Source: Trypanosoma brucei
Taxonomy: Eukaryota
DNA: 64,000 bases
NCBI GenBank assembly: GCA_000002445.1
Contig: AL929603.2
Location: 544,001 to 608,000, forward strand
Reading direction: 5' to 3'
Shown here: positions 1-64,000 of the stretch, one piece after another
How positions within the stretch are numbered: position 1 is the first letter of the stretch
Layout: every line of letters begins with the position of its first letter
The notes under the pieces: model-generated
The model's database searches: none
Seen by the model: only the letters and a program-made list of their open reading frames with translations
Told to the model about the DNA's origin: nothing
Made by a program: the position numbers and the translations under genes

Positions 1-1768
1 TTCTTTCTTTTTCTTTTTTTTCATTCATATGCGTCCTTTCGGCCATCACCCCACACTCCCTCTTACTGTTTATATGTAGGCCCTACCTTTTACCTTTCTG
101 TTTTGTTTTCTCTGTTTCTGTTTCTGCTTCCGCTCCCCTTCTTTTTCTTTTTATTTTGTTTGTTCGATTGTTCTCCCACCCGTTCCTTTGCATCTTCCCA
201 CATATTATTCTTGACCTTTTTTTTTGTTTTTAATTTGTTTTTGTTTTTTACTTAATTTCTACTTTCATATTGTTTCCTCCCTTCCTCTAAATAGGGATGA
301 AGAGGGTTTGCTGAGGGGCTTCCCTCTTTCCTTTTTTCTTTTTTTTTTTCATATTTTTATTTCACATCTCTGTTTCATATTTGTTTTTCTTTTTTTCAAT
401 TTGCAAAACAATAAAAATAAAAAATAAAATAAAGGAGTGGAGGTGGAGGTGGAGGGACTTTCCTCTTACTTCTATTTCTACTCCCTTCCGATTTGTATTG
501 TTTTCTCTTGCATTGACAACAGCACCAAACGCAACAATGACAGATATATCTGCATAAATGATGTAGACATATTCACACGAATACAATATAAATGTAATGT
601 AACGTAATAATGGCGTTAATAATTATAATGGTAAAAAAAGGATGAAAAAGGAAGGAAAGGAAATATGTATATATATATATATATAAAGGAATATATTTAT
701 TTGTATTGGGTATGTTTTAGTTAAATGATATATTGTTGAATTTAGTAAATGGTATAAGTATCTATGTATGAATATATTAGATGTACAAATGAAAAGTTAG
801 TGGATCTTTCTTTTCCTTTCTCTCGCTCACACGGTGATGCGGAAGATGGATTTTTAAAAATATATATACGGAAGGAAAAAGAGGAAAAGGGTGCATTTGT
901 ATTGATGCGTTTGTTATATTTTCAATAGTAACCTTATTATATTACTGTTAACATTAATAATATTGTTACGGTTATTATCATTCATATTCTAGTTGGGAAA
1001 TGCATTGGTTTCTGTGGGAACAGAAATGGGTGGGAAGCGAATTTTTGTTTGTGTTTATTATTATTATTAATTTATTTCCTTTTCTTTATATCTGCCGTTA
1101 TCTCTGTGTGCTTGTGTTTGCATTTGTAAGCTCACTTCACTCTGTCACGTGTTCGTTGCGTATACATAATTTTTTTTGTATTTTACACGTGACAGAGTCG
1201 ACACAAATGTGCCAGGTGCGTTTTCTTCCGTTTTTTTTTCCTTTCTTCATCATATGTTTACACAAATGTATATTATTATTTTTATTATTGCTGCTGTTGT
1301 AATTATTATCACTTTTTTATTATTTTATTATTTTATTATTTTGTTTGTTTTGTTCAACTGAAGAGAAGAGAAAAACAACAGAAGGTTTTTGTGTTTTTTG
1401 TTTGAAAAGGACGAAACACAAAAGTGATTTTTTTTTTTGACGAGGGGGGAGGGGAGGGGCATGCATGTGACGGATTTGAAGGAGTACAAAAAGAAAGAGG
1501 AGAGGAAGAGGAGGAAGAAACATATAAAAATGGAATGGAAAGAATTCGGTGAAGGCGCCAACTCAAAAGAAATTCAAAAAAAAAACAAGGCAAGGCAAGG
1601 CAAGAGGAAATTGAAAAAAAAAATTAAAAGAGGAAAGAAAATAGCACCAAAAAGGAATTTAAAATGAAACGGAAGCTGGGAGAAGGAAACGGGAAGCGGA
1701 GGCGGAGGAACAACATTTGTTTTCCCGTAAAGGGAAGAAATGAAGAGTATTCGTTTCTTCTTTTTTTT

Positions 1769-1800
<32 letters not shown>

Positions 1801-2234
1801 CTTTTTTTTTTTCTTAACTTCCCTTCTTCATCTCTTAGAAGCAACCCTGTGAGAGTAAAGAGGTTGGTGTGCATTAGGAGCTACATGTACTGTTAGCAGG
1901 CCACTTTCCATCAAAATAAATCAAACAAACAAACAAAAAGGAAAGTAATAAATTACCGATCGACACGAATTGCGTTTCACCTCTGCTCTTTTTTCAATCC
2001 TCATGTATGTTTGCTCCTATATGTATTTATATATTTATATTCTCTAATTGTTATTGTTACTGTCACTGTTTCGTTTGGGTTTTAAATTTTTTCTAATCAA
2101 ACATACCAACTTAAAATCAAGAGTAAAAGAGAAGATATTCATACCAGCGAACGTACACTTAGAAGCAACAGCAGCAGCAACGACAACAACAACAACAACT
2201 TACAACAACTTACAAAGGAAAAAAAAAAATAAAG

Positions 2235-2657
2235 ATGGGTCTATTTCTGAGCAAACAAGGTGAAGGCCAACTCCTTGCCGAGCCCACCATGCAAAGCACA
2301 ATTCAAGTTCCTCTCTTCAATGGCTTGTTGTATCGTCTTGTGGATGAAGCTGACGGTACCATTGGTTTCTTTAACAACTCAAAGGATTATGAGTTTCATG
2401 TGACATATCTTTTCAGCGCAAACAGCCTCATTGAACCATTGGATAAAGCCACAGCTGCACAGCAGGATGATGGAATTCTCTGCGAGGTCACCATTTACCC
2501 ACTTGAGACGCAACGTTTCGTTAAGGGAGAAATTACCGGATATGAAAGTAAAATTGATGCCTTGTTGCTTTCTGATGATTACTTCCGGTTAAATGAGGAC
2601 CGTAACCCGGAGAGATATTTCCGTCACACCGGTCCCTTCAAGGCGACATCGTTTTAA
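2235..2657 (+). CDS. Small calpain-related protein (calpain domain-I-only, SKCRP-like), 140 aa. N-terminal MGLFLSK may be myristoylated at Gly2; there is no Cys3.
   Basis: ORF with codon-biased GC-rich body inside AT-rich spacer. Paralogous to the ORFs at 4865, 18244 and 20977, sharing an FNGLLYRL / NGLLFR motif. The T. brucei SKCRP family is known to cluster on chr1. Confidence 0.55.
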   Translation: MGLFLSKQGEGQLLAEPTMQSTIQVPLFNGLLYRLVDEADGTIGFFNNSKDYEFHVTYLFSANSLIEPLDKATAAQQDDGILCEVTIYPLETQRFVKGEITGYESKIDALLLSDDYFRLNEDRNPERYFRHTGPFKATSF

Positions 2658-3369
2658 TTTTATGTGTTATTTTGTTTTTGTTTTTATTTTTTTTTTCCCC
2701 CATTACTTTACTTTACTTTATGCCCCTCTTTCTTTACGTGTTTCGTTGTGTTGTTACACTCATTCCGCGGGTACGGTTGCGCGTTTATGCATAAGGAGGG
2801 TTCAGCGGAAATCGAGCACAAAAAGAAAAAAGAAAAAAGAAAAGAAAAGAAAAGAGAAAAAAAAACGAAGTGAAGATGAAAATGAAAATGAAAACAAAAA
2901 ATATGAAAAGATGAGGGAAGAGAGAGTGAGGTAAGGGGCAGAGTGAAGGAGTTAAATGTGTGAATGGTGGCTTGTGTGGTTATTGTTAAGTGTTGTTCTC
3001 ATGAAAAGAAAAGGAAGGTACTTTTTTTTTTTAAAAAAAAAGAAAGAATAATAATAATAAGTCGCACGCACTCGCACATTCCTCCACGTCGCCTTTTTTT
3101 TTTCTTTGCTCTTTTTAAAGACCATCTCCCACTTCTGCTACCGTCTCTCTCTCTCTTCTTTCCCATAGTTTAACTGCGCAAACAAATATTTGTTTATTCG
3201 AATATTTATATGTATTCCTTTCTTGTTTCTCTGTGTGTCTGCTCATTCAGGTGTGGAACATTGTCTAGTGACATTCTTCTCGGCATCTGCCTCTAGTTAT
3301 TTATTTAATGATATGTATTCTCAGCTTTTTTTTGTGTGTGTGTGTGTTTATTTGCTTCTTTACTTTTCC

Positions 3370-3374
<5 letters not shown>

Positions 3375-3400
<26 letters not shown>
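3375..3400. repeat. (AT)13 microsatellite.
   Basis: Direct read. Confidence 0.9.
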
Positions 3401-3415
<15 letters not shown>

Positions 3416-4864
3416 TATATTTATATTTAAATATACTTTTTTGTTGTATGTGTATTTTTTTTTGTTGATTTATTTGAGTTTCCGCCTCCGTCATTGTTTT
3501 GTTTTGTTTTTATCCTCAAATTTTACACACAGTTATTCAGCTCATTCACAATACAATACAGTACAATACAGTGGAAAGGCGGAGTGGAGAAAGAAAGAAA
3601 GAAAGAAAATCTGTGTAACGTACGTAACTTCCCGCTGCTGCAACTGAGCGCTATTTGATTCTTTTCTTTTTTTTCTTTTCCGTTTTTACTACTATTTTTT
3701 TTTAAATTTTTACACCGAGTTACAAATAAATAAATATATATATATATATACGTATAAATGTACAAGTAACATATGTTGGCATATGTTCATTTGTCCATTT
3801 ATTTATTTTGTACGGGACTTAAAAAGAAGAAAAGGGAAATGAACTGAAGTGAAGTGAAAGGGTGGAAAGAAGAAGAGAAGAGAAGAGAAGAGAGTTGAGA
3901 GCAAAAAAAAAGGGGGAGAGAAAAAAAAAGAACTTCATCAAAGGCGGTGTTAATTAATTTGAAGTGAAAAGAAATATCGTATGAGTTGGTGTTTGGCATT
4001 TTTATCTGCCTCTTAAGTCTTTGCTTTCCATTAAATCTCTCTTTTTTTTTTCTCCTTTTCTTTCATTTACTCTATCTCTCCCTACTTATATATATATATA
4101 TGTTTATTTGTTTATACGTATTTATTTCAATTTTATTTTTGTTTAGAGTTATTGGTGTTTTTATTTTATTTTATTTTTTGGATTTATACGCGTTCCTGAG
4201 CCTCTTTTTATGTTGTTGCTTTGTTTCAGTTATTTATTTGTACCTCCCTCGCGTCCGATAATAAATGATGACGATGACGATATGCTGTTTTCTTTATTTT
4301 TATTTTTTGTTTTACGCCTTCAGTTCCTCTTTTTCTGTTGTTTTTGTTTTTTTTGTTTTTTGTTTTTTAATTCCGTTTCGGTCGAGTACTTTTAATGTGT
4401 AAATCTCTGTTTTGTTGTCCTGTCATGTCACCTCTGTCATGACTTTGTTTTTATATTGTTTTTTGTTACTTTATTATTATTATTGTTTTTTTTTCCCATA
4501 CCATTGTCACCCCCACTAACTTTTTTTCTTTCTCTCCATTTCTTTTCTTTCTTTTAAAAATGCTGATGTTGTTTTTTTTTTTTCCCCCTTGCAATTAACA
4601 TTTTATTTGCATCTCTGATGTCTGCTTTTCATATGAATACGAAATACAAAAAATAAAAGATAAAATCAAGGCACATTGAAGCTAAACAGCGAGAAATTAA
4701 GAGGTGAAGAAAGAAAGCAAGACATAAAGATATAAAGAAAAAGAGAAACCATCGTCTTCTGCGCAGATACATAACTTTTCTTAAATAGTTGTCAAGAAGG
4801 GAGGAAAAAAAAAAACAGCAACAGCAACAGCAACAAGAACACAAAACACACAAAAAAAAACAAA

Positions 4865-5257
4865 ATGGGTTGCATTCAGTCGACAGTCAGTTACAAAAAC
4901 GGCCAACCCAATTTCAAAGGAGCAACGGAGGTTCACAGCATGTTTAATGGACTTCTTTTCCGTCTAAGTGATACCAAAAATAAGCGATGGGCTTTTTATA
5001 ATGACTCGCCATGTTACACCATTCATGTGGCCATTCTTTTTGATTTTGATACTCAAATTCTTCCATTGGGTTCCACCACCGCCTTCCGAATTGATGAGCC
5101 CCGCCCTGGTAGAGAAGGTGACAGGGGTAAATATCTTGCAGAAGTGGATGTTCCACCGCTTTCAACAGAACTTTTTGTGGAGGGGGAAGTTACTCAATGG
5201 AATGTGGACACGCTGGAGGCCCGTACCGCAGGATCTGAAGAACAATATCGTCTATAA
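4865..5257 (+). CDS. Small calpain-related protein (SKCRP-like), 130 aa. The MGCIQS N-terminus is a dual-acylation (myristoyl-Gly2 / palmitoyl-Cys3) motif.
   Basis: Paralog of 2235, 18244 and 20977 (MFNGLLFRL motif; 'FVEGEVT' near the C-terminus). The N-terminal MGC motif is typical of the CAP5.5/SKCRP family. Confidence 0.6.
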   Translation: MGCIQSTVSYKNGQPNFKGATEVHSMFNGLLFRLSDTKNKRWAFYNDSPCYTIHVAILFDFDTQILPLGSTTAFRIDEPRPGREGDRGKYLAEVDVPPLSTELFVEGEVTQWNVDTLEARTAGSEEQYRL

Positions 5258-6738
5258 AATGAAAAAATATATATATAAAGAATATTTAAAAAAAAAAATA
5301 ATAATGATAATATAATGATGATGATGATGATGATGATGATGATAAAGAGAAAGAGAAAGAGAAAGGGAAAAGAAAAAGAGAGATTAAAAAAAAAAAAAGA
5401 ACATCCAATGAAATGTGTGTAAGAAGAAGAGGAAAAGGGGAGGAAAACAATGACAAACAAACAAACAAAAAAGGATGGGTTTTATTTTTTCAAAAAAAAA
5501 TCAACACATATATGTATCTATATCTATATCTATATATATATATATATATATAAAGTGGTGTAATGCATACGTTTATATGATACAATGTGTGATATATTTG
5601 TTTTATTTATTGATATGTTTATTTGTGCATAGGGAAAGAAAGGGAGGGAGTATGTACGTTGACAAAATAGGTAGAGTTATGGTGTATCCATTTATGTATC
5701 TACGTATTTATTTATTTTTTCCCCCCTTTCTCTCTGTAGTTTGGAGGGAACAAAATAAAACAAATTTAAGAGCAAAGCAAAGCAAAGCAAAATAATATAA
5801 TATAATATAGAGAGAGAAAGAAAGCAAATGAGGGAGGGATGAAGTTTCCCTGATGCAAGGTAATACAGCTTTGGATTTGTTATTTATTATCTGATTTATT
5901 TATTTATTCATGTTGTTTATTTGTTTATTTGTTTGTTTGTTTTCTTACGTATTTTGTTTGCAAGTTTGATTTATTTAGTGATTTATTGATTTATTTTATT
6001 CTGCTGGAGTTTGACCACATGATTATATGTGTCATTAATCTCCCCTCCCCCCCCCCCAAAAAAAAAAAAGAAAGAAAATAACTATTGTTATCCATTGTTT
6101 GTTTGTTTGTTTGTTTGTGCGGACGTATGTGGTATGTGTATGAGTGTGTGTAAAAGGGTATTGACGGAGTGTAAATAAATGAGAAAAAAAAAAGAAAAGA
6201 AAAGAAAAGGAAAGGAGTGAAATAATGACGGCATTATTGTCGTAGTAGGAGTGGTAGTAATAATAATAATGATAATAATAACAAATAATAATGATGATAA
6301 TAATATTATTATTATTAATAGCAATCCCCATACTAATACCAATGCCAATACCAATTATTGTTACCATTATTGCTATTGCCGTCGTTTTTGTTACAATTAT
6401 TATCACCGCCATGAAACAGCTCCCAAAAAAAAAAACGAGGAGGAGGGGGAAAAAAAAAAGAAAGGGAAGATATTAGTTTTATGGCAGTTGTGTCTTTCAT
6501 TTTTTCTGCTTCTTTAGATGCCTTACTGAAATGAGTTGCATGCATGTGTTATCGCTATTATTATTTGTTATTTGTTATTTATTATTGCCATCGTTACCGG
6601 TCCACAGCGTTTCTCTGCAAACTTCAAACGCAAACACGCCAAACTTTGCATTGACGTGGTCACTCCTTACTTGTGCTTCTTTATTTTATTTTTCTCATTA
6701 TACCTCCACTTATCTACATCTATATCTATATCTAAGTG

Positions 6739-6780
<42 letters not shown>
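6739..6780. repeat. Compound (TA)10(TG)11 microsatellite.
   Basis: Direct read. Confidence 0.9.
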
Positions 6781-9181
6781 CGTTTCTGTATTATGTAACT
6801 CCATACGTAGTTTTTGTTTCTGTTTTTTTTTTGTTTTTTGAGGGTGTAACTCATCCCCGTACACTTATACACGTTTCCTTTCTATTATATATAAATGAAT
6901 ATATATATATATATATATATGTGGGTAATATACGAAACCTTTCTCTCGACTTATTTCTTTCTACTGTCATTGTTGTCTATTTACGCGAACGCCTATTTAG
7001 CCTCCCTATTTCCATTAAATAAGTATTTATATTTATAGTATTTATTTACGTTTTGTTTGTTTCTATTCCTTTCCTTTCTTTTTTCTTTTTTAACTGTTAT
7101 TATTATTGTTATTTTTATTTTTCCATTCTTGTATCTCGTGTGAGTGGCTTAACTTCGTATGGGTACTTGCAAAAAGAAAGGTATCGCCTCCATACAAACG
7201 CAAACGCAAACGCACGTCTTCCTTTTCTTTCTCATTTATTTACTTTTATTTTTATTTTTTGCCCCCCCCCGTGCAGTTTTGTTTTGTGTGTTTGTGCCTG
7301 CATTTTGTTACAGCATGATGTCACCATTATTTCCTCAGTGCATGAGATACTGAAGCGAAACAAAAACAAAAGAAAAAGAAAAAAGTGAACTGAAGAAAAA
7401 GAAAATAAAATAAGAGATAAAAGAAAAGAAGAAGGATATATATATATGTGTGTGTGTGTATGTGTGTGTCTGTTTTTGTTTGGAGGTGATACTTTTCACT
7501 CATTAAATGTATTTAAGTTTGTATGGGATTTAGTTACCGTAGGAGAAAGTGTGGTTTCCAGCTCGTAATTTCGACTCATATGATTACCACCATTGTTATT
7601 AATACTCTTATCATTATTATAACCTACCCATCGTGGCGTATTGTTTGCGCTTTCTCGGTACTGTGTTGGTGAATTTATTGTTTCTGTGTTACTTAACCTC
7701 AACTTTTCTTTTTTCTTCCTTCTCTTTCTTTCTTTCTCTTTCTCTCTCTCTCTCTTACCTCCTTTTTTTTTTTTTTGGAAGGTCTCTCTTTCACTTCCCT
7801 CCTTCAAGTTTCCCCTCTCTTCCCTTAAATTCCACACGTCCGTGTGTTCATTTATTTCTCTCGCGGAGCATTGGCGCCTCGCAGTGCGTCCGTAACTTTG
7901 CGTGGTGCTGCGTGTAAAACGCAATCGCTCACCCTCAAGGAGAGTAATAATAATAATAATTAAAATAATTAAAAAAAAAGAAAAAGAACAACAGGAACAG
8001 GAGCAAGAGCAAGAGCAATAAGATCAACAACAATAGGAAAGAGAGGGAGAGGAAACATCATACGAGGAAGAGAAGAAGGGGGAACTAACCAAAGCGAAAC
8101 AAAAAGATAAAAAAAAGAAGAGAGAAGAGAAGAGAAGAGAAACAAAACCAAACAAAACAAAACAAAACAAAACAAGTAAGAAAGTAAGAACGGTTGTGAG
8201 CCTCAGTGAAGAAGGAATTATCACATCACTTTGAAGTGCATTAGGGGTATACGTTTAATAAGAATATAAGTATTAATTTATTTATATTTTGGTGCGGCGG
8301 AGAGATTAAACGGGGAGGGAAAGTAAAGTGCACTTCTCGTTTGCGTCTCTGTGTTTGAGCGGAAATAGGAGGCAAAAGGCAGACAGAAGCAAAGAAAGAA
8401 AAAAAAAAGAACAACAAAACAACAAACCTAAAACAGTCTGCGAGCCAGAGAAAATTTACGTAGCTTCGTTATTGTTGGGTTTCCATAGGGAAGACAGAAA
8501 GAAAGAGCTTCAAGAAAGCTAATAGGAAACAAAAAGTGAAGGGGTGGAAACTGTTCACGTATACAGAAATAAATAAATAAATATATATATAAGGCGCGGT
8601 GACCTTTTTTTTTCTTTTTTGAAGAAAGAGGAAGCGCGACGCGAGGTGTCTGTGACGAGGGATCGAAAACGTGGCGAGGGGAATTATTGAGACGCGTGCC
8701 GCAAGTGGACGGGAAAATATAGCGGCGGTTGAAAAAGAAGTAAAAAAAAAAGAAAAGAGAGGAAAATAGACGGGGAAAGGAGAGAGCAACAACCATTCGG
8801 CCTCTGTCGTAAGCCGCTTTGCGTGTGCGGTGGAAGGGAGAGAATTTCCTTTTTCTCTTACCTTGCCAACCCACACGCTGCGTGTATCGAATCTGAATCT
8901 TCTGTTTGGCGAAATCATTGTTGTTTTTTGTTTTTAGCATTTGCTGCTTTTGTTTCCTTTTCTCTTGACAGATTTGACTGGCGCGGACGCTGACGTCCAC
9001 ACGGTTGAGAGGGGGGAAAAAAATCGTATATTGCCTCTTCTGTTTGGCTTTGTTTTTGTTTTTGGTTTTCTTTTTCTTTTTTTTTTTCTGTGGCACGAGA
9101 AACTCTCTGAACGGGTGTGTGAACGTGTTTGTGTGAACGTGTTTGTGTGTGTGTGTGTGTGTGTGACCGTGTGAAGTCGGT

Positions 9182-12100
9182 GTGCCGTGTTGTTTACTCC
9201 CCTCACGGCGATTTGAGCCGTTGCGGTCAATGAACTTTTGGACAGTGCCGTCAGTTGATGATATTCCACCAAATGTGTCTTCTGGAACCGATCTGGAACC
9301 ACGCACGGCTGTAGAAGTGGAGGCGGTGGAGCGTCGGCGCTGGTTGCGACTTGTGCAGGAGGCTTGGCTTCGCCGTGGCCGCCGCGTGCCGCTTTCGGAA
9401 CGGGAACCTCCGGCGGGCGGCATAGCGGCAGAAGCTGCGGTTGTGCCGGCAGCGACAACTGCGGTAGTGGTGAGTATTAACATTAACCCCCTGCTTTGGG
9501 GAGAGGAAGGAGATGGAAATCAAGAGGAAAACTCCATTCAGGCGTTGGATGCGCCTTATGTTTTCGGCTGGCGGTCACTGGGACTTCTCCCTGGTGACAG
9601 TTTCAACATATTGGGAGAATTGGGAAAGCAACTGGAACGCCGGTACCAGGCCTTATCAAAGCGCTCGCTGATGGTTAAACACTGCCATAATACTGAAGTG
9701 AGCCGGTTGCATCGGGGTCTCATGCAGTGCCGAGAACGTGCCGGGGGACGTGGAAAGGTAATTTTTCATTACGGTGGCTACGGTGTACCGCGACCGCAGT
9801 CGGGATTAATATACCTGATGGAGCCATCTGGCAGTGCTGTGAAGTGTCGCACCAGGACGCTCTTCGAGAAGGTCGGATTGCCGCTGGTTGTGGTGGCTGA
9901 TTGTCCAAACGCTAGCGAACTTTTAAGGAATTTCCTTCGCTGCCAGAGTTCGCCCAAACCGGAGCACAACACGGGGAGTGATGCCGAAGGTGACACTTCG
10001 TTTGCACAAGGACCTCCAGATGCGGACCGCCCCACGCTGCGGGTGCCCCATGAGGGTACGGCAGGTGTATCATCATTTGATGCTGGTAGTGAAGAAACTT
10101 GCGCCACTTCGTCCGTGCTGAGTGATTTTTTCTTCCTTGGTGCTACGTTTTCAGGGGAGTTGCCCCAGCACCCAAAGCTGCCCTCAGATATACTCACCTC
10201 GTGTCTTATGACACCGTTACAGATGGCACTGCTGTGGTTTATGGTTGAGAACGATTCCCTAACAGATATTCACCCGCTTTTGCCTTTCCTTATACCTGGG
10301 GCACTGGATGACAAGAAGACGCCACTTGGTCAGCTTCATTGGGCGACTATGGCCATAATGGAGTGCATTGCTTGGTCTTCTCTTCCGTACAAAACGTTTG
10401 TGCACTTATTTCGTGAAGATGTTGTCGTCGCTCCGTTATTTCGTGGATTCTTGCTTGCGGAACGCATCATCACAGCCCTGGGTGGTGAGGTTTGTGTTTA
10501 TCCACCGCTCCCGCATATGGGAAACCATCCACAATGGGATTCGTTGGATTGCATTATTGGCAGAACTTTTGTCTCCTTGAAGCGAGCAGTTCAGCCAGCT
10601 CCTCCCACCTCACTGACAACGTTGGAGTTTCGCGAGTGGCTCGACTGGAACGTCACTAAGTGGCGATGCGAGCAGCGTTCCATGTCGCTTCCATCACTTG
10701 GTAACCGTCCTGTCACTGTGCCTGATTTCCTTGAGGAGGAGCTGCGCTGCTTGATGGCTGTGGCGGAGCGGGTAACGGAGCAGAGCTTGTTCCACTGCGG
10801 GGGCATTGCCTGGCATCAGTGTAGACGGCCGGGACATATCGGACCGCACAGGACTGGGCCACGGAAGGTGAGTATTTACAGAGGTATGGGGGAGGAAGCG
10901 GCAGTTGACCCTCTTCTCGCATGCAGCACAGGCTCAAATGATCTCAGTGGTTGTGGGTGTTCCGGAGGTGCATTCATGAGGCCCTTCCCTTCTGTCGCCG
11001 GGTTGCCCATGTTGCTGCAGGGTTTGCTTGTGGTGGCACACCGTGATGAAGCTATGAAGGTCCTCTGCCGTTTCATTGATGCCGGACTTTCGGCCGCGGC
11101 GGCATGCGCAAAAGTTGGAATATTCGACATGGCGTTAGCGCGTTTTTGGAGCCGGAGTGATCTGCAGCATTTGCTACCTTCTATGTTATTTGTGTACGCC
11201 AAGGCATGCTATGCGGACCCATCGCTTGCAGGACTGGCGTGGGCACAGCGAAGCGCCGTAACGACGAGTTGCCTGAAGGCGTTGGAAAGACCCTTCAGCC
11301 TGCCTAGTGACCCTCCTGCTGGGCCTGGTCTGTGGCAGTGCAAGGAACTCGGTTATTGGCTGGAGTCTGAAGGCCAGCGTGTGCTCTCTTCAGCCATACT
11401 ATCCATGACCAGCTTCTCATTTGACCAAGACAGGAAGTATCTTCTTGAGAGTGGCGCACTCAATCTTTGCAGCGAACTTCTGCGAGATGCCAGCGTCAGG
11501 GTGCCGTTGTTGCAGCGGGGGTCTGCTGAAGTGTACATCAATCAGTCAAGGGGGAGCCGCGTCCAACATCATTTCGTAGCAACCACCGACGCTTACGCGG
11601 CAAGATTAACAACCTCTATCACTTCTCTTCTCGCGTTGTTCGTGGCATTGACGTGGAAGGCAAGTGCACTTGAGCCTGGCGCTGCGAGACCAATCAATGC
11701 TGGGACCGAAGGAGCGCTGACGAACGGCAGTGGAGGCGAACAGAAGTTGGGGTTGGAAGAGTTAGCATCCCCTTTAAAGACGCTGCACCTCCTTTCGTGG
11801 GCATCTTCATCTATTATACGTGGAGCGGCTCTTAAAGCCATATCTGTGACTATGTCGTCCAGTTGTACGGACGAAGCGACATCGTTACGATGTATTCACA
11901 TTATTGTTGAATGTGCCAACGTGCTTGTTGCTCCTCGTGAGGGGAATATGAGCAACCGAATCGATCTTGTCGATATTGTCTTTCTTTCTATACGGTGGCT
12001 GGTGCGATACTTGTCTGCTCACATGCCAATGGAAACCGTGCGGGCTTCCGTTCAGTGCGCCTCCGAAAAAATATATCGCGCTTCAGAAGCGGGTGAGGGT

Positions 12101-14473
12101 GGTTCTAACGGTGGTGGTGAAGAGGATATCCTCCCAGGTCTGGTAAGTGGTACGCGCTCGCTGATTTGTGACATTTACTTTCCCAAAGGGTGCCCACTGG
12201 AGTCGTGTCCATCAAAATGTGACAATGACCGCGCCATGGAAGTCGGTTGCCCCATTGTTTTTCTTGCACGCCTGGTGTGCTGGACAGGGGCTGCAACACA
12301 TGATCCGTGTCCTTATGTCTCCTCTCGTGCGGAGGAGGCACTCAGTTGTTTACCACCACTTAGCGCGGGCGGCTTCTTCACGCAGCCAACAACCCCGAGG
12401 GAGTCAGGTGCGGTAGAAAAATCGACAAAAGTGCCCAGTGACGCCAAAAGTAGGAGGTTTTTATCGATGCTTCGTAGCTCTGTAATTCGGGTTCTAAAAC
12501 GGGGAATGCGAGGGACAGGCAATCGTTCTGACGGTGCTGCATCACGAGGCAAGGCAGCCGGTGTGGAACGCGATCGTCGACTTAGTAATGAAAGTGGTGG
12601 CGTCGCGGACGTTCAGACTCTCGCGTGCGACGCTGTTTTACCACGCAGGATCGTTTCCACTGGTAGTGGTGCAGCTGTCGCATCCTTTGTTTTCACTCTT
12701 CTGGGTTTCCTGGACGAGCTGTTGCTAGTACCAATGGACGATGATGATCCACGAAATACCTTTAACCTTAGGAGGGACTTCTGCATGAGAGAGTACGTGC
12801 ACAAGGTGAGAAATGAATTGCGGCTGTCAGCGCCCCCCGCTGGTTATAGTGGTGATAGCTGTAACCTACCTGCGGTGCCATCCCCACCTCTCCCGACCTG
12901 GTCCCCACCAGTCTCTCACGTCGAGGGTGTAAAACCATTAGTTGACGAGGAAAGGGAACCGAGCGCCATGTTATCTCCCACTGGGAGCCAACTCCCCCTG
13001 ATCAACCTTTCGATAACTTCCGACACGAGCCTTGGGGCGTCGGCTTGGTCACACCCGGTCAGCAACGTTTCATTTGAGCATGACGGGCTTATCGGCGTGA
13101 TGGCATTCCACATGGCGGAACGGCATCTCGTAACGGGAACCTCTCATGGTACGGTGCAGGTTTGGTCGTGGAGCGCGGAAGAGCATCTCACCGCCATGGC
13201 TGGCCGTTCCTCTACTGCCCTGAGCGCGGCGTGCTCATTAACGGCGGCAACAGCGTCGGCAAGCACATCACCGGCCACATCAGTCGGTGTGGGTTCCACC
13301 TCTGTTCATGTGAAAGCGACGTGCCGGTGGATTTCAGATATTTGTGCCCCGGCGGTAACGTCGTGGGTTGATCCCGTTGCATTTGCCAGGACTACAACGC
13401 TGTATAATCAACAGCAGCAATCGGGTCCGCGAAAAAAGATGACCTCTGGGATCATTGCCAAGTCGTCGCACGGGTGGGTGGGGCTTCCGTGGAACATCCA
13501 TTCGGCCTGGCAGTGTCCTGAGGAAGATAGCCCGGTTATTTCCGAGCACTGTGCTACGAATTCTATCAAGTCGGTTACTGGATTACATTTTGTAGATGCC
13601 GCCTATCGCACGTTGTTGTGCGTAGTGGGTTCCTCGGGGTCGGTGCAGCTCTTCATGGACTACGCTGGTGGGACTGCAGTGAAGCGTGTCACCTCATTTG
13701 CGACTGCGGCATGCGGGGGGAGATGTGGCGGGGGTCGCATGCCTTGTCTTTCCTCCTATCATGTACCAGCGACTTTATTGCATGTAAGTGGGCCTGATGG
13801 GTTGATTGACTCATGGGATTTGGTGTGTGAGCACAAGGTTTTGGAGGGCATTGGTAGCCAACAGTCATCCTTTATTATGCCCTCTGTTATAACACCAAGC
13901 TCCACTGATGATTCAACCGTAGCTGTTGGCGCCGGTTCGGTTTACTTATTTGATCTGCGAAAACCCGCTCGGGCCACTTGTATTTTCCCTAGCAGCGCAG
14001 AGTCGGAGGATGACGCGGCAAAGCCGCCTGTAGGTGGTGCAGAAAATTCGAAGGGCACGTGCCTCCATATAAGTTTCCCTTATTGCTATCCCCATGTTAT
14101 TGTGACGGGATATGGTGGCGCGAAGGGGGTTGTAACGCTTTGGGATAAGCGGTTTCCCCGCGACCCTCTTCGGCAGGTGGTGGTGGCGGAGCCGGTTGCC
14201 CCCGCTTCATCGGCTTTACGCAATCCCGTGTGTCGAATGGATGTGCAGCCGTATCATCAAACCCTCTCAACCGTATCAGCGACTGCAGATGCGATTTTCA
14301 TTAGTGATGTTATGGAAGAGTCTGCAGTGAATGGACAGGCGAGGGCCTCGTACACGCGAGTGAAGGAACTCCCTGGTGCGGTGGCTTTTCATCCCATACT
14401 TCCGATTTGTGCTGTAGCGACTGGAGGGCCGCCGCGTATTTACGGTCGTAGCACGACATGTGTGTATGATTAG
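9182..14473 (+). CDS. Raptor-like protein (regulatory-associated protein of TOR), 1763 aa. It has an N-terminal caspase-like RNC domain and C-terminal WD40 repeats.
   Basis: A long uninterrupted GC-rich ORF. 'KVIFHYGGYGVPRPQSGLIYLMEP...LVVVADCPNASELL' aligns to the Raptor RNC motif 'RVLFHYNGHGVPRPT...IFVYDCSNAG', and 'TSCLMTPLQMALLWF' to Raptor 'TSCLTSPI..LRWF'. C-terminal WD-like repeats include 'TGTSHGTVQVWSW' and 'GAKGVVTLWDKRF'. The true start may be the downstream Met at 9227. Confidence 0.6.
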   Translation: MPCCLLPSRRFEPLRSMNFWTVPSVDDIPPNVSSGTDLEPRTAVEVEAVERRRWLRLVQEAWLRRGRRVPLSEREPPAGGIAAEAAVVPAATTAVVVSININPLLWGEEGDGNQEENSIQALDAPYVFGWRSLGLLPGDSFNILGELGKQLERRYQALSKRSLMVKHCHNTEVSRLHRGLMQCRERAGGRGKVIFHYGGYGVPRPQSGLIYLMEPSGSAVKCRTRTLFEKVGLPLVVVADCPNASELLRNFLRCQSSPKPEHNTGSDAEGDTSFAQGPPDADRPTLRVPHEGTAGVSSFDAGSEETCATSSVLSDFFFLGATFSGELPQHPKLPSDILTSCLMTPLQMALLWFMVENDSLTDIHPLLPFLIPGALDDKKTPLGQLHWATMAIMECIAWSSLPYKTFVHLFREDVVVAPLFRGFLLAERIITALGGEVCVYPPLPHMGNHPQWDSLDCIIGRTFVSLKRAVQPAPPTSLTTLEFREWLDWNVTKWRCEQRSMSLPSLGNRPVTVPDFLEEELRCLMAVAERVTEQSLFHCGGIAWHQCRRPGHIGPHRTGPRKVSIYRGMGEEAAVDPLLACSTGSNDLSGCGCSGGAFMRPFPSVAGLPMLLQGLLVVAHRDEAMKVLCRFIDAGLSAAAACAKVGIFDMALARFWSRSDLQHLLPSMLFVYAKACYADPSLAGLAWAQRSAVTTSCLKALERPFSLPSDPPAGPGLWQCKELGYWLESEGQRVLSSAILSMTSFSFDQDRKYLLESGALNLCSELLRDASVRVPLLQRGSAEVYINQSRGSRVQHHFVATTDAYAARLTTSITSLLALFVALTWKASALEPGAARPINAGTEGALTNGSGGEQKLGLEELASPLKTLHLLSWASSSIIRGAALKAISVTMSSSCTDEATSLRCIHIIVECANVLVAPREGNMSNRIDLVDIVFLSIRWLVRYLSAHMPMETVRASVQCASEKIYRASEAGEGGSNGGGEEDILPGLVSGTRSLICDIYFPKGCPLESCPSKCDNDRAMEVGCPIVFLARLVCWTGAATHDPCPYVSSRAEEALSCLPPLSAGGFFTQPTTPRESGAVEKSTKVPSDAKSRRFLSMLRSSVIRVLKRGMRGTGNRSDGAASRGKAAGVERDRRLSNESGGVADVQTLACDAVLPRRIVSTGSGAAVASFVFTLLGFLDELLLVPMDDDDPRNTFNLRRDFCMREYVHKVRNELRLSAPPAGYSGDSCNLPAVPSPPLPTWSPPVSHVEGVKPLVDEEREPSAMLSPTGSQLPLINLSITSDTSLGASAWSHPVSNVSFEHDGLIGVMAFHMAERHLVTGTSHGTVQVWSWSAEEHLTAMAGRSSTALSAACSLTAATASASTSPATSVGVGSTSVHVKATCRWISDICAPAVTSWVDPVAFARTTTLYNQQQQSGPRKKMTSGIIAKSSHGWVGLPWNIHSAWQCPEEDSPVISEHCATNSIKSVTGLHFVDAAYRTLLCVVGSSGSVQLFMDYAGGTAVKRVTSFATAACGGRCGGGRMPCLSSYHVPATLLHVSGPDGLIDSWDLVCEHKVLEGIGSQQSSFIMPSVITPSSTDDSTVAVGAGSVYLFDLRKPARATCIFPSSAESEDDAAKPPVGGAENSKGTCLHISFPYCYPHVIVTGYGGAKGVVTLWDKRFPRDPLRQVVVAEPVAPASSALRNPVCRMDVQPYHQTLSTVSATADAIFISDVMEESAVNGQARASYTRVKELPGAVAFHPILPICAVATGGPPRIYGRSTTCVYD

Positions 14474-16148
14474 CAAGGAAAAGGAAAAGAAAAGAGGAAT
14501 ATAAAACGTTGGTTCCTCGGTGTGTCACGCTACTCGGAGGGGGGGGGGTTATGTGGAGGGAAGTGGGGAGACTGTTTGTCGTTATTTGTTACTAGTGTTA
14601 TTAGTGTTTTTCCTCTCTTGAGAAGTTTTGTTCTTTTGGCTTGGTTTTGCAATTTTTTGTTTTCGGTATTGCGAGACTCCCCCATATCACTTTATATGAA
14701 CGAAGAGACGATCAAAAAAAGAAAAAAAAGAGGAAAGGCAGAGGTACATCATTTTACCTCTATTTTTTGTTTTGTTTTGTATCCCATGCTGCTGCGGTTG
14801 TCTTGTGTATACCTTCCGTTAGTTTCTACTGAAAGGTGATTCCCATGAAGGACAGGGGGGGGAGGGGAATTGCCCATTCATTTTGACACACGTCGCTCAA
14901 ATCGAAGGTTTACCGCCGCACCATGGCGTGTTTAACGTCTCTCCCCACACCCACCTAATCAAGTTCCTCTCACTGCTTTTTATCTCTCATCACATGTCTC
15001 TTTTCATTTTTTTTGTACTTTATTATTATTATTAATATTATTAGTAGTTTTATTTCTCCCTCATTACCCTTGTGCTACGTCTGGTTTATATCCGTGTCGG
15101 TGTCACTGTTTGTTTCAACTTCTTTTTTTTTTCTGTTGTTGTTGTTTTGTCGTTGTTGTTGTTTCGCTGGAGGCGTGGTGTATCTCTGTCTTGTTTCTGT
15201 TTTTCCTTTTGGTTTCTCTGCGAAAATTTATCGTGCCGATGTGCTCTCTGGTCCACTTTTCCTCACTTTTTTTTTCTGTTTGCTATTGTTATTGTTGCCT
15301 ATTCGGTTTGCATCCGCATTATTCTACTCTTCTTTCCTCTCCAAACACACGCGCGCACACACATTAATAATAATGTGCAGTACACATATGTATGTATATA
15401 TGAATATGAACTTTTCAGTTTTCCCTTGGCTCTTCTTTTTTTCTTCTTCTTTTTCCTTCCTTTCCTCGCACACAGGTGAGTTTTGTTATTTGCGTTCATA
15501 TATTGTTTATTTGTACATGTGTTGGAAACTCTGAGGCAGTAAAAGGTGGAAAAAAAAGCCTTTCTTTTTAAAAGAAAAAAAGGCACGTATACATATATTT
15601 ATTTGTTCACACCTATGCGTTTGTATCTACAGGGGAGAGAGAAAGAAAGAAAGAAAAACGCGGAGAGAATAGTATATGAAATAAAAATAAATGAGGGGCG
15701 ACATGTTTCCGGTGGCTGCGTGTCGGCTCTTCCACTTCGACTCTGTTTTGTTTTGTTTTGTTGTTTTCATCTTCATTTTTGGTCCCTTCGCTCGGTTTTT
15801 CATGCCAGTTTCCTCACGTTATATTATGTTTCCTCTCCATTGCCTTTCATGAACCTCGAGGCGGAGAAATAGCTCCACTTCCGGCCACAATTCTTGGCCA
15901 CTTGGGGAAGGGGGGGATTTTATCTATACAATTTGTTTCTTTTTTTCCACTTTTTTCCTTCATTTATTTACAAAATGTGTAAGCATTTTTTGATCTCCTT
16001 CTCTTACTTCATAAGTTTTCTCCACGGTAAAGTAACGAACGGAAAGGAAAAGAAGAAAAAAAAACGACGGAATAGGAAGAGAAAGAAGAAGAAGAGGGGA
16101 CAGTTACCGACACCGTTTGGTCGAAACAATTAGCGGGGAGGAGAGTCC

Positions 16149-17120
16149 TTGGAAACGTTACTGATGGGTAGTCCTGCTGCGCCATACAATAGTGCCGTAT
16201 GCGCTGTGCAAAAACTGATTAACAAGTTGGAGGATGAAATGCATGAGGCCGTCACTAAAGTACTTGTTGAAAATAACATCAAACTGAACGAGCACTACAG
16301 CGCCCGGCACGAGGTGATCACAAATGCCATTAAAAACGGTAAACTTCCGACCACATTTTGGGCAGACGCCATCATTGCCGTCCTTCGAGATGCGCATGTT
16401 GAAGAGGATCGGGATGGCAGCCGCGCCGCGGGAAATGATGCTGAAGATGATGATGATGATGGAAATCAACTGGGCACTTTTGATGAGGCGCTGCTTCGGA
16501 AACACCTGAAGGATATGATGGTGACATACAAGGAGACGGGTTCTCGTTTGTCCTTAACATTTTCACCCAACCCATTTTTCGAAGAGACAGAGCTTTGGAT
16601 TGAAGAAAACCAATTGAATAACGAGGGCTCCAAAAACAATGATGATGATAATAATAATAATAATAATGATAGTGATGGCGGTGGTGGTGGCGATTTCTAT
16701 AAAACGTATGAGGTGTCGGATATTACGTGGAAGCCGGACCATGGCCCAAACTTCGATGATAATGACGGTGATGGTGGTGGTGGCGAGAAACGATCCGGCT
16801 CGAAGCGGGGCCGCTCAAATATGGATCCCACAAGACATGGGTGGAGTTTCCTCAACATGTTCAGTAAAATTCCACCTCATCCATTAGATGATTATTATGA
16901 TGATGATTTTTATGATGATAATGATGATGATGATGATGATGATGATAAGAAGTGGATTGAGGAAGCCATAGATATATGGGAAGAGGATATGGACGAGCGG
17001 GAGCAATTGTTTCGATTTCTGGTTCGAGAGGTCTGGTCGGATCCACTCGAGGCAGCGGCTGAGAAAGGAAGCGACAATGGAGCCGGAACATCACCCGAAA
17101 AGCCAAACAAACACGAATGA
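16149..17120 (+). CDS. NAP/SET-family nucleosome assembly protein-like histone chaperone with an acidic poly-Asp tail, 323 aa.
   Basis: 'KLPTTFWADAI' resembles the NAP 'IPEFW' motif and 'SFLNMFSKIPP' the NAP 'SFFNFFAPP' motif. The C-terminus is extremely D/E-rich (DDDDDDDDD). Confidence 0.5.
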   Translation: METLLMGSPAAPYNSAVCAVQKLINKLEDEMHEAVTKVLVENNIKLNEHYSARHEVITNAIKNGKLPTTFWADAIIAVLRDAHVEEDRDGSRAAGNDAEDDDDDGNQLGTFDEALLRKHLKDMMVTYKETGSRLSLTFSPNPFFEETELWIEENQLNNEGSKNNDDDNNNNNNDSDGGGGGDFYKTYEVSDITWKPDHGPNFDDNDGDGGGGEKRSGSKRGRSNMDPTRHGWSFLNMFSKIPPHPLDDYYDDDFYDDNDDDDDDDDKKWIEEAIDIWEEDMDEREQLFRFLVREVWSDPLEAAAEKGSDNGAGTSPEKPNKHE

Positions 17121-18243
17121 GGTCATACAATGGGAAATATAGCGGGGGGGAGAGATAAGGAGTGCCTGGGCGTTAGAAGCATAGACACATACGCACACAA
17201 CATAAATATAAATAAATATATATTAGTATATTTACGTATATTTATGTATATGTGTCTGGAGGTTGTCCTGTTTTTTGTTTTTGTTTTCATTTTTCTTAAG
17301 GTGGGAAAGGGATGATGGGGAAATAGAATATTAGCATTCAAATATTTCTCCATCATCCCTTTCTCTCTCTTCTGGTTTCTTGTCTTCCTTCCCCTGCCCA
17401 TTTGTTGCGGGGTGGGGCGGGTTTAAGTACATTATTTGGGTCGTTGGTGTGGTTAATTCCGCGTTGGAGGCCATGCCTTAGGTGCCGTGATGTGGTGTAG
17501 CAGTGGAAAGCGAAACTTCATTCTGTTTGTTTTCGTTTTTTTTTTTTCTTCTTCTTCTTCTTCTTTCCACACACCTTGCAAGTGGAATAACTTCGATGGA
17601 TGGATGCAGTTGACGAAAATTAATATGACGAATTTGTTCGCAGTGTTTTATGCGCCACTGCCGTATGGTGCATTTATGAGAGGACTCTTCTGATTGATAA
17701 TTTTTTTTTAAAAAAAGAAAAAGAAAAAGAAGAAAAAACGAGATGGAAAAAAGAAGGATGGATGGGAATTTTTTAAAAAAAAAACAAAACAAAACAAAAC
17801 AGGGACGCAGCACGCCTGCCTGGTCCCGTCTTTGTGTTTCACTTTTTCCCTTCCTTTTCTTCGTCTTATTTCCAAATCGAACTCTTCTTTTTTTTTTTCT
17901 TTTCATTTTACCGCCCGTGTATGGTTCCACCTGCTGCACGTATAATCACACCTCAATTTGTTAACCACCCTCAATTATTTAGTTTCTGTGCCTTTACTTT
18001 TAATCTCTTCATTATTTGTTGCTTCTCTTCTCGTCCCTTTTCACTGTATGACCATGCTTGAATTACTTGCAACTTACACAATACAAATTTCACACATTTA
18101 AATATGGAAGGTGGAAAAAAAAAAGAAAAAGAAACAAATAATAAACACTACGTTAAGGGCGAACGAATTTGAGGAAGAAGAAGGAGGAGGAGATTTACAC
18201 AAACAAGACAGCAAAATAAAGAAAAAGAAATAAGAAAATAAAA

Positions 18244-18615
18244 ATGGGTTGTGGTGGCTCAAAGACTTCTACGGTTGAGTTTATTAATGGACAGCCGACT
18301 GTTCAGGGCGATGAAATTGTAAAGGGTTTTAATGAAGGAAATGGTCTCCTCTTCCGAATTGTTAAAACACGCGCTGGTCGCTGGGCGTATTATAACGATA
18401 CGTTGGATTATGACATGCATGTGAAAGTTACCTTTAGCGAGGACTGCAGAATTAAGGCACTTGGACAAACGAGACTTGAGAAATTGGAAAGCGGTGAAAG
18501 TGTGGCAACTGTTGTGGTAAAACCATGCGCAACAGAATTATTTATTGAAGGACATGTGAATGGATATAAGGCAAAAATGGATGCCATTCCCATTACTGAT
18601 GGAGACAGGCAATAG
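18244..18615 (+). CDS. Small calpain-related protein (SKCRP-like), 123 aa, with an MGCGGS dual-acylation N-terminus.
   Basis: Paralog of 20977 with long identical nucleotide blocks, plus the NGLLFRIV motif. The MGC N-terminus carries a myristoyl/palmitoyl signal. Confidence 0.7.
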   Translation: MGCGGSKTSTVEFINGQPTVQGDEIVKGFNEGNGLLFRIVKTRAGRWAYYNDTLDYDMHVKVTFSEDCRIKALGQTRLEKLESGESVATVVVKPCATELFIEGHVNGYKAKMDAIPITDGDRQ

Positions 18616-19157
18616 TAGGGTTGGATGATGTAATGGGGATATATATATATATATATATATTTAAATATATATCAATTTTATGTTTTTTCTTTAAAACAAA
18701 AAAAAAAGAAAGGAAATCTCCTTTATCTCCTCCTCCCTTTTTTTTTACACAATTTTATTATTATTATTATTATTGTTGTTGTTGTTAACTCTATTTATTT
18801 ATTGTGTCGATGTTTTCATTTTTCAAAATGGTGTGTTGTATAGGAGTGGTACGAATAACGAGCGAGACGAAGATAATAAGCATCCATTGATGTTAGTGAT
18901 GTTACCTGTTATTATTATTTTTATTATTGTGACGTTCAGTGGGATAAATGCTTTTGTTTTGTTTATCGAGTTTCATTTTTTGTTGTTGTTCTTGTTATTG
19001 GTGTTCATTTGTTTTTATGGTTGTTTTATTTAATTATTATTTTTATTAATATTATTTTGATCTTCGTGATTTTATTTTATTTTTTTTTTCTCCCTCTTTC
19101 TTTTTACCCTTCCACCGTATATTGAAAAAGCGCATGTTGTTATAATTATTATAATAA

Positions 19158-19189
<32 letters not shown>

Positions 19190-20976
19190 CCGTTGACTTT
19201 TTGTTGTATTTTTCATGTGGCCGCGTAGGGAAGTAAAAAATAAAGAAAGAAGACACGGAGAGAAAACACTTATATATATATATATATATATATATAAAGC
19301 AAACAATCAATAAAACTTCTAAAATACAAGCAAAAAAAGGAGGGGGAAAAAATAATAATAATAATAATAAATATATAAATAAATAACAAATGAACAACAG
19401 CTTTTCAGTGGTCGCCTCAGCTAACCAAACATTACCACCGTTGTTGCGAGTAGAGAAGTGTATGAAATAAATGAATACACGGATGAATTATTTTACCTTT
19501 TCTACACTTTTTATATTTGTTTTTTGTTCGTTTGTTTGTTTCCAAAAAAAAAAAGAAGTAAAGAAAGATGGCGATGAATGAATGAATGAAAATGAAGCGT
19601 TCAGTAAAAAAACGGAGAGAAGATAAGAAAATGAAATGAAATGATAGAGAGAAAGAGAAAGAGAGAAAGGAAAAAAGAAAGGAAGGAAGGAGGAGAAAAG
19701 AAAATGTGTGTGAGTGTTTGTGTGTTTTCTTTTTTTGTTTTTTCGTTAGCGCTGTTATTTTGTTATGTTCATTTCCTTTTTATGATTCCACACTTGACCA
19801 TCCTCCTCCTCTGTTGTTGTTGTTGTTTTTTCCCCCTTTTTTTTCTTTTTTTTCTTGGGGAAGCAATTAATGTTGTTTTGTTTGTTTTTGCGCACTTTAT
19901 TATCATTATTATTATTATTATTATTATTTCCCGCATGTGATGTGAAACCAACAAAAATATCACAAAGGCGGGGAGAAAACAACAACAACAAATGAAAGCA
20001 CAAAATAAAAAAAATAAAAAAAAGAGTGTTTGGGACCCCATTAGAAGGATGAAAGAAAAGGAGAGTGAATGAATAAAATCAGAATATAGACATAGAAATG
20101 AGGAGAAAAAGGGGCTAAATAAGACGCATGTATGTGTGGAGGAAGGGAGGGAGAGAGAGAAATATATATATATATATATATAACAAAAATGGCGGAACGA
20201 TTCTTTAAAAAAAAAAAGACAAGAAAAAGTTTAAACGGTGGGTTTACACGCACACGAGCATGCAAAAAAAAAAAGTTTCTTATTTATTATTTTTTATTTC
20301 TTTTTTTTTTCTCTTTTTTTTTTTTAATCATTTGTTGTGTTTCACCGTGGTTCGCCTGGTTTTTATCTTCTTTGTTACATTTATTATTTTATCGTGTCAC
20401 ACCCCTCGTCCTGTTATTTCCATAATTGCCTTTTCAAAAGATGAAATTCCCAACCTTTTTATTTTAATTTCATGTTTCTTTTCTTTTCTGACTCTTTTCT
20501 CTTTCCGTATCTTATTCTATTTTTGTTTTTGTTTTGCGAAATAACGAAAATACATCGCAAAATAAAATAAATAAATATTAACACAATCTGGTAAACTCAG
20601 GGATTATTTTAGTCACTACAGTTACCACCACAACAACAACAACAAAGAACTATTACGATAAATATTTGTTAACAAAGGGGGAAATATAGTAATAAATATT
20701 ATTATTATCATTATTATTATTACTCTCGTTAGTGCTAGCAAAAGAAATATATATATTTGCCTTATTTGCACAAAAGAAGTCACACGCAAATATTCACTAG
20801 CGCAAGCAAACATAAGTTAAAATAAAGAAAGAAAAAAGGGAACACATTCATATAAAGATAAACTACAAAAACACAGCAGAGAAAGGAAGAAAAGTAGGAT
20901 AGAAAGGGAAGGGGAAAAAGTAATTCCAAAAGAGTAAGAAAATAAATAAAAAGAAAAAAGAAAAAAGAAAATAAAA

Positions 20977-21366
20977 ATGGGTTGCGGTGGCTCAACGACT
21001 TCCGTCACATTCATCAACGGCCGGCCGACTGTTCAGGGCGATGAAATTGCGAAGGGTTTTAATGAAGGAAATGGTCTCCTCTTCCGAATTGTTAACTCAA
21101 GCACTGGTCGCTGGGCGTATTATAACGATACGTTGGATTATGACATGCATGTGAAAGTTACCTTTAGCGAGGACTGCAAAATTAAGGCACTTGGAAAGGC
21201 AAAGTTGGAGCGTTTGAGCTCTGGTGAAAGTGTGGTGACTGTTGTGGTAAAACCATGCGCAACAGAATTATTTATTGAAGGCACTGTGAATGGATATAAG
21301 GCAAAAATGGATGCCATTCCCATTACTGATGGAGACAGGCGCCGCAGGGGATCTGGCAGGAAATAA
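20977..21366 (+). CDS. Small calpain-related protein (SKCRP-like), 129 aa, with an MGCGGS dual-acylation N-terminus.
   Basis: Near-identical core to 18244 (e.g. RWAYYNDTLDYDMHVKVTFSEDC, KAKMDAIPITDGDR). The ends diverge. Confidence 0.7.
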   Translation: MGCGGSTTSVTFINGRPTVQGDEIAKGFNEGNGLLFRIVNSSTGRWAYYNDTLDYDMHVKVTFSEDCKIKALGKAKLERLSSGESVVTVVVKPCATELFIEGTVNGYKAKMDAIPITDGDRRRRGSGRK

Positions 21367-22783
21367 GGAAATTGCAAGAAATATGCAAGAAAAGAAAAGA
21401 AAAGAAAAGAAAATGCACACAAACACAAAGCACACAAAGAGGTAAATGAGAATGAGAATGAGAGTAGAGGAAGTCAAATATTTGTTTTTTTTTATTTATT
21501 TCGTTTGCATTCTTTCTTAGAAGAGTGAGTTGTTTTCTCTCTTTTCTTTTTATGATTGTTGTCTTGACAGATGTTATGGCCGTGTTATTAAGCATATTAA
21601 AGAAAAGGAAGAGAGGAGAGGAGAGGAAAAGAGGGAGAGAGAAAAGAGGGAATACAGGAGAGGGTAAGGGGAATGGAAGAGAAGGGAATACAAATGAAAA
21701 ATAAAAAAAAAGAAGGGGGGGGGAAAAAATACAAGACGTTCAACATGAAATAAAATAAAATGAAAGGTAAATAAAAGCAATTTATGGGGCGACACGGCGC
21801 TGTTTCCGCCCATCTTCCCCACCCCCATCCCTCACATTTTTTTTTCTTGTATTGATTCATCCTGTTTTTTATTGTTACTATTTATTCATGCTGTTTTGTT
21901 TTTTTTTTTTTGTACTTATGAGTTGAGAAGGAGAGAAACAACAACGAATACCAAAAATAAATAAATAAAAAATATACTTGCACGTATGCATGCATGCATC
22001 TTTATTTTGTTTTTGTTTTTGTTTTTGTTGTTGTTGTTGTTGTGTTTCGTATATATGTATATATATATATATGTCTGTATCTCTATCTCTATCTCTCTCT
22101 CTCATTTTCACTCCATATCATTCTTCAATTATGTCAAGTCATGTCTCATCATGTCTTGTCTCTTCCCCATTTTATTTTTCTCTTTTTTCGGTCTTGTATT
22201 CGACCGCAATTTGTTTGTTTGTTTGTTTTGGCACCTTCTTTTTTCTTTTTTTTTCTTTTTTTCTTTTGAATTCTGTTAACCATTCAAAAGAAGGAGTTTT
22301 TTTTTCTTCTTTGGAAGAAGGAGAAGGAGAAGGAAAGAAAAGAAAAGAAAAGGAAGAAAAAAAAAAGAAGGATCAAAAAGAGATCAGACATGTACACAGT
22401 GGGACGTGGGGGAAAGGAATATTAGGCACGCATTAATGCATGAATTGAATAAATTATTCAATCATTATTTCATATCAGTGCATAAGAAAGTTAAAAGAGA
22501 AAAAGAAGGGGAGGAGATGGAAAAAGAAAAAAAGAAAAAAGAAAAAAATAAGAGGTGTGATGAATATGAAATGAAAAAGAATGAAATAAAACGAATATGT
22601 GCGCACGAGGCAATTTATTAGGGGGAAAAAGAAACAGAGAGAGGGGGGAATAGGGCCGAGGGGACGGAATTTTAAGCGCTTGCTGAAAGGTTTCAGTCGC
22701 AAAAGTCTAATGATATATTAAATGGGTGAAGGGAAAGGAAGGGAAGCCCCCCCCCCAAAAAAAAAAAAAAGAAAGAAATGTCT

Positions 22784-22814
<31 letters not shown>

Positions 22815-24622
22815 GATGTATGTTAATATGTTTAAACTACAAAAAAGAAAAAAAAATGTACTCACATGAGAGGCAGGGGGGTTGTGGGGAAGTGCCTTTT
22901 GTTTACCTTTTTTTTTTAATTTTTTTTTCATTTTATTGCTACCGCCTTGATATTTACGAATATCTCTCAAGGCGCGTGCATCACTGCGCTGGATGGGAAC
23001 TGAGGAGGAAAAAAAAAAAGAAGAAAGGAAAGGAAAGGCCACGTACAAAAAGGTGTTGTTGTGTACTTGAAATGACTGAAGAGGAGGATATGCGTGGATG
23101 TAGCAGAAAAAAAAAATAAAAAGGAATTGCGACACGTGTATACAGAAATAATTTTTAATATTTCAATGAAATAAGGCAAATGTGCAATTTTCCTTTTTCT
23201 TTTTTTGATGCTCGCCCCAACTCACGTGATTTTGGAAGTATTTTTATTGTTGTTGTTATTGTTGAGTGCGTCACACCGCGGTACTTTCTCTCACAATTCC
23301 CTACCTTACCTTTTTGTCGTGTTTTCCTCAACACAATACATTTTTTTTCTTTTTTTTCCCCCTACAAAAGTGCCTCGTTTCTTATATTATAACCGTCAGA
23401 CGGAGTCATGTATGAGCATATATTTATGCATTTATTTATATACTTGCCTACATATATATATATATATATCATTATGTATTTGTTTTTTACTTTTATTATT
23501 TATTTATTATATTGATATTTATACATTTTGATATATTTGGATGTGCGTCTGTGGGAAAGTGGGGGCAGGTGGTAATGTTGTGGGATCATTTATATTATAT
23601 TATGTTATATGTTGTATCACTTTTTTGTCTGTTTGTTGTATCGTTTAGGTGTGCTTGGTTGTTGTTGTTTGTATTTGTTAAATATATATTATTCTTCACT
23701 TCCCCTTGCCTTTCACCTCCTTCTCATCCTCCCCCCCTTTTTTTTTTGTTTTTTAGTTTTTTGTTTTTTTGTATTTGTTTTACTTTTCTTCCATCTTTGC
23801 CTGCCCGCTCCCTTTGCCATGGTACAGCGCCTACATCGACAAATTATTATCATCAATAATGTTGTTATAATGTACTAAGTTAAATATACCGCAGCTACAC
23901 CGATCTGCGTGCCCACACTTGTGTAAGCCCGCGCATGTACATGAATGATTGGGGTGAATAAATGAATAAGTAAGTTTATTTATTTTTATCTTATTTGTTT
24001 TCCTTTTTTTTTGTGTGTGTGTGTAGGGAATCGTATCAGCGTTTTCTCTTTTCTTTTCTCGAGGTACAACCCTGAGAAAAGAATAGCAAAATCCCTAACG
24101 GCTACGCGCTGCGTGCCATAATGAACCGGACTTCTTTTTTTTTTCTCTCTTCTTCCTCTTCTGTCATTACACAACATGAGATATTTGTATCACCCCCCCC
24201 CTCCTTAAACCCCATGATGTGATTCCCCTCTTCCCCGACTACATCCCATCGTGCCACCCCTTGATATTTCTTTTTTGTCCATTTATTGAAAATATATATA
24301 TATATATATATATATACATATTCGTATACGGATTTTTTTTTTATGTTCCTCTTCTCCTTTCTTCTCTTCTCTTCTCTTCCTTTTTCTTTCCTTTTTTTTG
24401 TTTCGTTTTTTTTTTTGCGTTCTGAGCATCATTTTGATCATAATCTGTGCGGTGTCTTTTACTGTCCTGTTATCCATTATCATTTGTTTTGTCACTCTTT
24501 CTTTTACTTTTCTCCACCATTGAAGCGAATACCTCTTAGCCCATAGCTGCGGTGGTACCGGCTGCCAACTCATACATTTCATCGTTATATTTAAATTTCA
24601 ACTCGCACTCGCATCAGTTGTT

Positions 24623-25507
24623 TTGTTTTGTTTTTCTTCTCTTCTTCTCATGCGTTGCTGCAGCACGGCGCTTCGCACGGGTCGGAGGGGCCCTGGTGGG
24701 TGGACGGAGCCGCGACTTCAACAAGCCACCAGTACCGATTTTATGCGTGACTCCACCGGCACTGGTGGTGACAATAATAATAATAATAATAATGATGGCG
24801 GAAAGGGGCCGTCCTCGGCTCTCAAGCGGCATTTTAACGTCAACGATTTCTCTATGATTGAGCGGCAACAAATGACACTCACGAAACTGATGCGCATCAC
24901 GATGGATGCAACTTTTAAACCGAAAGATCCCGACAGCAGGACATATGGCGGAGACGGTGCCACGCAGAGAGCGGCACTTCGGGAAGAGCTCAAAACAATG
25001 GACAGTCGAATTGTCCCCTTCGCTCACGAGGAAATATTAAACGACTACCTTAAAAACATAGTGGAGCTCTCCGGTCCCTCGGGTCAGCGATATGATAGAG
25101 AAATGTTGCGAGGCAGACTCGTTGGCCTCCTTTTCTTCACCGAAACGGATCGATCACTGGCATTCATGAGGTTGTTGCGGGAGTTCCATCAGCGGCACAG
25201 ACGTGACTTTGTAGTTGTCGCCATATCTCTCGGTGGAAAGGAGATGATGGATATCACTCGACAACATGGTTTCTACCACTGCAGCCATCGTGACGGGGCC
25301 ACATGGGTTCAGCGTGATACAGGTTTAATGGTGCGCCCATGGACACCACTTCCAAGGCTTATTGTCGTCAATGGTACAAGTGGTGAGGAAATCACTTCTA
25401 GCGGTGTTACAGCTGTAAAGGCGCATCCAAACACATGTTTTGAAAAGTGGAAAAATGGGGAGGAGGGATGTGATTGGTGGGATTACATCAAAACGTTCTA
25501 TATGTGA
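24623..25507 (+). CDS. Hypothetical tryparedoxin/nucleoredoxin-fold protein lacking the CxxC active site. A downstream Met start is possible.
   Basis: 'RLVGLLFFTETDRSLAFMRLLREF...DFVVVAISLG...LPRLIVVNGTSGEEIT' aligns to the tryparedoxin pattern '[26 protein letters not shown]..FEVVF...IPTLIGVDADSGDVVT', with WCPPC replaced by TETDRS. The N-terminal 25 aa are basic/hydrophobic and could be a targeting peptide. Confidence 0.4.
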   Translation: MFCFSSLLLMRCCSTALRTGRRGPGGWTEPRLQQATSTDFMRDSTGTGGDNNNNNNNDGGKGPSSALKRHFNVNDFSMIERQQMTLTKLMRITMDATFKPKDPDSRTYGGDGATQRAALREELKTMDSRIVPFAHEEILNDYLKNIVELSGPSGQRYDREMLRGRLVGLLFFTETDRSLAFMRLLREFHQRHRRDFVVVAISLGGKEMMDITRQHGFYHCSHRDGATWVQRDTGLMVRPWTPLPRLIVVNGTSGEEITSSGVTAVKAHPNTCFEKWKNGEEGCDWWDYIKTFYM

Positions 25508-26481
25508 GTTGTCAAATGAAGAGGGAATGCGTGGCTGGGAAACGGGGATGCAATATATATATATATATACGCGAGTCTTTTTACCATTATCTGTACGCAT
25601 TGGTATTGGTTTGCCCTCGACGTTATTTTACGTAAATTCACTCAGGAATAAAATAAGGCATTGCAGTTCACGGGCCAACATTCCACTAGTGTTTATAATA
25701 TCGTTCTTTTTTATATCAGTGTAACGATTGCTCACACTTATTTAGGATCAAATTTCACTTACTTTCAAATTTGTGTTGTAACAATATAGAAAGGAAAAGC
25801 AAGTCATTCAAGCATGATAAGGAACCTTCAGCAGCGCCACTGCGTTAACTTCCACTCAACATAATAAAATAATAAAGATATTTGAATTTAAAATAAACTT
25901 ACCTTTCAAAAATCGCAGAAAAACACTTGAACGGAACGAAAAAATAAAAAAAACATGCCATCACCATATCAACAACATCAACAGCAAAAATAAAATCAAC
26001 TAAAACCTTATTTAAGGACGGAAAATAGATATCTATTATTAAACAAAATAAAAAAATCTATCAACATATAACTTGAAAAATAAAACAATAACTATAATAG
26101 AACAATCACAAATATTATTGAATCTCTCCCTCTCCATATATATACATATATATATATATATACCTTCGCACCATGTGTAGGTTTTCATTTACGTTCTTTC
26201 TTTCTTTCTTTTGTGAATTTGTTTTCTGTCTCAAATGTTTTTAATTCGCTTGGGACCTATGTTTTTCTTGTTTTTTTGCTCACCCTTTGTGTAGGAGGCA
26301 TCCTGTCACGTCTGTGGTTGCGTGTATGCCTTCCTTCCCCTTATTCGCTTCTTCCTGTCGTGTCACACCTCTTTCTCTCTCTCCCTTTCCGCCTTTTCTT
26401 TCAATCTTGTTTTCTCGACCAGTCCTACTAGAGGAGAAAGAATAGTAACCCTTTCATCAAAGAAAATAGTTCAAACGAATT

Positions 26482-27810
26482 ATGCGCGAAATCGTCTGCG
26501 TTCAGGCTGGCCAATGCGGCAACCAGATCGGCTCAAAGTTCTGGGAGGTGATCAGTGACGAGCACGGTGTGGACCCCACAGGTACCTACCAGGGTGACTC
26601 TGACCTGCAGCTGGAGCGCATCAATGTGTACTTTGATGAGGCAACGGGAGGTCGCTATGTGCCCCGCTCCGTGCTGATTGATCTGGAGCCAGGTACAATG
26701 GACTCCGTACGTGCTGGCCCCTATGGTCAGATCTTCCGCCCCGACAACTTCATCTTTGGACAGTCTGGCGCCGGCAACAACTGGGCAAAGGGCCACTACA
26801 CGGAGGGTGCGGAACTGATCGACTCTGTGCTCGATGTGTGCTGCAAGGAGGCGGAGAGCTGTGACTGCCTCCAGGGCTTCCAGATCTGCCACTCCCTTGG
26901 TGGTGGTACTGGCTCCGGCATGGGTACGCTGCTCATCTCGAAGCTTCGCGAGCAGTACCCTGACCGTATCATGATGACTTTCTCCATCATCCCATCCCCC
27001 AAGGTGTCCGACACTGTCGTCGAGCCGTACAATACGACTCTCTCCGTGCACCAACTTGTGGAAAACTCCGATGAGTCGATGTGCATTGACAACGAGGCAC
27101 TGTACGATATTTGCTTCCGCACCCTGAAACTGACAACACCAACGTTCGGTGACCTGAACCACTTGGTGTCTGCTGTTGTGTCCGGCGTCACCTGCTGCCT
27201 GCGCTTCCCTGGTCAGTTGAACTCTGACCTCCGTAAGTTGGCTGTGAACCTTGTCCCATTCCCGCGTCTGCACTTCTTCATGATGGGCTTCGCCCCGCTG
27301 ACCAGCCGCGGCTCGCAGCAGTACCGCGGTCTCTCCGTGCCCGAGCTAACGCAGCAGATGTTCGATGCGAAAAACATGATGCAAGCTGCAGATCCTCGTC
27401 ACGGCCGCTACCTGACAGCGTCTGCACTCTTCCGCGGCCGCATGTCGACGAAGGAGGTTGATGAGCAGATGCTGAACGTGCAGAACAAGAACTCGTCCTA
27501 CTTCATTGAGTGGATCCCGAACAACATCAAGTCCTCTGTTTGCGATATCCCACCCAAGGGACTCAAGATGGCTGTCACCTTCATTGGCAACAACACCTGC
27601 ATCCAGGAGATGTTCCGCCGTGTGGGAGAGCAGTTCACCCTCATGTTCCGTCGCAAGGCGTTCTTGCACTGGTACACTGGCGAGGGTATGGACGAGATGG
27701 AATTCACGGAGGCAGAGTCCAACATGAACGATCTCGTGTCTGAGTACCAGCAGTACCAGGATGCCACGATTGAGGAGGAGGGCGAGTTCGACGAGGAGGA
27801 GCAATACTAG
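26482..27810 (+). CDS. Beta-tubulin (copy 1), 442 aa.
   Basis: [23 protein letters not shown]... carries the GGGTGSG tubulin signature and ends [12 protein letters not shown]. Confidence 0.97.
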
Positions 27811-28441
27811 ACGCGGACGGGGCATTTCCCGTTCGTCATTAGCAGTAGGTAATGAAGATGTTTGTTTCTCGTCCCCTTTCTCCTTCGTCCTTCTGTCATT
27901 TTGTTCTTTTGTGTTTATGTTTTGTTGTTTTTTTCTTTAATTTTTTTTTTCTTCCACGTTTGTGTACATCCGCGCGCCACTCTATTCAGAGAGCCACGGA
28001 TAGTAGAGGAGGTGGGAAGGGTATATGAGGGACACGCGTACCATGATGTGGGATGTATTGGGGTCCCTGTCTGTCCTTACGTGACTATGTATGAACCGTC
28101 ACGTGTAAGATGAGCTAGTGAGATCAACAGTACAACTCATCAACACGCCTTCTTCTCGTTAAATGTACACAATCTTGATCCTCCACCTTTATGGGTCCCA
28201 TTGTTTGCCTCTTCCGCTGTGTGGAGTGCGCCTACACGCACTTCTCACTTCGTAAGTGGTGGTGGCGTAAGTATTCCCTAATGTTGACTCTATGTTCTCC
28301 TCTCCTCACCCCCTCGCGGTGCTGATTTCTGACAGATCTTCAAACACTAGTTTAAGCAAAGGACTATTCATCCGTTTATATTAGCAACAGTAGGTACTAG
28401 CACCACTAACAACAACAACAAAGCACTTCTATTTATTTATC

Positions 28442-29797
28442 ATGCGTGAGGCTATCTGCATCCACATTGGTCAGGCTGGTTGCCAGGTTGGTAACGCCTG
28501 CTGGGAATTGTTCTGCCTGGAACACGGCATTCAACCCGATGGTGCGATGCCCTCTGACAAGACGATTGGCGTTGAGGATGATGCGTTCAACACCTTCTTC
28601 TCTGAGACTGGTGCTGGCAAGCACGTTCCCCGCGCGGTGTTCTTGGACCTGGAGCCAACAGTGGTGGATGAAGTGCGCACTGGCACGTACCGCCAGCTGT
28701 TCCACCCCGAGCAGCTGATCTCCGGCAAGGAGGATGCGGCCAACAACTACGCTCGTGGCCACTACACCATTGGTAAGGAGATCGTCGACCTCTGCCTGGA
28801 CCGCATCCGCAAGCTCGCTGACAACTGCACTGGTCTTCAGGGCTTCCTCGTGTATCACGCCGTCGGCGGTGGCACTGGTTCTGGCCTGGGTGCGCTGCTC
28901 TTGGAGCGCCTCTCCGTGGACTATGGCAAGAAGTCCAAGCTCGGCTACACGGTGTATCCATCACCGCAGGTGTCGACGGCTGTCGTGGAGCCCTACAACT
29001 CTGTGCTCTCGACACACTCACTTCTGGAGCACACCGATGTTGCTGCGATGCTTGACAATGAAGCAATTTATGATTTGACTCGCCGCAACCTCGATATTGA
29101 GCGCCCCACGTACACCAACCTGAACCGCCTCATCGGTCAGGTGGTTTCCTCGCTGACAGCGTCCCTCCGCTTCGACGGTGCATTGAACGTGGATCTGACA
29201 GAGTTCCAGACAAACCTTGTGCCGTACCCACGTATCCACTTCGTGCTGACAAGCTATGCACCAGTCATCTCCGCAGAGAAGGCCTACCACGAGCAACTCT
29301 CTGTCTCTGAGATCTCGAACGCTGTGTTTGAGCCCGCCTCCATGATGACAAAGTGCGACCCCCGCCACGGCAAGTACATGGCGTGCTGCCTCATGTACCG
29401 TGGTGACGTTGTGCCAAAGGATGTGAATGCTGCCGTCGCGACCATCAAGACGAAGCGCACGATTCAGTTCGTGGACTGGTCTCCCACAGGCTTCAAGTGC
29501 GGTATCAACTACCAGCCACCCACGGTGGTGCCAGGTGGTGACCTTGCCAAGGTGCAGCGCGCGGTATGCATGATCGCCAACTCCACGGCCATCGCAGAGG
29601 TGTTCGCTCGTATTGACCACAAATTCGATCTCATGTACAGCAAGCGCGCCTTCGTGCACTGGTACGTCGGTGAGGGTATGGAAGAGGGTGAGTTCTCCGA
29701 GGCCCGTGAAGACCTTGCAGCACTTGAGAAGGACTACGAAGAGGTTGGTGCCGAGTCCGCGGATATGGACGGTGAGGAGGATGTGGAGGAGTACTAG
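28442..29797 (+). CDS. Alpha-tubulin (copy 1), 451 aa.
   Basis: [24 protein letters not shown]... carries the GGGTGSG signature and a C-terminal ...EEDVEEY (tyrosinated alpha tail). Confidence 0.97.
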
Positions 29798-29984
29798 AAA
29801 GTGTGACAACGTCGCACCATGTGTAGGTTTTCATTTACGTTCTTTCTTTCTTTTGTGAATTTGTTTTCTGTCTCAAATGTTTTTAATTCGCTTGGGACCT
29901 ATGTTTTTCTTGTTTTTTTGCTCACCCTTTGTGTAGGAGGCATCCTGTCACGTCTGTGGTTGCGTGTATGCCTTCCTTCCCCTT

Positions 29985-30060
29985 ATTCGCTTCTTCCTGT
30001 CGTGTCACACCTCTTTCTCTCTCTCCCTTTCCGCCTTTTCTTTCAATCTTGTTTTCTCGA
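29985..30060 (+). promoter_or_regulatory. Polypyrimidine-rich tract in the alpha-to-beta tubulin spacer, a putative trans-splicing / polyadenylation signal region. It repeats in each unit.
   Basis: 'cttattcgcttcttcctgtcgtgtcacacctctttctctctctccctttccgccttttctttcaatcttgttttctcg' lies upstream of the beta-tubulin ATG. Confidence 0.45.
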
Positions 30061-30123
30061 CCAGCCCTACTAGAGGAGAAAGAATAGTAACCCTTTCATC
30101 AAAGAAAATAGTTCAAACGAATT

Positions 30124-31452
30124 ATGCGCGAAATCGTCTGCGTTCAGGCTGGCCAATGCGGCAACCAGATCGGCTCAAAGTTCTGGGAGGTGATCAGTGA
30201 CGAGCACGGTGTGGACCCCACAGGTACCTACCAGGGTGACTCTGACCTGCAGCTGGAGCGCATCAATGTGTACTTTGATGAGGCAACGGGAGGTCGCTAT
30301 GTGCCCCGCTCCGTGCTGATTGATCTGGAGCCAGGTACAATGGACTCCGTACGTGCTGGCCCCTATGGTCAGATCTTCCGCCCCGACAACTTCATCTTTG
30401 GACAGTCTGGCGCCGGCAACAACTGGGCAAAGGGCCACTACACGGAGGGTGCGGAACTGATCGACTCTGTGCTCGATGTGTGCTGCAAGGAGGCGGAGAG
30501 CTGTGACTGCCTCCAGGGCTTCCAGATCTGCCACTCCCTTGGTGGTGGTACTGGCTCCGGCATGGGTACGCTGCTCATCTCGAAGCTTCGCGAGCAGTAC
30601 CCTGACCGTATCATGATGACTTTCTCCATCATCCCATCCCCCAAGGTGTCCGACACTGTCGTCGAGCCGTACAATACGACTCTCTCCGTGCACCAACTTG
30701 TGGAAAACTCCGATGAGTCGATGTGCATTGACAACGAGGCACTGTACGATATTTGCTTCCGCACCCTGAAACTGACAACACCAACGTTCGGTGACCTGAA
30801 CCACTTGGTGTCTGCTGTTGTGTCCGGCGTCACCTGCTGCCTGCGCTTCCCTGGTCAGTTGAACTCTGACCTCCGTAAGTTGGCTGTGAACCTTGTCCCA
30901 TTCCCGCGTCTGCACTTCTTCATGATGGGCTTCGCCCCGCTGACCAGCCGCGGCTCGCAGCAGTACCGCGGTCTCTCCGTGCCCGAGCTAACGCAGCAGA
31001 TGTTCGATGCGAAAAACATGATGCAAGCTGCAGATCCTCGTCACGGCCGCTACCTGACAGCGTCTGCACTCTTCCGCGGCCGCATGTCGACGAAGGAGGT
31101 TGATGAGCAGATGCTGAACGTGCAGAACAAGAACTCGTCCTACTTCATTGAGTGGATCCCGAACAACATCAAGTCCTCTGTTTGTGATATCCCACCCAAG
31201 GGACTCAAGATGGCTGTCACCTTCATTGGCAACAACACCTGCATCCAGGAGATGTTCCGCCGTGTGGGAGAGCAGTTCACCCTCATGTTCCGTCGCAAGG
31301 CGTTCTTGCACTGGTACACTGGCGAGGGTATGGACGAGATGGAATTCACGGAGGCAGAGTCCAACATGAACGATCTCGTGTCTGAGTACCAGCAGTACCA
31401 GGATGCCACGATTGAGGAGGAGGGCGAGTTCGACGAGGAGGAGCAATACTAG
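30124..31452 (+). CDS. Beta-tubulin (copy 2).
   Basis: Identical protein to copy 1. Confidence 0.97.
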
Positions 31453-32083
31453 ACGCGGACGGGGCATTTCCCGTTCGTCATTAGCAGTAGGTAATGAAGA
31501 TGTTTGTTTCTCGTCCCCTTTCTCCTTCGTCCTTCTGTCATTTTGTTCTTTTGTGTTTATGTTTTGTTGTTTTTTTCTTTAATTTTTTTTTTCTTCCACG
31601 TTTGTGTACATCCGCGCGCCACTCTATTCAGAGAGCCACGGATAGTAGAGGAGGTGGGAAGGGTATATGAGGGACACGCGTACCATGATGTGGGATGTAT
31701 TGGGGTCCCTGTCTGTCCTTACGTGACTATGTATGAACCGTCACGTGTAAGATGAGCTAGTGAGATCAACAGTACAACTCATCAACACGCCTTCTTCTCG
31801 TTAAATGTACACAATCTTGATCCTCCACCTTTATGGGTCCCATTGTTTGCCTCTTCCGCTGTGTGGAGTGCGCCTACACGCACTTCTCACTTCGTAAGTG
31901 GTGGTGGCGTAAGTATTGCCTAATGTTGACTCTATGTTCTCCTCTCCTCACCCCCTCGCGGTGCTGATTTCTGACAGATCTTCAAACACTAGTTTAAGCA
32001 AAGGACTATTCATCCGTTTATATTAGCAACAGTAGGTACTAGCACCACTAACAACAACAACAAAGCACTTCTATTTATTTATC

Positions 32084-33439
32084 ATGCGTGAGGCTATCTG
32101 CATCCACATTGGTCAGGCTGGTTGCCAGGTTGGTAACGCCTGCTGGGAATTGTTCTGCCTGGAACACGGCATTCAACCCGATGGTGCGATGCCCTCTGAC
32201 AAGACGATTGGCGTTGAGGATGATGCGTTCAACACCTTCTTCTCTGAGACTGGTGCTGGCAAGCACGTTCCCCGCGCGGTGTTCTTGGACCTGGAGCCAA
32301 CAGTGGTGGATGAAGTGCGCACTGGCACGTACCGCCAGCTGTTCCACCCCGAGCAGCTGATCTCCGGCAAGGAGGATGCGGCCAACAACTACGCTCGTGG
32401 CCACTACACCATTGGTAAGGAGATCGTCGACCTCTGCCTGGACCGCATCCGCAAGCTCGCTGACAACTGCACTGGTCTTCAGGGCTTCCTCGTGTATCAC
32501 GCCGTCGGCGGTGGCACTGGTTCTGGCCTGGGTGCGCTGCTCTTGGAGCGCCTCTCCGTGGACTATGGCAAGAAGTCCAAGCTCGGCTACACGGTGTATC
32601 CATCACCGCAGGTGTCGACGGCTGTCGTGGAGCCCTACAACTCTGTGCTCTCGACACACTCACTTCTGGAGCACACCGATGTTGCTGCGATGCTTGACAA
32701 TGAAGCAATTTATGATTTGACTCGCCGCAACCTCGATATTGAGCGCCCCACGTACACCAACCTGAACCGCCTCATCGGTCAGGTGGTTTCCTCGCTGACA
32801 GCGTCCCTCCGCTTCGACGGTGCATTGAACGTGGATCTGACAGAGTTCCAGACAAACCTTGTGCCGTACCCACGTATCCACTTCGTGCTGACAAGCTATG
32901 CACCAGTCATCTCCGCAGAGAAGGCCTACCACGAGCAACTCTCTGTCTCTGAGATCTCGAACGCTGTGTTTGAGCCCGCCTCCATGATGACAAAGTGCGA
33001 CCCCCGCCACGGCAAGTACATGGCGTGCTGCCTCATGTACCGTGGTGACGTTGTGCCAAAGGATGTGAATGCTGCCGTCGCGACCATCAAGACGAAGCGC
33101 ACGATTCAGTTCGTGGACTGGTCTCCCACAGGCTTCAAGTGCGGTATCAACTACCAGCCACCCACGGTGGTGCCAGGTGGTGACCTTGCCAAGGTGCAGC
33201 GCGCGGTATGCATGATCGCCAACTCCACGGCCATCGCAGAGGTGTTCGCTCGTATTGACCACAAATTCGATCTCATGTACAGCAAGCGCGCCTTCGTGCA
33301 CTGGTACGTCGGTGAGGGTATGGAAGAGGGTGAGTTCTCCGAGGCCCGTGAAGACCTTGCAGCACTTGAGAAGGACTACGAAGAGGTTGGTGCCGAGTCC
33401 GCGGATATGGACGGTGAGGAGGATGTGGAGGAGTACTAG
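32084..33439 (+). CDS. Alpha-tubulin (copy 2).
   Basis: Identical protein to copy 1. Confidence 0.97.
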
Positions 33440-33765
33440 AAAGTGTGACAACGTCGCACCATGTGTAGGTTTTCATTTACGTTCTTTCTTTCTTTTGTGA
33501 ATTTGTTTTCTGTCTCAAATGTTTTTAATTCGCTTGGGACCTATGTTTTTCTTGTTTTTTTGCTCACCCTTTGTGTAGGAGGCACCCTGTCACGTCTGTG
33601 GTTGCGTGTATGCCTTCCTTCCCCTTATTCGCTTCTTCCTGTCGTGTCACACCTCTTTCTCTCTCTCCCTTTCCGCCTTTTCTTTCAATCTTGTTTTCTC
33701 GACCAGCCCTACTAGAGGAGAAAGAATAGTAACCCTTTCATCAAAGAAAATAGTTCAAACGAATT

Positions 33766-35094
33766 ATGCGCGAAATCGTCTGCGTTCAGGCTGGCCAATG
33801 CGGTAACCAGATCGGCTCAAAGTTCTGGGAGGTGATCAGTGACGAGCACGGTGTGGACCCCACAGGTACCTACCAGGGTGACTCTGACCTGCAGCTGGAG
33901 CGCATCAATGTGTACTTTGATGAGGCAACGGGAGGTCGCTATGTGCCCCGCTCCGTGCTGATTGATCTGGAGCCAGGTACAATGGACTCCGTACGTGCTG
34001 GCCCCTATGGTCAGATCTTCCGCCCCGACAACTTCATCTTTGGACAGTCTGGCGCCGGCAACAACTGGGCAAAGGGCCACTACACGGAGGGTGCGGAACT
34101 GATCGACTCTGTGCTCGATGTGTGCTGCAAGGAGGCGGAGAGCTGTGACTGCCTCCAGGGCTTCCAGATCTGCCACTCCCTTGGTGGTGGTACTGGCTCC
34201 GGCATGGGTACGCTGCTCATCTCGAAGCTTCGCGAGCAGTACCCTGACCGTATCATGATGACTTTCTCCATCATCCCATCCCCCAAGGTGTCCGACACTG
34301 TCGTCGAGCCGTACAATACGACTCTCTCCGTGCACCAACTTGTGGAAAACTCCGATGAGTCGATGTGCATTGACAACGAGGCACTGTACGATATTTGCTT
34401 CCGCACCCTGAAACTGACAACACCAACGTTCGGTGACCTGAACCACTTGGTGTCTGCTGTTGTGTCCGGCGTCACCTGCTGCCTGCGCTTCCCTGGTCAG
34501 TTGAACTCTGACCTCCGTAAGTTGGCTGTGAACCTTGTCCCATTCCCGCGTCTGCACTTCTTCATGATGGGCTTCGCCCCGCTGACCAGCCGCGGCTCGC
34601 AGCAGTACCGCGGTCTCTCCGTGCCCGAGCTAACGCAGCAGATGTTCGATGCGAAAAACATGATGCAAGCTGCAGATCCTCGTCACGGCCGCTACCTGAC
34701 AGCGTCTGCACTCTTCCGCGGCCGCATGTCGACGAAGGAGGTTGATGAGCAGATGCTGAACGTGCAGAACAAGAACTCGTCCTACTTCATTGAGTGGATC
34801 CCGAACAACATCAAGTCCTCTGTTTGCGATATCCCACCCAAGGGACTCAAGATGGCTGTCACCTTCATTGGCAACAACACCTGCATCCAGGAGATGTTCC
34901 GCCGTGTGGGAGAGCAGTTCACCCTCATGTTCCGTCGCAAGGCGTTCTTGCACTGGTACACTGGCGAGGGTATGGACGAGATGGAATTCACGGAGGCAGA
35001 GTCCAACATGAACGATCTCGTGTCTGAGTACCAGCAGTACCAGGATGCCACGATTGAGGAGGAGGGCGAGTTCGACGAGGAGGAGCAATACTAG
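33766..35094 (+). CDS. Beta-tubulin (copy 3).
   Basis: Identical protein, with one synonymous change (GGC>GGT near the start). Confidence 0.97.
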
Positions 35095-35725
35095 ACGCGG
35101 ACGGGGCATTTCCCGTTCGTCATTAGCAGTAGGTAATGAAGATGTTTGTTTCTCGTCCCCTTTCTCCTTCGTCCTTCTGTCATTTTGTTCTTTTGTGTTT
35201 ATGTTTTGTTGTTTTTTTCTTTAATTTTTTTTTTCTTCCACGTTTGTGTACATCCGCGCGCCACTCTATTCAGAGAGCCACGGATAGTAGAGGAGGTGGG
35301 AAGGGTATATGAGGGACACGCGTACCATGATGTGGGATGTATTGGGGTCCCTGTCTGTCCTTACGTGACTATGTATGAACCGTCACGTGTAAGATGAGCT
35401 AGTGAGATCAACAGTACAACTCATCAACACGCCTTCTTCTCGTTAAATGTACACAATCTTGATCCTCCACCTTTATGGGTCCCATTGTTTGCCTCTTCCG
35501 CTGTGTGGAGTGCGCCTACACGCACTTCTCACTTCGTAAGTGGTGGTGGCGTAAGTATTCCCTAATGTTGACTCTATGTTCTCCTCTCCTCACCCCCTCG
35601 CGGTGCTGATTTCTGACAGATCTTCAAACACTAGTTTAAGCAAAGGACTATTCATCCGTTTATATTAGCAACAGTAGGTACTAGCACCACTAACAACAAC
35701 AACAAAGCACTTCTATTTATTTATC

Positions 35726-37081
35726 ATGCGTGAGGCTATCTGCATCCACATTGGTCAGGCTGGTTGCCAGGTTGGTAACGCCTGCTGGGAATTGTTCTGC
35801 CTGGAACACGGCATTCAACCCGATGGTGCGATGCCCTCTGACAAGACGATTGGCGTTGAGGATGATGCGTTCAACACCTTCTTCTCTGAGACTGGTGCTG
35901 GCAAGCACGTTCCCCGCGCGGTGTTCTTGGACCTGGAGCCAACAGTGGTGGATGAAGTGCGCACTGGCACGTACCGCCAGCTGTTCCACCCCGAGCAGCT
36001 GATCTCCGGCAAGGAGGATGCGGCCAACAACTACGCTCGTGGCCACTACACCATTGGTAAGGAGATCGTCGACCTCTGCCTGGACCGCATCCGCAAGCTC
36101 GCTGACAACTGCACTGGTCTTCAGGGCTTCCTCGTGTATCACGCCGTCGGCGGTGGCACTGGTTCTGGCCTGGGTGCGCTGCTCTTGGAGCGCCTCTCCG
36201 TGGACTATGGCAAGAAGTCCAAGCTCGGCTACACGGTGTATCCATCACCGCAGGTGTCGACGGCTGTCGTGGAGCCCTACAACTCTGTGCTCTCGACACA
36301 CTCACTTCTGGAGCACACCGATGTTGCTGCGATGCTTGACAATGAAGCAATTTATGATTTGACTCGCCGCAACCTCGATATTGAGCGCCCCACGTACACC
36401 AACCTGAACCGCCTCATCGGTCAGGTGGTTTCCTCGCTGACAGCGTCCCTCCGCTTCGACGGTGCATTGAACGTGGATCTGACAGAGTTCCAGACAAACC
36501 TTGTGCCGTACCCACGTATCCACTTCGTGCTGACAAGCTATGCACCAGTCATCTCCGCAGAGAAGGCCTACCACGAGCAACTCTCTGTCTCTGAGATCTC
36601 GAACGCTGTGTTTGAGCCCGCCTCCATGATGACAAAGTGCGACCCCCGCCACGGCAAGTACATGGCGTGCTGCCTCATGTACCGTGGTGACGTTGTGCCA
36701 AAGGATGTGAATGCTGCCGTCGCGACCATCAAGACGAAGCGCACGATTCAGTTCGTGGACTGGTCTCCCACAGGCTTCAAGTGCGGTATCAACTACCAGC
36801 CACCCACGGTGGTGCCAGGTGGTGACCTTGCCAAGGTGCAGCGCGCGGTATGCATGATCGCCAACTCCACGGCCATCGCAGAGGTGTTCGCTCGTATTGA
36901 CCACAAATTCGATCTCATGTACAGCAAGCGCGCCTTCGTGCACTGGTACGTCGGTGAGGGTATGGAAGAGGGTGAGTTCTCCGAGGCCCGTGAAGACCTT
37001 GCAGCACTTGAGAAGGACTACGAAGAGGTTGGTGCCGAGTCCGCGGATATGGACGGTGAGGAGGATGTGGAGGAGTACTAG
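35726..37081 (+). CDS. Alpha-tubulin (copy 3).
   Basis: Identical protein. Confidence 0.97.
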
Positions 37082-37407
37082 AAAGTGTGACAACGTCGCA
37101 CCATGTGTAGGTTTTCATTTACGTTCTTTCTTTCTTTTGTGAATTTGTTTTCTGTCTCAAATGTTTTTAATTCGCTTGGGACCTATGTTTTTCTTGTTTT
37201 TTTGCTCACCCTTTGTGTAGGAGGCATCCTGTCACGTCTGTGGTTGCGTGTATGCCTTCCTTCCCCTTATTCGCTTCTTCCTGTCGTGTCACACCTCTTT
37301 CTCTCTCTCCCTTTCCGCCTTTTCTTTCAATCTTGTTTTCTCGACCAGCCCTACTAGAGGAGAAAGAATAGTAACCCTTTCATCAAAGAAAATAGTTCAA
37401 ACGAATT

Positions 37408-38736
37408 ATGCGCGAAATCGTCTGCGTTCAGGCTGGCCAATGCGGCAACCAGATCGGCTCAAAGTTCTGGGAGGTGATCAGTGACGAGCACGGTGTGGAC
37501 CCCACAGGTACCTACCAGGGTGACTCTGACCTGCAGCTGGAGCGCATCAATGTGTACTTTGATGAGGCAACGGGAGGTCGCTATGTGCCCCGCTCCGTGC
37601 TGATTGATCTGGAGCCAGGTACAATGGACTCCGTACGTGCTGGCCCCTATGGTCAGATCTTCCGCCCCGACAACTTCATCTTTGGACAGTCTGGCGCCGG
37701 CAACAACTGGGCAAAGGGCCACTACACGGAGGGTGCGGAACTGATCGACTCTGTGCTCGATGTGTGCTGCAAGGAGGCGGAGAGCTGTGACTGCCTCCAG
37801 GGCTTCCAGATCTGCCACTCCCTTGGTGGTGGTACTGGCTCCGGCATGGGTACGCTGCTCATCTCGAAGCTTCGCGAGCAGTACCCTGACCGTATCATGA
37901 TGACTTTCTCCATCATCCCATCCCCCAAGGTGTCCGACACTGTCGTCGAGCCGTACAATACGACTCTCTCCGTGCACCAACTTGTGGAAAACTCCGATGA
38001 GTCGATGTGCATTGACAACGAGGCACTGTACGATATTTGCTTCCGCACCCTGAAACTGACAACACCAACGTTCGGTGACCTGAACCACTTGGTGTCTGCT
38101 GTTGTGTCCGGCGTCACCTGCTGCCTGCGCTTCCCTGGTCAGTTGAACTCTGACCTCCGTAAGTTGGCTGTGAACCTTGTCCCATTCCCGCGTCTGCACT
38201 TCTTCATGATGGGCTTCGCCCCGCTGACCAGCCGCGGCTCGCAGCAGTACCGCGGTCTCTCCGTGCCCGAGCTAACGCAGCAGATGTTCGATGCGAAAAA
38301 CATGATGCAAGCTGCAGATCCTCGTCACGGCCGCTACCTGACAGCGTCTGCACTCTTCCGCGGCCGCATGTCGACGAAGGAGGTTGATGAGCAGATGCTG
38401 AACGTGCAGAACAAGAACTCGTCCTACTTCATTGAGTGGATCCCGAACAACATCAAGTCCTCTGTTTGCGATATCCCACCCAAGGGACTCAAGATGGCTG
38501 TCACCTTCATTGGCAACAACACCTGCATCCAGGAGATGTTCCGCCGTGTGGGAGAGCAGTTCACCCTCATGTTCCGTCGCAAGGCGTTCTTGCACTGGTA
38601 CACTGGCGAGGGTATGGACGAGATGGAATTCACGGAGGCAGAGTCCAACATGAACGATCTCGTGTCTGAGTACCAGCAGTACCAGGATGCCACGATTGAG
38701 GAGGAGGGCGAGTTCGACGAGGAGGAGCAATACTAG
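37408..38736 (+). CDS. Beta-tubulin (copy 4).
   Basis: Identical protein. Confidence 0.97.
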
Positions 38737-39367
38737 ACGCGGACGGGGCATTTCCCGTTCGTCATTAGCAGTAGGTAATGAAGATGTTTGTTTCTCGTCC
38801 CCTTTCTCCTTCGTCCTTCTGTCATTTTGTTCTTTTGTGTTTATGTTTTGTTGTTGTTTTCTTTAATTTTTTTTTTCTTCCACGTTTGTGTACATCCGCG
38901 CGCCACTCTATTCAGAGAGCCACGGATAGTAGAGGAGGTGGGAAGGGTATATGAGGGACACGCGTACCATGATGTGGGATGTATTGGGGTCCCTGTCTGT
39001 CCTTACGTGACTATGTATGAACCGTCACGTGTAAGATGAGCTAGTGAGATCAACAGTACAACTCATCAACACGCCTTCTTCTCGTTAAATGTACACAATC
39101 TTGATCCTCCACCTTTATGGGTCCCATTGTTTGCCTCTTCCGCTGTGTGGAGTGCGCCTACACGCACTTCTCACTTCGTAAGTGGTGGTGGCGTAAGTAT
39201 TGCCTAATGTTGACTCTATGTTCTCCTCTCCTCACCCCCTCGCGGTGCTGATTTCTGACAGATCTTCAAACACTAGTTTAAGCAAAGGACTATTCATCCG
39301 TTTATATTAGCAACAGTAGGTACTAGCACCACTAACAACAACAACAAAGCACTTCTATTTATTTATC

Positions 39368-40723
39368 ATGCGTGAGGCTATCTGCATCCACATTGGTCAG
39401 GCTGGTTGCCAGGTTGGTAACGCCTGCTGGGAATTGTTCTGCCTGGAACACGGCATTCAACCCGATGGTGCGATGCCCTCTGACAAGACGATTGGCGTTG
39501 AGGATGATGCGTTCAACACCTTCTTCTCTGAGACTGGTGCTGGCAAGCACGTTCCCCGCGCGGTGTTCTTGGACCTGGAGCCAACAGTGGTGGATGAAGT
39601 GCGCACTGGCACGTACCGCCAGCTGTTCCACCCCGAGCAGCTGATCTCCGGCAAGGAGGATGCGGCCAACAACTACGCTCGTGGCCACTACACCATTGGT
39701 AAGGAGATCGTCGACCTCTGCCTGGACCGCATCCGCAAGCTCGCTGACAACTGCACTGGTCTTCAGGGCTTCCTCGTGTATCACGCCGTCGGCGGTGGCA
39801 CTGGTTCTGGCCTGGGTGCGCTGCTCTTGGAGCGCCTCTCCGTGGACTATGGCAAGAAGTCCAAGCTCGGCTACACGGTGTATCCATCACCGCAGGTGTC
39901 GACGGCTGTCGTGGAGCCCTACAACTCTGTGCTCTCGACACACTCACTTCTGGAGCACACCGATGTTGCTGCGATGCTTGACAATGAAGCGATTTATGAT
40001 TTGACTCGCCGCAACCTCGATATTGAGCGCCCCACGTACACCAACCTGAACCGCCTCATCGGTCAGGTGGTTTCCTCGCTGACAGCGTCCCTCCGCTTCG
40101 ACGGTGCATTGAACGTGGATCTGACAGAGTTCCAGACAAACCTTGTGCCGTACCCACGTATCCACTTCGTGCTGACAAGCTATGCACCAGTCATCTCCGC
40201 AGAGAAGGCCTACCACGAGCAACTCTCTGTCTCTGAGATCTCGAACGCTGTGTTTGAGCCCGCCTCCATGATGACAAAGTGCGACCCCCGCCACGGCAAG
40301 TACATGGCGTGCTGCCTCATGTACCGTGGTGACGTTGTGCCAAAGGATGTGAATGCTGCCGTCGCGACCATCAAGACGAAGCGCACGATTCAGTTCGTGG
40401 ACTGGTCTCCCACAGGCTTCAAGTGCGGTATCAACTACCAGCCACCCACGGTGGTGCCAGGTGGTGACCTTGCCAAGGTGCAGCGCGCGGTATGCATGAT
40501 CGCCAACTCCACGGCCATCGCAGAGGTGTTCGCCCGTATTGACCACAAATTCGATCTCATGTACAGCAAGCGCGCCTTCGTGCACTGGTACGTCGGTGAG
40601 GGTATGGAAGAGGGTGAGTTCTCCGAGGCCCGTGAAGACCTTGCAGCACTTGAGAAGGACTACGAAGAGGTTGGTGCCGAGTCCGCGGATATGGACGGTG
40701 AGGAGGATGTGGAGGAGTACTAG
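39368..40723 (+). CDS. Alpha-tubulin (copy 4).
   Basis: Identical protein, with two synonymous differences (~39982, ~40536). Confidence 0.97.
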
Positions 40724-41049
40724 AAAGTGTGACAACGTCGCACCATGTGTAGGTTTTCATTTACGTTCTTTCTTTCTTTTGTGAATTTGTTTTCTGTCTC
40801 AAATGTTTTTAATTCGCTTGGGACCTATGTTTTTCTTGTTTTTTTGCTCACCCTTTGTGTAGGAGGCACCCTGTCACGTCTGTGGTTGCGTGTATGCCTT
40901 CCTTCCCCTTATTCGCTTCTTCCTGTCGTGTCACACCTCTTTCTCTCTCTCCCTTTCCGCCTTTTCTTTCAATCTTGTTTTCTCGACCAGCCCTACTAGA
41001 GGAGAAAGAATAGTAACCCTTTCATCAAAGAAAATAGTTCAAACGAATT

Positions 41050-41949
41050 ATGCGCGAAATCGTCTGCGTTCAGGCTGGCCAATGCGGCAACCAGATCGGC
41101 TCAAAGTTCTGGGAGGTGATCAGTGACGAGCACGGTGTGGACCCCACAGGTACCTACCAGGGTGACTCTGACCTGCAGCTGGAGCGCATCAATGTGTACT
41201 TTGATGAGGCAACGGGAGGTCGCTATGTGCCCCGCTCCGTGCTGATTGATCTGGAGCCAGGTACAATGGACTCCGTACGTGCTGGCCCCTATGGTCAGAT
41301 CTTCCGCCCCGACAACTTCATCTTTGGACAGTCTGGCGCCGGCAACAACTGGGCAAAGGGCCACTACACGGAGGGTGCGGAACTGATCGACTCTGTGCTC
41401 GATGTGTGCTGCAAGGAGGCGGAGAGCTGTGACTGCCTCCAGGGCTTCCAGATCTGCCACTCCCTTGGTGGTGGTACTGGCTCCGGCATGGGTACGCTGC
41501 TCATCTCGAAGCTTCGCGAGCAGTACCCTGACCGTATCATGATGACTTTCTCCATCATCCCATCCCCCAAGGTGTCCGACACTGTCGTCGAGCCGTACAA
41601 TACGACTCTCTCCGTGCACCAACTTGTGGAAAACTCCGATGAGTCGATGTGCATTGACAACGAGGCACTGTACGATATTTGCTTCCGCACCCTGAAACTG
41701 ACAACACCAACGTTCGGTGACCTGAACCACTTGGTGTCTGCTGTTGTGTCCGGCGTCACCTGCTGCCTGCGCTTCCCTGGTCAGTTGAACTCTGACCTCC
41801 GTAAGTTGGCTGTGAACCTTGTCCCATTCCCGCGTCTGCACTTCTTCATGATGGGCTTCGCCCCGCTGACCAGCCGCGGCTCGCAGCAGTACCGCGGTCT
41901 CTCCGTGCCCGAGCTAACGCAGCAGATGTTCGATGCGAAAAACATGATG
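41050..41949 (+). pseudogene. Beta-tubulin copy 5, truncated after codon ~300 (…FDAKNMM) by a retrotransposon insertion.
   Basis: Identical to the other beta copies up to 41949. It then reads into the ingi 5' end (…[18 protein letters not shown]…) instead of …[10 protein letters not shown]…. Confidence 0.9.
41938..41949. repeat. Target-site duplication (left copy) AAAAACATGATG.
   Basis: The same 12-mer recurs at 47168-47179, immediately after the element's A-tail. A 12-bp TSD is characteristic of ingi/RIME. Confidence 0.8.
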
Positions 41950-42070
41950 CCCCTGGTGATGCTGGCCACCTCATCGTGGTGCCAGGGTCCAGTACCTCGC
42001 CTATGCGTGGGAAGCCAAGAGCCGGCAACCGCCATCTTTGTAAGGAAGTGCCTGCGGGTGCGTCATCGTT

Positions 42071-42934
42071 TTGCCATGGGACAAGCAGAGTCAGGCTGAG
42101 ACAAAGTGTTATCAATGTCTGTCCTTAGGTACGTGCAGACGTGCCATCAGTAGTATTATTCGCGCCCAGAAACTGATGAATGGTGATGTGGAAAGTAAAT
42201 TAGACCCTGTATTCCGTGGCACCCAGTGGAACTGCGCTGCGCTCACACAGGGCAAGCGGTTAGCTCTTCATAGGATGCTCATTGAGGATAGGGTAAGCTT
42301 CTGCTTACTGTGCGAAACGAATTTTTCCTCTCTGGAAGAACAGATTCTCCATCCTCTACTTTTGCAACACGACGGAGCAGAAAGGGATGCAAACGGTGGT
42401 GGAGTATCTATTCTGATACAAAAAGTCCTCCGGGTGGAAGTCGGTGAGAAGAAAGTGGGACAGCTAGAACATGTAAGCGCCACTATCCACGTATCAGAGG
42501 AAGACAAACTAACGCTCACGTCAGCCTATTTTCCAAGAGGACGAAGCGCTGTGAACTTGGGAAAACTTGTCGCATTGAAGAGAGATGTGCAATACGTCAT
42601 AGGCGCCGACGTGAATTTACATTTGTGTCTATGGGATAGAGAGGTCCCTCCTGATGCAGGAGGTGAAGCAATGACTACTTGGTGTGTTGATACAGGTTAT
42701 ATTGTAGCAAATACAGCTGACCGCACCAGATATGACTATGCACGAAACCTCGGATCGTCCCCTGACGTAACGCTGAACCGGGAATGTCAAATTATCAATT
42801 GGACGGCTACAGAGACACCGGACAGTGATCACTACGTCATCTTATTTCAGTCATCGTCGGAAACGATGAGATCCCGATTGCCCTTGCTTGTCTGGACCGA
42901 GCGCTATTCTCTTGAAAGAAAGCCGACTGGGTGA
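42071..42934 (+). pseudogene. ingi ORF fragment: degenerate apurinic/apyrimidinic-endonuclease-like domain.
   Basis: Position immediately downstream of the RIME-like 5' end. It is not in frame with the downstream RT segments. Confidence 0.6.
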
Positions 42935-43625
42935 AATTCAATGCCTACACCAAGCAAGAAAGCAAGAAGATCGGAAACTCGGGGAAAATACACAAAAACG
43001 CCCCCATTTTAGGTAATATTATCCGGGACGCGACAGTGAAAGCTGTCCCCCGCGGCTCCTTTTTCCAAAAGCCTTTGTGAACGAAGGAGTTAACAGAGAG
43101 AGATGAGAAGATACGATGCGTCCAACATCTTCGAGAGAGGCCATCTCTTGTCTCCCAGCGAAAAAAACTGCTAATGGAAGTCTCCACCAAACGATGGCAT
43201 GAGACTTGCAACAAGTTTGCAGTTTCTGAGAGTAACAGTTGGCATATCGTAAAGAATGTTTTCTCACAAAAAACCCTAGTCACACCAGCAGTGAGGGCAG
43301 ACAACAGAATCCTGGCGCAGAAGCAGCACGCACAGAGTCTCATAGATATATACCCTGAATAGTCGAAGCGGCACCCGGATGTTGCGCAAGCTCCTTCGAT
43401 TTCCCTCCCAAAACAGATGCCATACAGGCGTATCTCCATGGGAGAATTGAACACAACCCTAAGGTATATACCAAATGGTTCTGCTCCTGGAAACAATATG
43501 CAGTGGATTGAGAGGCTCTCAAGCACCTCAACAAATATGGAAGGCGTTTACTACCACGATTATTCAATCGCAGTTTATACGCTGGTGAGGATCCGCAACC
43601 GTGGAAAAAAGGTGTCATCATTCCA

Positions 43626-44545
43626 TTGTTGAAAGTGGGAAAGCCATCCATTGACCTAGCATCCTTCAGGCCTGTTACCTTAACAAGTACGGTCTTAAAG
43701 GTCATGGAAAAGATTGTCTGCGCAAGGATCCGTAACACTGTCGAATCGAAATTGAAAGTGCAGCAATCAGGATTCAGCACGGGTAACTCTACACTAGACC
43801 AGCTCTTACACCTAATGGCAGCTCTATGTAGACCTCACCACGATGACAGGAAAGGGGCTGTATTTGCTTATTACCCGGAGGCATTCGACACGGTAGATCA
43901 TGCAACAGCGGTTCGTGCCATGCAGGAAATGGGAATACCAACTTACACTGTGAAATGGACCGCTACCTTACTACAGGGAAGAAAAAAACAAGTAAGGGTA
44001 AAGAAGGTGTTTTCGGGGAACAGGGAGTTCACACGAGGGGTTCCACAAGGTACAGTCCTAGGTCCCCTCTTATCATAGTGGTGAACTCTCTCAGTAAACG
44101 CCTCAACCAAATTCCTGGTCTAGGACATGGCTTCTTCGCAGACGATCTAACTCTCTCATGTCGTCACTCTGATAGAAACATAGTCCAGGAAACGCTCCAA
44201 GCAGGGCTAAACGCAGTAGCAGCATGGAGCCGAGAGACTTATATGGGCATTAATGTGGATAAGACCAAATACACACTATTTGGCGCCAAGAACAGAAACT
44301 CACTACTTCTGTTGGTGAACGGGAAACCTATCGATGAAGATAGAAATCCCAAGATACTTGGCATCACATTACAGTCATATAGTGGTTTCTCCACCCATGT
44401 CGAGGGGGTTAAAAAGGCAGTGGATATGCGACTACTGCAACTTGCTGCAATCTCATCAACTTCTTGGGGACCACGAACCAACACGATCAGGACGTTCTAC
44501 ATTGCCCTGACTCGTGCAAAGATCTTGTACGGCGTGGCGATTTAG
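43626..44545 (+). pseudogene. ingi ORF fragments: reverse-transcriptase domain, interrupted by a frameshift near 43955-44078.
   Basis: RT motifs FRPVTL..., GVPQGTVLGPLLS and F-A-D-D (YxDD-like). Two overlapping frames are needed to read through. Confidence 0.75.
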
Positions 44546-47167
44546 TATCATAATGCCAACTACTTCAATCAGGAAGAGCTAGAGTGTTCCCAAAACAGAG
44601 CGTGCAGAATTCTCTCCGGAACGGTGAGAGGTTGAAACAGTACAGACGCGCGCCTAGAGGCCAACTTAACGTCCCTTAGAGAAGCCGCGACGATACGGGG
44701 TCTGAAGTACCTGATACGCTGCCAGCCACGAGATAGATACCTAAAAGAGAGTGCGGAGTTAGTATATCACCCAAGTTATCCTGTCCGAAAGTTACTGAAT
44801 GATGTAAAGCGTGAATACCCACAACTTCAGGTAGAATCCGCACACACCACAGAGTGGTGTCCATATTTCTGGATACAGCGAACAGATGTCTGTTTCACTA
44901 CGCCATTCCCCCGAATGTGAACAGAGACTCGGAGGAAGAACTCAAACGTGAGACATCCGAAAGATGGATAAAGCGCCGTTATTAGAAGAAAAGGGCAATA
45001 ACCCTGTCGCTCTATCACACTACGAAGTGTGGACAGACGGATCTGTAACACTGGAGGAAAATCAGGAGCGGCAGCTCTCATCGTCAAGAATGGCAAACTC
45101 CTGCACAAAGTGCTCGAAGGAACGGGACGACTTGCATGCAGCTATAGAGCTGAATGTGTAGTCCTAATAATTGGCCTGAAACAACTGTCCAAAGAGATCG
45201 ATAAAGCAGAAAAACAAAACTTCCGATTATTGATATTTACGGACTCATGGTCAATGGTAGCAGCTCTGCACGCGGGCCCGCTTACAGTTACAGACACAGT
45301 ACTGCGCTAAATATGGACACTACTCATCCAACTCCAAAGTAAAGGAGGACGGATTCGTATTCAGTTCATATTTGGTCACTGTGGAATAGCGGGTAATGAG
45401 CAAGCTGACGCAGCAGAGCAACCACAAATGCGAACTGCATGGATACCGGAGGTGGTTGCAGCAGCGAAAAGGCTGCTGCGCACTACAAGGGAAAAGCCAC
45501 AAACACATAGGGCCACACTTACTGGACACTGGAAGAACACAAACCTCAAGACCTCGCTGTCCAGAAAAGAATAAACCCTACTGACTCAACTCCGCACGGG
45601 TGCAGCACCTACGTACGGTTGGGTGAACAGGAAATTGAACCCTAATATCCCCAACACATGCAGATGGTGTTGCAATGTGGCAAAAAGCCAGACAGTGGAG
45701 CTCGTGAGTGTGAGACCAACATCCACACGTGCAAGCGATCCAACAGTTTGCCCAATTTGTGGGCTGCGATGCTCGAACCGGCAAAATGGCGCTATACACA
45801 TGCAACGAACCCATGGAGTCCAATACGAGCAGGGCAAACGGCGACTCAAATTCCCGCGAGGAGATGGAGGAGGATTCCAATTTGGCCCTCCCACCTCCCG
45901 AACCGCCGCCAAACACAGAAACACCGCAAACCGCTGCGGATACTATTATGTATCCCTGCTTGATCTGCGAGAGGACCTTCAAATCGAAGACTTGGCAAAC
46001 AAGGCACAGAGAGACCGCACACCCGGGTGTAGCACCACCGCGCGGAACAACAGAAAACCCAGAGGGAAGTGAACAAACAACATAATCGGAGAACACTCTT
46101 CAGTGTGCCCTGTGTTCTTTTGTACACAAGTCCAAGGGTGGATTAACAAACCACCGAAGAGTCCAGCACCCAGATCAAAAGGTCACGATAGCAACCAGGA
46201 AGAGCGGAAGGGATTCGGCGAATCGACGGGAAGTAGAGGAGGAGGAACCATCAGCTACCTCGCTCCATTGTACATGCTGCGATTTCATAGAGAAATCAAA
46301 GAGTGGGTTAGCTGCGCACTGTAGGTATAGGCACCTCCAAACAGTCTAGTCTATCACTACAGTTTCAAAAAAGAGACCAAGGACCCCCACTCCAGAGAAT
46401 AGATCGCAGAAAGTACGGACGGAAAGAGTCGAAGGAAGATATCAGTGTGATCACTGCGAGAAGACATACGCCACACCATCCACTCTAATACGCCACTACA
46501 GGGCGAAAAATAGTGGAAGCGTATGTCAGCTCTCTAGCACCGAGGCAGCTCCGGCAGGACGACGATACGTGAAGGTTACAGTGCCGACGCATGAGTGTAC
46601 CGAGTGCGGCACCAAGTGCTACTCAAAAGCAGGACTAACGCGTCATCAACAAACTGCACATGGTTTGAAGCTGGAAACCCCTCTCCCCCAGATGCATGAA
46701 TGCGAAGAGTCACCTAGGCACCTACTCGTGTACCCAGGACTCGCTACACTGCGTCAACGATTCTTCAAGGATGACACACCTCTCGAAAAGTTGCTGTACA
46801 GTGAAGAGTTAACAAAATTCCTACTGGAACTGGAAAAACTCTCACAAAAGGTACCGCCAGAAAGTAAAGGCCGAACGCCGGATATCGAATCAGCTGACCC
46901 TCGTAGTGATTGCCCTCCGTCTAGGAGATATCAAACTTCTGTCTCCCCCCCCCCTGTCGGATCGCGTGGGAAGCGGAAACGCTCACCATTTCCTCGATGA
47001 GCCCCTGTGTACACAGTTAGTCTCCCCCGTCCATATTAAGACGGAGCCTGGGTCTCGTCAGCCCAGAAACTCTCCCCCCTTCACCACAAAGCAGGCACCA
47101 ACGTTCGAATAGGACTGCTGGTGGTACGCTGCCAAATATCTCTTTGAGATAATTGCGCGTTATATTA

Positions 47168-47179
47168 AAAAAACATGAT
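47168..47179. repeat. Target-site duplication (right copy) AAAAACATGATG.
   Basis: Direct repeat of the beta-tubulin sequence at 41938-41949. Confidence 0.8.
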
Positions 47180-47180
47180 G

Positions 47181-48140
47181 CCCCTGCACCCGCAGCAGAT
47201 TCCCTCAAAGAGCTGACGGTTGCAGGGGCTTGGCTTCCCCCGCATAGGCGAGGTACTGGACCCTGGTACCACGATGAGGTGGCCGGCTGAGCCAGGGTGC
47301 GGAAGCCAAGGGCCTGCGACACCCGAAAGGGCTAACAAGCTTAGGTTTCTACTTGTTGGGAAAACGGATAGTGGAAACCACCCTAGTGGTTGGTTGGTCG
47401 CTCGCACTGTGCGCTACAGTACTGCGGATGCAGAGATTGGACCTTGCAAGGGTTTAATTTCGCACGATTGCAAGCTTCTGCTGTTACTGTGTGGATACTT
47501 TGAGCGCAATCCTGGACCCCTCCGGTTTGTGCAGCAGAACGTTAACGGTGTCTCAGCAGTAAAGCTATCAAGCCTACTTGCTCTAGATGCAGACGTCTAT
47601 CTTCTTCCGGAGGTGAAGAAGTTGCGTGAGGCGTCTCGCATCTGTAAGGTCCCGCCATACACAGTTTACTGTAGCCCCCCGAACGCTCGGGGTGGAAGAG
47701 TTGCCATCTTGGTGCACCAACGAAGCAGCATCCAGACCAGGAGTGTGACATGGAAAGCACTCCCAAACGACACTGGCATCAAAGCCGTAACTGTGAAATT
47801 GTGATAGGTAATACTCATCTGGGTATAGTGAATGTTTACATCCCCCCACCACCGAGCATCACTGGATCCTTCGCTACCCTTCTGCAGACCTTGGAAAATA
47901 ACTGCTCTATTATTGAGGGAAACTTCAATGTTTTCCACCCACTATGGTGGAGCGAGGTCGGTCAATAAAACAGGTCGGACAAGTTCTTTTACCTGTCCAC
48001 CTATGCATATTCGAACTGCAAAACATCCTTGACGCGGTAACACGAAGCTAAGGCAATCAGAAAAGCGCCCTGGACCTCACCCCGTCTCGTTTGGATGATG
48101 CAATGCAACGGACCACGCTATTGTAGCTAGACAGCGATCA
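47181..48140 (+). mobile_element. 3'-truncated ingi/RIME-like 5' fragment (~1 kb) with a rearranged (partly inverted) 5' terminus and a degenerate endonuclease domain.
   Basis: It starts 'CCCCTG...' like ingi. 'GGTACTGGACCCTGGTACCACGATGAGGTGGCC' is the reverse complement of the ingi 5' end. The ORF 47220-47804 contains the APE-like motifs LRFVQQNVNG and DADVYLLPEVK, and continues after a frameshift at 47750-47968 (GNFNVFHPLWW). It ends abruptly where H3-repeat homology begins. Confidence 0.65.
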
Positions 48141-48495
48141 CAAAGGGATCACATTTATGCTCGAAAAAGCATGCGAAATGATTATTCTCATCCCCTTTAT
48201 CCCTAGCCTCTTCCACTTTCCAACTTCCCTCCTCTGCCTCCTCTCACCCTTTTGTTTTTGTATTTCCCTTTTATTTTACATTTTCACCCCACCATCAGCG
48301 TCCTTTCACTGGCTTTGTGGCACCGCTTCCTTCTTAGTAGCGGTTCTTTTGCACAACCGCATGCACACATACATCCCTTTGAATGTCATACCTCCCTCCT
48401 CTCTCTTTCTCTTTTTTTTTTCTGTTACATCTCATACTAGAAAGCTAAAAAGCTACTTTACCACAACTCTCAAACCAAGCAACAAACTAAAAGAC

Positions 48496-48897
48496 ATGTC
48501 GAGGACCAAGGAAACCGCCAGGACGAAGAAGACCATCACCTCCAAGAAGAGCAAGAAGGCCTCAAAGGGTTCTGATGCCGCATCTGGCGTAAAGACCGCC
48601 CAACGCCGCTGGAGGCCCGGCACCGTGGCACTCCGTGAAATCCGCCAGTTCCAACGCTCCACCGACCTGCTGCTACAAAAGGCACCATTTCAACGCCTGG
48701 TCCGTGAGGTGTCTGGTGCCCAAAAGGAGGGTCTGCGCTTCCAGAGTAGCGCTATTCTCGCCGCACAGGAAGCGACTGAGTCGTACATTGTGTCGCTGCT
48801 TGCCGATACCAACCGCGCATGCATTCACAGTGGGCGTGTGACAATCCAACCAAAGGACATTCACCTTGCCCTCTGCCTACGCGGTGAACGTGCATAA
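48496..48897 (+). CDS. H3: Histone H3 (copy 1), 133 aa.
   Basis: [25 protein letters not shown]...[53 protein letters not shown] is a trypanosomatid-type divergent H3. It is preceded by a polypyrimidine tract and an AG. The six-frame ORF is a spurious N-terminal extension. Confidence 0.93.
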
Positions 48898-49984
48898 GAA
48901 GGTACAGAAATGCGTAATTGAGTGAGTGAGTATGAATATGAGTAGGTGTGTGTGTATGTATGTATGTATGCGTGAGGGTCAGGGTTGAGACAAATATTCA
49001 GATTAGAGAAAGAAAGAAAGAGAGAGAGAGCACTGCAAAGCATGCATGCATGTATATGTATATATGTGTGTATGTTTATGTGCATGACCTTCTTTCTCTT
49101 TCCCCTTCTCCTCTCTGTTGCTCTCCTCTACGTTCCACTTGCATGCATAACACATACTTCCTTCTTGTAACTGCTCCCTTTCTCTCATTACACTGTGTAG
49201 CCTTTACTTTCTTTCCCCTCTTCCCCTCACTACAAAGACACTGTGTGTCCGACCCTCCTAACTTGCTCCTGCTCACAGCGGTTTCCAGTCGCATTAGCCA
49301 TCGTCACACGGTACCACACAATGATGCCTTGTGATTTGTTTTGCCTTTTGCTACTATTCATCGGAGGCCGTGCGTGGCGTGCGCGGATTGTTGTGCAGGT
49401 GTACCTGCCGGCGTGTCCCCGCTGCGCGGTTGGGGAAGAGACAAGTTTAGGGGGCTGTTGTGACACAGTTAGATTTTCCACGTCACCTCCAGCGGTGCGG
49501 ATGCCTCCACTTCAGGTGTGGTTCCCCATTCCCCCGTATATCTTTCTTTCTTTCTTTTCGTCTGCTCATTCCACTCTGGGTGCAATATCCGGGAGTGTGG
49601 AATAAGAGTTGAGATTGGGGTTAAGATGAGGGTAAAGGGGAGTGGAGGGGCGACGTGGGAGAGACGGATGGCCAGATGGAAAGGGAAAGAAAGGTGTGAA
49701 AGTGTGGAGGTAACGAGATATTGGGTGAGGGTGACTGATAGAGGACAGCATCTGTGAATGTGTGGTTACTCTTCTCCCCTTTATCCCTAGCCTCTTCCAC
49801 TTTCCAACTTCCCTCCTCTGCCTCCTCTCACCCTTTTGTTTTTGTATTTCCCTTTTATTTTACATTTTCACCCCACCATCAGCATCCTTTCACTGGCTTT
49901 GTACCACCGCTTCCTTCTTAGTAGCGGTTCTTTTGCACAACCGCATGCACACATACATCCCTTTGAATTTCATACCTCCCTCCT

Positions 49985-50036
49985 CTCTCTTTCTCTTTTT
50001 TTTTCTGTTACATCTCATACTAGAAAGCTAAAAAGC
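49985..50036 (+). promoter_or_regulatory. Polypyrimidine tract plus AG, a putative trans-splice acceptor region upstream of H3. The same element occurs in every H3 unit.
   Basis: 'cctccctcctctctctttctctttttttttctgttacatctcatactag' sits ~45 nt upstream of the H3 ATG. Trypanosomatid mRNAs are processed by SL trans-splicing at an AG downstream of a polypyrimidine tract. Confidence 0.5.
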
Positions 50037-50078
50037 TACTTTACCACAACTCTCAAACCAAGCAACAAACTAAAAGAC

Positions 50079-50480
50079 ATGTCGAGGACCAAGGAAACCG
50101 CCAGGACGAAGAAGACCATCACCTCCAAGAAGAGCAAGAAGGCCTCAAAGGGTTCTGATGCCGCATCTGGCGTAAAGACCGCCCAACGCCGCTGGAGGCC
50201 CGGCACCGTGGCACTCCGTGAAATCCGCCAGTTCCAACGCTCCACCGACCTGCTGCTACAAAAGGCACCATTTCAACGCCTGGTCCGTGAGGTGTCTGGT
50301 GCCCAAAAGGAGGGTCTGCGCTTCCAGAGTAGCGCTATTCTCGCCGCACAGGAAGCGACTGAGTCGTACATTGTGTCGCTGCTTGCCGATACCAACCGCG
50401 CATGCATTCACAGTGGGCGTGTGACAATCCAACCAAAGGACATTCACCTTGCCCTCTGCCTACGCGGTGAACGTGCATAA
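50079..50480 (+). CDS. H3: Histone H3 (copy 2).
   Basis: Identical protein. Confidence 0.93.
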
Positions 50481-51662
50481 GAAGGTACAGAAATGCGTAA
50501 TTGAGTGAGTGAGTATGAATATGAGTAGGTGTGTGTGTATGTATGTATGTATGCGTGAGGGTCAGGGTTGAGACAAATATTCAGATTAGAGAAAGAAAGA
50601 AAGAGAGAGAGAGCACTGCAAAGCATGCATGCATGTATATGTATATATGTGTGTATGTTTATGTGCATGACCTTCTTTCTCTTTCCCCTTCTCCTCTCTG
50701 TTGCTCTCCTCTACGTTCCACTTGCATGCATAGCACATACTTCCTTCTTGTAACTGCTCCCTTTCTCTCATTACACTGTGTAGCCTTTACTTTCTTTCCC
50801 CTCTTCCCCTCACTACAAAGACACTGTGTGTCCGACCCTCCTAACTTGCTCCTACTCACAGCGGTTTCCAGTCGCATTAGCCATCGTCACACGGTACCAC
50901 ACAATGATGCCTTGTGATTTGTTTTGCCTTTTGCTACTATTCATCGGAGGCCGTGCGTGGCGTGCGCGGATTGTTGTGCAGGTGTACCTGCCGGCGTGTC
51001 CCCGCTGCGCGGTTGGGGAAGAGACAAGTTTAGGGGGCTGTTGTGACACAGTTAGATTTTCCACGTCACCTCCAGCGGTGCGGATGCCTCCACTTCAGGT
51101 GTGGTTCCCCATTCCCCCGTATATCTTTCTTTCTTTCTTTTCGTCTGCTCATTCCACTCTGGGTGCAATATCCGGGAGTGTGGAATAAGAGTTGAGATTG
51201 GGGTTAAGATGAGGGTAAAGGGGAGTGGAGGGGCGACGTGGGAGAGACGGATGGCCAGATGGAAAGGGAAAGAAAGGTGTGAAAGTGTGGAGGTAACGAG
51301 ATATTGGGTGAGGGTGACTGATAGAGGACAGCATCTGTGAATGTGTGGTTACTCTTCTCCCCTTTATCCCTAGCCTCTTCCACTTTCCAACTTCCCTCCT
51401 CTGCCTCCTCTCACCCTTTTGTTTTTGTATTTCCCTTTTATTTTACATTTTCACCCCACCATCAGCATCCTTTCACTGGCTTTGTACCACCGCTTCCTTC
51501 TTAGTAGCGGTTCTTTTGCACAACCGCATGCACACATACATCCCTTTGAATTTCATACCTCCCTCCTCTCTCTTTCTCTTTTTTTTTTCTGTTACATCTC
51601 ATACTAGAAAGCTAAAAAGCTACTTTACCACAACTCTCAAACCAAGCAACAAACTAAAAGAC

Positions 51663-52064
51663 ATGTCGAGGACCAAGGAAACCGCCAGGACGAAGAAGAC
51701 CATCACCTCCAAGAAGAGCAAGAAGGCCTCAAAGGGTTCTGATGCCGCATCTGGCGTAAAGACCGCCCAACGCCGCTGGAGGCCCGGCACCGTGGCACTC
51801 CGTGAAATCCGCCAGTTCCAACGCTCCACCGACCTGCTGCTACAAAAGGCACCATTTCAACGCCTGGTCCGTGAGGTGTCTGGTGCCCAAAAGGAGGGTC
51901 TGCGCTTCCAGAGTAGCGCTATTCTCGCCGCACAGGAAGCGACTGAGTCGTACATTGTGTCGCTGCTTGCCGATACCAACCGCGCATGCATTCACAGTGG
52001 GCGTGTGACAATCCAACCAAAGGACATTCACCTTGCCCTCTGCCTACGCGGTGAACGTGCATAA
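51663..52064 (+). CDS. H3: Histone H3 (copy 3).
   Basis: Identical protein. Confidence 0.93.
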
Positions 52065-53254
52065 GAAGGTACAGAAATGCGTAATTGAGTGAGTGAGTAT
52101 GAATATGAGTAGGTGTGTGTGTATGTATGTATGTATGTATGTATGCGTGAGGGTCAGGGTTGAGACAAATATTCAGATTAGAGAAAGAAAGAAAGAGAGA
52201 GAGAGCACTGCAAAGCATGCATGCATGCATATATATATATGTGTGTATGTTTATGTGCATGACCTTCTTTCTCTTTCCCCTTCTCCTCTCTGTTGCTCTC
52301 CTCTACGTTCCACTTGCATGCATAACACATACTTCCTTCTTGTAACTGCTCCCTTTCTCTCATTACACTGTGTAGCCTTTACTTTCTTTCCCCTCTTCCC
52401 CTCACTACAAAGACACTGTGTGTCCGACCCTCCTAACTTGCTCCTACTCACAGCGGTTTCCAGTCGCATTAGCCATCGTCACACGGTACCACACAATGAT
52501 GCCTTGTGATTTGTTTTGCCTTTTGCTACTGTTCATCGGAGGCCGTGCGTGGCGTGCGCGGATTGTTGTGCAGGTGTACCTGCCGGCGTGTCCCCGCTGC
52601 GCGGTTGGGGAAGAGACAAGTTTAGGGGGCTGTTGTGACACAGTTAGATTTTCCACGTCACCTCCAGCGGTGCGGATGCCTCCACTTCAGGTGTGGTTCC
52701 CCATTCCCCCGTATATCTTTCTTTCTTTCTTTTCGTCTGCTCATTCCACTCTGGGTGCAATATCCGGGAGTGTGGAATAAGAGTTGAGATTGGGGTTAAG
52801 ATGAGGGTAAAGGGGAGTGGAGGGGCGACGTGGGAGAGACGGATGGCCAGATGGAAAGGGAAAGAAAGGTGTGAAAGTGTGGAGGTAACGAGATATTGGG
52901 TGAGGGTGACTGATAGAGGACAGCATCTGTGAATGTGTGGTTACTCTTCTCCCCTTTATCCCTAGCCTCTTCCACTTTCCAACTTCCCTCCTCTGCCTCC
53001 TCTCACCCTTTTGTTTTTGTATTTCCCTTTTATTTTACATTTTCACCCCACCATCAGCATCCTTTCACTGGCTTTGTACCACCGCTTCCTTCTTAGTAGC
53101 GGTTCTTTTGCACAACCGCATGCACACATACATCCCTTTGAATGTCATACCTCCCTCCTCTCTCTTTCTCTTTTTTTTTTCTGTTACATCTCATACTAGA
53201 AAGCTAAAAAGCTACTTTACCACAACTCTCAAACCAAGCAACAAACTAAAAGAC

Positions 53255-53656
53255 ATGTCGAGGACCAAGGAAACCGCCAGGACGAAGAAGACCATCACCT
53301 CCAAGAAAAGCAAGAAGGCCTCAAAGGGTTCTGATGCCGCATCTGGCGTAAAGACCGCCCAACGCCGCTGGAGGCCCGGCACCGTGGCACTCCGTGAAAT
53401 CCGCCAGTTCCAACGCTCCACCGACCTGCTGCTACAAAAGGCACCATTTCAACGCCTGGTCCGTGAGGTGTCTGGTGCCCAAAAGGAGGGTCTGCGCTTC
53501 CAGAGTAGCGCTATTCTCGCCGCACAGGAAGCGACTGAGTCGTACATTGTGTCGCTGCTTGCCGATACCAACCGCGCATGCATTCACAGTGGGCGTGTGA
53601 CAATCCAACCAAAGGACATTCACCTTGCCCTCTGCCTACGCGGTGAACGTGCATAA
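53255..53656 (+). CDS. H3: Histone H3 (copy 4).
   Basis: Identical protein, with one synonymous change (AAG>AAA, Lys). Confidence 0.93.
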
Positions 53657-54840
53657 GAAGGTACAGAAATGCGTAATTGAGTGAGTGAGTATGAATATGA
53701 GTAGGTGTGTGTGTATGTATGTATGTATGTATGCGTGAGGGTCAGGGTTGAGACAAATATTCAGATTAGAGAAAGAAAGAAAGAAAGAGAGAGCACTGCA
53801 AAGCATGCATGCATGCATATATATATGTGTGTATGTTTATGTGCATGACCTTCTTTCTCTTTCCCCTTCTCCTCTCTGTTGCTCTCCTCTACGTTCCACT
53901 TGCATGCATAACACATACTTCCTTCTTGTAACTGCTCCCTTTCTCTCATTACACTGTGTAGCCTTTACTTTCTTTCCCCTCTTCCCCTCACTACAAAGAC
54001 ACTGTGTGTCCGACCCTCCTAACTTGCTCCTGCTCACAGCGGTTTCCAGTCGCATTAGCCATCGTCACACGGTACCACACAATGATGCCTTGTGATTTGT
54101 TTTGCCTTTTGCTACTATTCATCGGAGGCCGTGCGTGGCGTGCGCGGATTGTTGTGCAGGTGTACCTGCCGGCGTGTCCCCGCTGCGCGGTTGGGGAAGA
54201 GACAAGTTTAGGGGGCTGTTGTGACACAGTTAGATTTTCCACGTCACCTCCAGCGGTGCGGATGCCTCCACTTCAGGTGTGGTTCCCCATTCCCCCGTAT
54301 ATCTTTCTTTCTTTCTTTTCGTCTGCTCATTCCACTCTGGGTGCAATATCCGGGAGTGTGGAATAAGAGTTGAGATTGGGGTTAAGATGAGGGTAAAGGG
54401 GAGTGGAGGGGCGACGTGGGAGAGACGGATGGCCAGATGGAAAGGGAAAGAAAGGTGTGAAAGTGTGGAGGTAACGAGATATTGGGTGAGGGTGACTGAT
54501 AGAGGACAGCATCTGTGAATGTGTGGTTACTCTTCTCCCCTTTATCCCTAGCCTCTTCCACTTTCCAACTTCCCTCCTCTGCCTCCTCTCACCCTTTTGT
54601 TTTTGTATTTCCCTTTTATTTTACATTTTCACCCCACCATCAGCATCCTTTCGCTGGCTTTGTACCACCGCTTCCTTCTTAGTAGCGGTTCTTTTGCACA
54701 ACCGCATGCACACATACATCCCTTTGAATGTCATACCTCCCTCCTCTCTCTTTCTCTTTTTTTTTTCTGTTACATCTCATACTAGAAAGCTAAAAAGCTA
54801 CTTTACCACAACTCTCAAACCAAGCAACAAACTAAAAGAC

Positions 54841-55242
54841 ATGTCGAGGACCAAGGAAACCGCCAGGACGAAGAAGACCATCACCTCCAAGAAGAGCAAG
54901 AAGGCCTCAAAGGGTTCTGATGCCGCATCTGGCGTAAAGACCGCCCAACGCCGCTGGAGGCCCGGCACCGTGGCACTCCGTGAAATCCGCCAGTTCCAAC
55001 GCTCCACCGACCTGCTGCTACAAAAGGCACCATTTCAACGCCTGGTCCGTGAGGTGTCTGGTGCCCAAAAGGAGGGTCTGCGCTTCCAGAGTAGCGCTAT
55101 TCTCGCCGCACAGGAAGCGACTGAGTCGTACATTGTGTCGCTGCTTGCCGATACCAACCGCGCATGCATTCACAGTGGGCGTGTGACAATCCAACCAAAG
55201 GACATTCACCTTGCCCTCTGCCTACGCGGTGAACGTGCATAA
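54841..55242 (+). CDS. H3: Histone H3 (copy 5).
   Basis: Identical protein. Confidence 0.93.
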
Positions 55243-56426
55243 GAAGGTACAGAAATGCGTAATTGAGTGAGTGAGTATGAATATGAGTAGGTGTGTGTGT
55301 ATGTATGTATGTATGCGTGAGGGTCAGGGTTGAGACAAATATTCAGATTAGAGAAAGAAAGAAAGAAAGAGAGAGCACTGCAAAGCATGCATGCATGTAT
55401 ATGTATATATATGTGTGTATGTTTATGTGCATGACCTTCTTTCTCTTTCCCCTTCTCCTCTCTGTTGCTCTCCTCTACGTTCCACTTGCATGCATAACAC
55501 ATACTTCCTTCTTGTAACTGCTCCCTTTCTCTCATTACACTGTGTAGCCTTTACTTTCTTTCCCCTCTTCCCCTCACTACAAAGACACTGTGTGTCCGAC
55601 CCTCCTAACTTGCTCCTACTCACAGCGGTTTCCAGTCGCATTAGCCATCGTCACACGGTACCACACAATGATGCCTTGTGATTTGTTTTGCCTTTTGCTA
55701 CTATTCATCGGAGGCCGTGCGTGGCGTGCGCGGATTGTTGTGCAGGTGTACCTGCCGGCGTGTCCCCGCTGCGCGGTTGGGGAAGAGACAAGTTTAGGGG
55801 GCTGTTGTGACACAGTTAGATTTTCCACGTCACCTCCAGCGGTGCGGATGCCTCCACTTCAGGTGTGGTTCCCCATTCCCCCGTATATCTTTCTTTCTTT
55901 CTTTTCGTCTGCTCATTCCACTCTGGGTGCAATATCCGGGAGTGTGGAATAAGAGTTGAGATTGGGGTTAAGATGAGGGTAAAGGGGAGTGGAGGGGCGA
56001 CGTGGGAGAGACGGATGGCCAGATGGAAAGGGAAAGAAAGGTGTGAAAGTGTGGAGGTAACGAGATATTGGGTGAGGGTGACTGATAGAGGACAGCATCT
56101 GTGAATGTGTGGTTACTCTTCTCCCCTTTATCCCTAGCCTCTTCCACTTTCCAACTTCCCTCCTCTGCCTCCTCTCACCCTTTTGTTTTTGTATTTCCCT
56201 TTTATTTTACATTTTCACCCCACCATCAGCATCCTTTCACTGGCTTTGTACCACCGCTTCCTTCTTAGTAGCGGTTCTTTTGCACAACCGCATGCACACA
56301 TACATCCCTTTGAATGTCATACCTCCCTCCTCTCTCTTTCTCTTTTTTTTTTCTGTTACATCTCATACTAGAAAGCTAAAAAGCTACTTTACCACAACTC
56401 TCAAACCAAGCAACAAACTAAAAGAC

Positions 56427-56828
56427 ATGTCGAGGACCAAGGAAACCGCCAGGACGAAGAAGACCATCACCTCCAAGAAGAGCAAGAAGGCCTCAAAGGG
56501 TTCTGATGCCGCATCTGGCGTAAAGACCGCCCAACGCCGCTGGAGGCCCGGCACCGTGGCACTCCGTGAAATCCGCCAGTTCCAACGCTCCACCGACCTG
56601 CTGCTACAAAAGGCACCATTTCAACGCCTGGTCCGTGAGGTGTCTGGTGCCCAAAAGGAGGGTCTGCGCTTCCAGAGTAGCGCTATTCTCGCCGCACAGG
56701 AAGCGACTGAGTCGTACATTGTGTCGCTGCTTGCCGATACCAACCGCGCATGCATTCACAGTGGGCGTGTGACAATCCAACCAAAGGACATTCACCTTGC
56801 CCTCTGCCTACGCGGTGAACGTGCATAA
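56427..56828 (+). CDS. H3: Histone H3 (copy 6).
   Basis: Identical protein. Confidence 0.93.
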
Positions 56829-58010
56829 GAAGGTACAGAAATGCGTAATTGAGTGAGTGAGTATGAATATGAGTAGGTGTGTGTGTGTGTATGTATGTAT
56901 GCGTGAGGGTCAGGGTTGAGACAAATATTCAGATTAGAGAAAGAAAGAAAGAGAGAGAGAGCACTGCAAAGCATGCATGCATGTATATGTATATATGTGT
57001 GTATGTTTATGTGCATGACCTTCTTTCTCTTTCCCCTTCTCCTCTCTGTTGCTCTCCTCTACGTTCCACTTGCATGCATAGCACATACTTCCTTCTTGTA
57101 ACTGCTCCCTTTCTCTCATTACACTGTGTAGCCTTTACTTTCTTTCCCCTCTTCCCCTCACTACAAAGACACTGTGTGTCCGACCCTCCTAACTTGCTCC
57201 TGCTCACAGCGGTTTCCAGTCGCATTAGCCATCGTCACACGGTACCACACAATGATGCCTTGTGATTTGTTTTGCCTTTTGCTACTATTCATCGGAGGCC
57301 GTGCGTGGCGTGCGCGGATTGTTGTGCAGGTGTACCTGCCGGCGTGTCCCCGCTGCGCGGTTGGGGAAGAGACAAGTTTAGGGGGCTGTTGTGACACAGT
57401 TAGATTTTCCACGTCACCTCCAGCGGTGCGGATGCCTCCACTTCAGGTGTGGTTCCCCATTCCCCCGTATATCTTTCTTTCTTTCTTTTCGTCTGCTCAT
57501 TCCACTCTGGGTGCAATATCCGGGAGTGTGGAATAAGAGTTGAGATTGGGGTTAAGATGAGGGTAAAGGGGAGTGGAGGGGCGACGTGGGAGAGACGGAT
57601 GGCCAGATGGAAAGGGAAAGAAAGGTGTGAAAGTGTGGAGGTAACGAGATATTGGGTGAGGGTGACTGATAGAGGACAGCATCTGTGAATGTGTGGTTAC
57701 TCTTCTCCCCTTTATCCCTAGCCTCTTCCACTTTCCAACTTCCCTCCTCTGCCTCCTCTCACCCTTTTGTTTTTGTATTTCCCTTTTATTTTACATTTTC
57801 ACCCCACCATCAGCATCCTTTCACTGGCTTTGTACCACCGCTTCCTTCTTAGTAGCGGTTCTTTTGCACAACCGCATGCACACATACATCCCTTTGAATG
57901 TCATACCTCCCTCCTCTCTCTTTCTCTTTTTTTTTTCTGTTACATCTCATACTAGAAAGCTAAAAAGCTACTTTACCACAACTCTCAAACCAAGCAACAA
58001 ACTAAAAGAC

Positions 58011-58412
58011 ATGTCGAGGACCAAGGAAACCGCCAGGACGAAGAAGACCATCACCTCCAAGAAGAGCAAGAAGGCCTCAAAGGGTTCTGATGCCGCATCT
58101 GGCGTAAAGACCGCCCAACGCCGCTGGAGGCCCGGCACCGTGGCACTCCGTGAAATCCGCCAGTTCCAACGCTCCACCGACCTGCTGCTACAAAAGGCAC
58201 CATTTCAACGCCTGGTCCGTGAGGTGTCTGGTGCCCAAAAGGAGGGTCTGCGCTTCCAGAGTAGCGCTATTCTCGCCGCACAGGAAGCGACTGAGTCGTA
58301 CATTGTGTCGCTGCTTGCCGATACCAACCGCGCATGCATTCACAGTGGGCGTGTGACAATCCAACCAAAGGACATTCACCTTGCCCTCTGCCTACGCGGT
58401 GAACGTGCATAA
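58011..58412 (+). CDS. H3: Histone H3 (copy 7).
   Basis: Identical protein. Confidence 0.93.
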
Positions 58413-59481
58413 GAAGGTACAGAAATGCGTAATTGAGTGAGTGAGTATGAATATGAGTAGGTGTGTGTGTATGTATGTATGTATGCGTGAGGGTCAGGGT
58501 TGAGACAAATATTCAGATTAGAGAAAGAAAGAAAGAAAGAGAGAGCACTGCAAAGCATGCATGCATGTATATGTATATATATGTGTATGTTTATGTGCAT
58601 GACCTTCTTTCTCTTTCCCCTTCTCCTCTCTGTTGCTCTCCTCTACGTTCCACTTGCATGCATAACACATACTTCCTTCTTGTAACTGCTCCCTTTCTCT
58701 CATTACACTGTGTAGCCTTTACTTTCTTTCCCCTCTTCCCCTCACTACAAAGACACTGTGTGTCCGACCCTCCTAACTTGCTCCTACTCACAGCGGTTTC
58801 CAGTCGCATTAGCCATCGTCACACGGTACCACACAATGATGCCTTGTGATTTGTTTTGCCTTTTGCTACTGTTCATCGGAGGCCGTGCGTGGCGTGCGCG
58901 GATTGTTGTGCAGGTGTACCTGCCGGCGTGTCCCCGCTGCGCGGTTGGGGAAGAGACAAGTTTAGGGGGCTGTTGTGACACAGTTAGATTTTCCACGTCA
59001 CCTCCAGCGGTGCGGATGCCTCCACTTCAGGTGTGGTTCCCCATTCCCCCGTATATCTTTCTTTCTTTCTTTTCGTCTGCTCATTCCACTCTGGGTGCAA
59101 TATCCGGGAGTGTGGAATAAGAGTTGAGATTGGGGTTAAGATGAGGGTAAAGGGGAGTGGAGGGGCGACGTGGGAGAGACGGATGGCCAGATGGAAAGGG
59201 AAAGAAAGGTGTGAAAGTGTGGAGGTAACGAGATATTGGGTGAGGGTGACTGATAGAGGACAGCATCTGTGAATGTGTGGTTACTCTTCTCCCCTTTATC
59301 CCTAGCCTCTTCCACTTTCCAACTTCCCTCCTCTGCCTCCTCTCACCCTTTTGTTTTTGTATTTCCCTTTTAATTTACACCTTTTTTTTATTTACACTTT
59401 TTGTATGATGTTTTTTTTTTTTTGCTGTTATCCCTTTTCTTTTTTTTTTGTATTGAAGTATTGATTTTTAGTGTCGTGAGT

Positions 59482-62430
59482 ATGGAGGCCAAAGCTGAGG
59501 GTTTTTGTAGTTTTCTTGTGGGGTTGAGTGGGGCTCCTGTGAATTCGAAGGAACTTAAATCAGCTTTGGAAAAGGGGGATATGAAGGCACGTGCGTCCGC
59601 TCTTGAGGCATTGATCCGGATGCATCTTAACGGCGAACCGCAAAATCATATGATCATGACTGTAATCAAGTTTATCACTCCGCTTGATGATCATTATATT
59701 AAGAAGCTTGTTTTATATTTCTGGGAAGTGGTAGACAAAACCGATGCGAGTGGTAAGCTGCTGAGTGAAATGATTCTTATTTGCTCGTTTCTGCGAGAGG
59801 ACCTGCTTCATCCCAATGAGTACATCCGGGGCCTTGCGTTGCGGTTCATGTGCAAAGTAAAGGAAAGGGAGCTGGTGGAACCGCTTGTGTCGTCGGTGGT
59901 GCAGAATTTAACGCACCGTGTTACATATGTGCGCAGAAATGCTGTTCTCGCCGTGCATAGGATCTTTAAGAGGTTCCCCGAGTTGCTCCCGGATGCAGCT
60001 GAGCTTGTCGAGAAGTTTATTAGCGAGGAAAACGACGTATCGGCCAGTAGGAACGCGTTTGAAATGTTGGTGGAATGTTCGCCCGATCGGGTTGTAAAGT
60101 TTTTGGCAGAGTTGCGGGAGTCAAAGAATTTGGAGAGTCTGGGAGCGACCTTGCAAATGTCCATTGTGGATTTTGCAGGGCACATGATACGGGCGAATCC
60201 TTATGACAAAGGGAGATATGTTACGGTACTCTTTAGCATACTTCAATCAAACAATCCAGCGGTGCGCTATCAGTGTGCCTCAACGCTTCTAAGCATCTCA
60301 ACTTCCCCAACAGCTATTCGCCAGGCGGCGTTAACGTTTATTGATTTGCTCAAGACGCACACTGATATCAGTGTGCGTCTGATTGTGGTGGATCAGCTCG
60401 ATGCAATGCGGGAGAGGTTCAGCAAGATTCTACAGGATTCTCTGCTAGACATTTTGAGCGTTCTGGCCAACGGCACGATGGAAATTCGAAAGCGGATAGT
60501 AACACTTGGAGTGGAGCTCGTCTCCAATCAAAACAGTGAGGTGTTCGTGCAGGCGATTAAGAAGGAACTTTACTGGGTTAAAAATGAGTGTGATGTTGAT
60601 GACAAAGAGTCTTTGCTCGAGTACAAGAAGTTATTGATACGCGCTACCCGCACAGCGGTGGCTCGGCGGCCGCACATGGCATCAGCAGTGATACCTTTGG
60701 TCCTGGAGTACCTGTATGAGGAAGATGACTCGGGGTTTGAAGTCGTTTCTCTCATTCGAGAAGTTCTGCAGTTACAACCTTCGCTACGTAGCGAAACATT
60801 GAGACAGCTCAGGCAGACGCTCCGTATGATTCGGTGCCCATCAGTAATTCGCACGGTGTTGTGGTTGCTCGGCACACATGTGACATCAGCAGACGACGCA
60901 TTGGAGGTTATCAGACTCCTCATCAATACTTTGGAACCATTACCCCTAGAGCCCACCGTTAAAGAACAGATGAAACAACAAGAGGACTTCGACAGTCACA
61001 AGGGGGGGCAACAGAAGCCCCGTATGCAGATGACCACGATCGTGCAGGAAGATGGCACGTACGTGATGTCGTCTGTACCCTCCAATAAAACTCAGGAAGA
61101 CGCGGAGGGTAATGATTCGAACTGTGGTCTGCGGGGGGTGCTTACGGGAGGAAAGTTTTTCATTGCGGCACCGCTTGCCAGTACGCTCTCTAAACTTATC
61201 ATTCGCCTGTTCAACCACCACAGCAGCGGTGTGGACGAGAGCACCATGAAGGAAGCGCAAAATAGCGCCATCATGCTGCTCAACGAAGTACTTCGTTTTT
61301 GCACGATGGATGGGGCGGCTGGTATGATTGATGATGCCACCCACGAGCAAATACGGCTCGCACTCCTTAACATTACTAATCCCCGATCGCCGCTTCTTGC
61401 GACTTTTGTAGAGGATTCTTCAAAGGCACTCGACTCACTGACGAATAAGGTGGGGTCCATTGCGGGCGGTGATGGGTTCGATTTTAACAAAAGAAACAAT
61501 GATAATGTTGTTGGTAGGACCTCGTTCGATGAGCAGCAAGTGGCGTTGTGCAGCGTGGACACACCTGTCATGTTCACACAAATCATGGAAGGAAAGGGAT
61601 CGCTGCTAGAGCTGGAAGCCGTGGACGACTTGGGGTCCGTCGTGGCAAACGCATCTATCGAAAAGACGGAAGAATTCCTTATAAAACTTGAGAAGACGGT
61701 CCCCTTGTCTGGTTTCTGTGATCCGTTATATTGTGAAGCCTCAGTCACGGTGCATCAGTTCGATATAACTGTGGACTGGTACATTGCAAACTGCACAGCA
61801 AACGTCTTGCGAGATGTCTCGATTGAGTTGACGCCACTTGGCAGCATGAAGCTTTGTGAAAGACCACAAGTCCACACCATACAGCCCCACGGTTCTGTTA
61901 GGATCCGCACGGCGCTCAAGGTGGGTAGCCCCGAGACCGGCGTCATATGCGCTAGTGTTTTGTATGAGGGTCCCCAGAACGAGCGGGGTTGTGTTGTTCT
62001 GAACAACGTCCGCGTCGACATTATGAACTATGTTAGACCTGCCAAATGCAGTGCATCAGAATTCCGGGACAAGTGGTGCAAGTACGACTGGGAAAATGCT
62101 GTTGCAATCAGAACAGAAAAAACAGATATGCGTGAGTACGTGGAGTATGTGATGCAAGGGACAAACACGCGGTTGTTGGAGCCCTATCCAGAGGAAGACG
62201 ACGAGGTGGTTTCTGCATTTGATGGGAAAGGTGACAATGGTCACCGCTACGTGTCTTGCAATATGTACGCCCGCACGCTATTCGGTGATGACGCTCTGCT
62301 GAATGTGTCCATTGAGCGTGACGCGGAGGGAAAACTTAGCGGAATGGTGCGAGTCCGTGCTAACAAGCGGCCTGTTGCCTACGGTTTTGGTGAGAAGCTC
62401 AATATACTGAATCGACGTATAGTGTCATAA
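59482..62430 (+). CDS. Coatomer beta subunit (beta-COP), ~982 aa from the Met at 59482. The six-frame ORF starts at 59401.
   Basis: N-terminal adaptin/HEAT-like region (…KKLVLYFWEVVDKTD…, LREDLLHPNEYIRGLALRFMCKV, RRNAVLAVHRIF) and a C-terminal beta-COP-like appendage. Length and architecture fit COPI beta. The upstream 27 aa are hydrophobic and low-complexity, so likely UTR. Confidence 0.75.
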   Translation: MEAKAEGFCSFLVGLSGAPVNSKELKSALEKGDMKARASALEALIRMHLNGEPQNHMIMTVIKFITPLDDHYIKKLVLYFWEVVDKTDASGKLLSEMILICSFLREDLLHPNEYIRGLALRFMCKVKERELVEPLVSSVVQNLTHRVTYVRRNAVLAVHRIFKRFPELLPDAAELVEKFISEENDVSASRNAFEMLVECSPDRVVKFLAELRESKNLESLGATLQMSIVDFAGHMIRANPYDKGRYVTVLFSILQSNNPAVRYQCASTLLSISTSPTAIRQAALTFIDLLKTHTDISVRLIVVDQLDAMRERFSKILQDSLLDILSVLANGTMEIRKRIVTLGVELVSNQNSEVFVQAIKKELYWVKNECDVDDKESLLEYKKLLIRATRTAVARRPHMASAVIPLVLEYLYEEDDSGFEVVSLIREVLQLQPSLRSETLRQLRQTLRMIRCPSVIRTVLWLLGTHVTSADDALEVIRLLINTLEPLPLEPTVKEQMKQQEDFDSHKGGQQKPRMQMTTIVQEDGTYVMSSVPSNKTQEDAEGNDSNCGLRGVLTGGKFFIAAPLASTLSKLIIRLFNHHSSGVDESTMKEAQNSAIMLLNEVLRFCTMDGAAGMIDDATHEQIRLALLNITNPRSPLLATFVEDSSKALDSLTNKVGSIAGGDGFDFNKRNNDNVVGRTSFDEQQVALCSVDTPVMFTQIMEGKGSLLELEAVDDLGSVVANASIEKTEEFLIKLEKTVPLSGFCDPLYCEASVTVHQFDITVDWYIANCTANVLRDVSIELTPLGSMKLCERPQVHTIQPHGSVRIRTALKVGSPETGVICASVLYEGPQNERGCVVLNNVRVDIMNYVRPAKCSASEFRDKWCKYDWENAVAIRTEKTDMREYVEYVMQGTNTRLLEPYPEEDDEVVSAFDGKGDNGHRYVSCNMYARTLFGDDALLNVSIERDAEGKLSGMVRVRANKRPVAYGFGEKLNILNRRIVS

Positions 62431-63177
62431 CTCTCCTCTGCATGTTGGTCGTTGCTGTTACTGCTGTTCTATTTGTTCATTCCTCGCCCCGAACTGCAGG
62501 ACGCGGCGTTACCACAGCGGAATCCGTACAAGCGTGAATTATATAAAATGCGTTGCCCGAGTATATCACCCTGTCATATTGAGAATTGAGCGTGTGAGGT
62601 GCCGCAGCGGCCCCGGGTGTGAGTAACGAGGAAGGTGAGGGGAAAACATGAGGAAAAAAAAACGTAGAGATGAGACAGGGCAAATAAATGAATTAGAATA
62701 AGAGAAGAAACATACGTGTGTGAGTGTGGAGGGAAGCGATGGTGAAGGTAGCGACAAAAAAGGCAAAAATGAGACCTGAGACAAGGAGAGGAGTAGGGAT
62801 ACCGAGAGTTTCAATCCATTAAAAGTGCATCACGTAGTATGGAGCAATGAGGGAAAACGTGGAATGGAAAGGGAAGGGAAGGGGTCTGGGTAAAAAAAGG
62901 TAAGCATGCGCTCGTTTATTCCTCTTACCCCGTGTCATTTGGTGTCACCATCCCCTGATTTACAATCTCTTTTGTACATATATATATATGTGTATGTGTT
63001 CTGGTGCTCTAAAAGTTTCTTTTCCACACATCTAATGTCCTGAGAGGCAATGAAGGTCTAATGCATCCACCGTCTCCTGACCGTTCCCCTTTATTTGCCC
63101 GTTCATACGCTCGTTATTATTCACTTTTTTTCTATTGTGCTCGGTTAGCCATTTTGCCCTTTTCTTGCTCTGTGACC

Positions 63178-63181
<4 letters not shown>

Positions 63182-63210
<29 letters not shown>
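63182..63210. repeat. (TA)14 microsatellite.
   Basis: Direct read. Confidence 0.9.
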
Positions 63211-63213
<3 letters not shown>

Positions 63214-63401
63214 CCGGTAGCGTAAGTCTGTGCAGCTCCCGTGGCGACTTTTCTGGTTTTCCTCTGCGGTTTCTCTTTACAGTTTTACATCCCTCTTTCC
63301 TTTCCTTATTTTTCCTTTTTGTGGGGGGGTTGTTGCATTATTATTATTATTATCATTTTGTGTGCATGTGTATTGAGCGTCGGCATAACCGTTAGCACAG
63401 A

Positions 63402-64000
63402 ATGCAGTTTGGCCCTGTTGTCAGTGAGGCGGAAATACGGACGGTGCAGGACGGCATTGCAAACGGTGTTCGCAGTGACGGCCGATCCCTTACGCAGCGC
63501 CGTCCCTTCACCGTTGTGACTAACCGCGGCTCAACCACACATTTTGAAGGCAGTAGTGTTGAGGTGCATTGCGATGGTACCACTGTTGTGGCCGCTGCAA
63601 CACCGTCAGTTGTGGAACTGGACATCGACCGCGGCCAGGCACCGCGTGGCTCATTGTTTGTCAACATCGATGCCGTTCCCGCTGTGGTGGAGCATTACGC
63701 GCAATCGGTGCGAAATAACAGCGCCCGCTACCGTCAAGCCTTCCTTTCCTTCTTAGCAACGGCCATCCGTCAAACGTTCGGGGCACAAGGCGTTACGGCT
63801 GAGGAGCGGCAGCAGCAACTGGGAATTGCGGAGGCGGAGATTATTGCTGATGAGGGAGATGATGAACAAAGGGAGGATGCCTTCGGGGGAAGAGGCGCAG
63901 CAGAGGAGAAGCCGGTGGAAGAGACTGCGGAACAACGGGTGGATTGTTGCGGATTTCCCGGTGAACAATTGTATATTGGAGGGGGATATGCTTTTCGTAT
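63402..64000 (+). CDS. Partial ORF (N-terminal ~199 aa, continuing beyond the window): RNase PH-like domain protein, possibly an exosome RRP42/45-type subunit.
   Basis: 'RSDGRSLTQRRPFTVVTNRGSTTHFEGSSVEVHCDGTTVVAAAT' resembles the RNase PH family N-terminal core (R.DGR...R...G.ADGSA...G.T.V...V). There is no stop before the window end. It is not in the ORF track because it is open-ended. Confidence 0.35.
   Translation, partial: MQFGPVVSEAEIRTVQDGIANGVRSDGRSLTQRRPFTVVTNRGSTTHFEGSSVEVHCDGTTVVAAATPSVVELDIDRGQAPRGSLFVNIDAVPAVVEHYAQSVRNNSARYRQAFLSFLATAIRQTFGAQGVTAEERQQQLGIAEAEIIADEGDDEQREDAFGGRGAAEEKPVEETAEQRVDCCGFPGEQLYIGGGYAFR

Follow-up and report, generated by a model that had tools for sequence, protein, structure and literature searches.

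A full-length degenerate retroposon flanked by a 12-bp target-site duplication terminates the tubulin array of Trypanosoma brucei

The tubulin gene array in the analyzed window, a stretch of 64,000 nucleotides from T. brucei (contig AL929603.2, positions 544,001 to 608,000), ends in a full-length degenerate retroposon that belongs to the ingi/L1Tc clade and is flanked by a 12-bp target-site duplication. The insertion itself is documented by a full-length 5′ end, an A-run, and the perfect 12-bp duplication. Very probably, this element is a TbDIRE that was inserted by target-primed reverse transcription, likely as the second insertion at the same site in a nest of retroposons.

That a retroelement terminates this array has been published before. 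By the title of their paper, Affolter, Rindisbacher, and Braun (1989, Gene 80:177) reportedly described a cluster ending with a truncated beta gene that is interrupted by a retrotransposon-like sequence. Jackson, Vaughan, and Gull (2006; PMC1621084) reported that the T. brucei tubulin array ends in a retroelement, which they linked with the histone H3 array, and the arrangement found here agrees with theirs in that the retroelement terminates the alternating tubulin array beside the H3 array. They named the element RIME, whereas the sequence analyzed here contains a full-length 5.2-kb element of the coding type plus two more retroposon fragments.

Tubulin array end and structure of the element

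Along the tubulin array, a beta open reading frame (442 aa) is each time succeeded by an alpha one (451 aa), and a truncated fifth beta-tubulin gene comes last (Table 1). As stated in a preliminary description of the window, this copy equals the others until the insertion point, with 100% identity from 41050 to 41950, and the 3′ boundary of the array is located at the element: the match to the tubulin unit ends at 41950, and self-BLAST revealed no tubulin similarity downstream of this position anywhere in the window. The intact beta-tubulin copies go on with ...ATGATGCAAGCTGCAG, copy 5 with CCCTGGTGATGCTGGCCACC..., so that the truncated gene reads into the element and yields an open reading frame of 349 aa (41050-42099). 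This “tubulin” open reading frame is a chimeric pseudogene. Its exact look-up in public assemblies gave no match; the annotation of T. b. gambiense DAL972 includes a product of equal length (L001, 15516-16565). The 3.6-kb and 1.6-kb arrays were identified by self-BLAST, the period limit of Tandem Repeats Finder being 500. The tubulin copy number in this assembly, 4.25 units, is untrustworthy; assemblies routinely collapse arrays of this kind.

Table 1. Features around the tubulin array end, in window coordinates
Feature	Position	Strand	Basis
Beta/alpha-tubulin repeat units, four complete, 3642 bp each	26482-41049	+	Self-BLAST, 99.8-100% inter-unit identity; context
Fifth beta-tubulin gene, truncated, codons 1-300	41050-41950	+	100% identical to 37408-38308 (self-BLAST)
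12-bp target-site duplication AAAACATGATGC, 5′ copy, native beta-tubulin sequence	41939-41950	+	
Full-length degenerate retroposon (probable TbDIRE type), 5219 bp, short 3′ A-run	41951-47169	+	Domains, frames, stops, divergence from ingi
79-nt signature of trypanosomatid retroposons at the 5′ end (Pr77 region)	41951-42029	+	64 of 79 positions shared with the 5′ end of a RIME in L008
Open stretch, AP-type endonuclease domain	42044-42931	+	Pfam Exo_endo_phos_2, E 4e-7, 30.3 bits, above cutoff
Reverse transcriptase domain in two frames, frameshift near 44060	43512-44542	+	Pfam RVT_1, 68 + 32.9 bits
RNase H domain, two frames plus in-frame stop	45021-45442	+	Pfam RNase_H, E 4e-10, 40.4 bits, frame-stitched translation
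C2H2 zinc fingers, at least 4-5, with interrupting stops at 46083 and 46347	45951-46661	+	Pfam zf-C2H2 family matches
12-bp target-site duplication AAAACATGATGC, 3′ copy	47170-47181	+	
Inverted copy of nt 1 to ~112 of a similar element, 116 nt, 5′ end toward the element	47182-47297	−	BLAST, alignments
Fragment of a third, different retroposon, degenerate endonuclease domain	47298-48178	+	Exo_endo_phos_2, 36.9 bits, stitched translation
Histone H3 tandem array, seven units of ~1586 bp	48179-59379	+	Self-BLAST; Pfam Histone, E 5e-36; context

The endonuclease, reverse transcriptase (RT), RNase H, and zinc-finger domains and the short A-run of the preliminary description were all recovered by Pfam or in the sequence. 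Exo_endo_phos_2, RVT_1, RNase_H, and zf-C2H2 follow each other in the order known from ingi, all of them above the curated Pfam cutoffs, and the order is collinear with that of an ingi copy (tblastn). Degeneration over at least three frames was likewise evident, with the domains in three reading frames and with at least six frame changes and at least five in-frame stops along the domain path; positions 3-129 of the RVT_1 profile, for instance, are in one frame and positions 132-205 in another. The term “non-autonomous” used before is nevertheless wrong: the element is of the autonomous type, and this copy of it is dead. Rfam families at E ≤ 1 did not match anywhere in 41800-48300, and no matching family represents the HDV-like ribozyme/Pr77 region.

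The structure is common to four Trypanozoon assemblies, as a comparison of strains for the insertion revealed. The junctions are shared with T. b. gambiense (5′ junction), T. b. equiperdum (both junctions), and T. equiperdum OVI (3′ junction), and the insertion is fixed in the Trypanozoon assemblies examined. A misjoin of a collapsed tubulin array to repeats during assembly would be in line with the routine collapse of such arrays and the untrustworthy 4.25 units, but identical junctions are present in three other independent assemblies, one of them with long contigs, which makes an artefact of this kind extremely improbable.

Class of the element

Assignment of the element within its clade needs to consider that the 79-nt signature at its 5′ end is common to ingi, RIME, L1Tc, NARTc, DIRE, and SIDER (PMC2323293) and that a target-site duplication of 12 bp is the rule for the clade (PMC3820030). 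The element possesses the 5′ signature starting with CCCTGG, the four domains in order, and a 12-bp duplication with an A-rich 3′ end, which place it into this clade. The “canonical ingi/RIME 5′ terminus” claimed previously is therefore a signature general to trypanosomatid retroposons (PMC2323293), and 64 of its 79 positions agree with the 5′ end of the RIME in L008.

The previous identification as ingi did not stand either. When compared to a T. brucei ingi copy from L008, which is without a recognizable 5′ end and most of the endonuclease, amino acid identity was 47-56% for the RT, 44% for RNase H, 34-36% for the linker, and 30% for the zinc-finger region. All RT homologues were trypanosomatid retroposon RTs with at most 56% identity, and the best T. 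brucei match (56%) came from a 10-member cluster with at least 90% mutual identity, located on several chromosomes. Similarity to RIME/ingi at the DNA level was confined to nt 1-242 of the element (41951-42192; ~240-249 nt) with 72% identity, and the 3′ half of RIME/ingi, as present in L008, was not found at the 3′ end of the element (blastn, word size 7).

Tbingi (5250 bp, 1657-aa open reading frame, 115 copies) and its deletion derivative TbRIME resemble the element in length, domain order, CCCTGG start, 12-bp duplication, and A-rich 3′ end. Tbingi differs from the element, besides the divergence in all domains and at the 5′ end, in its near-identical RIME halves (5′ ~250 nt and 3′ ~250 nt). 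The element has neither these RIME-half ends nor high identity to the ~115 copies or their 1657-aa open reading frame, nor does it have the ingi4 target motif, AxxxxxxxTxxxGTxGGxTxxx^xTxTxxTxxxxx (PMC3820030): in a manual comparison to 41917-41950, most of the specified positions differed. The published ingi6 target pattern, TTTTxxxxxA^A, which precedes the ingi6-related TbDIRE2, was matched in part, with A^A and two of the four T's. TbRIME, the label used in PMC1621084, is a non-coding element of ~500 bp with ingi ends and was rejected as a candidate for this 5.2-kb element with coding remains; resemblance to RIME is limited to the signature-bearing pieces 41951-42192 and 47182-47297.

TbDIREs, or Degenerate Ingi/L1Tc-Related Elements, are ~5 kb long and present in 73 copies in T. 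brucei (PMC3820030, Table S1). With 5219 bp, the 5′ signature, at least six frame changes, and at least five stops, the element agrees with the published definition (PMC3820030), and it shares with the TbDIREs the vestigial coding regions for endonuclease, RT, RNase H, and zinc fingers, the relationship to ingi at the protein level only, and the association with a synteny break. No contradictory feature was found, although the perfect 12-bp duplication is better kept than usual for vestigial elements. The sequence thus fits a TbDIRE and not a Tbingi, as set apart by one ingi copy, one RIME, and the published definition.

Target-site duplication and retroposon nest in the 3′ flank

The 12-bp target-site duplication described previously exists as a perfect 12-mer at both ends, but the identity actually comprises 18 nt (41938-41955 and 47169-47186), and the second copy is located at 47169-47180 or 47170-47181, depending on the register. 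The register 41939-41950, preferred here, places the start of the element at CCCTGG, as in the RIME in L008, and the first-strand nick at A^A; the alternative, 41938-41949 and 47169-47180 (AAAAACATGATG), is equally compatible. This AAAAACATGATG occurs six times in the window, in the four intact beta-tubulin genes and at these two positions, with 0.03 occurrences expected by chance. T. b. equiperdum (L004) and T. equiperdum OVI (L009) have the 3′ copy without any change. Four to five A's of the 7-A run at 47167-47173 belong to the repeat, which leaves an A-tail of only two to three A's beyond the duplication. Both copies of the duplication are identical, and the element itself was therefore no substrate of ectopic exchange.

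The check proposed in the preliminary description, whether the 12-mers are the sole direct repeat, gave a negative answer; other exact 12-mers (D7, D8) were found and arise by chance inside these 6.6 kb. The terminal 12-mer is significant because it resides at both termini and not because of its mere existence. A 22-nt similarity between 41906-41927 and 47179-47200 (77%) was judged to be chance; about 20 ten-mer seeds are expected in the region.

The objection named in the preliminary description, that the flanking 12-mers might be part of the element and not of the host, is only half dismissed: the 5′ copy is native beta-tubulin sequence, but the 3′ copy lines up in register with the inverted fragment that follows, whose sequence there resembles the element (9/12, nt 110-121). 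If the 12-mer at 47169-47180 were internal sequence of an inverted element, with a coincidental match to beta-tubulin, its in-register similarity to nt 110-121 of the element and to GGCATCAT in RIME would be explained. This would nevertheless require an exact match to 13 nt of native beta-tubulin (AAAAACATGATGC) at a predetermined position, with a chance of about 1e-7 to 1e-6, while the element-derived match reaches only 9/12, and it is exactly there that the coding remnants end and the A-run is located. Such a coincidence is very improbable.

Directly repeated sequence continues after the 3′ 12-mer only with CCCTG, and the next ~112 nt are inverted. This inverted fragment is 85% identical over 103 nt to 41961-42061 (BLAST), forms a 95-nt inverted repeat (I1) of 84% identity, and agrees with the 79-nt signature of the element in 69 of 79 positions. 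The third retroposon fragment begins at about nt 55 of the signature and ends where the H3 repeat starts; its endonuclease has no significant similarity to that of the main element, and none was found beyond the signature. The H3 repeat contains histone genes annotated as 133-aa products in L004. A simple inversion between the short inverted repeats CCCTG/CAGGG and a snap-back duplication of the 5′ end of the third fragment were both rejected, the sequence after 47297 being neither nt 113 and following of the main family nor a mirror of 47182-47260.

That the insertion created a tubulin pseudogene is correct insofar as a chimeric 349-aa open reading frame is left, but no beta-tubulin sequence follows the 3′ repeat, and the inverted retroposon 5′ fragment is located there instead. 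The gene was therefore probably truncated before the arrival of this element, which means that the element itself probably did not create the pseudogene. Because the 3′ flank is not beta-tubulin, a PCR across the site cannot yield an “empty” intact gene.

Origin of the locus and its meaning

In the most probable course of events, the endonuclease would have nicked the bottom strand at GCGA^AAAA, the T-rich 3′ end would have primed on the A-tail of the element RNA, and a second nick 12 bp downstream would have generated the duplication AAAACATGATGC, both nick positions being deduced from the sequence. The beta-tubulin gene had most likely been joined to retroposon sequence already before this copy landed, so that the element may be the second insertion at one target site, comparable to tandem arrangements sharing one target-site duplication. 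Tandem insertions at the same site with one duplication between them are documented for the ingi clade (PMC3820030). The locus is like these in having one 12-mer between the 3′ end of a retroposon and the next CCCTG... start, and it differs from them in the inverted 5′ fragment after CCCTG and in the absence of a third duplication and of the 3′ part of beta-tubulin. An older direct tandem element predicts a normal 5′ end after the shared duplication, but here this end is inverted. The inverted ~112 nt after CCCTG therefore need an extra event, namely, twin priming, inversion, or deletion.

Insertion into an intact last beta-tubulin gene may have made the pseudogene after all if a later microhomology-mediated deletion fused the 3′ copy of the duplication to a downstream, inverted, related element and thereby removed the 3′ part of beta-tubulin and most of the inverted element. 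Microhomology-mediated joining is a route on which trypanosomes rely. In reverse complement, the 12-mer (GCATCATGTTTT) agrees with nt 110-121 of the element, GCGTCATCGTTT, in 9 of 12 positions. Only one other site in the 5219 nt matches as well (1.3 sites expected), and the site at nt 110-121 coincides exactly with the point at which the inverted fragment ceases to be homologous, so that a join there puts the breakpoint at the duplication. However, the left breakpoint must fall within a few nucleotides of the end of the duplication, the microhomology is imperfect in the sole available family member, and the additional CCCTG shared behind both 12-mers would have to be accidental (~1/1000). We regard such a deletion as possible, albeit unlikely.

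Alternatively, the 12-nt top-strand overhang (...AAAACATGATGC-3′) of an earlier insertion may have annealed near nt 110-125 of the RNA, with the full-length element inserted subsequently at the same nicks. [quoted passage not shown] The complementarity of 9/12 includes the 3′ end of the primer, and the same-site tandem insertions of the clade are also compatible with this sequence of events. Twin-primed 5′ inversions of human LINE-1 likewise have the duplication abutting an inverted 5′ segment and complementarity between the duplication and an internal priming site; this is a resemblance only, and the direct segment following here is from another family. Sequence 47298-48178 does not belong to the same RNA, twin priming is not known to have been described for ingi-clade elements, and we consider this origin rather improbable. 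In a wider form, the 12-nt overhang left in beta-tubulin by the retroposon endonuclease would have annealed to nt ~110-121 of retroposon RNA or DNA and primed or joined the inverted 5′ fragment, either through twin priming or through microhomology-mediated repair of the break, an aberrant event rather than a simple insertion that would have truncated the array and fused it to the H3-array region; this proposal is speculative and equally doubtful.

The nest occupies the T. brucei-specific junction of the tubulin and histone H3 arrays. The copy has been decaying since its insertion, through frameshifts and stops, and nothing points to a function. Other trypanosomes in which gene order is otherwise conserved have neither the retroelement nor the H3 array (PMC1621084). 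At this lineage-specific break in synteny, the tubulin array ends in the nested remains of at least three retroposons.

The label of the element should be DIRE, neither ingi nor RIME, and beyond the correct annotation the importance of the finding is small. The perfect 12-bp duplication with the abutting inverted 5′ fragment is a record of repeated use of a single target site, and the locus might serve studies of the influence of the ingi clade on gene-order breakpoints. If annealing of the overhang truncated the array, this would be direct sequence evidence that breaks made by ingi-clade endonucleases create synteny breakpoints in T. brucei.

The 3' end of the tubulin array and the target site

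Four complete beta/alpha-tubulin units of 3642 bp each were identified by self-BLAST of the window, followed by a fifth beta gene that was 100% identical to the other copies as far as position 41950. No tubulin similarity was found anywhere further downstream in the window by this search. Intact beta copies run ...AAAAACATGATGCAAGCTGCAG; copy 5 runs ...AAAAACATGATGCCCCTGGTGATGCTGGCCACC. The preliminary description, a retroposon with a target-site duplication (TSD) that closes the array and leaves a beta-tubulin pseudogene, was right in kind. The features are listed in the table.

Positions of the features in the window. The TSD positions follow the most economical reading.
Feature	Position	Strand	Description
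Extra alpha-to-beta intergenic spacer	26166-26481		98%; before the first beta-tubulin gene
Beta/alpha-tubulin units	26482-41049		four complete units
Chimeric ORF	41050-42099		300 codons of tubulin followed by 49 read from the retroposon 5' end
5' TSD	41939-41950		AAAACATGATGC
Main element	41951-47169		degenerate retroposon, 5219 bp
3' TSD	47170-47181		AAAACATGATGC
Inverted fragment	47182-47297	minus	copy of nt 1-~112 of the main element's own 5' region, 84-87% identity
Third fragment	47298-48178	plus	different retroposon, abuts the inverted fragment, from about nt 55 of the signature (79-nt 5' stretch common to trypanosomatid retroposons)
Histone H3 array	48179-59379		seven tandem units, ~1586 bp each, 98.8-99.5% identical

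The 12-mer AAAAACATGATG occurs once per intact beta-tubulin gene (4/4), in the fifth copy (41938-41949), and at 47169-47180. These repeat positions and the self-BLAST confirmed a 12-mer at both ends of the element and beta identity up to the junction. The identity between the two sites spans 18 nt, AAAAACATGATGCCCCTG, rather than 12 nt. Because native tubulin sequence still includes the C following ATGATG, and the RIME in the reference locus L008 opens with CCCTGG, the most economical reading is a 12-bp duplication, AAAACATGATGC, that brackets the main element and is shifted by 1 nt from the register first described. A 12-bp TSD is the rule across the whole ingi/L1Tc clade (PMC3820030). Whether the flanking 12-mers are the only direct repeat had been named as a check; further exact 12-mers occur by chance in the same 6.6 kb, and the significance of this repeat is its position at both termini. 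Of the published ingi6 motif, the target site has A^A at the nick and two of the four T's; it does not fit the ingi4 (Tbingi) motif.

The extra spacer copy indicates that the array begins with a spacer and an intact beta gene. The chimeric ORF is annotated in the T. b. gambiense DAL972 locus (L001 15516-16565) as a 349-aa tubulin-domain protein; this database entry is likely the product of a pseudogene. Number and integrity of the tubulin units vary among assemblies (L001-L004): the DAL972 array includes tubulin gene fragments of 190, 175, and 303 aa, and that of T. b. equiperdum has many more units. For the window, the number of units probably reflects a collapsed array.

Decay and family of the main element

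Pfam matches were obtained in the 5'-to-3' order AP-type endonuclease, reverse transcriptase (RT) over two frames, RNase H (on a frame-stitched translation), and several C2H2 fingers. The domain path runs through three frames; it changes frame at least six times and meets at least five in-frame stops, as anticipated for a degenerate ORF needing at least three frames. A database search with the RT returned solely trypanosomatid retroposon RTs, none of them above 56% identity. The best T. brucei match belonged to the abundant ingi family, here a cluster of ten RTs that are almost identical and lie on several chromosomes in T. b. equiperdum and T. b. gambiense.

The reference for comparison was L008, a locus with one such ingi copy and a RIME. 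Protein identity to this ingi copy was 47-56% for RT, 44% for RNase H, 34-36% for the linker, and 30% for the zinc-finger region. Similarity at the DNA level was limited to the first 242 nt of the main element (72%), the first 79 nt being 81% identical to RIME, and the RIME/ingi 3' half of L008 had no match in the main element. An assignment to canonical ingi, as made from the sequence alone, failed on the RT ceiling, the short DNA similarity, and the missing 3' half. The element fits the published Degenerate Ingi/L1Tc-Related Elements (DIREs), a ~5-kb class with about 73 members in T. brucei (PMC3820030).

Region 10465-12443 of L008 is another retroposon nest. Its RIME on the minus strand (11940-12443) adjoins the ingi copy, the 3' end of which (10465-10697) has an inverted match of 90% to the RIME 3' half, and the ingi 5' end is not recognisable.

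Origin of the 3' junction

The sequence after the 3' 12-mer is not beta-tubulin. A clean insertion into an intact beta gene, as first described, therefore oversimplifies the site, where the remnants of three retroposons form a nest. The inverted fragment reaches exactly nt 1 of the main element. The third fragment encodes a degenerate endonuclease domain (36.9 bits), for which BLASTP showed no relationship to the endonuclease of the main element, and the H3 array starts exactly where this fragment is cut off.

In target-primed reverse transcription, the DNA past the 3' TSD is what lay past the target before insertion. The two TSD copies do not differ, which indicates that the main element itself has not recombined. 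Since non-tubulin DNA follows the 3' TSD, retroposon sequence had most probably been joined to the beta gene before the main element arrived. The main element would then be a re-insertion at the same target site, like the tandem arrangements with one separating TSD described for this clade (PMC3820030).

The reverse complement of the 12-mer matched nt 110-121 of the main element at 9/12 positions. Two such sites were found in the 5219 nt versus 1.3 expected, and this one is exactly where the homology of the inverted fragment stops, which suggests a microhomology-guided event at the junction. Twin priming from the 12-nt overhang may have made the inverted fragment, or the junction may stem from microhomology-mediated joining with an inverted element. 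Each leaves one coincidence of ~1e-3 unexplained, so that both are ranked as unproven alternatives.

The main element and the inverted fragment also form an inverted repeat (95 nt, 84%; 41951-42045/47203-47297) around 5157 nt. With this layout, the element body could in principle invert; none of the other assemblies compared showed an inverted allele.

Other strains and earlier reports

The proposed comparison with other strains showed the insertion to be present. T. b. equiperdum GCA_003543875.1 matches the window exactly at both junctions, T. b. gambiense DAL972 at the 5' one, and T. equiperdum OVI at the 3' one. The structure is thus real and fixed in the available assemblies.

Strain differences within the main element are strongly clustered between 43150 and 45550 (window versus the T. 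b. equiperdum and T. b. gambiense loci, L004 and L001), with 16 mismatches per 300 nt common to both other strains at 43150-43450 and 21-47 per 300 nt in T. b. equiperdum only at 43750-44950. In the flanks and the other retroposon fragments, divergence is 0-0.6%. Such clustering resembles the outcome of ectopic gene conversion, with paralogous DIRE copies as donors, or else of an assembly error.

Affolter, Rindisbacher, and Braun (Gene 1989) reportedly found that the last beta gene of the cluster is truncated, with a retrotransposon-like sequence interrupting it. According to Jackson et al. 2006, a retroelement, termed RIME, ends the T. brucei array and is associated with the H3 array; other trypanosomes, in which gene order is otherwise conserved, have neither (PMC1621084). 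The feature, for which no function is indicated, was already known.

Follow-up and report, generated by a model that had tools for sequence, protein, structure and literature searches.

An inverted retroposon 5′ end joined to a second degenerate element between the tubulin and histone H3 arrays of Trypanosoma brucei

RESULTS

The boundary between the tubulin and histone H3 arrays

The window analysed here is a stretch of 64,000 nucleotides from Trypanosoma brucei chromosome 1, and all positions given below are positions in it. The survey coordinate NC_008409:585951 corresponds to approximately position 41952, the two having the same 100-nt upstream flank. The gene order runs from the alpha/beta-tubulin array, in which the last beta-tubulin is truncated, through a 5.2-kb retroposon (41950–47167) and an interval of approximately 1 kb to the histone H3 units and then to a coatomer-like gene. 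The H3 array consists of seven repeat units, the first of which starts at 48179 on the forward strand; within the start of this unit (48179–48299) the first ~15 nt have diverged from the internal units. A standard integration site, the beta-tubulin array is a heavily used locus.

In the four intact beta-tubulin copies of the window GATGCGAAAAACATGATG is followed by CAAGCTGCAG. A fifth occurrence of GATGCGAAAAACATGATG, at 41932, is followed directly by the 5.2-kb element. The element lies between two copies of a 12-bp duplication (TSD), AAAAACATGATG. The left copy (41938–41949) is within the last, truncated beta-tubulin and is contiguous with coding sequence that does not vary among the five copies, while the right copy (47169–47180) comes after a short A-run of the element and is identical to the left one at 12/12 positions. 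The TSD is equally readable as AAAACATGATGC, in which case the element starts at the canonical CCCTGG. The original prediction, which was made from the DNA letters, held that tubulin is not resumed after the right TSD, and this is indeed so: the sequence reads CCCCTGCACCC, not CAAGCTGCAG, and there is no tubulin past 47180. It was also right that the first element is not the only retroposon sequence between the tubulin and H3 arrays and that another remnant lies past it.

The 5.2-kb neighbour is a catalogued DIRE

The DIREs, degenerate trypanosomatid elements related to ingi and L1Tc, have been defined by Bringaud et al. 2002–2011 (PMC3820030), and the hallmark of L1Tc and ingi is Pr77, which is both an internal Pol II promoter and an HDV-like ribozyme (PMC4748587, PMC4035085). 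A published supplementary alignment (PMC4748587) gives the Pr77 of a DIRE called ‘Tb1b’ (TbDIRE1). The Pr77 of the 5.2-kb element, at 41951–42029, is 95% identical to it, allowing for transcription noise, and only 85% identical to the Tbingi consensus. On this match the forward-strand element at 41950–47167, which is full-length and degenerate with many broken ORFs, is assigned to the catalogued DIRE Tb1b and not to the canonical Tbingi. The earlier label of ‘full-length ingi’ for this first element has to be given up, and the label at the tubulin locus is hereby corrected from ‘ingi’ to DIRE Tb1b. A look-up of the chimeric ORF that runs from tubulin into Tb1b returned no record. A 2015 survey of ingi and RIME sequences on chromosome 1 had catalogued only nt 1–46 of the 5.2-kb element (NC_008409:585951), and its data set has no ingi/RIME entry at the position of the inverted sequence that we describe below.

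An inverted TbDIRE1-type 5′ end

The interval downstream of the right TSD begins with an inverted retroposon head, which we call the inverted arm (47186–47298, minus strand). By blastn and local alignment it corresponds to the 5′-terminal ~112 nt of a TbDIRE1-type retroposon, i.e. a complete Pr77 and ~35 nt more. When 47100–48300 is compared with the window by blastn there is one minus-strand match, between 47186–47287 and 42061–41961, with 85.4% identity over 103 nt and an E-value of 6.8e-27. A 33-nt Pr77 core is found on the minus strand at 47252–47284 with one mismatch, where shuffled sequences lead one to expect none. In the local alignment the arm is colinear with positions 2–112 of the Tb1b 5′ end, and the CCAGGG at 47293–47298 is the complement of the first six bases of the element (positions 1–6). 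The resemblance to Tb1b persists beyond Pr77 position 80, with a score that was equalled in 0/2000 shuffles. The match is on the minus strand and well above chance, so the two results that would have spoken against an inversion, a plain colinear 5′ end or a chance-level match, were not what we found. A reverse-complemented element 5′ end within the first ~120 nt had been predicted, and its presence is borne out; its naming as ‘ingi’ is not, because it is of the TbDIRE1 type.

The family assignment can be made from individual positions. The arm and Tb1b have in common T24, CCTCGCCTATGCG (positions 45–57) and the states at positions 81–112, all of which are absent from the consensus sequences of ingi, RIME, L1Tc and Tcoingi. 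Over Pr77 the arm is 86% identical to Tb1b and 80% identical to the ingi consensus. At approximately six positions (7, 8–10 for L1Tc only, 13 and 58) it agrees with the ingi/L1Tc consensus where Tb1b does not. Because the arm has kept these ancestral states, which Tb1b lacks, it is an independent and older sister copy within the TbDIRE1 family and not a duplicate of Tb1b. The DPE motif CGTG, the position of which in Pr77 has been defined previously (PMC4748587), is intact in the arm at +25 to +28. A scan of 41800–48400 against Rfam (E <= 1) gave no match, and neither Pr77 was detected by any HDV-like ribozyme model.

Between the TSD and the colinear part of the arm there are five nucleotides, CCCCT (47181–47185), which match neither tubulin nor Tb1b, where …GATGAC is expected. 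They belong to the outer portion of the left arm of a terminal palindrome (47180–47229), GCCCCTGCACCCG / CGGTTGCAGGGGC, with a 24-nt spacer. An opening palindrome had been noticed before and is present, although its arms had to be moved to 47180–47192 and 47217–47229, which are complementary at 12/13 positions. A palindrome of equal quality arises in only 2/1000 shuffles, and there is none at the Tb1b 5′ end. The DNA of this region is predicted to fold into two adjacent hairpins that include the palindrome (z = −3.8). When read as the reverse complement, AAAACGATGA, Tb1b positions 113–124 also resemble the tubulin TSD AAAAACATGA.

A second, previously unrecognised DIRE

The inverted arm is followed by retroposon sequence in the forward orientation. 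It begins with the remnant of a Pr77, positions ~57–80 (GTGCGGAAGCCAAGGGCCTGCGAC, 47297–47320), which is the head of a 5′-truncated DIRE; together with 47219–47238 this remnant makes up an inverted repeat. A DIRE is expected to have a Pr77 signature of 76–79 bp at its 5′ end, and the forward match to Pr77 is limited to positions 57–80, of which 21/24 are identical to Tb1b; positions 1–56 are missing. It includes a forward GGAAGCCAAG at 47301–47310, a sequence that occurs three times in the window against 0.17 expected. The leader that follows (47321–47492) has no DNA similarity to either Tb1b or the inverted arm. It precedes a decayed 2A-like peptide, GYFERNPGP (47493–47519), which aligns with GDVESNPGP of a Leptomonas element, and then a complete but broken APE endonuclease pseudogene (47520–48162) that ends just past the SDH motif. 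The pseudogene is divided among three frame segments (47520–47801, 47801–47959 and 47956–48162), and its ~640 nt contain two frameshifts and four in-frame stops. The APE motifs that had been quoted for this fragment are all there, and the domain, once stitched, scores above the Pfam cut-off for PF14529, with an E-value of 4.9e-9.

The stitched 2A-APE sequence is colinear with Leptomonas seymouri KPI83371, with 38% identity over 233 aa (E = 1e-46). The colinear match reaches 48130–48162 and the element therefore extends to at least 48162. The fragment had been thought to end at ~48140, about 40 bp before the H3 homology; in fact the coding homology runs to 48162, and only 16 nt (48163–48178) separate the last recognisable DIRE codon from the H3 repeat at 48179. 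RT and RNase H remnants, a 3′ A-run and the length of ~5 kb are all lacking, as the forward element stops <=16 nt from the H3 repeat. The missing 3′ part was sought beyond the H3 array, where there is no retroposon ORF and only the coatomer-like gene.

When 1.8 billion representatives were searched by phmmer with the native ORF, 12 matches were returned. Apart from the orthologue, all those with a named source are trypanosomatid (Leptomonas, Angomonas, T. theileri, T. cruzi L1Tc and T. melophagium), and those that we inspected have the L1Tc-type 2A-APE module. The best of them is again L. seymouri KPI83371, with 46% identity over the N-terminal half; the values in phmmer for T. theileri, Angomonas, T. 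melophagium and T. cruzi L1Tc are 30–39%, with ~32% over the N-terminal stretch for L1Tc. Protein-database searches with the 194-aa ORF, with the stitched APE and with the minus-strand translation of the inverted arm found no T. brucei paralogue of either arm; together they returned nothing beyond the orthologue in T. b. gambiense and a single ORF of T. grayi. The T. b. gambiense ORF is annotated as a ‘T. brucei spp.-specific protein’; it corresponds to the leader, 2A and APE N-terminus of this second, unrecognised DIRE.

The forward element has the coding remnants and the homology to the ingi/L1Tc clade by which a DIRE is recognised, and it can be classified as one. It belongs to an L1Tc/Leishmaniinae-like lineage that is distinct from Tb1b, since past Pr77 position 80 it has no DNA similarity to Tb1b (p = 0.6), its APE has no significant BLASTP similarity to that of Tb1b, and it is 38% identical to the Leptomonas element compared with 26% for the Tb1b APE. 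Thus the expectation of forward retroposon sequence behind the inversion holds for Pr77 57–80, 2A and APE, but these come from a separate DIRE lineage and not from the same element as the arm. Neither the arm nor the forward part has the sequence of a canonical Tbingi or RIME. Taken as a whole, the interval reads as a composite scar of two different dead ingi-clade retroposons, one piece of which is inverted.

Conservation in the Trypanozoon

Comparison with other Trypanozoon genomes, which had been proposed as a check, shows an identical layout in T. b. gambiense and T. equiperdum. Chromosome 1 of T. b. gambiense DAL972 is colinear over 8 kb at 98.1% identity; the TSD and the arm are identical at 133/133 nt and the forward DIRE at 98.9%. 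In a T. equiperdum contig the same arrangement, identical at 132/133 nt of the junction, can be followed to the H3 boundary, where there is a scaffold gap. What seemed to be another retroposon 3′ end after the DIRE in T. equiperdum is this scaffold gap, of 10 N. The composite structure is conserved across the Trypanozoon, as represented by the two genomes compared.

DISCUSSION

A proposed history of the locus

The scar can be taken apart with some precision. Its composition, the orientation of its pieces, their breakpoints and their differing family origins are all readable in the DNA, and so is the order of one pair of events. The TSD is pure tubulin and the inverted arm comes after its right copy, therefore the junction between tubulin and the arm predates the insertion of Tb1b and lies exactly at the top-strand nick. 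The original prediction had left the order of events open. This part of it is now settled, and for the rest we infer reuse of the insertion site, priming from the top strand and joining with deletion.

The history that we favour as the best explanation overall, and to which we would give an even chance of being right, is that one insertion site in the last beta-tubulin was used more than once and that two extinct retroposons were stacked there. A forward DIRE would already have been present downstream of the tubulin array. A TbDIRE1-type endonuclease would then have nicked beta-tubulin at …GCG^AAAAACATGATG^, and the top-strand 3′ end …ATGATG may have primed inside a TbDIRE1 RNA and been extended to the RNA 5′ end, which would give the inverted arm. 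The free end would have joined the Pr77 of the downstream DIRE via a 2–3-nt microhomology, GTG, with deletion of the rest of tubulin and of the DIRE head. The upstream target would have survived, and the 5.2-kb Tb1b would later have inserted at the same nick, duplicated 12 bp and come to adjoin the old junction.

Several observations are consistent with this history. The tubulin sequence ends exactly at the end of the TSD, where ingi-clade endonucleases nick the top strand at a fixed distance of 12 nt, and Tb1b has a CATC at 115–118 that is a candidate priming match to …ATGATG. The ingi-clade elements are known to produce a fixed 12-bp duplication, and tandem copies separated by one TSD have been described in T. 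brucei and T. cruzi (PMC3820030); such tandem insertions are explained by the recognition sequence, which is upstream and survives each insertion (PMC3820030). The adjacent blocks here are likewise parted by a single copy of AAAAACATGATG, with the older block starting at 47181, and a second insertion at the same nick would have been possible because the upstream target sequence survived. We favour an aberrant event with microhomology joining because GTG links the product to a DIRE of a different family, at its position 57, and the remainder of tubulin is gone. The inverted arm is probably a product of top-strand-primed (twin-priming-like) reverse transcription in this earlier aberrant event.

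Other observations weigh against this history. The published ingi4 signature is matched at the tubulin site by 5/7 upstream positions (the top 1.1% of window positions) but by 0/3 inside the TSD, which makes 5/10 overall, a value that 9.8% of window positions reach. The microhomologies are short, GATG/CAUC where priming would have occurred and GTG where the two pieces join internally. The CCCCT and the 13-nt palindrome are features of the junction that the favoured model does not predict.

Alternative explanations

Could a single element have produced both arms? A classical twin-priming event on one ingi-like RNA, with the inverted head and the forward body coming from the same molecule, would account for the topology, in which RC[112->1] precedes F[57->...] and lies beside the upstream TSD. 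It was this topology that suggested a twin-priming-like 5′ inversion in the first place, and it stands, whereas the derivation of the arms from one RNA does not. The two arms share only positions 58–80, where they are alike at 17/20 nt, and a further match between them, CTGCGG[G/A]TGCAG, is marginal (p = 0.027) and ~80 nt out of register. One RNA would have given identical positions 57–112 at birth, yet the agreement is confined to 58–80: over 81–112 the arm is Tb1b-like and the forward arm is not, by the shuffle tests given above. The distance from Pr77 to 2A is normal in the forward arm, therefore no deletion is hiding the homology, and the forward APE is unrelated, at the level of BLASTP, to the APE of the arm's family. 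We consider a single RNA very unlikely. Two variants of it were tried and rejected. A single forward element with a simple inversion of positions 7–112 fails as the arm includes positions 1–6 and the next position is 57, not 113. A 78-nt ‘insertion’ that would reconcile the arms fails on the normal Pr77-to-2A distance and on the residual match being marginal and out of register. If two RNAs are allowed, the forward DIRE itself may have inserted at the tubulin site while the top-strand primer copied a co-expressed TbDIRE1 RNA, with the DIRE 3′ part, the right TSD and the rest of tubulin being lost when the H3 junction formed. The junction logic is then the same as in the favoured history and one deletion fewer is needed. 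The ages are compatible too, since the damage to the APE (four stops and two frameshifts per 640 nt) corresponds to roughly 15% neutral divergence and the arm has diverged similarly from Tb1b; an ingi6-type signature is matched at 4/6 if the TSD is read in its alternative form. But two very different endonucleases would have had to act at one nick, or an autonomous-type element would have had to be mobilised in trans; a shared target is not expected of two families whose APE domains have no significant similarity, and inverted chimeras from two RNAs have no known precedent. We consider the two-RNA event unlikely.

The pieces may also have arrived by unconnected routes. The Pr77 of the forward DIRE could have received a TbDIRE1- or RIME-like element in head-to-head orientation; the body of this element and the 3′ part of tubulin could have been deleted later, and Tb1b would then have landed at the junction by coincidence. 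Retroposons do cluster and nest in inter-array regions. Breaks in T. brucei are repaired by microhomology-mediated joining, and the similarity between the TSD and the reverse complement of Tb1b 113–124 is a possible microhomology for it. Such a sequence of events is nevertheless rather improbable, as it requires a deletion that happened to end precisely 12 nt from where the first strand was later nicked. An independent minus-strand insertion at the 5′ end of the arm would moreover have had a flank that matches the ingi4 upstream signature at only 0–3 of 7 positions, and no trace of a duplication is visible for a minus-strand element. Lastly, repair at the DNA level, after Tb1b had inserted, might have copied the 5′ end of Tb1b itself in fold-back fashion to give the arm. 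The two are of the same family, inverted and 5.2 kb apart, and the region is strongly hairpin-prone. Against such a copy are the ingi/L1Tc-matching states that Tb1b lacks at about six positions of the arm and the contrast between an arm that has diverged by 15% and a TSD that is identical at 12/12. The arm is also outside the TSD and yet ends exactly at element position 1–2 and at the nick site, which is not expected of a random fold-back, and we regard this origin as extremely improbable.

Comparison with known systems

We return to the favoured history of two retroposons stacked on a reused site, and compare its products with elements that have been described before. The forward part is like a DIRE in having a Pr77 remnant, a 2A, an L1Tc-clade APE and many stops and frameshifts, and its neighbour Tb1b is itself a catalogued DIRE. 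It differs in being reduced to ~0.9 kb of ~5 kb, without RT, poly(A) or a duplication of its own, and in having the first 56 nt of its Pr77 replaced by the inverted Pr77 of another DIRE family. Its closest protein relative found is moreover from Leptomonas (38–46%), with no paralogue found in T. brucei.

Established biology of human LINE-1 includes twin priming, or 5′ inversion, as well as L1-mediated deletions of the target. The present scar is similar in that an inverted 5′ segment (RC[112->2]) lies 5 nt from the upstream TSD and reaches the first base of the RNA, a forward segment is joined to it across a 2–3-nt microhomology, and target DNA has been lost. It is dissimilar in that the segments do not come from a single RNA, and in that the 3′ end, poly(A) and second TSD are missing where the element stops at the H3 array. 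The literature that we searched makes no mention of twin priming together with ingi or Trypanosoma.

The tandem Tbingi/RIME, L1Tc/NARTc and Tvingi/TvSIDER1 insertions (PMC3820030) resemble the locus in consisting of two blocks with a single perfect 12-bp TSD and an intact upstream target. In those cases both elements run forward from Pr77 position 1, whereas here the older block is an inverted head of 112 nt followed by another family. The arm also conforms to the Pr77 hallmark of L1Tc and ingi insofar as it holds what by its sequence is a full-length Pr77 with the DPE in place. Unlike the Pr77 of an ordinary element, it faces away from any retroposon body and is antisense to the surrounding polycistron.

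Implications

The scar is made of known kinds of dead retroposon. It is not a new kind of element, and the current understanding of these elements is unchanged by it. We know of no retrotransposition assay for ingi-clade elements, and the locus offers a specific case in which twin-priming-like reverse transcription and the reuse of a site may have occurred among them.

The intact predicted Pr77 that lies antisense at the tubulin/H3 boundary may be of interest in itself. A more specific scenario, which is possible but which we hold only tentatively, is that an abortive top-strand-primed event was resolved by microhomology repair with a deletion that fused the tubulin end to the DIRE, and that the antisense Pr77 could feed dsRNA or siRNA. 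If true, this would be the first trace of twin priming and of retrotransposition-mediated deletion in a trypanosomatid. It would have left a complete, DPE-bearing Pr77 in antisense, directed toward Tb1b and the tubulin polycistron, and this antisense Pr77, with its 103-nt inverted match 5.2 kb away, could yield dsRNA or siRNA at the boundary of the array.

Identity and coding remnants of the two elements

The original prediction labelled the 5.2-kb element at 41950-47167 a full-length ingi. We find that it is instead the catalogued DIRE 'Tb1b' (TbDIRE1): the Pr77 shares 95% identity with that published for Tb1b, versus 85% with the ingi consensus. The ingi/RIME survey of 2015 listed only the first 46 nt of this element (NC_008409:585951-585996).

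Both retroposons, Tb1b and the forward-oriented DIRE that follows the inverted arm, carry a decayed 2A self-cleaving motif 5' of the APE. These read GDVESKLDP in Tb1b (42182-42208) and GYFERNPGP in the forward DIRE (47493-47519), where the canonical form, present in a Leptomonas relative, is GDVESNPGP. The second motif lies within a 176-aa ORF (47274-47804) that in T. b. gambiense DAL972 (chromosome 1 locus L001, 10001-10531) is labelled a 'T. brucei spp.-specific protein'. This ORF is in fact a frame that reads on from the inverted Pr77 into the leader and 2A motif of the DIRE and through the N-terminal half of its APE pseudogene.

Inverted repeat and antisense Pr77

The start of Tb1b and the inverted arm form an inverted repeat of 103 nt at 85% identity (41961-42061 and 47186-47287), with a spacing of 5.2 kb. 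Both copies are presumably carried on the same strand of one polycistronic transcript, and they could pair as a long-range RNA stem. The DPE is intact in the minus-strand Pr77 of the inverted arm, and this copy is predicted to start transcription that runs antisense into Tb1b and tubulin.

Edges of the H3 array

The histone H3 array (48179-59398) consists of seven units of ~1585 bp and a terminal partial unit of 100-120 nt (59278-59379). Over its first ~15 nt, the first unit departs from every internal unit at 4/17 positions, which blurs the true left-hand edge of the array. The forward DIRE ends within 16 nt of this edge.

At the H3 boundary a T. equiperdum scaffold (L005) has, at 1303-1396, a 10-N gap, then 84 nt and an A-run. 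These 84 nt match the 3' end of Tb1b (47097-47179) at 89% identity. With its A-run, this stretch looks like the tail of another element that scaffolding has brought in from a different locus. An ESAG1 gene follows 9 kb beyond the Tb1b-like tail.

Retroposon insertions in tubulin genes

In the window, a 349-aa chimeric ORF (41050-42099) runs from beta-tubulin through the 12-bp target-site duplication into the Pr77 of Tb1b; at the equivalent position in T. b. gambiense (L001, 3787-4836) a 349-aa ORF has been called as a tubulin gene. An L1Tc-like element with Pr77, 2A and APE lies within alpha-tubulin in two distant trypanosomatids, T. theileri (L004, 560-960) and Angomonas deanei (L003, 439-800), inserted at the same codon, and its insertion accounts for the chimeric 'tubulin' gene models in both. 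Insertion of ingi-clade elements into tubulin genes seems to be a recurrent event.
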